Part shown: positions 1-24,000 of the stretch, in pieces | Layout of the letters: every line of letters begins with the position of its first letter | How positions within the stretch are numbered: position 1 is the stretch's first letter | NCBI RefSeq assembly: GCF_902859825.1 | Contig: NZ_CADIKB010000032.1 | Span: 2,026-26,025 of the forward strand | From: Paraburkholderia phenoliruptrix | GTDB lineage: Bacteria > Pseudomonadota > Gammaproteobacteria > Burkholderiales > Burkholderiaceae | Length of the DNA: 24,000 nt | Reading direction: 5' to 3' | Position numbers and translations under genes: made by a program | Notes under the pieces: generated by a model | Database searches by the model: none | Told to the model about the DNA's origin: nothing | What the model saw: only the letters and a program-made list of their open reading frames with translations

Positions 1-410
1 CGCGACATGCCCTGCTGGGCGGAAACGATGGCCCTTGCGCAGTCGCCCTCATTCAACCCGACATTGCTGTTGATCTTCAGTACCTGATGGTCGGCAGTGG
101 TGAGTTCGTATTCGTAGACGTTTTCCGTCTTCGTGGTCGTGGCATGGCTGAACAGGCTGGTCAGATCGATCCCCAGGCCGGCGCCACCGAACCCGCCACC
201 GCTGATGGCGCCGCCACCCACGCCCGCGCTGACGGGCGAAGGCGATGGCTGATCGAGTCTGGCGACAAGCTTCCTGCCTGTGATGCGTCCGGTCTCTATC
301 CGGGCATCGGGCGGCATGGGCTGGCTGGTCGTCCCGGCGCAGCCGGCCAGCCCCAGGAAGGTCGCGCAGGAAGCGAAGACAGCAAGGTAAAGGCAGGCCT
401 TTGTCGGCAT
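1..410 (-). CDS. Putative outer-membrane lipoprotein with a glycine zipper (SlyB/Pcp-like); partial, C-terminus lies beyond the window start
   Basis: My own translation from the ATG at 410 gives MPTKACLYLAVFASCATFLGLAGCAGTT... This has a signal peptide with lipobox LAGC, a Gly-rich stretch GVGGGAISGGGFGGAGLG, then a beta-rich ENVYEYELTTADHQVLKINSNVGLNEGD. The frame stays open to position 1. It is absent from the ORF track because it is truncated. Confidence 0.6.
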   Translation of the reverse strand, partial: MPTKACLYLAVFASCATFLGLAGCAGTTSQPMPPDARIETGRITGRKLVARLDQPSPSPVSAGVGGGAISGGGFGGAGLGIDLTSLFSHATTTKTENVYEYELTTADHQVLKINSNVGLNEGDCARAIVSAQQGMS

Positions 411-579
411 CACCGGGGCAGGGTCACGGAAAGTACAGGTCAGGAAATTCAAAGGGGAGCGCGTGCTGCTATTGTAGCCGTCGGCCTGACGGTAAAAACC
501 CGTCATCGTCATGTCCTGACGGCGTGTCGAGGAAACCAGAATCAGGCGTCTGGCGCAACCATTGCGGTACCACTGCAAA

Positions 580-1173
580 TCAAGGCTCGTCAGCCATATC
601 GATGATCTGGAGTCTGAACTGCCAGCCTTCGAAAGCCGTGAGCATGCGCCCGAAATCGTCCCAGCTGATTTCCCGGCCATCGACGACCACGACCGGCGTG
701 TCGCCGGGGCCGGTCATATCGGACGAAATGCGGCCCCGCACGGTTTGATCGCTGATCCGCAACTGATGTCCATCGGCAGCAAGATCCTTGACGGACAGGG
801 CTCGCCGCATTTTTTGAACGAGGCGGCCGAGCAGGGTTAGCACGTCATCGTCCGGGTTGCCGATCATGCGGAATTCATAACCTGCCCGAAGCTCGCCCTG
901 AATTTCGAAAGCATCGAGGACGAGCATGTTGCCGCCAGCCAGGCGCATCTGGAAATGGAACTGGTGCGCGTCTCCCGCACAATCGACCATCCGGATAGGT
1001 TCGAGCCGCACGTTCTCGAAGCCAGTCAGGCCGTACCGCTTCGCGACCTCTGCATTGAAACATTGAGTGCAAAGCAGCCGGTAACCACCACCGGCAGCGC
1101 CGTAGTGGATGGCATCATACGCTGCAATAGGCTGCGCACACTGTTCGCACTGGTCGCACTGGTCGTGAGTCAT
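580..1173 (-). CDS. Hypothetical protein with an N-terminal CxxC...CxxC zinc-ribbon-like motif
   Basis: 197-aa ORF. The N-terminus reads HDQCDQCEQC...LLCTQCFN. Composition is protein-like. Its start overlaps the stop of the upstream 176-aa gene by 4 nt (1170-1173). Confidence 0.65.
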   Translation of the reverse strand: MTHDQCDQCEQCAQPIAAYDAIHYGAAGGGYRLLCTQCFNAEVAKRYGLTGFENVRLEPIRMVDCAGDAHQFHFQMRLAGGNMLVLDAFEIQGELRAGYEFRMIGNPDDDVLTLLGRLVQKMRRALSVKDLAADGHQLRISDQTVRGRISSDMTGPGDTPVVVVDGREISWDDFGRMLTAFEGWQFRLQIIDMADEP

Positions 1174-1700
1174 TGGGTTCTCCGTGGTTGGCGAGACGGT
1201 TCCCTGAGCGATGGCATGGGTACGAAGGCGATGCAGTTCACGAGGTTGGTCGCGGCCAGCATCACATACTGGTCGCTGTCCTCCGGAACGATCCGCTTAA
1301 GCCAGTCCGCAGTCATCGACAGCACACAGGCCTGCAGGTTCTGCTCAGGATGGTTTTCCACATACTGCTGCATCAGGCGATCCCGCTGGGGCGGACTCAG
1401 GTCTTCGCCCAGCTTGACCGTGCTCACGTAGATCCGCTGCTGCAATTCCTGATCGTCTTCCGTGATGAGGGGCCATGTCCAGCCCGATTCCTTCATCGCC
1501 TGAAAGCAGAGCAGGAGAAGTTCGAGGGCGAACTCCATCTTCTCCAGCGATACTCCCAGCTTCGGCAGGACGAGAACCGAGCCGAGCATATGCGGCTGGG
1601 CACGGTATATTTCATCGGCCAGCGCCTCCTTCTGTCGCAGGTTCATCGTCTCTACGGCGCTCATGGCCCGCGCCATGGCCTCCAGTGAAATACGGCTCAT
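1170..1700 (-). CDS. Hypothetical protein, helical, no recognised family
   Basis: 176-aa ORF with balanced composition. It is translationally coupled to the 197-aa gene downstream. The overlapping plus-strand ORFs are Arg/Gly/His-rich shadow frames. Confidence 0.65.
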   Translation of the reverse strand: MSRISLEAMARAMSAVETMNLRQKEALADEIYRAQPHMLGSVLVLPKLGVSLEKMEFALELLLLCFQAMKESGWTWPLITEDDQELQQRIYVSTVKLGEDLSPPQRDRLMQQYVENHPEQNLQACVLSMTADWLKRIVPEDSDQYVMLAATNLVNCIAFVPMPSLREPSRQPRRTQ

Positions 1701-1823
1701 TCGGGTTTTTCCGTTACGTGATGAGTACCCGATGGCCGGTCACCACCGACCGGGTCGCCTTTTACCAATCTGCCCAGATGTGCACACCGGCCGCGAACAC
1801 CCGAACACGGCGGGCGCTCACCG

Positions 1824-1973
1824 CTAGAACTTCGTGCCCGCGTGGCAACCGCCGAACGCAGCGCCGTTGGTCGCCAATGCACCGCAGCCAAACAGGCCGC
1901 ATCCACCGAGCAGGGACAAGGCGCAAACCAGTAGCGCGGCCATCACGAACTTTCGGAGTTGCATCGTCGCCAT
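1824..1973 (-). CDS. Mini-lipoprotein (about 49 aa precursor)
   Basis: Internal start MATMQLRKFVMAALLVCALSLLGGCGLFGCGALATNGAAFGGCHAGTKF. It has a signal peptide with lipobox LLGGC. The ATG at 1973 overlaps the TGA of the upstream 78-aa gene (ATGA). The longer 86-aa ORF N-terminus looks non-coding. Confidence 0.5.
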   Translation of the reverse strand: MATMQLRKFVMAALLVCALSLLGGCGLFGCGALATNGAAFGGCHAGTKF

Positions 1974-2209
1974 CAGTGGTGGATTGGAGCAGAAGCAAAT
2001 ATAAGCGTGAGTACGACGTGAAGGAATCCCCACGCGAACAGAATCGCGGCAATCAGTCCGGCCACGGCCGTGCGCAGCGTCCATCGAAACTCGCGTCTGT
2101 CGGCCGTGTATGCGTCCTGTGCGACCGGTTGATTACGGACCACGCCCTTCAGATCCCCGATGCCGGCCGTGCATTCACGCTCCTTCACGATCTTCCCTGT
2201 CCTTTTCAT
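1973..2209 (-). CDS. Small membrane protein
   Basis: 78-aa ORF with a C-terminal hydrophobic stretch TAVAGLIAAILFAWGFLHVVLTLIFASA. It overlaps the 3' end of the upstream gene by 35 nt and is coupled by ATGA to the downstream mini-lipoprotein. Confidence 0.5.
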   Translation of the reverse strand: MKRTGKIVKERECTAGIGDLKGVVRNQPVAQDAYTADRREFRWTLRTAVAGLIAAILFAWGFLHVVLTLIFASAPIHH

Positions 2210-3362
2210 GTGTGTCCAGTGTCACCCGCCGCGCTGTCCTGGGCACGCCGCGTCGCGACTTCGCCGACACGGCGAAATCCATTCCCGGCACCGTTGCATC
2301 GTCCTGATCCTCCACTTCCGCACCGACGATCTCGAACCGGCCATTGCGTTCGACGAGCGTGCGCCGCATGGAGAAGAGCCGACCGCAGCCGATGCAGTGC
2401 CATACGCGCCGGCCGTCGCGCCTGGCTGTGCCCGTCCGGCCGCAGAAAAGGCACGGTGTGTCTCGCGTTGGCGTGGCACCGAGCCGGAAGCGCGCGCTCA
2501 GGTTGCCGTCCGGTTCCAGCTGGTCGGCCCAGCGGGCGAACTTGTCACGCCACGTCTGGATCTGCGTTTCGTCAGCCTGGAAGATATCCGCGACCTGCGC
2601 GTACGACAGCGGCAGCGACAGATACCGGATCAATGGCCGGAAACGCCCGGCGCTTACCATGTACGTGCTCGAAAACGGTGTGCCGGTGCGCCGATTGAAC
2701 ACCCGGTGACACGTCCGGCATTCGAATGCCGGCAGCCGGCGGCTCGGATGGGGCGCCATCTCGTACGTGTTCCGGCTGCCGCAGTGCGCACATCGTGGCG
2801 CCGGCCCCGCCTTCGCGTATATGTCGTCGTATTCAGAAGTCAGCCGCCTGGTCAACTTGACGTCCTCGGCGGTGCCGGTCTCCGCGACGTGCAGCGATGT
2901 GGGCCGTACCTCGGCGCGGCGTCCGCCGAGTCGCACGCGGGCTTCCCATTTTCCAGACGGATCCAGCTCGAGAAGCCAGACGCGAAATGCCTTGACCAGT
3001 TCGCTGACCTGGGCAGGCAACTTCCCCAGCAGACGACCGGCCTCGGTGCAGTTGAGCGGTTGCGGCAACAGCGGGACGAATGTCTCGACCTTCCCGAGAA
3101 GGCGGCCATCGAGCGGCGTGCCCTGCAGGCGCGTATATTGTTTGCCGCATGCGCTGCAGCGGTATACCGGCAGGCGATAGCCACCGAGTCTGGGACGGTA
3201 TCCATCGATGACAATGGAGGTTCCGGCGCAACGTATGCACGGTGGCCGTGGCTCCGCGTCCGACGAGATGAGCGCGGCAATGCGCCGGTCCAGAAATGCG
3301 ATCAGTTCGCGGTCTTTCACCTGGCCTCTGGCCTTGCCATCCTGATTGCGGACTGGCTTCAT
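2175..3362 (-). CDS. Protein with repeated IS1595/InsA-type transposase zinc-ribbon plus HTH modules (DUF746-like), no DDE catalytic domain
   Basis: There are two full modules and one partial module. Each reads CxxC...CxxC, then F/Y..R.GTP, then a helical segment: CIRCAG..YRCSACGKQYTRLQGTPL; CAHCGS..FECRTCHRVFNRRTGTPF; CLFCGR..WHCIGCGRLFS. The ORF track start at 3386 is TTG. The ATG at 3362 has GAGG upstream. Confidence 0.75.
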   Translation of the reverse strand: MKPVRNQDGKARGQVKDRELIAFLDRRIAALISSDAEPRPPCIRCAGTSIVIDGYRPRLGGYRLPVYRCSACGKQYTRLQGTPLDGRLLGKVETFVPLLPQPLNCTEAGRLLGKLPAQVSELVKAFRVWLLELDPSGKWEARVRLGGRRAEVRPTSLHVAETGTAEDVKLTRRLTSEYDDIYAKAGPAPRCAHCGSRNTYEMAPHPSRRLPAFECRTCHRVFNRRTGTPFSSTYMVSAGRFRPLIRYLSLPLSYAQVADIFQADETQIQTWRDKFARWADQLEPDGNLSARFRLGATPTRDTPCLFCGRTGTARRDGRRVWHCIGCGRLFSMRRTLVERNGRFEIVGAEVEDQDDATVPGMDFAVSAKSRRGVPRTARRVTLDTHEKDREDREGA

Positions 3363-3455
3363 GTCGGCGACCTCAACCCGCGGCAAACCCGCGGTTCCAT
3401 CCCGCCCGCAGGGGCGAGCATGAGGCGGTGCAGTTCCAGGAGCCGCATTCGATGC

Positions 3456-3710
3456 CTAGCGCTCCGGGTCGGCCGGAGGCGCATCGAACAAACACCCCAG
3501 CGCGGCGAACTCAGCACGGCTGATCTGATCAATGTCAATCGCCCCCAAATGCTTTTCGACGAGACGTCCGTAGAGCGTTGACAACAACCGTTCCTCACGC
3601 GCGCCGTCAACACTGTCGTTGTACAGGCGTGCGCGATCGTGGTGTTTGCGCCAGTGATGAATGGCCCGCTCGATCTGGGCCAGAGTAAAACTCCGCATCT
3701 GTCCATACAT
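3456..3710 (-). CDS. Small conserved hypothetical protein (possibly DUF3717-like)
   Basis: 84-aa ORF with protein-like composition and GAAAGG directly upstream of the ATG. It sits upstream of, and co-oriented with, the zinc-ribbon repeat gene. The family name is from memory only. Confidence 0.55.
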   Translation of the reverse strand: MYGQMRSFTLAQIERAIHHWRKHHDRARLYNDSVDGAREERLLSTLYGRLVEKHLGAIDIDQISRAEFAALGCLFDAPPADPER

Positions 3711-3843
3711 CCTTTCAAAAACATCGGCATACTGGCGACGACGAAACCGTTCCCGGTCGCGCTTCGCACATCGTCAGCCGTCAAAGGCCATCAGGTCCTC
3801 GCCGACGGGCAACATCCTCTGCGGCAAAGCCGTTGCTGTCGTG

Positions 3844-4293
3844 TCATTCCGGATTCGACGCGGCCTGCCCAGGAAGCGAGTGGCTCACCTGGTCGACCAC
3901 CGATTTTGCAGCGCCGACCGCCAGCGCCCGGTCAATATCCGACGTTTGCCAGTCGCCGTTAGCATCCTTCGTGAAGACTAGGTTTGCATGAAACGTCGTG
4001 CCGGATCCGTCAGGCAGACTGGCGCGACGTACGATGTCCACCTCGCAGGCGAAGGTATCGGCGGCGGTCTTCGTGCAATCGCCGTCGGGTTTGACGGACG
4101 CGACATCCGCTGACGTCGGCATCGGACTGCCGACCAGCGCGTTGATACCACCCCGGTTTGCCGCGTCGAGCGCCCGTCTCACCGCGCCATCGATCGCGCT
4201 CGCGCCCGGGCCCGCATGAAACGCGTCGCAGGCCGCTATCAGCATGCACATCCCTGCCATCGTTGCGGCGAGCCGCAGTCTCTTTGTTTGCAT
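3844..4293 (-). CDS. Putative lipoprotein
   Basis: Internal start MQTKRLRLAATMAGMCMLIAACDAF with lipobox LIAAC. AAAGGTGGA lies upstream of the ATG at 4293. The 107 codons upstream in the 256-aa ORF are Arg/Cys/Gly-rich and look non-coding. Confidence 0.7.
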   Translation of the reverse strand: MQTKRLRLAATMAGMCMLIAACDAFHAGPGASAIDGAVRRALDAANRGGINALVGSPMPTSADVASVKPDGDCTKTAADTFACEVDIVRRASLPDGSGTTFHANLVFTKDANGDWQTSDIDRALAVGAAKSVVDQVSHSLPGQAASNPE

Positions 4294-4360
4294 CGATTCC
4301 ACCTTTCTTTTTGCGATTGACCGTAAACACCGTGGGCTCACGGTTCCCTCTTCCCCCGTT

Positions 4361-5275
4361 TCACAGCATGATCGGCACGGCCCCCTTGCTGCGCCGGCGA
4401 TTGCGAGCCATACGCCGGCTTTCCCAGGCACACTCCGCACACCAGCTGCCGCGCCACACGCTGTTGACCGTGGCCTTCCATAGGTGGCCCTTCGCGCACT
4501 CAAGCTCAAGCTTGCCGTGCACCCCGGGGTAAACTGCGGACAGGCATCGCCCGCCGCGCGACTTCGCCAGATCCTGCATCTGTTCGATCGTGCGGGTCCT
4601 CGCTTTGACCGCACAGCGGTGACACCACTGGCCCTTGCTCACACGAAACCATGGCGCCGACCACGTGTGTCCCTCGGCGCACTGCCATTCCAGCGGCGTT
4701 TCCTTGTCGACGTACGCCGACAGGCAGCGCCCGCCACGCTCGACAGCCGCGCGTTCGATATCTTCATGGCGCGGCTTGATGCGCTCGAAATAACATGTCT
4801 GGCACCAGTCCCCTTTGAGCACGCCCTCGAAGTTGGCAGACCATTCATGCCCGGCGCCACAGCGCCAGCGCAGTTTCGCCCGGCCATTCTGATAGCGGGT
4901 CGACAGGCACAGCCCGCCGTGCCGCGCGGCGAGCGTGCGGGCCTCGTCGATCGAATGCACGGTCGTGCGCGCGTAGTGGCAGGCCTGACACCAGCCCCCA
5001 CGCCGCAGCACCACAATGGACAGCGCGAAACGGTGTCCGGCGGCGCATTCAAATCCGAGCGGTACCTTGCTACCCTTGTATGCCGGCGTCAGACATTGAC
5101 CGCCCCATGCCCGGGCGACTTTCTGGATGACGGCAATTGCCCGTTCGCGATAGTCGGGGGCATAGATGTCCAGCCGGAACATTTCCTCAATTGCGCGTTG
5201 TACCAGCGTGCGGGTCTGTACGGAAACCCGTTGCGACCATGCGGCGCTCGGGACCGCCTTCGTGACAGTTGTCAT
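4361..5275 (-). CDS. Protein of four tandem zinc-ribbon repeats of about 60 aa each
   Basis: Four repeats of the pattern GG.CLS..Y......L.W.C..GH.W.A......G.WC..C: GGQCLT..FECAAGHRF..WCQAC; GGLCLS..WRCGAGHEW..WCQTC; GGRCLS..WQCAEGHTW..WCHRC; GGRCLS..LECAKGHLW..WCAEC. An alternative TTG start lies at 5302. Confidence 0.75.
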   Translation of the reverse strand: MTTVTKAVPSAAWSQRVSVQTRTLVQRAIEEMFRLDIYAPDYRERAIAVIQKVARAWGGQCLTPAYKGSKVPLGFECAAGHRFALSIVVLRRGGWCQACHYARTTVHSIDEARTLAARHGGLCLSTRYQNGRAKLRWRCGAGHEWSANFEGVLKGDWCQTCYFERIKPRHEDIERAAVERGGRCLSAYVDKETPLEWQCAEGHTWSAPWFRVSKGQWCHRCAVKARTRTIEQMQDLAKSRGGRCLSAVYPGVHGKLELECAKGHLWKATVNSVWRGSWCAECAWESRRMARNRRRSKGAVPIML

Positions 5276-5317
5276 GACGTTCAGTCTCTTACTATCGTGC
5301 AACTCCTACCCGAGATG

Positions 5318-5869
5318 TCACTGTTTTGAACCATCGTTTGACGCGACGAGATCTCGATTCGCCAGTTCAAGCTTCAGTGGCGCATCGGCGGAAAGCGTCT
5401 TCTTCGCAATCACACGTCGCCATTCAGTGCCGGCACCGGGATCGCGATAGAACGCGACGATCGCGATGTATTGCGTGTCCGGCTGTATCGGCTGCGACAG
5501 GCTCGCGGCCGCGCCCGGGTTCACGACCGTGGCGAGGCTCGCCTGCAGGTCCTGCGCCAGCACGGTTTTGTCGTTCTTGAGCAGATCGTCGTAGGACGCC
5601 GCGTCAAAGAGCTTGCGGTCCTTGAGTTGATACACACGTACGGCAACCGAGGTCGACCGGTCGGCGTCGTCCGGGTTAAGGGAGGCGCGAGCCGTCAGGT
5701 CAACGTTCAGCGTCTTGACCTGTTTGTAGAAGACGGCTTGGTATGCGCTCGAGGTGCCGTCAGAGACAGCCTGCCAGGCGCCGCAGGCGGAAAGCAGCAG
5801 GCTGGACGCGAGGGTGGCCATGGCGGCCCGGTTGGCGCGGGTCGGGCGGCTGGGTATGAAGCTGGGCAT
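5318..5869 (-). CDS. tssJ: T6SS outer-membrane lipoprotein TssJ (VasD/SciN family)
   Basis: Start MPSFIPSRPTRANRAAMATLASSLLLSACG (lipobox LSAC), with GGAGA upstream. TssJ-like core: LNPDDADRSTSVAVRVYQLKDRKLFDAASYDDLL...YIAIVAFYRDP. It lies directly downstream of tssG. Confidence 0.8.
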   Translation of the reverse strand: MPSFIPSRPTRANRAAMATLASSLLLSACGAWQAVSDGTSSAYQAVFYKQVKTLNVDLTARASLNPDDADRSTSVAVRVYQLKDRKLFDAASYDDLLKNDKTVLAQDLQASLATVVNPGAAASLSQPIQPDTQYIAIVAFYRDPGAGTEWRRVIAKKTLSADAPLKLELANRDLVASNDGSKQ

Positions 5870-5882
5870 GAATTCTCCGGAA

Positions 5883-7004
5883 TCAGGCAACGCGTGCGGC
5901 AAGGTACGGGTTCGGCGCGGGTGCCGGAAACGCTTCGTAGCTGCCGAGTTCAATCGTGATCAGACGCTCGTCGTCCGACGGCAACACCGTGGTCCAGGCG
6001 AGGCGCGGCAGCGAACCGCTCAATGCTGAAGTCATTGTCGGTGGCGGCACCAGCCGCGACGACAGTTCCATGCGCAGGAACACATCGGCCTTCGTGCCGA
6101 CATACAGGCGCAGGAACGCCATCAACTCCCGGTGCACCGGTGCGCCGGGCAACAGGTCGTGAGCCTGTGCGGCGCTCGCTGGCCGCACCGTCACCCGCGC
6201 CGCTCGGCTACGGTACGCGACGCGTGTACCCAGCACGTAGCCGGCACCAAGTGTCCCGGGGCTCACTCCGCCACCTTCCCGCGGCCGGTCGTTCCCCGGT
6301 GCGCCCGAACTGAGTACATAAGGTTTGCCCGCAGCCTTGAAGGTCGGGTGAAATTCGTCGACACGCACCTCGACGCCCGGCACCGCCAGCGCGACGACGC
6401 CAGCGAGCCCCTCGGGCGTGCGCGTGCGCTGGATCAGCAAGCCGAGCAGCGCGAGCACGCGTGAATCGGGCAGCCCGGCTCGCGCGGGCTTTTCGCCCCA
6501 GCCGAAACCCGCGAGGCAGAGCAGCTTGCGCGAGTGTTCGTCGGTCGCGCCCGGGCGGAATCCGATCGGGTAGCGGTATTTCTTCCACGCTCGGTACAGC
6601 AGCGTCACGTACCGGTGATTGAACTGGTCAAGAAACGCTTCGACCGCCTCGTGCCCCTCCTCCCGCAGCACGATATCGTCGATCATGTAGGACGGCACCG
6701 CAGCGTCGACGCCATACAGGCCCATGAACGTCGTGTGCACGGCAGGCGGTGCGTCGGGCCGCTCCGGGTCAAACCCGACCGAGGCGATTTCACCGGCCGG
6801 AAAACCTGTACGCGGCCGAGCACGGAACCGCACGGCTTCATGTTCAGGCGTGTCGCGTGTGCCAAAGCCCGGGTGGTCCGGCACGCGAACCTCCAGAAGC
6901 TGGCATAGCTGCATGAAGCTCATGGTCGGCGCGCGCTCAAGCAGCGATCTCACGAGCGGGTCGAGATTAACCGTGGCCTGATCCGGCAGATCACGTACCT
7001 TCAT
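5883..7004 (-). CDS. tssG: T6SS baseplate subunit TssG (ImpH/VasB family)
   Basis: The N-terminal FMQLCQLLE motif, family-like length and position after tssF support the call. The ATG at 7004 overlaps the tssF TGA (ATGA). An alternative upstream ATG lies at 7037. Confidence 0.85.
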   Translation of the reverse strand: MKVRDLPDQATVNLDPLVRSLLERAPTMSFMQLCQLLEVRVPDHPGFGTRDTPEHEAVRFRARPRTGFPAGEIASVGFDPERPDAPPAVHTTFMGLYGVDAAVPSYMIDDIVLREEGHEAVEAFLDQFNHRYVTLLYRAWKKYRYPIGFRPGATDEHSRKLLCLAGFGWGEKPARAGLPDSRVLALLGLLIQRTRTPEGLAGVVALAVPGVEVRVDEFHPTFKAAGKPYVLSSGAPGNDRPREGGGVSPGTLGAGYVLGTRVAYRSRAARVTVRPASAAQAHDLLPGAPVHRELMAFLRLYVGTKADVFLRMELSSRLVPPPTMTSALSGSLPRLAWTTVLPSDDERLITIELGSYEAFPAPAPNPYLAARVA

Positions 7005-8048
7005 AGCGGGGAACGCAGTGCCTTGCTGCGCGGCCATTCGGTGCGGGACTGTGATGGCAGGCTGACGATCGCGAGTTTCGTGAACAGGTTGATCTCGGCG
7101 TAGAGCGCAAAAAAGCGGTGCAGGAGTTCACCGAACAGCATCACGTCGCCTTCTCCCGCGAATGCGTGAGCGTCGAGCGTCACTTCGATCAGCACTCCCC
7201 GTTCGACCGAGCCGCCCGACACCTCTTCAAGCAGTTCCTCCGAGACGTGCAGGATGCCCGCGAGGCGGCGACGGTTCAGCTCGTCGTTGGTCCAGTCATA
7301 GAGCGCCAGTGCGCCGCGCAATACTTCCGCATCCATCATCGACAGGAAGTTCGGCGCGAGGTGCGAGAGCACGCGCCACTGGAAGCGGTCTCCGGTTGGC
7401 GGATACAGCGGCAACGTCGGCGCGGCGAGATTGCGCACGCCTGCCACGTTCGGCGTGCTCGCGGCAAGTTCGTTGATACTCGCCTCGCGCAACCCCTTGC
7501 GCGGCAGCATGCCGTTCGTGCCTGTCACACGCAGCGACAGGCTTTCCTCCGGCAGGTCCTGCATCGTCTCCCATGCGTGGCCACCGAGGATTACCCAGGT
7601 CTCGTGCAGGCCGGTGGCACCGGGGCGCACCCGCGAGTGAAAGTACCGCTCTGGCGCTTCGTGGCGCATCATGCCGCCGCGATGGCGGAAGGTGGCGAAC
7701 GGTACGTATTCATAGCGCTCCGCCGTTTCGTGATCGAACGACTCGATCGCGTCGACCGAGTAGGTTTCGACGTGTTCACCCTGGTGGCCCGCCGGCACGA
7801 CCCGGTATTCCGTCTCGTGGTGATTAACCGGGATCGTCTCGGCATCCAGCGTGAACAGGTTGATCACCGGCGTGCAGAAGAGGCGCACGTTCTCTGCCGT
7901 AAAGCGCTGGTCGGACGGATAGCTGTGCTTTAGCAGGATCTCCAGCTCGAAGCTGAACGCGTTCGCAGGCAGTTTCGCAATGTCCAGTCCGCACAGGTCA
8001 ATGAACAGGAATTTTTCACGAAAAGAAAAATATTCGAGTAATAGCTGG
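7001..8048 (-). pseudogene. tssF: tssF (ImpG/VasA) C-terminal fragment; N-terminal roughly 40 percent missing
   Basis: TssF-like sequence starts at (Y)QLLLEYFSFREKFLFIDLCGLD and runs to the stop at 7001, about 349 codons. My recollection is that intact TssF proteins are about 600 aa. The 47 codons upstream in the ORF (to 8203) are simply the antisense of hcp. Confidence 0.8.
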
Positions 8049-8324
8049 TACCTGTACAAGGCGGTCACGAGCGGCCAGACGCTCAAGTCGATCGAGATCA
8101 AGTGGTACAAGATCGACGACGCCGGCAAGGAAAAGGAATACTTCAACACGAAGCTCGACAACGTCAAGATCGTGGGTGTCACGCCGAAGATGCACGACAT
8201 CAAGAATCCCGCTTACGAGAAGCACAACCATCTCGAAGAGATCGAACTGCGCTACGAGAAGATTACCTGGTCGTACAAGGACGGCAACATCATTCACGCC
8301 GACAGCTGGAATGAGCGCTCGTAA
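8049..8324 (+). pseudogene. hcp: hcp/tssD C-terminal fragment; about 65-70 N-terminal codons missing
   Basis: YLYKAVTSGQTLKSIEIKWYKIDDAGKEKEYFNTKLDNVKIVGVTPKMHDIKNPAYEKHNHLEEIELRYEKITWSYKDGNIIHADSWNERS matches the C-terminal half of about 160-aa Hcp proteins that I recall. The upstream in-frame codons are the antisense of tssF. Confidence 0.8.
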
Positions 8325-8402
8325 AAATTTGTAAGAAGCAGGCCTCGGAAAGCCGGCACTGGCCCAACCGACTCCCCGTCAGTTGTGTGCCGGCATTCTT
8401 TT

Positions 8403-8433
8403 CGCCAGTTCACCCTGTGGACTGGCGTTTTTT
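8403..8433 (+). terminator. Rho-independent terminator after hcp
   Basis: CGCCAGT (8403-8409) pairs with ACTGGCG (8421-8427) across an 11-nt loop, followed by TTTTTT (8428-8433). Confidence 0.6.
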
Positions 8434-8481
8434 GTTGCCGGCGGACCCTCTCTCTGCCGCGCCCCAGGACCGGGTACCCAC

Positions 8482-11211
8482 ATGACGATGCGCGACACCA
8501 CACATCTGCTCCGCAAGCTCAATCCGCATTGCGCGAGCGCGCTCGAAGCCGCCGCGAATCTCTGTAACGCGCGCCTTGCCGATGAAATCACCGTCGAGCA
8601 CTGGCTGCTCAAGCTGATCGAGGCGGGCGACGGGGACATTCCCGCGATCCTGCGCCGCTACGAAATCGACATCAACGGCGTGTGGGACGCGCTGCTCGCG
8701 GCAATCGACCGCACGCCCCGCAATCTGCGTGGCAAACCATCGCTTTCCCGGTCACTCGCACATGTACTCGAAAACGCCTGGCTCCATGCATCAGCCGGTG
8801 AGTCCGCGCAGCCGATCCGCTCCGCGAACCTGTTGCAGGCGATTGTCGATGCGCCGCATGTGCTGCGCGCGACAGACGCCTGGCCGTTGCTGTCCATAAG
8901 TTCCACACAGGTCCAGCGGCTACTGCGTGACCTCGACCGTCAATCGGCTGAGGGGGCACGGCAGGACGTGAGGGAAGCAGCGGACAGCAAAGCGCCCGGA
9001 TCACCGGGCACTGTCACGGCGACAGACGATGAGGCGCAACGGAAGGTGTCGCCCTCGCCCGGGATCAGCTCTGGTACGGATGGTGACGCCCTCGGGCGCT
9101 TTGCCATCGACCTGACTGAAAAGGCCGCGCGCGGCGATATCGACCCGGTATTCGGTCGCGATCGCGAAATCCAGCAGATGGTCGACGTGCTCGCGCGGCG
9201 ACGGAAGAACAATCCGATTCTTGTCGGCGAACCGGGCGTCGGCAAGACCGCGCTGGTCGAGGGACTCGCGCTTCGTGTGGCCGAAGGCAGCGTACCGAAT
9301 GTCATCCGTGACGTGCGCATTCTCACGCTCGATCTCGGCCTGCTTCAGGCAGGCGCGGGTGTAAAAGGCGAATTCGAGCAGCGCCTGAAAAACGTGATTG
9401 ACGAAGTGCAGGCCTCGCCGGTGCCGATCCTGCTTTTCATCGACGAAGCCCACACGCTGATCGGTGCAGGTAACGCCGCCGGCGGCGCCGACGCGGCGAA
9501 CCTGCTCAAACCCGCGCTCGCGCGTGGCGAGCTGCGCACGATCGCGGCGACCACGTGGTCTGAGTACAAGGAATACTTCGAGCGCGATGCCGCGCTTGAG
9601 CGGCGCTTCCAGATCATCAAGGTCGAAGAGCCGGACGACGATGCGGCCTGCCTGATGCTGCGGGGACTGGCCAGCCGTTATGCGAAACACCACAACGTCC
9701 ATATCCGCGGCGAAGCGATTACCGCCGCCGTGAAACTCTCACGTCGCTATATCCCGGCGCGACAGCTACCGGACAAGGCTGTTGATCTGATCGACACGGC
9801 CGCCGCTCGTGTGCGTATGGGACTCGAATCGCCGCCGCCAGAACTGCAACGTGCAGCCGCGACGGTGACCGCGCTGGAACTGGAGCTTGCCACACTCGAT
9901 TCTGATCAGCAGGTTGGTGTGCCGGGGCTGGCAGGTGAGCGTGAGACACTGAACGAGGCACTGGCCTCGGCGAGAGCGGAAAGCGAGCGGTTGCAGCAAC
10001 GCTACACGCGCGAACTGGAACTGGTCAGTGGGTTGCTTGCCCACCGGGACGCCGGCAGCGACGGCGCAACGCTCGAGGCGGCGCAGCGTAACCTGTCGGA
10101 TGCGCAGGGCAAGACGCCGCTGATATTCGCCGACGTGGACGCGCAGGCAATCGCGCGAGTCGTGTCCGAATGGACGGGTGTGCCCGTCGGCAATCTGGTC
10201 GAAGACGAACTGCGCAGTCTGCTCGCGATCGAACAGGGACTGGCGAAACGCGTGGTGGCACAGGACGATGCGCTCGCCGCACTCGCGGAAAGCTTACGCA
10301 CCGCCAAGGCAGGCCTGAAAAGCGAGCACACGCCGTTGGGTGTTTTTCTGCTCGCCGGGCCGTCTGGCGTTGGCAAGACGGAAACCGCGCTGGCACTTGC
10401 CGATCTCCTGTTCGGTGGCGAATCCGCACTGACCGTGATCAACATGTCGGAATACCAGGAGGCGCACACGGTCTCGCAACTGAAGGGTTCTCCTCCCGGC
10501 TATGTTGGCTATGGCAAAGGCGGTGTGCTAACCGAGGCCGTGCGGCAACGGCCGTACAGCGTTGTCCTGCTCGACGAAGTGGAAAAGGCGCACCGCGACG
10601 TGCTCGACCTCTTCTATCAGGTATTCGACCGCGGTGCGATGCGGGACGGCGAGGGCCGCGAGATCGATTTCCGCAACTGCGTGATCCTGATGACCTCCAA
10701 CCTGGGCAGCGCACAGATCGACGAGGCGACGGCAGAGAATCCGGCGATCTCGCAGGATGAGCTGCTTGAGGCGATCCGTCCGGAACTCGTGGCCCACTTC
10801 CAGCCCGCGCTGCTGGCCCGTTTCCAGACGCTCGTGTACCGGCCGCTGGAAGCACCGGCGCTCGAATCCATCGTGAAGCTGAAGATCGACAAGGTGGTCG
10901 AACGACTTCGCCGGCAGCACAACGTGGCGCTGACGTGCGACGAGGCGCTGACAGTATCACTCGCGCAACTGTGTCTCGCGCGAGAATCCGGCGCGCGCAA
11001 CGTTGACGCGTTCCTGAACCAGCGAATTCTGCCGGCGGTGTCGCGCGAGCTGCTCGCACGGATGGCCGAGGGACTCGCGCCCGCGGAGATCCGGCTGTCA
11101 ATGTCAGATGAGGGCAATCTCACGATCGATTTTGTTGATCGCGCCGACGACGAACACGATGCGACGGTCACGCTTTACAGCCACGCTCCTGCCACAGAAA
11201 CGTCGATGTGA
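8482..11211 (+). CDS. tssH: T6SS AAA+ ATPase ClpV/TssH
   Basis: It has a Clp N-domain-like start ([16 protein letters not shown]). Two AAA+ modules are present: GEPGVGKT with [10 protein letters not shown], and GPSGVGKTE with [11 protein letters not shown]. The start is at ATG 8482 or 8488; the ORF-track N-terminal extension looks non-coding. Confidence 0.9.
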
Positions 11212-11221
11212 GGTCAATGCG

Positions 11222-11653
11222 ATGCCCACCGGCCCCTCCCTCTACGACATGCTGCTCGGCCATATCGACGGCGAGCCGCTCGAAGCGCACGACGATAAAA
11301 CGCTCGAGATTCTCAGCGTGCAGGCAAATATCCGGCGCATTCTGAACGCGCGCGCCGGAGCGCTGAAGCACGTGCCCGACTTTGGGCTACCTGATCTCAC
11401 CGATGTGTACAGGAATCTTCCCGCCTCCGTTCACGACCTCAGGAACCAGATGGAGGCGACCCTGCTGAAGTTCGAGCCACGTATCCGGTCTATCGATGTC
11501 GAGATCGACGACAGGCCCGACCCCGGCCTGCTGGTCAGCTTCTGGATGACCTGTCACCTCAAAAAGGCCGGGCTCGTACGTTTCGGGACCTATTTCGAGC
11601 CGCAAGGACGTATGCGCGTGGAGCGGGTGCAGCCGCCCAAGCCGGGCCAGTGA
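11222..11653 (+). CDS. tssE: T6SS baseplate subunit TssE (gp25-like)
   Basis: MPTGPSLYDMLLGH...IRRILNARAGALKHVPDFGLPDLTD is a typical TssE/gp25 N-terminal region. It is 143 aa and starts 11 nt after the clpV stop. Confidence 0.85.
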   Translation: MPTGPSLYDMLLGHIDGEPLEAHDDKTLEILSVQANIRRILNARAGALKHVPDFGLPDLTDVYRNLPASVHDLRNQMEATLLKFEPRIRSIDVEIDDRPDPGLLVSFWMTCHLKKAGLVRFGTYFEPQGRMRVERVQPPKPGQ

Positions 11654-11675
11654 CGTCAGGCTGACTAACGACCGT

Positions 11676-11704
11676 GTCGACCTGCTCGCAAGTTCGCTTA
11701 GAAT
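11676..11704 (+). promoter_or_regulatory. Candidate sigma70-type promoter for the HU gene
   Basis: -10 TAGAAT (11699-11704). Weak -35 GTCGAC/TCGACC at 11676-11682, with a 16-17 nt spacer. It lies about 40 nt upstream of the HU start codon. Confidence 0.3.
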
Positions 11705-11745
11705 GGCGCGCAACGCCCAACTTATCGACAAGGAGAGTCTTCGAC

Positions 11746-12033
11746 ATGAATAAAACCGACCTGATTGACGCGGTTTCCGCACAAACGGATGTGAGCAAAG
11801 CGCAAGCTGGTGAGGCTCTCGACGCGGTTATCGACGCCATCACCAAGGCTGTCACCCGCGGCGAGACCGTGCAGTTGATCGGCTTCGGCAGCTTCAGCTC
11901 GGGTGCGCGCGCCGCGCGCACTGGGCGCAACCCGCAGACCGGTGCGGAGATCAAGATCCCGGCATCGAAAACCGTCAAGTTCACTGCCGGTAAGGCGTTC
12001 AAGGACGCTGTGAACAGCTCGAAGAAAAAATAA
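11746..12033 (+). CDS. HU family nucleoid-associated DNA-binding protein
   Basis: [11 protein letters not shown]...[12 protein letters not shown]...[33 protein letters not shown] is a classic HU/IHF fold signature. AGGAGA lies at 11731-11736. Confidence 0.9.
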
Positions 12034-12040
12034 GTCTTGC

Positions 12041-12073
12041 GGTGGCAGGCGGGTGCTCCGCCCGCTTGCCACC
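12041..12073 (+). terminator. Terminator-like hairpin after the HU gene
   Basis: 13-bp GC-rich stem (12041-12053 pairs with 12061-12073, one G.U pair) and a 7-nt loop. The downstream T-tract is weak (GTATTCGCGTGTTT). Confidence 0.45.
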
Positions 12074-12100
12074 GTATTCGCGTGTTTCCCACTCGTTTTC

Positions 12101-12571
12101 ATGTCCCGTTCATCCTCCCGCCACAGCAGCCGAAAACCGGCCCGCAAGCCGCTCACCCGCGACATGCTGCTGCCGCTGCCAGCCGCCACGGTACGTGCGG
12201 CCGCTCTCGAAAATCACCTCGCGCTCGTTGCGATGCGAACCGGCAATGGCAGCGTCGACCAGATGAGCTGTCTGCTCAAGGTCGCCTACCTCTCCTGGTT
12301 TCTTCTGGAAAAACCCGTCGATCGTGAACAGCATATCCACCTGTTGCACGCCAGCGAAACGGCGCTTCAGCAATGCGGGCTGCGTGCGCAGTCCGGACAG
12401 CCGTGGAGCCTACGGCAGGAGGAGATCGCGGATCTCGAATCCCTGCTCGCGTTGCATGACCGTCAACTGCATTCGGTATGCGCGCATCAATATCAGGCAG
12501 CGTGGGCCAGGCTGCAGCATTTTGTGAGCAGCGACGCACAGTCGCCGCTTCCTGCACGCCGGCCGTTGTGA
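12101..12571 (+). CDS. Hypothetical protein
   Basis: Likely start MSRSSSRHSSRKPARKPL at ATG 12101, with a basic N-terminus followed by a helical body. The ORF-track start at 12053 lies inside the HU terminator hairpin. Confidence 0.6.
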   Translation: MSRSSSRHSSRKPARKPLTRDMLLPLPAATVRAAALENHLALVAMRTGNGSVDQMSCLLKVAYLSWFLLEKPVDREQHIHLLHASETALQQCGLRAQSGQPWSLRQEEIADLESLLALHDRQLHSVCAHQYQAAWARLQHFVSSDAQSPLPARRPL

Positions 12572-12633
12572 CCATCTACTGCCAGCGGCGCCCGTGCACC
12601 AACGGCAGCCTGTGATGCGACTCCGGACGGCGC

Positions 12634-13233
12634 TCAGCCGTGGCTATCAAGCAGATCGCCCTGTCCAAGCGTAGAGCAAATGAATCCTGACATGCCTGCA
12701 TTCAGCTCGCGATAGCGGTCGGCGTTGGCGACCTTCCCGCGAAGCATTTTTCGCCACAAGGTCTCGCGGCGCTCGGCCGAAATATGAACCCACGGTGTGA
12801 GTACGATTCCAGCCTTGTCGTAGTCGCCCTGAGCTCGCATAGCTGCGTAGTTTTCCTCGATCGTAACGATGTGAACGGACTCGTAGTCAACCAGAGTGCG
12901 AACAAATTCGCCGGGATCATTGAGCTGGTCCCGGCGGTGTCGATCGACAAGTCCAGTAAGCGTCGTCTGGATCCGCTTGTAATGCTCAAGGCGCAAACCT
13001 GAGCCCTCGGCCGCAATGGCTGAATGCGAGACAAGCCCTGTAAATTGCCGAATTCGGCGTTTGACGCTCTCTGCCATGATGTGCGTGTACCAGGCACGAG
13101 CCCGTCCCGAAGTGACATTCGGACGGGAAGCGAGCCACATGATTTCTTCGTAGATCGAGACAAGCGCCGCTTGAAGGTCGGCGGGAATCTGCAGGTCTGC
13201 ATGGGGGAAAGGCTCGGTATTCAAGCTATCCAT
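12634..13233 (-). CDS. Hypothetical protein, last cistron of the R-M operon; possible His-Me/HNH-like motif (speculative)
   Basis: 199-aa ORF with protein-like composition. Its ATG (13233) overlaps the restriction-enzyme stop by 8 nt (ATGGATAG). It contains LRLEHYKRI ... VHIVTIEEN. Confidence 0.7.
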   Translation of the reverse strand: MDSLNTEPFPHADLQIPADLQAALVSIYEEIMWLASRPNVTSGRARAWYTHIMAESVKRRIRQFTGLVSHSAIAAEGSGLRLEHYKRIQTTLTGLVDRHRRDQLNDPGEFVRTLVDYESVHIVTIEENYAAMRAQGDYDKAGIVLTPWVHISAERRETLWRKMLRGKVANADRYRELNAGMSGFICSTLGQGDLLDSHG

Positions 13234-14473
13234 CCTGGCGCTCCCGCACTATCGCGACAAACTGCTCGACGTTCATCAGCCACGCCTGTTGCGAGGGCAC
13301 GTAGGTCTCATGCAGTTTGGTCGGCAGCACCAGTTGCAACCGCTTCGCTCGCATTTCGTCGGTCTGGTGAAGGGAAATGGCGGTCTCAAGGGTGAGCAGG
13401 TGCTTGTCCGCCACACGGTCCGCTTCAGCCAATACCTGTCTCCAGCGATCCTTGCAGGTCGACTTGACCCCAAGCATCGTTAAACGGATCGAGTCAAAGG
13501 TGTGATCGTGGTATTCGGCCTTTCCAGGAAACAGGAAATCCGGCTTCGACTTGTTTTCAGTCGCAGCCGTGCGCGCATACTGAATCCCGCTTTCTGCGAA
13601 GAGCAGTTCAAGGTGATTTTCGAGCGCGAGGCCGACCCGGCTCTTCCGGCGATTCTGCACGGACAACGAAAAGCTCAGGAAGCCCTCGACATCAGCGCCC
13701 TTCTCCGCATCGCCGCTAAAGCCTTTTGACAGGCGATCGGCAAGCAGATATCGCTCGAGCGTCCGGAAAAGTATCTCCTCGCGCTCCATCCACGCCATCA
13801 GCACCACGTCAGGATTTTCGTGCACGTTCAGGTCGTCGAGCGTCGAGCGTGCATATGCGGAGAACTCGCGCGTGGTAGGGAACTTGCCGCCAAAGCGCTT
13901 GAGCATCTCATCCAGATACGTTGCTTCGGAAGTTTCAACCGCGACGCCGATGCTCTCAAGAATGAAGCGGGATGCAAACTCGATCCGGTCCTGTTCCGTC
14001 TCCAGTTCCGACTTGACCGAAAAACCCGGATGCGCAAGATCGGCGAATCCGAAGAGCCACTCGATCTGCCGGGCGATGCTGGATCCGTTCTCGGCGATCA
14101 CCACAAGCAGACCGCCGTCGCGACGCTTGCCGATCACCAGCAGATCGCCCGTCGCTGCATTGAGCGAAACGTTCGTCGTCGGAAAGTACAGGCGGTATTC
14201 CCAGCGCTGCACGCCGCGTTCGAGCCGTGCCCGCTGGCGTGCGTCGTACCACGTGAATACCGCGTCTTCCATAATCGGATCGTCGTCCAGATCCGACAGG
14301 TAGAGCAGCTTCGCATCGTACCGAACTTTGCCGTCAGGCTCGCCCAGTATCGTGCGCAACCCTTCGACGCCATTGAACTCGTGCTGGTTCGACTGGATGA
14401 CGTCCGCTTCCACCGCACTCAGCCGTTTCGCGGCCACACCCTCGAAGTACTCGGACAGGTAACCCGCCTTCAT
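13226..14473 (-). CDS. Type II restriction endonuclease, EcoRII C-terminal catalytic domain family
   Basis: The C-terminal half aligns by eye with EcoRII as I recall it: VQNRRKSRVGLALENHLELLF...KPDFLFPGKAEYHD...LTMLGVKSTCKDRWRQVLAEADR. The ATG at 14473 ([10 protein letters not shown]) overlaps the vsr TGA (ATGA). The ORF-track start is 14512. Confidence 0.85.
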   Translation of the reverse strand: MKAGYLSEYFEGVAAKRLSAVEADVIQSNQHEFNGVEGLRTILGEPDGKVRYDAKLLYLSDLDDDPIMEDAVFTWYDARQRARLERGVQRWEYRLYFPTTNVSLNAATGDLLVIGKRRDGGLLVVIAENGSSIARQIEWLFGFADLAHPGFSVKSELETEQDRIEFASRFILESIGVAVETSEATYLDEMLKRFGGKFPTTREFSAYARSTLDDLNVHENPDVVLMAWMEREEILFRTLERYLLADRLSKGFSGDAEKGADVEGFLSFSLSVQNRRKSRVGLALENHLELLFAESGIQYARTAATENKSKPDFLFPGKAEYHDHTFDSIRLTMLGVKSTCKDRWRQVLAEADRVADKHLLTLETAISLHQTDEMRAKRLQLVLPTKLHETYVPSQQAWLMNVEQFVAIVRERQDG

Positions 14474-14919
14474 CCCCGTTGCTCCCATTTGCGCGTGCTG
14501 CTTCGCAGCCACCCAGCGAGTGCATCGGCTACTGCCTCCGCATCACACCCTTTGCCGCGCACCGCACATTCCCAGATGACACCGACCCGCCAGCCTGCGG
14601 CGAGCAGCGCATCATGCGCACGCTGATCATTCGTCTGGTTGCGACCGATTTTCTCGCGCCAGAACTCGACGCGCGTTGCCGGCCATTTGAAGTATCGACA
14701 GTCGTGCCCGTGCCAGAAACAGCCATGCACGAACACGACCGCATGATAGCGCGGGAGCACAAGATCCGGCTTGCCCGGCAGGTCGCGTGCGTGAAGGCGG
14801 AAGCGAAAGCCCCGCCGGTGCAGCAGGCTGCGAATGAGAATCTCAGGCCGGGTGTCGCGCCCCCGTATGCCGGCCATCATCCGGCTGCGGGTGACGCGGT
14901 CGACGACGTCGACCATCAT
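14470..14919 (-). CDS. vsr: Very-short-patch repair endonuclease Vsr
   Basis: [52 protein letters not shown] is the Vsr signature. Its start overlaps the methyltransferase stop (ATGA at 14916-14919). Confidence 0.9.
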
Positions 14920-16229
14920 TCAGCGTGCGCGAGCTCTTTTGCGACGGCCTGTCGCGCGGAGATCAGCGTCTTCATGTGCGGCACCAGGATGCGGGCGACT
15001 TCGCGCATCACGGGCATCACCACGCTGTTGCCGAACTGACGGTACGCCTGCGTATCGCTCACCGGAATCCGGAAGCTGTCCGGAAAGCCCATCAGTCGTG
15101 CGCACTCGCGCGGCGTTAGTCGCCGCGGCCGCTTGCCCTTGCCTTTGCCCTGAAAAACGAGGATCTCCGAGCCGTCTTTATAGTATCGGGCAGACAATGT
15201 GCGGGTTACGCTGTCCGGATAAACGAGTCCAAACCCAAAACCGTTGCCGGCCGCGCGATGCTTCTCTGCATAGCCTTGCAGATACTCCCACAGCTTCGGC
15301 GTCAGGGTGTACTTGGCTTGCACCTTAGCCTTGTCATGATCGAAGAAGCGGTCGCCATCCCATTCGAGAAGCGGCTCGCTGCCGTCGGTCTTGTGCAGGA
15401 TCGACGACAGGACCGGACCGTCCGCCGGCAGGCAAAGGTCGTCCCACGAGAACGCGGTCTCTTCGCGAAAGCCAACGATGACGATGCGCTCCCGGTGCTG
15501 CGGCGTGAAGTGCTGGCCGTCGATGATCTTGTAGTGCACGTCGTACTTGAGTTCGTCGCGCAGTACCGAAATGATCCGGCGGAAAGTTTCGCCCTTGTCA
15601 TGCGAGACGAGGTTTTTGACGTTCTCCAGCAGAAACGCTGCTGGCCGTTTGACGTCAATGATGCGCGCAACATCGTAGAAGAGCGTGCCCTGTGTCGTGC
15701 ACTCAAATCCATGGGGCCGGCCAAGCGAGTTTTTCTTGCTTACGCCGGCGATACTGAACGGCTGGCACGGAAAGCCCGCGAGCAGCACGTCGTGATCCGG
15801 CACGTTCTCAGAGAGGAACGGCACAATGTCGCCAACAAACTGGTGAGTGTCGCTGGAATCGCCGAAGTTCTCGACGTAGGTCTTGCGGGAGAAATCGTTC
15901 CACTCGCTGGTAAAGATGCAGTGGCCACCGTAAGTTTCAAACCCCTGACGGATGCCGCCGATGCCGGCGAAGAGATCGATAAAGCGGAATCCGCTTTCCT
16001 TCCACGGGACGTCCTTGTTCGCCCTGCCCTCCAGCATGTCACGGAGCGCCGCCTCGGCGATGACGGGACAGGGCGTTTCCTGTGACTCCCAACGTCTGAT
16101 GGTCTTGATATCCTTGCCGACCCGTTCGGCGATTTCGCGCTGACTGTATATCTGTCGAACCTGCTTGAGCAGGGTGTGCGAATCGGCTACGGTCATGTTG
16201 ATTTTCTCGCTGGGAATTTTTGCGGACAT
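14916..16229 (-). CDS. dcm: DNA (cytosine-5) methyltransferase, Dcm/M.EcoRII family (predicted CCWGG specificity)
   Basis: Motif [13 protein letters not shown], motif [54 protein letters not shown]. It is collinear with E. coli Dcm as I recall it. The start [18 protein letters not shown] parallels Dcm MQENISVTDSY. The N-terminal region has an HTH-like segment ([18 protein letters not shown]). Confidence 0.9.
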
Positions 16230-16441
16230 TTTGACCTTGGGCCACGCTCGTGTCCAGCGTTTTTTGGAATGACCTTCCACTCCGTGTGCCCAACGCCCAT
16301 GATCTGCGATAGTTTGGTGTTGGTAGCTGCGAGTGGGGCACTCAAGAACATCCGGTCGTGATTGTCCACCCGCCCCTCGAGCAGGCCCTGTTGATGAAAG
16401 CGCGTCTTGAGTCGGTGTAAAGCAGTGGCCATGGGCTTCAT
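16193..16441 (-). CDS. Possible small HTH protein (controller-like); uncertain
   Basis: 82-aa ORF filling the gap between the 1136-aa gene and dcm. The ATG at 16441 overlaps the upstream TGA. It has an HTH-like segment [16 protein letters not shown]. The first 55 or so codons have mostly G/C at the third position. The last 25 or so codons are Lys/Pro-rich and overlap the dcm start. Confidence 0.3.
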
Positions 16442-19400
16442 GAAAAGTTCCTGCTGGTTCGGTCCGCCGTATCGTCGCGTGCCGGAACATCACCTGCTTC
16501 GTCCGATACGGCTTCAGGGATCGGCGTCTGCCACATCACATACAGCGTGTTGACCGCTCCTTCCCCGTGCTCGTAACCATAGAACACTTCGCGTCCACCC
16601 AACCCAACGCTGTACGGTGGCGCCGGGAACCCGGAGGCATCGCGGGTTATGTCGTGCCTCGATGGAGACCGACGCTGCGACGCGTCCGCTTGGACTTTTT
16701 CGACATGTCGGTAAATGTCGTCGCGGTTCGACATGAAGTGCTGACCACTGTCGTCCGATGGAAACGCCACTGCCGCCATGTTGTTATCCAGCGCGAAATG
16801 CTGGGCCACTTCCAGGAACGATTGCACGACTGACTCGGCATCGTAGCGCACGTCCGTGTCTTCGACCGTGTTAATCGCCCGCATTACCAACGTTGCGCGA
16901 TGCGGATCGATCGCTTTGATGCGCTCGACGTAGAGCATCGCCATGCCCACCAGCCGCATGGTCAACGGATCGAACACGACCAGATGTGACTGCCGTTCTT
17001 CGCGCCACATGCGCACGTTGTTTGCCGAGCAGAGCCTGGTTGCTACCTTGGCGAAGTACGCCGCCGGATGTTTCGACACGAACGCAACGTATTCTGCCTC
17101 GCTTTCCCTCCCCGAGGGGCGGCCTTCGAAAGCGTTGAGTTGCCGGTGGGTCCATGCACCGTGGATGCCACGTACCTTTTCCGCAATTTCGCCCAGCACG
17201 GCAGCCAACCGCTCGCGCGTCTGCATCCGGTTGTCATTGCCCGGCGATCCCGCGAGGCGGGTTGCCAACTTGCCGGCCGCTTCGTCGCTCAAGCTCCCGG
17301 CGATTCCTGTGACCTGCTCCCTCATAACGTCGAACAGCCCGATGTCAAAAAAGGCCGCGATGCGCTCCGCTGCGGCGTAACGCTGATCAACATCGTTCGC
17401 CTGTGCTTCCAGTGTTTCGATGTCGTTAAGCAACGCCTCCGTTACCTCGACAGGAAGGACGCCGAGGAGCACGCCGAGGTGCCGGTAAAACGTCTGCGGG
17501 TTGGCCGAGGCGTCACCCAACTGCTTCGGTGACAATCCCTGGCATCCATTGAGCACGTTGGCTTCCGCTTCCCGGCGAAAGGTCACGCCGTATGCGATAG
17601 CATCGCGGATCGCATCCACTCCATCCGAGTCGATCCGGCCTTTCAGTACAACGGGTCTGCGGCGCCACACCATAGTGTAGTGATCGCGCCGCACGAGGGA
17701 GTCGAGATGACTTTCAAGTCCTGCTACACCTGACCATCGCGAGTCCGCTTCGCGCAGCTCGACGCTGTAGACGGCCTCAATCGCGTCTGCCTGAAGCTGC
17801 GAAAGGGTCGTGGTGGCTGGCCCCTGCCCGCGCAGGAGCGTTTCCACTTCCACTCGGAACGCGACGAGTTGCCGTTCGTATTCATGCTCGCCGGTCAGGT
17901 ACGCGGTGATCAGGCTGGCGGCCAGCATGCCTCCGGTAGCATCGAGTTGCCTTTTCAGGCCCGGGAGGATGCGGGCATGGATGCCGGGTTCCAGCGTCTG
18001 CCAATGCTGCCAGTATGCGTGACGCGCCTCCTCGTCCTCTACGTCGGTCGGGCTGCCCAGCAACCTGTAGCGCTCGTCCCACATGGCCGATGTCAGCGCG
18101 CCAAGGTTGCCGCCGACAAACGAAAAGTTTCCGCGGCTGGACGCATCGTCGACGAGCAATCTCGATACGGGCTGTCGCCAGTTGACCCCTGCGAGGTGCT
18201 CGATGCCACGCGACTTCTGCCGCCAGGCGCGCAATGCGTGCACGGTCCGTAGCCCGCGCGCCTCGACCGCGTACTCCAGCAGGCTGCGATCGATCTGGGC
18301 CAGTGGCCGGATTTCGTCGAACGCCGCGCGATCGGGCACCGGCAGGACCGAGACAAGATACTCGAGCGCATCGATGCGCTTCGCCCCGATGTTTCGCATC
18401 CATGCGGCGACTGATTCCGGTTGTTTGGCCGCGTTGCGCAACGCTCCATACATCGTCAACAGCCGGTCCAGATTGCGCGCCGACGTACCGTTCGCATACA
18501 GATCCTGAAATGCGAGCACACCGGCCGGCATGCCAAATCCATGTTGCGCGAGCGTCCGAAGGTAGTCAGCCAGATCATCGCCGGAACGTTGTGTCACGTA
18601 GGCACGGCATGTCGCGAGTTCACCAAACTTGAGTGAGTGCGGTGCCGAACACAGCAGCTCGATAGAATGGCGCGGATCACGATTACGCTCAGCCATCTGC
18701 AGAAGAAGCGACTGCAGGCCGGAAAGATCTTCAAGGGTTGCGCCACGCTCGCGCAGCTCGCGCACCGTCTCTTCGTCAGGCAGTTTTTCTTCTTCCAGGA
18801 TTCGGGTGAACAGGCACCACTGCTGCGGATCCTTTGCACCGATCACGTCAATTACGAAATCCCAGTTATCCGGACGCGCGCGCCAGAGCCACTCGTCCAG
18901 CGCTTCGAAGAGTTGCGCCACATCGACGTGCTGACGCGCGGAAAGCGTTCTCACCGTGCGATCGAGGCGTGCCGGATCGCAGCGCCGCCAGCACCCGAGT
19001 ACCTTCAGTGTCTGCTGACGGGGCACGCCGAGTTCAAGCAGGCGACGAATGGTCTTCGGGCCGTCGTCATCCCAATTGACGTCCCAGTTGTGGCCCTCGT
19101 TCCGTTCGCGCCAAGGTTCAAGCCACTGTAGCTCGTCGACGGATCGAATGACTCGCAGACCAATAAGAACGGCGAGCTTTTCCGGCGGGAAACTTCGCCA
19201 GATTCCGCAGAACACCGCATGCAGTTGTTCGGAGGTCTTGATTCCAAGATGCCACGCGTTGCGCGCGGTCACCAAGTCGAAGTACTGCAGGTCGTCCAGT
19301 ACTGCCAGACTGCGTGGTGCCGTGAACTTCCGTGCAATGAAATCCAGTCCTTCGCCGTAGTAGGGTTTTTTCATGCATGCAGGACCGGCAAGCCGCTCAA

Positions 19401-19848
19401 AGACAAGTTCACGTCCTTCGGGTGTGCCTACAGAGCGAAGGCGGCTTGCTGCCAGTCGAAGCGTCCACACCGGAAAGAACGCCGACAGAAGGAAAACGCT
19501 GATCTTGACAGGCCACGAGATCTGCACCGGCACGTGATCCGGAATTCGCAGCGCGCGTCGGGCAAGGTCTGCAACGGGTGACTGCGGAGCGCACAGCTCG
19601 TCAACACTGCTCGCGACAGACTCACGAAACGCCTTGATGATCCGGCGACCATAGGCAAGCCCTCGTCGTGGACTATCCTCGTATCCATACCGGACCCTCG
19701 ACGATTCCGAACGCCGCTCCTCAAGCCTCCACCTCGCGTACTCCGTCTCCAGTTGCTGCTTGCGGAAAGCGCGATACGCGTCTCTCTCGTCCCAAGATGG
19801 AGTACCGGTCGAGTGAGGGCCAGAATTGTGCGTCGAGGTTGTGGTCAT
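16438..19848 (-). CDS. Large orphan protein (1136 aa), no recognisable catalytic motif
   Basis: An uninterrupted 3.4-kb ORF with protein-like composition. One hydrophobic segment lies near residue 115 ([21 protein letters not shown]). The middle is long and helical with a recurring L-x3-G-hydrophobic motif. The C-terminal alpha/beta-looking region spans about 250 aa. I found no Walker A motif. Confidence 0.8.
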
Positions 19849-20208
19849 AGGCTGGTCTCGCTATAGGGGCGGGCGCGTGGCTGCTTGTCGTTCGTCTTTT
19901 CGCCGCCGTGCGCAATCAGCGTGCGGCGGTACTGGTCATTATCAATGAGCAACTGATAAAAGGGGTCGTACAACGGTCAGTGCTGTACAGGCCGCGTGTC
20001 GGCCCCCGGACTGATTGGCCGGTGCGCCGGTGCGCCGGTACCCGAAGCCGATCCCGCAATCGTCTGACGAAGACCGGCCCGCAGGGCGTGAAGCGTCGGG
20101 CACGCCGGAACTACAGAAAATCAAGTGAGAGCTGCAGATTCTTCGGGTTGTGCATACAGCCTCGGGTGCGCAATGGTGCACATTTTTTCGAGATAAGCGC
20201 TACACTGG

Positions 20209-20230
20209 ACACTGTATATTCATACAGTGT
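20209..20230. promoter_or_regulatory. LexA SOS box (CTGT-N8-ACAG type)
   Basis: ACACTGTATATTCATACAGTGT. CTGT is at 20212-20215 and ACAG at 20224-20227. By my count, 16 of 20 positions match the consensus TACTGTATATATATACAGTA as I recall it. Confidence 0.7.
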
Positions 20231-20239
20231 TTTTGTCCA
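20211..20239 (-). promoter_or_regulatory. Candidate sigma70 promoter overlapping the SOS box, firing towards the 1136-aa operon
   Basis: On the minus strand: -35 TGGACA (20239-20234), a 17-nt spacer, then -10 TACAGT (20216-20211). The -10 and the spacer lie inside the LexA box. Confidence 0.4.
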
Positions 20240-20365
20240 TGAGCGCCCTGCCCCGTCACCCTGAAGAAATCCACCCCGCACTGTGGACCTATACCCGTGG
20301 AGTACATAGTTTGAGGGCGAAAAGCGGGAGAGCGTTCTGCGGTGGGGTCGCCAAGGACTCACCGT

Positions 20366-20387
20366 TTCGATGTATGCATACATCGAA
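20366..20387. repeat. Perfect 22-bp palindrome with an extra arm copy
   Basis: TTCGATGTATGCATACATCGAA is its own reverse complement. A third copy of the 7-mer TACATCG lies at 20389-20395. CGTTTCG direct repeats lie at 20363-20369 and 20394-20400. Confidence 0.8.
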
Positions 20388-20412
20388 CTACATCGTTTCG
20401 GTTATCCGCTGT

Positions 20413-21075
20413 TCAGGCTCCGAGGATCTTTCGTATTGCACGCGCGAAGCCGACATCGAACACAGTCCGACCGTGTTCGTTCACGATCTCGCCATGGCTG
20501 CCTTCGTGTAAGCCGTGTCCTTCAAGGTAGTCGGCAGAGACCGCCTTCTCCAGCGCTTCACGTTCTGAAGGAGTGAGCTGCGCGTCGTTGCCGTTCGTCG
20601 TTGTTGGCAACACGATGGCGGCTCCTGGACCGCGTACACCGATTGGGCGCCGGTCCACGACGACTTGAGCGTTGGACTTCAGAAGGTTGACCTCGGCCCG
20701 GAGCTTGTCTCGCTCCCCGATGATCGCTTGCATGATGGAGCGGATCGCGGGGTCTTGAATACGCATGAGGTATTCGTGGCTTGCCGGCGGTTTCGATGAT
20801 TGAAGCGTCGGTGGCCCGGCATACGTTGCCCAGGACGAAATCAGCTTGCGGTAGTCCGCCGATTGCATGTTGTAGAGGACGCGCCCCTTTAGGATGCCTT
20901 CCGTCTCAACCAGGCGACCAATGGTTGAGAGAGAAAAATCGCTCGAGCCTGATTCCTGATGCCTGCGACAAATCTCATGCAGCGCTGTCAGCCTAGCAAG
21001 CCGATGAGCGCGGCCGCCTTTGGCGAGCAGCGTGTCAAGAACAATGTCCGGGTGACCGATTGTCGGGCTGTTCAT
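20413..21075 (-). CDS. Third gene of the recombinase trio (GmtX-like by position); function unknown
   Basis: Start MNSPTIGHPDIVLD at ATG 21075 overlaps the TGA of the 868-aa gene (ATGA). It is 220 aa. The ORF-track upstream extension is His/Arg-rich and unlikely to be coding. Confidence 0.7.
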   Translation of the reverse strand: MNSPTIGHPDIVLDTLLAKGGRAHRLARLTALHEICRRHQESGSSDFSLSTIGRLVETEGILKGRVLYNMQSADYRKLISSWATYAGPPTLQSSKPPASHEYLMRIQDPAIRSIMQAIIGERDKLRAEVNLLKSNAQVVVDRRPIGVRGPGAAIVLPTTTNGNDAQLTPSEREALEKAVSADYLEGHGLHEGSHGEIVNEHGRTVFDVGFARAIRKILGA

Positions 21076-23678
21076 CCTTGCGACTCGTCGATGGATTGAG
21101 GCTTGCGCGTGAGCATGTCGGTGGCGTTGCAATCCGGCATAAGCGTGGCGAAATCGACGCCAAATCGCTCGCTCAAGCTCTGGCCAGCATCCATCAAATT
21201 GATGACCTGCCGCGTTCCCAACACCGGATTGGCGGGGTTCATCTGCCGTGCGAGACGGCGCATGAATGCGTTGCCGACGCGGAGTTGCTCTTCCTCACTC
21301 AGCATCATGAAGACGGGCGACAGGTTATCGCGATATAGCACAGCATCGAGCAACTGACTACGACGGAATATCGCCTTGCCTGCATCGAGATCAGGATAGA
21401 GCTCGACGTCTTCGCAAACCCCAGCAAGCTGAAGCAATTCCGATTCGGTGTCTTCAAACGCGATATGCACATCGCTCGCGGTGCCCACGGCCACCAGTTG
21501 AGTAGAGTCTTCGACGACCCGGTCGAGCGCGGCCTTACAGCGTTCAATGAGCCGCCAACAAGCGGTGAGATCCTCCGCGAAGTCGTTGAATCGCTTCATC
21601 GATCCTTCCCACACGCGCTCTGCTTGCCGAAAGGTATCGAGATGAAGGAAGACTTCGCCAGCGTCTTCAGCGTCAGCCTTCTGCTTCTTCAGGTCAAGAA
21701 GCACGCCCTCATTCGCGAGGCAAGCATTGCGGGCCTCGTCGAAATGGTAGGCGATCGTGTTGAAGTGCGCGGCGAGCGATGGAAGGTAGTGAGGCTCCGT
21801 CACAAACCAGCGGCATCGAACGCAGTTGCGATTCCCTCCCGGAACGGGAGCGTGTTTTGCGTTGCCAACAGCTGTACCTGGCAGAACCATCGGACCGCCG
21901 TTGTGGCATCCACCAATCGAACGGTTTTCCATCGAATCGCTGGCGTTTCCGCCAGCGAGGCACAGGCCGTGGTGCATTGGCATCCAGCCCAACGCGTTTC
22001 TTGCCGCTGGATGCTCAGCGATTGCATCTGCAACACTGCTCGCACTATTGCAGATCGCGCTTTGCACAAGTTCCTCGTGCGCAGTATCGAGCAGGAAATT
22101 CTGAATGCTCGCATTCTTATTTGCATCCAGGCGAGCCTTCGCATCGAGGAGGACGTCGCGAATATGGGTGGCTCCAGGCTTGGTGTAATACAAGGTCATG
22201 ACCAACCGGCTATGACCGACAAGCTTCTGCAGCACAGGGAACGGCACCTGGCCTTCCAAGGCCAGCGCGGTGACAAGGGAGACTCGCAAACTGTGAAGTG
22301 GGAACAACGTCCTCTTCTTGGATTGGGGCGGCAGCAGCCGAATCGGCGTTCCATTGTGGTGAGTCTCGGAACGCACGGCGAGCCGTGATTCAAATGCCTT
22401 CAGCAAATGGAACCAGCACGAATTGAGCGCCTGATCCTGAAGCGGAAAGTTGCGCATTTGTGCCGTTGGGTATTCTGGCAATCGGAAGAGAAAGCACGCG
22501 TCGGGATAGCGCGCCAACTGGAAATCAGTCTTGACGATGATATGTCGACGATCAAGTTCTGCCCATGAGGTCCGACGCGAGATGGGGTTGTACTTCTCTT
22601 GCCAGTTGCGCAGCTTCTCGATCCAGTAGAAAACATTCTGGTGAACCGCTCCGCCGTGCATCCACGGCAGCAAATAGCCCTTCTCTGGCCCTGACTTCGA
22701 AACATCGGCGGTCTTGTTCGTGTTGATATACAGGACCACTAGTGCGTCCTCGCTGCTGCTGCGATCATCGTCGCGCCGGAACACACCCTGCTGTAGCGGT
22801 CGAGATTCGCTACCCTGCGCAATCTCGTTGCTGTTCAGTTCCCAACGACCCGCCATATAGCGCCAGGTGTCTGCCTCTCCAGAGTCAAGCACACGGACCT
22901 GGCTAGTGCGTAACGGCAAGATGAGCTTCACAAGCAATGCGACCCAGCGCACTGGACTCCACATCTGCAACACTTGACCACCGCGATAGTTTCGACTCAG
23001 CTTACGTATGCGCCACACGCAATCCGGATCGTCGCGATCAATCTCGTCTTCGGTCACGTCGAACCAATCAGGCGCGCTCGCACCCATATGGCCGATCTTG
23101 CTCCCCAGCGCGCCTTGCGCCCATTGCCAGTCGCGAAAATGGGGTCCCGCCGCCAGCATCTGCCGAAGTTGGTCGATGTAGCCATAAGGCAGCGGTGAAT
23201 AAACGCTCTCGCCGCGCTTCGGCAACCCCGCTTTCGACATACGACGTACCGGGTTGTGATAGCCCTGCATTAATACGGCGTTATCGTCTTTACCAATCTG
23301 ACTGAAATGCCGAAGCAACACAAACTGCAGAAAAGCGTGGATAAGATTATTCGCGCTGATGCCCCAAGGAGAGTCAGTACACGCCGTTCGGTGAAATTCT
23401 GGAACCTGTGTCGTTTGCGCCAGGAATACACTCGGATCCAGTGGCAGGCTCTGCAGAATGAGGTAGCGCTCGAAGAAAGTCGATAGGGCCTGCAGTCTTT
23501 GGTGTAGACCATGTGTTTCCCCACCGAGCCACTCCAAGGCGAAGACTCTCCAGGCTGCAAGTTCTGGATAGAACTCCACCACCCAGGCCAGGGTTGCATC
23601 CGAATCGCGTCGCATGCTGCGCTCGGTCCTTGCCGCCTTGCGACGCCCCTTGGGTTTAGTTGGAGAGGTCTTGTACAT
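21072..23678 (-). CDS. Giant tyrosine-recombinase/integrase-family protein (GmtZ / VPA1269-like by recollection)
   Basis: Catalytic signature in the middle of an 868-aa protein: LILPLRTSQVRVLD (Arg I), LHSLRVSLVT (HxxR), LVGHSRLVMTLYYTK (His...Tyr nucleophile). A long C-terminal extension contains CVRCRWF. Confidence 0.85.
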   Translation of the reverse strand: MYKTSPTKPKGRRKAARTERSMRRDSDATLAWVVEFYPELAAWRVFALEWLGGETHGLHQRLQALSTFFERYLILQSLPLDPSVFLAQTTQVPEFHRTACTDSPWGISANNLIHAFLQFVLLRHFSQIGKDDNAVLMQGYHNPVRRMSKAGLPKRGESVYSPLPYGYIDQLRQMLAAGPHFRDWQWAQGALGSKIGHMGASAPDWFDVTEDEIDRDDPDCVWRIRKLSRNYRGGQVLQMWSPVRWVALLVKLILPLRTSQVRVLDSGEADTWRYMAGRWELNSNEIAQGSESRPLQQGVFRRDDDRSSSEDALVVLYINTNKTADVSKSGPEKGYLLPWMHGGAVHQNVFYWIEKLRNWQEKYNPISRRTSWAELDRRHIIVKTDFQLARYPDACFLFRLPEYPTAQMRNFPLQDQALNSCWFHLLKAFESRLAVRSETHHNGTPIRLLPPQSKKRTLFPLHSLRVSLVTALALEGQVPFPVLQKLVGHSRLVMTLYYTKPGATHIRDVLLDAKARLDANKNASIQNFLLDTAHEELVQSAICNSASSVADAIAEHPAARNALGWMPMHHGLCLAGGNASDSMENRSIGGCHNGGPMVLPGTAVGNAKHAPVPGGNRNCVRCRWFVTEPHYLPSLAAHFNTIAYHFDEARNACLANEGVLLDLKKQKADAEDAGEVFLHLDTFRQAERVWEGSMKRFNDFAEDLTACWRLIERCKAALDRVVEDSTQLVAVGTASDVHIAFEDTESELLQLAGVCEDVELYPDLDAGKAIFRRSQLLDAVLYRDNLSPVFMMLSEEEQLRVGNAFMRRLARQMNPANPVLGTRQVINLMDAGQSLSERFGVDFATLMPDCNATDMLTRKPQSIDESQG

Positions 23679-23706
23679 GTGTTTGCTCGGTCACGTGGAG
23701 ATGTGG

Positions 23707-24000
23707 CTAGTCAGATGAACGGACCAAATCCGACAGAGGCGTCGTAAGAAGTCCATCCAGCCGGTGCGCCGCTTGCTGAAGTGCTTCTCGGGCTTCGCTA
23801 AAGCTTGCTTGTGTGTAAATCTCCTGGCTCTCGATCGAGGCGTGATGCATGAAGCGGCGAATCATCGGCTTCTCGATTCCCGCGTGCTTCAAACGCTGGC
23901 CGTAGGCGTGTCGGTGCCCGTGCGGAGTTGTGCCAAGCGCCTTGCCAACTTCGAGGCCAATGCGTTTGCACGCGGCCGCGTGAGCCTTGTTGTATTGCGT
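23707..24000 (-). CDS. Tyrosine recombinase/integrase; partial, N-terminus lies beyond the window end (GmtY-like by position)
   Basis: My own translation stays open to position 24000: ...GKALGTTPHGHRHAYGQRLKHAGIEKPMIRRFMHHASIESQEIYTQ. This gives the HxxR box and the H...Y box. The stop TAG is at 23707-23709. Confidence 0.85.
   Translation of the reverse strand, partial: TQYNKAHAAACKRIGLEVGKALGTTPHGHRHAYGQRLKHAGIEKPMIRRFMHHASIESQEIYTQASFSEAREALQQAAHRLDGLLTTPLSDLVRSSD

What the first reader, a model, noticed from the sequence alone, without database searches (positions are those of the whole stretch)
8000..8070. Head-to-head junction of 5'-truncated tssF and 5'-truncated hcp, a rearrangement scar inside the T6SS locus
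**What each strand encodes.** On the minus strand, TssF-like sequence begins abruptly at ...YQLLLEYFSFREKFLFIDL (codons down from about 8048). This motif sits well inside intact TssF proteins. On the plus strand, Hcp-like sequence begins abruptly at YLYKAVTSGQTLK (8049 onward), which is roughly the middle of an Hcp of about 160 aa.

**Why the long ORFs mislead.** The two fragments meet within a few bases of each other. Each long ORF in the track (7001..8203 minus, 7980..8324 plus) gets its apparent N-terminus by reading the antisense of the other gene. For example, ALYR is the antisense of YLYKA.

**Consequence.** Both genes lack their start, RBS and promoter. This points to a deletion between divergent genes, or one end of an inversion. 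Two essential T6SS components are probably inactivated.
Basis: partly seen in the sequence, partly recalled or inferred. Interest (0 to 1): 0.6.

Follow-up and report, generated by a model that had tools for sequence, protein, structure and literature searches.

The report
Recurrent precise T6SS core deletion scar
The junction is the scar of a roughly 20-kb deletion that removed the core of a type VI secretion gene cluster, and the same base-exact scar recurs in about twenty Paraburkholderia species next to locally matching intact clusters, which points to an unexplained deletion hot spot.

Summary
**Observation: confirmed.** On the minus strand, TssF homology covers only profile positions 250-605 of 608. 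On the plus strand, Hcp homology starts at residue 71 of about 161. The two fragments meet at a shared TA at window 8049-8050.

**What it is.** Intact relatives hold 20-23 kb between the two points (tssA, tssM, PAAR, vgrG, tssC, tssB, tssK, tssL, tagL). The own genome has no separate 5' halves, so this is a deletion, not an inversion. Neither fragment has a conserved start codon or a promoter-like site.

**The surprise.**
- The identical junction occurs in 19 other Paraburkholderia species and in soil metagenome contigs, in two T6SS lineages whose TssF is only 59% identical.
- In trees, deleted and intact alleles are interleaved.
- The fragments carry no stops or indels in 18 of 19 species, and dN/dS is about 0.05.
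- One metagenome contig with the scar is 1196/1196 and 1505/1506 identical to the flanks of an intact cluster.
- Four other junction types reuse the same tssF, hcp or clpV breakpoints, mostly at TA|CC.

**Reading.** I read this as a recurrent, sequence-specific deletion whose mechanism is unidentified. The main rival is one old allele spreading by recombination.

The parts
5318..5953 (-). tssJ (lipoprotein). Left end of the remnant T6SS block. The true start is probably internal: JGI aa.
   Evidence: Pfam T6SS-SciN, E=6e-29. Block boundary established by comparison with 11 other loci. Gene calls on the identical metagenome contig L084.
5883..7037 (-). tssG, full length.
   Evidence: Pfam TssG profile positions 3-303 of 304, E=1e-71.
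7001..8050 (-). tssF', the 3' 349 codons only (equivalent to TssF residues about 256-608). No start codon of its own.
   Evidence: Pfam TssF profile positions 250-605 of 608. Aligns to 6GIY_A residues 240-580. Gap-free alignment to intact TssF.
8049..8050 (.). Deletion junction: a TA shared by the tssF side (...CTGGTA) and the hcp side (TACCTG...). The product reads GGTACC.
   Evidence: Three-way base alignment with intact tssF and hcp. The same position in 19 other species.
8049..8324 (+). hcp', the 3' 91 codons plus stop (Hcp residues 71-161). No start codon of its own.
   Evidence: Pfam Hcp, C-terminal part only. Intact 161-aa Hcp of G004.
8051..8203 (-). Spurious N-terminal extension of the 400-aa ORF: the antisense reading of hcp'. 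Gene callers annotate a 399-aa 'TssF' from it.
   Evidence: The extension is open in 12 of 20 species and interrupted by stops in 8.
7980..8048 (+). Spurious N-terminal extension of the 114-aa ORF: the antisense reading of tssF'.
   Evidence: In 7 species a TGA sits directly before the first Hcp codon.
8403..8427 (+). Terminator-like hairpin with a T-run, between hcp' and clpV.
   Evidence: 11 pairs followed by TTTTTTGTTG.
8482..11211 (+). clpV (tssH), apparently intact, 909 aa from the ATG at 8482.
   Evidence: Pfam Clp_N, AAA, AAA_lid_9, AAA_2 and ClpB_D2-small. JGI gene call of 909 aa on L084.
11222..11653 (+). tssE (gp25-like), the right end of the remnant block.
   Evidence: Pfam GPW_gp25. 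143-aa call on L084. Block boundary.

Best explanation
**What the junction is.** Window 8049-8050 is the scar of a base-exact deletion of about 20-23 kb. The deletion removed the middle of a T6SS cluster:
- the first ~255 codons of tssF;
- tssA, tssM, the PAAR, effector-region and vgrG genes, tssC and tssB;
- the divergent promoter region;
- tssK, tssL and tagL;
- the first 70 codons of hcp.

**What is left.** The remnant is tssJ-tssG-tssF' head-to-head with hcp'-clpV-tssE. The two fragments have no promoter and no start codon and are most likely not translated, so this cluster is dead. The cell keeps three other clusters with intact tssF, one of them a close paralogue of this cluster.

**Why it is not a private accident.** The same junction has arisen, or been re-created, many times in Paraburkholderia. 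The breaks fall at a TA inside 5'-TACC-3', a Tyr codon followed by C. This motif lies in opposite orientation in tssF (Tyr ~256) and hcp (Tyr71), and rejoining gives GG-TA-CC. These two sites, plus one in clpV, a second in tssF, one in tssM and one in tssL, behave as preferred break or rejoin points.

**Shown.** The deletion, its extent, its recurrence on different backgrounds, the reuse of the same breakpoints with different partners, and the lack of decay in the fragments.

**Inferred.** That the events are independent and recent, and that a sequence-specific cut-and-rejoin activity makes them. Candidates are a recombinase or nuclease acting on a 2-nt palindromic TA core. The enzyme is not identified.
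For: **Deletion.**
- The intact G004 cluster between the two points was annotated.
- The spacing in intact relatives is 20-23 kb.
- The own genome shows no separate N-terminal TssF or Hcp fragments.

**Not translated.**
- Stops lie 1-9 codons upstream of the junction in many species, and no ATG, GTG or TTG is conserved.
- No promoter-like site was found in 7600-8700.

**Recurrence.**
- The identical junction occurs in 19 of 212 other genomes of the genus.
- It also occurs in JGI, ENA and Logan contigs.
- Deleted and intact alleles are interleaved in the tssF and hcp trees with high support. At least 11 deleted lineages are implied, including a second T6SS type with 59% TssF identity.
- This holds even in the 150 nt next to the junction.
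- Species-specific synonymous variants lie within 9-12 nt of the junction.

**Youth of the deletions.**
- tssF' has no stop or indel over 349 codons in 18 of 19 species.
- dN/dS is 0.04-0.10, the same as between intact genes.
- Private nonsynonymous/synonymous counts are 137/741 on deleted tips against 144/589 on intact tips.
- Metagenome contig L085, which carries the scar, is 1196/1196 and 1505/1506 identical to the two flanks of the intact G009 cluster.
- In one 98-99.8% lineage an intact allele (L087), the hcp-type scar (L088, L118, L119) and a different scar (L086) coexist.

**Hot spots: the same breakpoints with other partners.**
- tssF-Y256 joined to tssL (L086).
- tssF-Y256 joined to clpV (L114).
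- hcp-Y71 joined to tssM (G083).
- clpV joined to tssF-Y341, in two species.
- Sense-strand TACC occurs only about once per 700-850 nt in the intact cluster.
Against: - No recombinase or nuclease was identified. No repeats longer than 3-5 nt and no dyad symmetry were found at the sites.
- A scan for the reciprocal (circle) junction in metagenome contigs gave only two chance hits.
- The tssF site varies at synonymous positions (CTGGTA, TTGATA, CTGATA). One partner site (tssL) has no TA, and another (tssM) is GTN|CC.
- GGTACC is not avoided in the genome, so there is no sign of a matching restriction system.
- Sister species and small clades that all carry the scar fit inheritance as well as independent origin.
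- Frequent recombination is evident in the mosaic flanks. It could mimic recurrence if conversion tracts run right up to the heterology boundary.
- No raw reads could be examined.
Confidence: 0.55

Rival explanations
1. **One old deletion allele.** The deletion happened once or a few times. It persists as a presence/absence polymorphism and moves between Paraburkholderia lineages by homologous recombination, since deletions are easier to import than 20-kb insertions. Afterwards its flanks are overwritten by conspecific intact alleles. Conversion tracts stop exactly at the homology boundary, so the flanks look native and undecayed.
For: - The flanks are visibly mosaic. The window's tssF' is closest to G067 and G114 in the first 150 nt, to G093 over the first 300 nt, to G139 in the middle and to G085 (7.6%) in the last third.
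- Sister pairs and small clades share the scar.
- By the pattern scan the scar is confined to one genus.
- Intact and deleted alleles coexist within lineages.
- No recombination machinery or repeats were found that would explain a deterministic event.
Against: - The junction sits in two T6SS lineages whose tssF is only 65-70% identical at DNA level. That is too divergent for homologous exchange on that side.
- Deleted alleles show no shared haplotype even within 10-150 nt of the junction.
- L085 matches one intact strain on both flanks at 99.9-100%.
- This model does not explain why four other junction types reuse the same tssF, hcp and clpV breakpoints.
Confidence: 0.25
2. **Functional short genes.** The truncated genes are kept by purifying selection: a TssF C-terminal protein and a half-Hcp that work with tssG, tssJ, clpV and tssE, or with the other T6SSs of the cell.
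For: - Frames are intact in 18 of 19 species, and dN/dS of 0.03-0.10 extends right up to the junction.
- There is no relaxation on deleted tips.
- The neighbouring tssJ, tssG, clpV and tssE are intact here.
- Gene callers predict 346-399-aa proteins.
Against: - No start codon is conserved.
- In 7 species a TGA directly precedes the first hcp' codon. In 4 species a stop lies two codons before tssF'.
- No promoter-like site was found.
- Residues 71-161 of Hcp are half of a beta-barrel (established knowledge of the Hcp fold).
- Partners vary. clpV is missing in G104, is truncated in L114, and serves as a junction partner in G021 and G002.
- Selection would not explain why intact and deleted alleles are interleaved.
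- Decay is seen where the allele seems older: G144 has a 32-residue gap or frameshift, and G193 has private N/S of 34/43.
Confidence: 0.08
3. **Inversion, translocation or misassembly.** The junction is one end of an inversion or translocation, with the missing halves elsewhere in the genome. Alternatively it is an assembly artefact.
For: - The draft genome has 129 contigs.
- The paralogous intact cluster is split over contigs C38 and C58.
Against: - Whole-genome HMM searches find only three full-length TssF and three full-length Hcp besides the fragments, and no N-terminal pieces.
- The genome is 100% complete by marker genes.
- The same junction is present in closed genomes and in independent metagenome assemblies.
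- A 2-3-nt overlap cannot cause a de Bruijn misjoin.
Confidence: 0.02

Closest known systems
[quoted passage not shown]
   Same: In both, an internal deletion in a T6SS locus leaves 5'-truncated genes joined head to head, and the products are presumed non-functional.
   Different: Those cases are described as single-strain scars. Here the identical junction recurs in about 20 species and two T6SS lineages, and the breakpoints are reused with other partners. The J2315 breakpoint could not be compared because no sequence was available to the tools.
Microhomology-mediated illegitimate deletion (RecA-independent end joining or replication slippage)
   Same: The junctions carry 1-5 nt of microhomology, there are no long repeats, and no inserted bases.
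   Different: Such deletions have essentially random end points. Here one pair of end points is found again and again, and four to five of six distinct break sites are at TA|CC.
Conservative site-specific excision with a 2-bp crossover core (serine recombinases), and developmentally excised elements such as skin/sigK or the nifD element (from my own knowledge)
   Same: Base-exact and repeatable removal of tens of kb, with a 2-nt shared core. A palindromic core (TA) would allow sites in opposite orientation to give a deletion.
   Different: No recombinase gene, no recognisable att-like arms and no reciprocal circle junction were found. The excision destroys genes instead of restoring one.
Spread of deletion alleles by recombination or transformation asymmetry (short donor DNA removes insertions more easily than it adds them; from my own knowledge of the population-genetics literature)
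   Same: One deletion allele found across many related lineages, with recombined flanks.
   Different: Requires homology on both sides. This fails between the two T6SS lineages (59% TssF identity) and does not explain the reuse of breakpoints with other partners.

Membership tests
TssF (Pfam PF05947, T6SS baseplate subunit) | Full-length match to the ~608-position profile, as in functional TssF of 590-610 aa. | tested here: not met
   Only profile positions 250-605 match. This equals residues 240-580 of 6GIY_A. Intact relatives have 604-608 aa.
TssF (Pfam PF05947, T6SS baseplate subunit) | Sequence homology of the part that is present. | tested here: met
   E=3.5e-93. 82-94% aa identity to intact Paraburkholderia TssF over 349 residues without gaps.
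Hcp (Pfam PF05638, T6SS tube protein) | A complete beta-barrel domain of about 160 aa with its own start codon. | tested here: not met
   Only residues 71-161 are present. There is no conserved start codon.
Complete T6SS gene cluster (13 core genes, tssA-tssM) | Presence of tssA, tssB, tssC, hcp, tssE, tssF, tssG, clpV, vgrG, tssJ, tssK, tssL and tssM in the locus. | tested here: not met
   Only tssJ, tssG, tssF', hcp', clpV and tssE are present. The other genes are present between the same points in G004.
Site-specific recombination system | Reproducible, base-exact junction on independent backgrounds. | tested here: met
Site-specific recombination system | A dedicated recombinase and recognisable paired sites (arms around a core). 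| tested here: inconclusive
   No recombinase domain was found among the Pfam hits of the intact G004 cluster. No arm similarity exists beyond TA|CC(W)G. Host-encoded factors were not searched.
Site-specific recombination system | A reciprocal product, the excised circle junction. | tested here: not met
   The pattern scan of metagenome contigs gave two unrelated chance matches. Absence from assemblies is weak evidence.
Random illegitimate (microhomology) deletion | End points unique to each event. | tested here: not met
   The same end points occur in about 20 species, and they are reused with other partners.

The most novel reading that the evidence does not exclude
Paraburkholderia possess a sequence-specific cut-and-rejoin activity, a recombinase or nuclease with a TA core and a preference for TACC. 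This activity repeatedly and precisely excises the core of T6SS clusters. It would act as a high-rate, irreversible OFF switch for a costly weapon, producing T6SS-minus subpopulations in soil.
Probability: 0.35. Interest if true: 0.85.

Novelty: new variant of a known kind. Interest (0 to 1): 0.68.

Why it matters
**If the recurrence is real.** Loss of T6SS clusters is usually treated as slow, random decay. A base-exact deletion that recurs across species, coexists with intact alleles inside populations and reuses a handful of TA|CC break sites would mean something different. Weapon loss in these soil bacteria would be a frequent, mechanistically channelled event. That bears on cheater and co-operator dynamics and on strain typing. 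It would also point to an uncharacterised DNA-rearranging activity.

**Practical consequence.** Annotated 346-399-aa 'TssF' and 44-114-aa 'Hcp' proteins in Paraburkholderia genomes and metagenomes are artefacts of this scar and should be flagged as pseudogenes.

**If the rival holds.** A single allele spreading by recombination would be a clear natural example of a deletion allele sweeping across species boundaries.

Tried and rejected
1. **Inversion or translocation.** Rejected: the own genome holds no N-terminal halves.
2. **Misassembly.** Rejected by independent assemblies.
3. **Gene conversion from the genome's own intact paralogue (C38/C58).** Rejected: identity is only 78% in tssF and 86% in hcp, and the two are not sisters in the trees.
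4. **Foreign origin of the AT-rich patch.** Rejected: intact genes code the motif the same way.
5. **Direct or inverted repeats at the break sites.** None score above chance.
6. **EcoRII/Dcm (CCWGG) cleavage by the neighbouring R-M cassette.** The sites are CCAGC and CCTGT, not CCWGG (read from the sequence).
7. **KpnI-like R-M.** GGTACC is not avoided: 504 observed against 541 expected.
8. **Reciprocal circle junction.** The metagenome scan gave only chance hits.
9. **Plasmid-borne copies of the scar.** None found in PLSDB.
10. **Literature.** No description of this junction was found.
11. **Branch-wise substitution counts via ancestral states.** The machine does not offer ancestral sequences, so I used private differences against the two nearest relatives instead.
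13. **Close deleted relative of the window for a clean post-deletion dN/dS.** None exists among the species representatives.

Full report
**1. The observation**

The window holds a minus-strand ORF 7001..8203 and a plus-strand ORF 7980..8324. Pfam matches the first to TssF only at profile positions 250-605 of 608. It matches the second to Hcp only at positions 57-129 of 129.

Base-level alignment with intact tssF and hcp from two other species and from the genome's own paralogues puts the switch of homology at 8049-8050. The tssF side ends ...CTGGTA and the hcp side begins TACCTG..., so a TA (GTA in some backgrounds) is shared.

The intact Hcp of relative G004 has 161 residues, and the window fragment begins at residue 71. 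TssF' corresponds to residues 240-580 of the solved E. coli TssF, 6GIY_A. The parts of both ORFs beyond the junction are the antisense reading of the other gene.

**2. What was lost**

The surrounding block is tssJ, tssG and tssF' on the minus strand and hcp', clpV and tssE on the plus strand. It is bounded by unrelated DNA that differs between species.

In the intact cluster of G004 the two break points are 20.2 kb apart. The interval holds the 5' part of tssF, tssA, tssM, a PAAR gene, several unassigned genes, a LysM protein, vgrG, tssC, tssB, then divergently tssK, tssL, an OmpA-type tagL and the 5' part of hcp. In other intact relatives the spacing is 21-23 kb.

The own genome is 100% complete by marker genes. 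It contains three full-length TssF and three full-length Hcp genes besides the fragments, and no isolated N-terminal pieces. The event was therefore a deletion, not an inversion. Only this cluster is inactivated.

No sigma-70-like promoter is predicted in 7600-8700. A strong terminator-like hairpin follows hcp'.

**3. The same scar elsewhere**

A search of 213 genomes of the genus (Paraburkholderia, by the names attached to homologous proteins) found the window's 581-bp junction region colinear in 19 other species, at 76-87% identity. In all of them the junction is at the same base.

A degenerate pattern spanning the junction, scanned over one genome for each of 185,579 species, matched only Paraburkholderia records. 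No plasmid in PLSDB carries it.

Proteins translated across the scar occur in JGI, ENA, Logan and NCBI data. They are 399 aa when they include the antisense-hcp leader, or 346-355 aa.

**4. The fragments have not decayed, yet cannot be translated in the ordinary way**

*No decay.*
- In 18 of 19 species the 349 tssF' codons align without a single gap or stop, at 59-92% amino-acid identity. hcp' is intact in all 19.
- Pairwise dN/dS is 0.04-0.10 for close pairs, the same as between intact genes. It is equally low in the first 60 codons next to the junction.
- Private substitutions on deleted tips are 137 nonsynonymous to 741 synonymous. On intact tips they are 144 to 589, so there is no relaxation.

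*No usable start.*
- In the hcp frame, seven species have TGA immediately before the first Hcp codon.
- In the tssF frame, four species have a stop two codons upstream and four more a stop nine codons upstream.
- No ATG, GTG or TTG is conserved at or after the junction.

Conservation without a way to be translated means that the constraint was exerted while the genes were intact. Each deleted allele is therefore young, or its flanks are continually replaced from intact alleles.

**5. Deleted and intact alleles are interleaved**

Maximum-likelihood trees of the tssF 3' part (37 sequences) and of the hcp 3' part place deleted alleles as sisters of intact ones all over the tree, with up to 100% support. 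This requires at least eleven separate deleted lineages.

Six deleted species belong to a second T6SS type whose TssF is only 59% identical. That type has intact members at 91-94% identity in Paraburkholderia and Burkholderia, and at about 85% in Cupriavidus.

Nearest neighbours of deleted alleles are intact alleles even within the 150 nt next to the junction. Species-specific synonymous variants lie 9-12 nt from it.

The strongest single case is JGI contig L085. It carries the scar and is identical at 1196 of 1196 and 1505 of 1506 positions to the two flanks of the intact cluster of G009, whose TssF the source names P. phenazinium.

In a second lineage, 98-99.8% identical throughout, three alleles coexist: an intact allele (L087), the hcp-type scar (G049, L118, L119) and a different scar (L086). 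The intact allele is nested among the deleted ones.

**6. The break points are reused**

Besides tssF-Tyr256 joined to hcp-Tyr71, I found four other junction types:

| Junction | Where |
|---|---|
| tssF-Tyr256 joined to the 3' part of tssL | L086 |
| tssF-Tyr256 joined to clpV at SE\|YQEAH | NCBI assembly GCA_003121405.1, L114 |
| hcp-Tyr71 joined to tssM at GDRWV\|PAQG, with tssA and tssF intact | G083 |
| The same clpV site joined to a second tssF site, ETE\|YRVV | Two species, G021 and G002 |

Written on the sense strand of the retained gene, the breaks are:
- TA|CCAG (tssF-Y256)
- TA|CCGN (tssF-Y341)
- TA|CCTG (hcp)
- TA|CCAG or TA|TCAG (clpV)
- GTN|CCCG (tssM)
- one site without TA (tssL)

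Most products therefore read GGTACC. Sense-strand TACC occurs only 26 times in the 17.8-kb left operon and 6 times in the 5.1-kb right operon of an intact cluster. Four or five of six distinct sites falling exactly on it is far beyond chance. So is the repeated use of one pair.

**7. Mechanism: what could and could not be established**

*Negative findings.*
- No direct or inverted repeat beyond 1-5 nt exists at the sites.
- No recombinase domain appears among the Pfam hits of the intact G004 cluster.
- GGTACC is not under-represented in the genome: 504 observed, 541 expected.
- The neighbouring EcoRII-type cassette recognises a different sequence.
- A scan for the reciprocal circle junction found only chance matches.

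*Reading.* The geometry is what a staggered cut at TA followed by rejoining would give. Two retained ends, each starting after a palindromic TA, are joined regardless of gene orientation without loss or gain of bases. That is how serine recombinases and some nucleases act. This step is inferred, not shown.

*Main rival.* A single old allele spreads by recombination and has its flanks overwritten up to the heterology boundary. The mosaic flanks show that recombination is frequent. However, this model does not account for the second T6SS lineage or for the reuse of break points with other partners.

*Functional fragments.* Function of the fragments is unlikely, for the reasons in section 4. In addition, half an Hcp barrel is not a folding unit, and the partner genes vary. 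Signs of decay appear in the few alleles that seem older: G144 has a 32-residue gap, and G193 has private N/S of 34/43.

**8. Comparison with what is known**

Head-to-head deletion scars in T6SS loci have been described in B. cenocepacia: a tssI fused to a divergent tssF, and a truncated cluster lacking tssL-tssD (PMC6612558). Three further literature searches found no description of a recurrent, base-exact T6SS deletion or of this junction.

The scan has not reported this junction on other DNA.

**9. Limits**

- Genomes are one per species, so within-species frequencies are unknown.
- The number of independent origins rests on trees of a recombining locus.

**Verdict**

The unexpected part is its recurrence at sequence-specific break points. 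I rate this moderately to highly interesting and unexplained.

Noticed in passing
L061 (G083:C345:12000-18500), position ~1174: hcp is truncated at exactly the same Tyr71 site. Here it is joined head to head to the last ~300 codons of tssM (junction ...CAGGTA|CCCGCGCAGG). tssA and tssF downstream are intact.
   Followed up: yes
L086 (ENA ERZ27237537 contig), position 737/738: tssF is truncated at the same Tyr codon but joined to the 3' 61 codons of tssL. In intact G121 the two points are 21.6 kb apart. The contig is 99.8% identical to an intact contig (L087) that appears to come from the same series of ENA assemblies.
   Followed up: yes
L113/L114 (GCA_003121405.1 QBUY01000003.1), position ~2461: tssF is truncated at the same Tyr codon and joined to clpV at SE|YQEAH, leaving a 233-aa ClpV C-terminal fragment.
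   Followed up: yes
L017 (G021:C23) and L018 (G002:C46), position 1500/1501: Two species share another scar. The same clpV site is joined to tssF at ETE|YRVV (residue ~341), and the junction reads CTGG|TACC.
   Followed up: partly
window 7001-8200 (-) and public gene calls: Public annotation pipelines call a 399-aa 'TssF/ImpG' whose first 50 residues are the antisense translation of hcp'. They also call a 44-aa ORF for the hcp remnant. These are annotation artefacts that propagate in protein databases.
   Followed up: yes
G000 contigs C38 (48.9-51 kb) and C58 (7.3-11 kb): The genome carries a paralogous cluster of the same T6SS type (tssF 78%, hcp 86% identical in DNA) in which tssF and hcp are full length. 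It is split over contigs. Its tssF groups with the deleted allele of another species (G098), not with the window's copy.
   Followed up: partly
L067 (G104:C3) and L026 (G004:C22): clpV is absent between hcp and tssE, both in one deleted locus (G104) and in one intact cluster (G004). Presence of clpV is therefore variable in this T6SS type.
   Followed up: no
L028 (G144:C1): This is the only deleted locus with visible damage in tssF': a 32-residue gap or frame change after codon 91.
   Followed up: no
window 8403-8427 (+): A strong terminator-like hairpin lies between hcp' and clpV, implying that clpV-tssE have their own promoter downstream. None was predicted by the simple scan.
   Followed up: no
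window 8030-8064 compared with intact tssF: The antisense of hcp codons 71-76 resembles tssF codons ~250-255 at 11-12 of 18 bases. As a result, some BLAST matches of intact tssF run about 15 nt past the junction. This is probably coincidence, but it lies exactly at the break.
   Followed up: partly

What the first reader, a model, noticed from the sequence alone, without database searches (positions are those of the whole stretch)
16438..19848. 1136-aa orphan protein with no recognisable catalytic motif as first gene of the R-M operon
I found no Walker A/B, no obvious PD-(D/E)xK, HNH, HEPN, TIR or methyltransferase motifs by eye.

**What is visible:**
- a charged N-terminus
- one hydrophobic, possibly transmembrane segment ([21 protein letters not shown])
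- a long helical middle in which a motif L/M-x3-G-hydrophobic-x4-hydrophobic recurs: [74 protein letters not shown]
- a C-terminal globular-looking region of about 250 aa: [40 protein letters not shown]...

The repeat motif suggests a solenoid or repeat scaffold. The size, island location and operon position make this the strongest candidate for a novel sensor or effector.
Basis: seen in the sequence. Interest (0 to 1): 0.8.

Follow-up and report, generated by a model that had tools for sequence, protein, structure and literature searches.

The report
Helical protein with hidden acyltransferase-like domain
The 1136-residue "orphan" is a real, conserved gene of an unannotated family: about 900 residues of helices end in a divergent GNAT-like (acyltransferase-fold) domain. 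It is not part of the neighbouring restriction-modification operon, and it travels as a single gene through plasmids and variable islands, so it is a reasonable but untested candidate for a new conflict protein.

Summary
The ORF (16438..19848, minus strand, 1136 aa) is intact and under purifying selection. dN/dS is 0.21 against its Paraburkholderia fungorum orthologue, including the N-terminal 105 residues.

**Not an orphan.** An exhaustive profile search found 258 cluster representatives. About 55 are full-length, from Beta- and Gammaproteobacteria, and every member looked up is named "hypothetical protein". No Pfam, NCBIfam, PADLOC, PHROG or PDB-sequence match exists.

**Structure.** An AlphaFold model from 52 sequences (pLDDT 85) is all-alpha to about residue 905. 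Residues 907-1107 have the GNAT strand/helix order. Nearly all top Foldseek PDB hits are GNAT acetyltransferases (probability 0.95-1.0, weak E-values).
- The canonical Q/RxxGxG/A loop is missing.
- C940 and N1041 are invariant.
- The same domain ends 34 otherwise unrelated long proteins, some of them archaeal.

- The "repeat" is one internal duplication (199-315 vs 334-446).
- The "transmembrane" segment is not conserved.

**Not an R-M gene.**
- In P. fungorum the same gene is followed by a different cassette.
- No neighbour is conserved across 25 loci.
- Neighbours are often defence systems, T6SS toxin clusters or mobile-element genes.

**Best reading.** A stand-alone sensor/scaffold plus acyltransferase-like effector. 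The function is inferred, not shown.

The parts
16438..19848 (-). Complete gene, 1136 aa plus stop. It belongs to an unannotated family of about 1080-1140-aa proteins.
   Evidence: ORF list and translation. Homologues align over the full length. dN/dS is 0.21 against the P. fungorum orthologue.
19432..19794 (-). Residues 19-139: N-terminal long helices.
   Evidence: AF2 model secondary structure. The hydropathy is not conserved in homologues.
18904..19254 (-). Residues 199-315: copy 1 of an internally duplicated helical module of about 115 aa, built of Gly-turn hairpins (includes [15 protein letters not shown]).
   Evidence: HHalign of family sub-alignments gives probability 93%, E = 2.8e-7 over 109 columns.
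18511..18849 (-). Residues 334-446: copy 2 of the duplicated helical module (includes [14 protein letters not shown] and [15 protein letters not shown]).
17134..18171 (-). Residues 560-905: region of long helices plus one beta-hairpin (724-735). It carries family-invariant N581, G640, G674 and W705.
   Evidence: AF2 model. Invariant columns of the 52-sequence alignment.
16528..17130 (-). Residues 907-1107: C-terminal GNAT-like alpha/beta domain. C940 (17029..17031) and N1041 (16726..16728) are invariant. K926, H955, R990 and N993 are near-invariant.
   Evidence: The AF2 strand/helix order matches GNAT topology. Foldseek PDB and viral hits are GNAT acetyltransferases. Conservation comes and coordinates. 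The domain also occurs alone at the C-terminal end of 34 long unrelated proteins.
16441..16512 (-). Residues 1113-1136: low-confidence, poorly conserved tail.
   Evidence: pLDDT is below 50. dN/dS is 0.37. The tail is variable in the alignment.

Best explanation
The gene encodes a stand-alone, horizontally mobile accessory protein. It is not an R-M subunit.

**Shown**
- About 900 residues of alpha-helices contain one duplicated module of about 115 aa.
- A conserved domain of about 200 aa follows, and its predicted fold is GNAT-like (acyl-CoA N-acyltransferase type).
- The conserved residues cluster where GNATs bind cofactor and acceptor: the end of beta4 (R990, N993), the start of alpha3 (S1006), the start of alpha4 (S1040-N1041), and alpha1-alpha2/beta2 (K926, FFAK, C940, W948, E950, R952, H955).
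- The gene has no conserved partner.
- It lies on plasmids, ICEs, a Tn7-like element and variable islands, often next to defence systems or T6SS toxin clusters.

**Inferred**
- The C-terminal domain is an active acyl-transferase with a non-canonical cofactor loop. It possibly works through an acyl-Cys940 intermediate.
- The helical region is the target-binding or sensing part that holds the enzyme in check.
- When triggered, for example by an invading phage or plasmid, the enzyme acylates a core macromolecule and stops growth of the infected cell. The model for this step is the small GNAT toxins, which acetylate aminoacyl-tRNA.
- In this window the gene merely borders a hotspot into which an EcoRII/Dcm/Vsr cassette has been inserted.
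For: **The gene is real**
- The ORF is intact, with dN/dS 0.21.

**A family exists**
- The profile search gave 258 hits. About 55 are full-length representatives in Paraburkholderia, Burkholderia, Caballeronia, Ralstonia, Cupriavidus, Roseateles, Massilia, Duganella, Pseudomonas, Pectobacterium, Mixta and Gallionellales.

**Fold**
- The AF2 model has pLDDT 85 and pTM 0.65.
- The order b-a-a-b-b-b-a-b-a-b-b at 907-1107 is GNAT topology.
- The top 50 Foldseek PDB hits are almost all GNATs: PaiA, NatD, RimI, AAC(2'), Hat1, and the toxins AtaT/TacT. Probabilities are 0.95-1.0 and target-normalised TM reaches 0.62.
- The viral library gives the same result.

**Conservation**
- C940 and N1041 are invariant in both alignments.
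- W948, E950, R952 and R990 are invariant in the 52 full-length sequences, and R990 is near-invariant in the wider C-domain set.
- K926, H955 and N993 are at least 90% conserved.

**Modularity**
- The domain alone ends 34 long proteins whose N-terminal parts do not match the family profile.

**Independence from the R-M**
- The cassette is swapped in P. fungorum.
- No neighbour is conserved.

**Conflict-type neighbourhoods**
- EcoRII R-M in this window.
- Avs2, Lamassu, an E2-E1-JAB protein, DpdF/SNF2, an Eco57I-type methylase-helicase, ABC-3C, mad3 and WYL in 12 distant loci.
- DUF4238 and FRG proteins on the B. cenocepacia plasmid.
- HEPN_Swt1, and a Pkinase-AAA_11/12 protein.

**Mobile carriers**
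- A Tn7-like element.
- TrwC- or TraI-type ICEs and plasmids.
- 13 Burkholderiaceae plasmids.
Against: - **No activity data of any kind.**
- **GNAT assignment rests on a predicted structure only.**
  - Foldseek E-values are weak (0.09-0.9).
  - No GNAT profile matches by sequence, and HHalign against RimI gives nothing.
  - The Q/RxxGxG/A pyrophosphate loop between beta4 and alpha3 is absent. The only RxxGxA string (R965-A970) lies in predicted beta3 and is not kept in distant members.
  - The domain could therefore use another donor or be a pseudo-enzyme.
- **Not a known defence protein.** PADLOC has no model for it.
- **Defence neighbours are not universal.** Four of 12 distant loci had no PADLOC hit among the flanking ORFs tested. 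No background-corrected enrichment statistic could be computed.
- **Distant relatives look housekeeping.** Three carriers of the C-domain sit among housekeeping genes, two of them on archaeal-looking contigs. The domain is therefore not intrinsically a conflict effector.
- **Local inheritance looks vertical.** In Paraburkholderia the gene is syntenic with imuA-imuB-dnaE2 at similar identity to its flanks (87.7 vs 89.7%).
Confidence: 0.45

Rival explanations
1. It is a secreted toxin or effector, for example a T6SS cargo. The helical part would serve loading and translocation, and the C-terminal GNAT-like domain would be the toxic warhead acting in a target cell.
For: - In Ralstonia plasmids and chromosome the gene is last, on the same strand, in VgrG-DUF4123-DUF3304-Tle1-small ORF-gene.
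- On the B. cenocepacia HI2424 plasmid it converges on a VgrG-hydrolase-Tli4-PAAR cluster.
- L003 has PAAR-DUF4123-Tox-REase-5-Imm52 nearby.
- Imm33 and Imm35 genes are nearby in L002 and L005.
- An eCIS_core/Ntox4 toxin lies in L017.
- This window has T6SS core genes less than 2 kb beyond the R-M cassette.
- A C-terminal domain shared by proteins with unrelated N-terminal parts is the polymorphic-toxin pattern.
Against: - No conserved downstream immunity gene exists in 25 loci.
- No PAAR, Rhs, VgrG, MIX-type or other trafficking domain is detected in this protein or in 17 C-domain relatives.
- Only 1 of 110 neighbour ORFs in 12 distant loci is a VgrG.
- The C-domain also occurs in archaeal-looking contigs among housekeeping genes.
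Confidence: 0.15
2. It is an ordinary cellular or regulatory protein, or a pseudo-enzyme. A large helical scaffold would carry a degenerate GNAT-like domain that binds a ligand or acylates an endogenous substrate, with no role in conflict. The island context would simply reflect accessory-genome location.
For: - The canonical acetyl-CoA loop is missing.
- Distant carriers of the domain sit in housekeeping neighbourhoods: fibrillarin, an A-type ATPase operon, NifS/NifU and glycosyltransferases.
- In Paraburkholderia the gene is vertically syntenic with imuAB-dnaE2.
Against: - Distribution is patchy, and the gene is carried on conjugative or mobilisable plasmids, ICEs and a Tn7-like element.
- Decayed copies exist.
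- Polar residues (Cys, Asn, Arg, His, Lys) are strongly conserved at the GNAT active-site positions.
- Defence or toxin neighbours recur.
Confidence: 0.2
3. It is a mobile-element establishment or anti-defence factor. The plasmid or ICE would express it to acylate and disable a host factor, or to modify nucleic acid as the GNAT-fold Mom protein of phage Mu does.
For: - It lies on plasmids and ICEs, close to relaxase genes (L005 TrwC; Ralstonia relaxase/LPD7).
- A GNAT-fold DNA-modifying anti-restriction enzyme is a known precedent (Mom, PMC7261163, listed).
Against: - No phage homologue exists in 50,697 phage records.
- Many copies are chromosomal with no transfer genes nearby.
- No positional link to oriT or leading regions was shown.
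Confidence: 0.1
4. This is the first reader's reading: it is the first gene (sensor, regulator or accessory subunit) of the EcoRII-like R-M operon.
For: It is on the same strand as, and directly upstream of, the Dcm-like methyltransferase, Vsr and EcoRII-C endonuclease genes.
Against: - A 208-nt gap separates it from the methyltransferase start.
- The methyltransferase has its own N-terminal HTH. In the EcoRII/SsoII methylase group this kind of HTH autoregulates transcription (established knowledge, not tested here).
- The orthologue in P. fungorum keeps the gene but has a different cassette, with homology ending 10 nt after the stop.
- No other family locus has this R-M.
Confidence: 0.03

Closest known systems
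GNAT (Gcn5-related N-acetyltransferase) superfamily. Best structural matches: PaiA 1TIQ, NatD 4UA3, RimI 7N1L, DpA 8A9O.
   Same: - The predicted strand/helix order of residues 907-1107 matches.
- Conserved residues lie at the end of beta4, the start of alpha3, and in an S-N pair at the start of alpha4 (compare the SN of RimI motif B).
- Foldseek probabilities are 0.95-1.0.
   Different: - No sequence-profile match to any GNAT family.
- The Q/RxxGxG/A loop is replaced by a longer N-P/T-x8-D-x2-S loop.
- A Cys is invariant in the alpha1-alpha2 region.
- The beta5-alpha4 loop carries an insertion.
- The domain is fused behind about 900 aa of helices.
GNAT toxins of type II toxin-antitoxin systems (TacT, AtaT, ItaT, KacT)
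   Same: - The fold class is the same, and these toxins are among the Foldseek hits (7BYY, 7F37, 7AK8, 7CHD, 6G96).
- They offer a plausible effector logic: acylation of a translation component. This is inferred.
   Different: - Those toxins are about 170 aa, have the canonical acetyl-CoA motif, and are always paired with an RHH antitoxin gene.
- Here there is no antitoxin gene and no conserved neighbour. The domain is the tail of a 1136-aa protein.
Single-protein defence enzymes with a large helical sensor (DSR2: SIR2 + HEAT-like repeats) or fused toxin-sensor proteins (CapRel)
   Same: - One gene of about 1000-1100 aa, with a helical region plus one enzymatic domain.
- No immunity gene.
- Located in defence islands and mobile elements.
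   Different: - No homology, and no PADLOC hit.
- The enzyme class is different.
- The domain order is the reverse of DSR2.
- The analogy concerns how it may work. It is not membership.
T6SS cargo effectors in VgrG-DUF4123 auxiliary clusters (e.g. Tle1 lipases)
   Same: - It sits next to such clusters in Ralstonia, B. cenocepacia and L003, and near T6SS core genes here.
- It is large, with a C-terminal enzymatic module.
   Different: - No immunity partner and no adaptor gene immediately upstream of it.
- No recognised loading motif.
- Most family loci lack T6SS genes.

Membership tests
GNAT acyl-CoA N-acyltransferase superfamily | Core topology b1-a1-a2-b2-b3-b4-a3-b5-a4-b6(-b7) | tested here: met
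   In the AF2 model (pLDDT about 85-95 in this region) the elements are: E917-925, H928-936, H945-948, E953-960, E965-976, E985-994, H1004-1021, E1026-1030, H1043-1057, E1079-1082, E1101-1107.
GNAT acyl-CoA N-acyltransferase superfamily | Structural similarity to solved GNAT enzymes | tested here: met
GNAT acyl-CoA N-acyltransferase superfamily | Motif A: Q/R-x-x-G-x-G/A pyrophosphate-binding loop between beta4 and alpha3 | tested here: not met
   The beta4-alpha3 stretch is [21 protein letters not shown], and the family consensus is LVxR[AG][IF]N[PT]-x8-D-x2-S. The only RxxGxA string (965-970) lies in predicted beta3 and becomes G-N-[VI] in distant members.
GNAT acyl-CoA N-acyltransferase superfamily | Significant sequence-profile match to a GNAT family model | tested here: not met
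   No Pfam or NCBIfam hit for the protein. Of 31 C-domains, one reaches Acetyltransf_1 at E = 0.017. The PDB profile search finds no GNAT. HHalign against RimI gives probability 0.1%.
GNAT acyl-CoA N-acyltransferase superfamily | Binds an acyl-CoA and transfers the acyl group | not testable with these tools
   This requires biochemistry.
Type II R-M operon component (EcoRII/Dcm/Vsr type) | Conserved linkage with the methyltransferase and endonuclease genes | tested here: not met
   The cassette is replaced in the 89.8%-identical P. fungorum locus. No shared neighbour exists in 25 loci.
T6SS effector / polymorphic toxin | Adjacent cognate immunity gene | tested here: not met
   The small downstream ORFs are unrelated to one another. 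No conserved neighbour exists.
T6SS effector / polymorphic toxin | Linkage to VgrG/PAAR/adaptor genes, or an N-terminal trafficking domain | tested here: inconclusive
   There is linkage in Ralstonia (same strand), B. cenocepacia and L003. It is absent from most loci. No trafficking domain is detected.
Known anti-phage defence families (PADLOC-DB 2.0) | Match to a defence-protein model | tested here: not met
   No hit at E <= 0.1.
GNAT-RHH type II toxin-antitoxin | Small toxin (about 170 aa) with an adjacent RHH antitoxin gene | tested here: not met
   The domain is the tail of a 1136-aa protein. There is no conserved partner gene.

The most novel reading that the evidence does not exclude
The family would be a new single-gene immune (abortive-infection or plasmid-exclusion) system. 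A helical sensor of about 900 aa would gate a previously unrecognised GNAT-like acyltransferase domain that lacks the P-loop and depends on a Cys. That domain would itself define a new family spanning Proteobacteria, UGA-recoded candidate-phylum bacteria and archaea.
Probability: 0.25. Interest if true: 0.75.

Novelty: new variant of a known kind. Interest (0 to 1): 0.5.

Why it matters
If the inference holds, this would add acylation by a divergent GNAT-like domain to the effector chemistries used by one-protein immune or conflict systems. It would also give a name and a fold to a domain that no curated library currently models. That domain ends large unannotated proteins in bacteria and archaea.

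In practice, three points follow:
- The R-M cassette here is an independent EcoRII/Dcm/Vsr module dropped into a hotspot.
- The large gene should be tested on its own.
- C940, H955, R990 and N1041 are the residues to mutate.

If it turns out to be a pseudo-enzyme or an ordinary accessory protein, the finding is of modest interest.

Tried and rejected
**Searches that found nothing**
- Sequence-family searches with the protein in Pfam, NCBIfam, PADLOC and PHROGs gave nothing.
- PDB sequence searches gave nothing usable.
  - The single-sequence search found nothing.
  - The full-length profile found only a PPR protein at E = 0.92.
  - The C-domain profile found only alphavirus macro domains at E about 0.6. 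I judged these chance, because the predicted topology is GNAT and not macro.
- tblastn against phage genomes found no match.
- Two literature searches for GNAT defence or T6SS effectors found nothing describing this family.

- The word-indexed homologue search returned only 8 relatives, and the same 8 when given the 52-sequence alignment. The exhaustive profile search was needed to see the family.
- The first AF2 run, with 8 sequences, gave pLDDT 59.9 and an unusable C-terminal model. It was superseded by the 52-sequence run.

**Ideas considered and dropped**
- A conserved small downstream ORF (antitoxin, immunity or chaperone). The ORFs after the gene in five loci are unrelated.
- A transmembrane anchor.
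The count is at chance level.
- Cargo of the Gmt integrase element.
- A MIX-like RxGhhY string at residues 61-67. It is kept only in close homologues and not in the 52-sequence consensus.
- Pfam scans of 17 proteins that share only the C-domain found nothing informative.
Full report
**1. The observation**

All quoted peptide strings are present.

It is a real gene. Against its orthologue in Paraburkholderia fungorum (same length, 88.7% amino-acid identity), Nei-Gojobori dN/dS is 0.21 overall. It is 0.18-0.23 in each region, including residues 1-105.

A metagenome annotation of the identical sequence started at GTG codon 106. Three observations support the long form instead:
- Family conservation starts at about residue 22; Y25 and R29 are at least 90% conserved.
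- The N-terminal dN/dS indicates purifying selection.
- Nucleotide homology with P. fungorum begins 20 nt before this ATG.

There are no hits in Pfam, NCBIfam, PADLOC or PHROGs, or in PDB chain sequences.

**2. It is not an orphan**

The word-indexed search found only 8 relatives. The exhaustive profile search of 1.84 billion cluster representatives found much more:

| E-value cut-off | Hits |
|---|---|
| <= 1e-3 | 258 |
| <= 1e-10 | 144 |
| <= 1e-30 | 85 |

- About 55 hits are full-length (1080-1140 aa) and align end to end.
- A genome scan names the hosts: Paraburkholderia, Caballeronia, Cupriavidus, Ralstonia, Roseateles, Massilia, Duganella, a Gallionellales MAG, Pseudomonas, Pectobacterium, Mixta and Apirhabdus. 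Cluster look-ups add Burkholderia species.
- Every member looked up in the cluster look-up, and every annotated plasmid copy, is called "hypothetical protein".

**3. Anatomy**

With 8 sequences, AlphaFold gave a poor model (pLDDT 59.9). With 52 full-length sequences it gave pLDDT 85.0 and pTM 0.65.

*Helical region.* Residues 19-904 are all-alpha.
- Its hydropathy is marginal (1.72) and is lost in distant members, which are Arg/Trp-rich there. A membrane anchor is therefore unlikely.
- Profile-profile comparison of family sub-alignments does show a true internal duplication. Residues 199-315 match 334-446 over 109 columns (probability 93%, E = 2.8e-7).
This is a two-copy module, not a solenoid.
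- No solved structure resembles the helical part in Foldseek. Better libraries were not available.

*C-terminal domain.* Residues 907-1107 are alpha/beta with the order b-a-a-b-b-b-a-b-a-b-b, which is the GNAT topology.
- In Foldseek against PDB, nearly all of the top 50 hits are GNAT acetyltransferases. Examples are PaiA, NatD, RimI, AAC(2')-Ia, Hat1, and the tRNA-acetylating toxins AtaT and TacT.
- Probabilities are 0.95-1.0 and target-normalised TM reaches 0.62. E-values are weak (0.09-0.9) for this 1136-residue query.
- The viral-protein library gives the same answer.
- Sequence methods do not see the relationship.
- The hallmark Q/RxxGxG/A loop between beta4 and alpha3 is replaced by N-[PT]-x8-D-x2-S.
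- The conserved residues nevertheless sit where GNATs bind cofactor and acceptor:

| Position in the fold | Conserved residues |
|---|---|
| End of beta4 | R990, N993 |
| Start of alpha3 | S1006 |
| Start of alpha4 | S1040-N1041 |
| alpha1-alpha2/beta2 | K926, FFAK, C940, W948, E950, R952, H955 |

- C940 and N1041 are invariant even in the broad set.

I therefore call the domain GNAT-like in fold. I do not file it as a member of any GNAT sequence family.

**4. The C-terminal domain is a separable module**

- Of 156 retrieved proteins, 137 match a C-domain profile and 99 match the N-terminal profile.
- Thirty-four proteins of 600-1850 aa carry only the C-domain, always at or near their C-terminal end.
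- Seventeen of them have no informative Pfam domain.
- Some come from archaeal-looking contigs, next to fibrillarin and diphthamide synthase, or next to an A-type ATPase operon. These have housekeeping neighbours.
- Several metagenomic members have Trp at conserved Gly positions (RWFNP for RGFNP). I read this as UGA-as-Gly lineages translated with another code.
- The domain is therefore old and widespread. It is not intrinsically a toxin.

**5. Context in this window**

| Feature | Coordinates (strand) | Evidence |
|---|---|---|
| Gap between the gene and the methyltransferase | 208 nt | |
| Dcm-like C5 methyltransferase with N-terminal HTH | 14916..16229 (-) | |
| Vsr | 14470..14919 (-) | |
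| EcoRII-C endonuclease | 13226..14473 (-) | |
| Overlapping 199-aa unknown ORF | 12634..13233 (-) | |
| LexA box | 20212..20227 | |
| imuA remnant | 20239..20286 (+) | |
| GmtX | 20413..21132 (-) | |
| GmtZ | 21072..23678 (-) | |

A metagenome contig (L007) is 99.99% identical to window 6438..20286 and then continues with intact imuA-imuB. The Gmt element is therefore a separate insertion into imuA, and the 1136-aa gene is not its cargo.

In P. fungorum (L004, L008, plasmid pBIL):
- The gene is again next to imuA, imuB and dnaE2. The flank is 87.7% identical and the gene 89.7%.
- The DNA after its stop codon is a different cassette, DUF5623 plus hypothetical genes.
- Homology to the window ends 10 nt past the stop and resumes at 12333-12607.

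The R-M module (about 12608..16427) is thus an independently acquired cassette in a hotspot that the big gene borders. It is not an operon partner.

**6. Context elsewhere**

All-against-all comparison of ORFs in 25 loci finds no conserved neighbour. The small ORFs after the gene are unrelated to one another.

*Mobile or variable carriers:*
- A Tn7-like element (L001).
- IS and RepA regions (L003).
- A TrwC element (L005).
- TraI_2/DUF4400-type ICE genes.
- 13 Burkholderiaceae plasmids.
- No phage carries it.
- Decayed copies exist in Apirhabdus and in B. thailandensis and B. savannae plasmids.

*Defence-type neighbours.* Among 110 flanking ORFs of 12 distant loci there are:
- Avs2, Lamassu and an E2-E1-JAB protein.
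- DpdF/SNF2 and an Eco57I-type methylase-helicase.
- A C5 methylase, ABC-3C CTD1, mad3 and WYL.
- The B. cenocepacia plasmid copy follows DUF4238 and FRG proteins.

*T6SS and toxin neighbours.* These also recur:
- VgrG-DUF4123-DUF3304-Tle1-small ORF-gene in Ralstonia.
- A convergent VgrG-hydrolase-Tli4-PAAR cluster in B. cenocepacia.
- PAAR-DUF4123-Tox-REase-5-Imm52 in L003.
- An eCIS/Ntox4 toxin in L017.

*Limits.* Four of the 12 loci showed no PADLOC hit in the flanking ORFs tested. I could not compute a background-corrected enrichment.

**7. Most likely mechanism**

*Shown:*
- A single-gene unit.
- A conserved helical region with a duplicated module.
- A conserved C-terminal domain of GNAT-like predicted fold, with invariant polar residues at the expected active-site positions.
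- Mobility, and a conflict-type neighbourhood.

*Inferred:*
- The C-domain transfers an acyl group from an acyl-CoA or related donor, possibly via Cys940.
- The helical part binds the target or senses a trigger and restrains the enzyme.
- Firing arrests the cell by acylating a core macromolecule, as the small GNAT toxins do with aminoacyl-tRNA.

I put this at 0.45 overall, and at about 0.25 for the specific "new defence system" reading.

*Rivals:*

| Rival | Confidence |
|---|---|
| Cellular protein or pseudo-enzyme with no conflict role | 0.20 |
| Secreted (T6SS) effector | 0.15 |
| Mobile-element establishment or anti-defence factor | 0.10 |
| Component of the R-M operon | 0.03 |

**8. Comparison, novelty and score**

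- The closest known fold is the GNAT superfamily. Topology and structural similarity are met. Motif A and any sequence-family match are not met.
- The closest functional analogies are the GNAT toxins of TA systems, and single-protein defence enzymes with helical sensors such as DSR2 and CapRel. These are analogies only.
- No curated library models the protein or its C-domain.
- I rate it a new variant of a known kind, with interest 0.5. It is a well-defined, testable candidate with named catalytic residues.

Noticed in passing
window 20287..24000 (GmtX 20413..21132 -, GmtZ 21072..23678 -); imuA remnant 20239..20286 +: A gamma-mobile-trio element is inserted 48 nt into imuA. GmtZ matches NF047926 at E = 5.6e-299 and GmtX matches NF040692 at E = 1e-68. 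An otherwise 99.99% identical metagenome contig (L007) lacks the element and has intact imuA-imuB. GmtY would lie beyond the window end.
   Followed up: partly
window 20212..20227; L008 9856..9875: This is the only CTGT-N8-ACAG LexA-type box in the window. It lies between the imuA remnant and the 1136-aa gene. The only promoter-like hit that points towards the gene (20239..20211, minus strand) overlaps it. In P. fungorum the box is 126 nt upstream of the gene's ATG. SOS control of the gene is possible but untested.
   Followed up: partly
window 12608..16427: A self-contained R-M cassette holds an HTH-Dcm-like C5 methyltransferase (14916..16229), Vsr (14470..14919) and an EcoRII-C endonuclease (13226..14473). 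The N-terminal 248 aa of the endonuclease do not match EcoRII-N. The whole cassette is replaced by a DUF5623 cassette in P. fungorum pBIL, so this is a cassette-exchange hotspot.
   Followed up: partly
window 12634..13233 (-): A 199-aa ORF overlaps the endonuclease stop by 8 nt. It has no hit in Pfam, NCBIfam, PADLOC or PHROGs. It may be a fourth, unknown component of the R-M cassette.
   Followed up: no
window 5883..12033: T6SS core genes lie just beyond the cassette: TssG and TssF (minus strand), ClpV (8482..11211 +) and TssE/GPW_gp25 (11222..11653 +). An HU-like gene follows (about 11746..12033 +). In P. fungorum the locus is on a megaplasmid of about 440 kb.
   Followed up: partly
L027 8001..13553; L034 8001..13373; L035 8001..11753: Proteins of 1250-1850 aa share only the C-terminal GNAT-like domain and sit among housekeeping genes. 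Two are on archaeal-looking contigs, one next to fibrillarin and one next to an A-type ATPase operon. The domain is far older and wider than the proteobacterial family.
   Followed up: partly
C-domain sequences extracted from metagenomic hits: Several members have Trp exactly at conserved Gly positions (KNIWSFFAK, RWFNP, VWNIMLY). This suggests lineages that read UGA as Gly but were translated with UGA as Trp.
   Followed up: no
window 19868..20110; L009 9870..9974: A leader of about 100 nt directly upstream of the ATG is shared with the Caballeronia orthologue (75% over 106 nt). It is missing in P. fungorum. It may be a regulatory region.
   Followed up: no
L023 9372..14680; plasmid hits H12, H13: Decayed copies exist. 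The Apirhabdus gene is split into several ORFs, and the B. thailandensis and B. savannae plasmids retain only N-terminal pieces.
   Followed up: no

Follow-up and report, generated by a model that had tools for sequence, protein, structure and literature searches.

A LexA box next to a GMT island is very probably the native operator of imuA-imuB-dnaE2, orphaned by insertion of the island

The predicted LexA (SOS) box at positions 20210 to 20229 of the window, the whole 24-kb stretch of DNA that was analysed, is very probably the native operator of the SOS mutagenesis operon imuA-imuB-dnaE2 in a member of the Burkholderiaceae (Paraburkholderia/Caballeronia group); the operator was orphaned when a Gamma-Mobile-Trio (GMT) island inserted after codon 16 of imuA. 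An earlier note on this DNA had assigned the box to a divergently oriented gene for a 1136-aa protein and its defence operon. Comparison with an island-free allele gives the box instead to imuA on the plus strand, the start codon of which follows after 9 nt, and 13 loci agree with this arrangement.

The LexA box and the operon it precedes

Positions 20209 to 20230 read ACACTGTATATTCATACAGTGT. The box CACTGTATATTCATACAGTG within them, a feature without strand, contains the single CTGT-N8-ACAG of the window. This bare core is not rare, with 0.22 occurrences expected per window and at least one found in 19 out of 100 shuffled windows, and this is what would speak for a chance palindrome, or for the site of another regulator, with LexA uninvolved. 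The full 20-mer is far above chance, with 25.6 bits on a symmetrised matrix of 20 E. coli LexA operators, which does not represent the regulon of this organism. The 20 E. coli sites themselves range from 14.2 to 30.9 bits on this matrix, other native imuA boxes from 21 to 28 bits, and the second-best site in the window reaches 8.1 bits. In 200 shuffled windows the top site had a mean of 9.8 bits and a maximum of 19.3 bits, so that the 20-mer outscores all of them. As its position relative to imuA is in addition kept in 13 diverged loci, among which only the spacer varies, a fortuitous or LexA-independent site is hardly credible. With its palindromic core, its AT-rich spacer and a score inside the range of the E. 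coli operators, 20210 to 20229 is a predicted high-quality LexA operator of the beta/gamma-proteobacterial type, and the description of the box as near-consensus and of this type in the earlier note was accurate. CTGT-N8-ACAG is the LexA motif in most beta- and gamma-Proteobacteria (PMC3323433); together with the Burkholderiaceae affiliation of the related loci this suggests that the LexA of the host belongs to the class recognising it.

The gene behind the box can be read from an island-free metagenome contig (L004), which is 99.993% identical to the window over 13,849 bp until homology stops at position 20286. Past this breakpoint L004 continues with an intact 238-aa ImuA (NCBIfam ImuA, 212 bits with a cutoff of 150), then ImuB (Pfam IMS), and then the start of DnaE2, the N-terminus of an error-prone DNA polymerase. 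The identical box occupies positions 2419 to 2438 of L004, directly 5' of imuA-imuB-dnaE2 and divergent from the 1136-aa gene. The ATG of imuA (20239, plus strand) lies 9 nt past the box in the window and in intact L004 alike. The window keeps only codons 1 to 16, the stub MSALPRHPEEIHPALW (20239 to 20286, plus strand, ATG and 15 codons), which is collinear with imuA of L004 and severed from the remainder of the gene. A contig identical to the window at 100% (L006) contains the complete arrangement in the order dnaE2-imuB-imuA', island, 16-codon stub, box, 1136-aa gene, and has an insert of 9,989 bp relative to L004 after imuA codon 16. The window junction is at 20286|20287, and the closeness of the box to mobile-element functions which the earlier note had suspected is therewith borne out. 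A second pair of empty and occupied alleles is formed by L001 (empty) and L007. The imuA-imuB-dnaE2 genes are described as 'persistently regulated by LexA' and form part of the predicted SOS core of the Burkholderiaceae (PMC3323433). Since the allele without the island has the box directly before the intact operon, the assignment of the putative operator to imuA-imuB-dnaE2 is held with high confidence. The identities, the junctions, the conservation and the reading frames are direct observations, and the binding of LexA is predicted from them.

Further loci separate the two candidate genes from each other. The same island was found in four further places, at codon 16 of different imuA loci in L005, L007 and L009 and elsewhere in L008. 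Identity to the island of the window is at least 98.6% for the copies in L005, L007 and L009; for the set L005, L007 and L008 it spans 96.9 to 99.98%. The L008 copy sits in a non-imuA site and has no box outside the island. A genome scan for GmtX added three diverged islands from Caballeronia zhejiangensis, Caballeronia sp. LZ016 and a Paraburkholderia MAG (L011 to L013), all with the same imuA junction, and a metagenome scan with the terminal 26-mer of the island yielded 11 more contigs. In 13 of the 16 distinct right flanks the island is followed by 16 imuA codons (...IHPxLW) with their ATG, and by CTGT-N8-ACAG at +60 to +68 from the junction. Outside the window, this stub is found in L005, L007, L009, L011, L012 and L013 and in six distinct metagenome flanks (eight contigs). 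Beyond the box the DNA is unrelated from locus to locus and the genes differ; L005 has a 93-aa gene together with an SRAP gene there, and L009 has small genes unrelated to these. Where the 1136-aa gene has homologues in five other contexts (L002, L003, L014 to L017), no LexA-like site of at least 12 bits lies upstream of them. As the position of the box is kept across imuA loci with differing genes beyond it, and 1136-aa homologues elsewhere are without box, the predicted operator tracks imuA and not the 1136-aa gene.

Two observations from the same surveys concern other sites. In the metagenome contigs L018 and L025 the right end of the island is followed by an HPxLW-like remnant of 15 nt, with neither an imuA start nor a LexA box, and these junctions may be secondary sites or rearranged. 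L002 contains a strong LexA box (15429 to 15448, 25.5 bits) that is flanked by an SRAP (YedK-like) gene and a 103-aa gene. The 1143-aa homologue lies about 2 kb upstream of this box, which probably marks a separate SOS unit with no relation to that homologue.

Promoters over the box and the divergent 1136-aa gene

Promoter-like patterns are present on both strands around the box, and their positions are predictions. The candidate promoter facing imuA, TGCACA-N18-TACACT (20177 to 20206, plus strand, with the hexamers at 20177 to 20182 and 20201 to 20206), was read from the sequence, and its predicted start would lie inside the box. It agrees with the consensus at 8 of 12 positions, which is under the threshold of the scan. 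In the direction of the 1136-aa gene, TGGACA-N17-TACAGT (20211 to 20239, minus strand) agrees at 9 of 12 positions and was the sole match to pass the consensus scan between 19800 and 20450, a difference which counts against the assignment to imuA. The minus-strand promoter of the earlier note is thus present as a pattern, but it was not recovered in the orthologous locus L007. Its -10 hexamer is one half-site of the LexA box and its -35 hexamer overlaps the start codon of imuA. The scan of L007 gave imuA-facing matches only, namely TTCACA-N18-TACACT (9/12) and TAGACA-N16-TATTCT; that of L005 gave TTGATA-N18-TACAGT, again facing imuA, and that of L011 no promoter-like match. An equivalent of TGGACA-N17-TACAGT on the minus strand is absent from the scans of all three loci. 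A consensus -35 of the imuA promoter was sought in nine aligned box regions and none was found, the upstream sequences being too diverged. A Shine-Dalgarno sequence is missing at most native imuA starts, so that the exact layout of promoter and start site is uncertain. What the consensus scan says on direction is only suggestive; that the predicted operator serves imuA is the conclusion reached.

The 1136-aa gene (16438 to 19848, minus strand) is the divergent neighbour of imuA. As the earlier note had stated, it starts about 360 nt from the box on the minus strand, at 19848. The intergenic region between box and gene (19849 to 20209, minus strand) includes a segment of 236 bp (19872 to 20107) for which the alignment shows no counterpart in the orthologous loci L001 and L007. 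Part of this segment, with a GC-rich hairpin near 19903 to 19931, resembles the upstream region of the L002 homologue, which has no box, at 75% similarity. All compared loci share the 22 nt directly before the ATG, CCTATAGCGAGACCAGCCTATG. As the leader is shared in part with a homologue that has no box, the sequence suggests that the 1136-aa gene may have a proximal control region of its own. The family comprises only eight homologues, on Burkholderiaceae-like or metagenome contigs, in varied mobile contexts with a T6SS effector, Tn7-like or conjugative genes; in two related lineages the gene adjoins imuA. An alternative start proposed by a gene caller lies 105 codons later (1031 aa), and the long form is conserved. 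The protein had no sequence match in Pfam, NCBIfam, PADLOC or the PDB. Its AlphaFold model is all-alpha with a mean pLDDT of 60 and gave no Foldseek match to the PDB at E<=0.001. The function of the protein was considered as a clue to the target of the box and was discarded for this lack of any sequence-family or structural match.

To the left of the box the minus strand encodes the 1136-aa ORF, a C5 methyltransferase with an N-terminal HTH, Vsr, an EcoRII-C-type endonuclease and a 199-aa ORF, which are followed by type VI secretion genes. From the 1136-aa ORF through the 199-aa ORF the genes overlap or abut in an operon-like manner. The island-free allele L004 contains the 1136-aa gene and the restriction-modification genes in unchanged form. 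They therefore belong to the host backbone, and cargo of the GMT island is therewith ruled out as an origin of the restriction-modification genes. In the region from 12607 to 16440 the window contains an 82-aa ORF, the HTH-Dcm methyltransferase, Vsr, the EcoRII-C endonuclease and the 199-aa ORF, and in L001 and L007 the same conserved flanks enclose a DUF5623 protein and other genes (L001 3600 to 6770). This variable slot, which lies downstream of the 1136-aa gene, resembles a small hotspot for defence genes that is independent of the GMT island. Further to the left, the TssF-family ORF of the type VI secretion genes (7001 to 8203) is only about 400 aa long and abuts the divergent clpV; it may be truncated as compared to typical TssF.

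The box might also act in both directions, repressing TGGACA-N17-TACAGT on the minus strand in addition, by which SOS induction would extend through the leader of about 360 nt to the 1136-aa gene and perhaps to the Dcm-Vsr-EcoRII-like genes. Such a dual role is unlikely, if far from negligible. The minus-strand pattern is the only one in the window to pass the scan, the genes from the 1136-aa ORF through the 199-aa ORF could be transcribed together judging from their arrangement, and the 1136-aa gene lies beside imuA in two related lineages. At other imuA loci a divergent gene begins about 45 to 60 nt beyond the box, as does the 93-aa gene followed by SRAP in L005, and it is because shared LexA boxes in compact divergent regions are common at imuA that divergent control of the 1136-aa gene retains some probability. 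Against it, the -35 hexamer TGGACA is changed to TGGAGT with a spacer of 18 nt in the orthologues L007 and L001, where the scan finds promoters towards imuA only, and the -10 hexamer is an unavoidable half of the LexA palindrome. The five other contexts of the gene lack an upstream LexA-like site of at least 12 bits, and the part of the leader in common with the box-less L002 homologue suggests control from close by. HTH-bearing C5 methyltransferases of the EcoRII/SsoII type autoregulate, and the N-terminal HTH of the methyltransferase would give the restriction-modification genes a control of their own if it does the same. A role of the box as a switch of the restriction-modification genes next to it is improbable. 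An SOS-regulated class of defence or restriction-modification operons, which the earlier note had envisaged, finds no counterpart among the homologues in L002, L003 and L014 to L017, where upstream sites stay below 12 bits, nor in L007, where the promoter was not recovered.

The earlier note had offered an unannotated short transcript as another target, and this was not substantiated either, as small ORFs around the box are unconserved or without family match and Rfam gave no match. The chimeric ORF at 20239 to 20511 (plus strand) was dropped as it is broken in the diverged L013 island, and a 20-codon ORF from 20183 (minus strand) as it is reduced to ATG-TGA in L001 and L007. ORFs of 79, 90 and 118 aa had no family matches. 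In the search of 19700 to 20600, Rfam returned no match even at E<=1.

The island, its borders and its far end

On the right of the box the window enters the island through the crossover or core sequence of 8 bp, CACTGTGG (20279 to 20286; CCACAGTG on the minus strand), which forms the right junction. The core is present at both junctions, as CCACAGGG in the left copy and CCACAGTG in the right one, and positions 2362 to 2369 of L004 align to both junctions of L006. At the naive insertion site an imperfect repeat CTCGCC-ACAG-GGCGGG (5/6) surrounds the crossover, as judged by eye only. The non-coding right end of the island (20287 to 20412, ending ...CCACGGGTATAGGT on the minus strand) is the same at five insertion sites and in the diverged islands L011 to L013. 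It holds a perfect palindrome of 22 bp, TTCGATGTATGCATACATCGAA (20366 to 20387), with a third copy of CGATGTA alongside, which is conserved in L011 to L013 and is located about 80 to 100 bp inside the right end, just after the gmtX stop. The recombinases, or the StbA-like GmtX, may bind to this palindrome.

The recombination genes are all on the minus strand. They comprise gmtX (20413 to 21075; NCBIfam GmtX, 231 bits with a cutoff of 40), the integrase gene gmtZ (21072 to 23678; NCBIfam GmtZ, 994 bits, and Pfam Integrase_2) and the 3' part of gmtY (23707 to 24000), which runs past the end of the window and is represented in L006 by 8590 to 9972 (GmtY, 541 bits). Identification as a GMT island is based on the co-location of gmtY, gmtZ and gmtX, all of which exceed their NCBIfam cutoffs, and on discrete borders against the naive site in the pairs L004/L006 and L001/L007. 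The gene order in the insert (L006 3404 to 13392) is arsR-arsI-arsC-acr3-arsN2-arsH, an ArsK-like MFS gene, and then gmtY-gmtZ-gmtX. The trio does not form the 5' border, the ars cargo being upstream of gmtY and gmtX ending 126 bp from the border. No LexA box of at least 12 bits was found upstream of gmtY, gmtZ or gmtX within the 24-kb window, and a third CTGT-N8-ACAG, located inside the island (L006 6467, within arsN2), scores below 12 bits and was taken as chance. One assembly, GCA_045348565.1, harbours three copies of the island on two chromosomes and a plasmid, namely L005 (CP157346), L007 (CP157349) and L008 (CP157347), two of which interrupt separate imuABC cassettes. The three copies are consistent with the replicative transfer reported for GMT islands.

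A second operator is carried by the island at its far end (L006 3404 to 3560), about 10 kb past the right edge of the window. There, the LexA box TACCTGTATATTTATACAGTAC (L006 3529 to 3548) scores 28.7 bits and is followed by a GGAG site, a GTG start 20 nt after the 16-nt core of the box, and a leader of 38 codons, which is in frame with the truncated imuA at the Trp codon (...GGITLWRASQL). Each of the five left junctions examined has the box, the Shine-Dalgarno sequence and the GTG in frame with imuA, and the whole module recurs in the diverged island of L013 with its different cargo. The ImuA family model leaves out the native protein before residue 15, so that only the unconserved N-terminus of ImuA is swapped. 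A protein search with the 38-residue leader returned only two short partial Burkholderia proteins and is uninformative on how prevalent fused ImuA is. From the layout of this module the island probably restores an SOS-regulated, translatable imuA'BC. In L008 (3340 to 3560) the outward promoter with the LexA box of the island ends about 45 bp upstream of a gene for an ABC-transporter ATPase, which could thereby have been brought under SOS control.

These elements may be combined to the following course of events. In the ancestral allele LexA bound to the box would repress a promoter facing imuA, the ATG of which lies 9 nt beyond. Site-specific integration of the GMT island (9,989 bp) after imuA codon 16, the Trp of IHPxLW, would then leave operator, promoter and the 16-codon stub on one side, and the rest of imuA with imuB and dnaE2 about 10 kb away and outside the window. 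The stronger box of the island (28.7 bits) with its GGAG, its GTG and the leader fused at the Trp codon would probably put imuA'BC back under SOS control. The box in the window would be an orphaned but intact operator to which LexA is still expected to bind, and DNA damage would set off transcription from the orphan promoter into the gmtX end, in the antisense direction of gmtX-gmtZ-gmtY.

It could be asked whether this orphan promoter has gained a role for the island, such that SOS-induced antisense transcription modulates the expression of the recombinases or excision and replication. This seems improbable, as does the related proposal for the circular form, in which the LexA promoter of the island itself would act likewise across attP. 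Thirteen of 16 flanks share one geometry, with the promoter aimed into the island 57 nt from the box, but this follows automatically from the targeting of imuA codon 16, and selection is not needed to explain it. An intrinsic terminator that would shield the island from the imuA promoter was looked for between 20230 and 20420 and none was detected, the folding of this region being unremarkable (z = -0.59); any effects of read-in transcription on the island are predicted only. In the circle, transcripts from the LexA promoter of the left end would cross the joint and enter this right end in the same frame. The chimeric ORF at 20239 to 20511, on the other hand, yields no conserved product, given its interruption in the L013 island, and DNA damage is not connected with GMT islands in the paper that describes them (10.1101/2023.03.28.534373). 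A wider proposal is an imuA-specialised GMT family in which DNA damage directly tunes recombinase expression and mobility through the orphaned and the island-borne LexA promoters; its coupling of damage to mobility is rather doubtful. The predicted rebuilding of an SOS-controlled imuA'BC by the island-borne module, by comparison, is nearly shown.

Relation to known systems

The operator resembles those of other ImuABC cassettes in the Proteobacteria in having the same E. coli-type palindrome right before imuA and, in the island-free allele, the same order of the cassette, and a host from the Burkholderiaceae is in keeping with the core SOS regulon that has been predicted (PMC3323433). It differs from them in that an island of 10 kb separates it from all but 16 codons of the operon, which is preceded by a second, island-borne operator. 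With the GMT islands described by Mahata et al. (bioRxiv 10.1101/2023.03.28.534373) the present one shares the trio, the site-specific insertion, the empty-site counterparts and the occurrence of three copies per genome. In that description the trio defines the 5' border and the cargo is found downstream (10.1101/2023.03.28.534373), whereas here the trio is at the end of the island with the ars cargo upstream of gmtY. Another difference is that only a replacement 5' end is carried, instead of a full homologue of the disrupted gene. Dataset S2 of the same work lists the same island with GmtY WP_012431291.1, a length of 9,992 bp, a Paraburkholderia fungorum plasmid as location and an intragenic position in imuA (10.1101/2023.03.28.534373), and the entry-site sequence given there for this island equals that of L001. 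The main text does not mention imuA, SOS or LexA boxes, or an in-frame restoration of imuA (10.1101/2023.03.28.534373), and the literature search found no discussion of islands within imuA. What is already known are the GMT islands, the insertion of this island in imuA (Dataset S2) and the control of imuA-imuB-dnaE2 by LexA.

Restoration of a target gene by the element that interrupts it has precedents. According to what Hochhut and Waldor are said to have described in 1999, SXT/R391 inserts at the 5' end of prfC and supplies a new promoter and N-terminus, by which prfC is restored. Islands specific for dusA likewise restore their target gene. The latter insert within the 5' end of that gene (PMC4482086). 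Common to these elements and the island studied here are the tyrosine-recombinase integration in the first codons of a conserved gene, the re-created intact ORF, and the original promoter and stub left at the other junction. Here, by contrast, the target is SOS-regulated and the module brings a LexA operator, so that the regulation would be replaced as well, and the recombinase is that of a GMT island and not a lambda-type or DusA-type integrase. Integron integrase promoters are repressed by LexA (PMC3323433), and there too a LexA box is found next to recombinase genes of a mobile element; in the present case the box belongs to the host DNA that flanks the element and is directed, in antisense, towards the recombinase genes.

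The box alone is textbook material, imuA-imuB-dnaE2 being among the most consistently LexA-regulated units of bacteria, and the claim of an SOS-inducible restriction-modification or defence operon, which was attractive but unsupported, is removed. The value of the finding is modest and lies in a view at base-pair level, over many independent loci, of how a GMT island inserts at a conserved codon of an SOS gene and brings along an SOS operator and a start of translation. The insertion probably leaves regulated error-prone repair in place, and the paired empty and occupied alleles provide a natural system in which DNA damage may be related to the behaviour of a GMT island.
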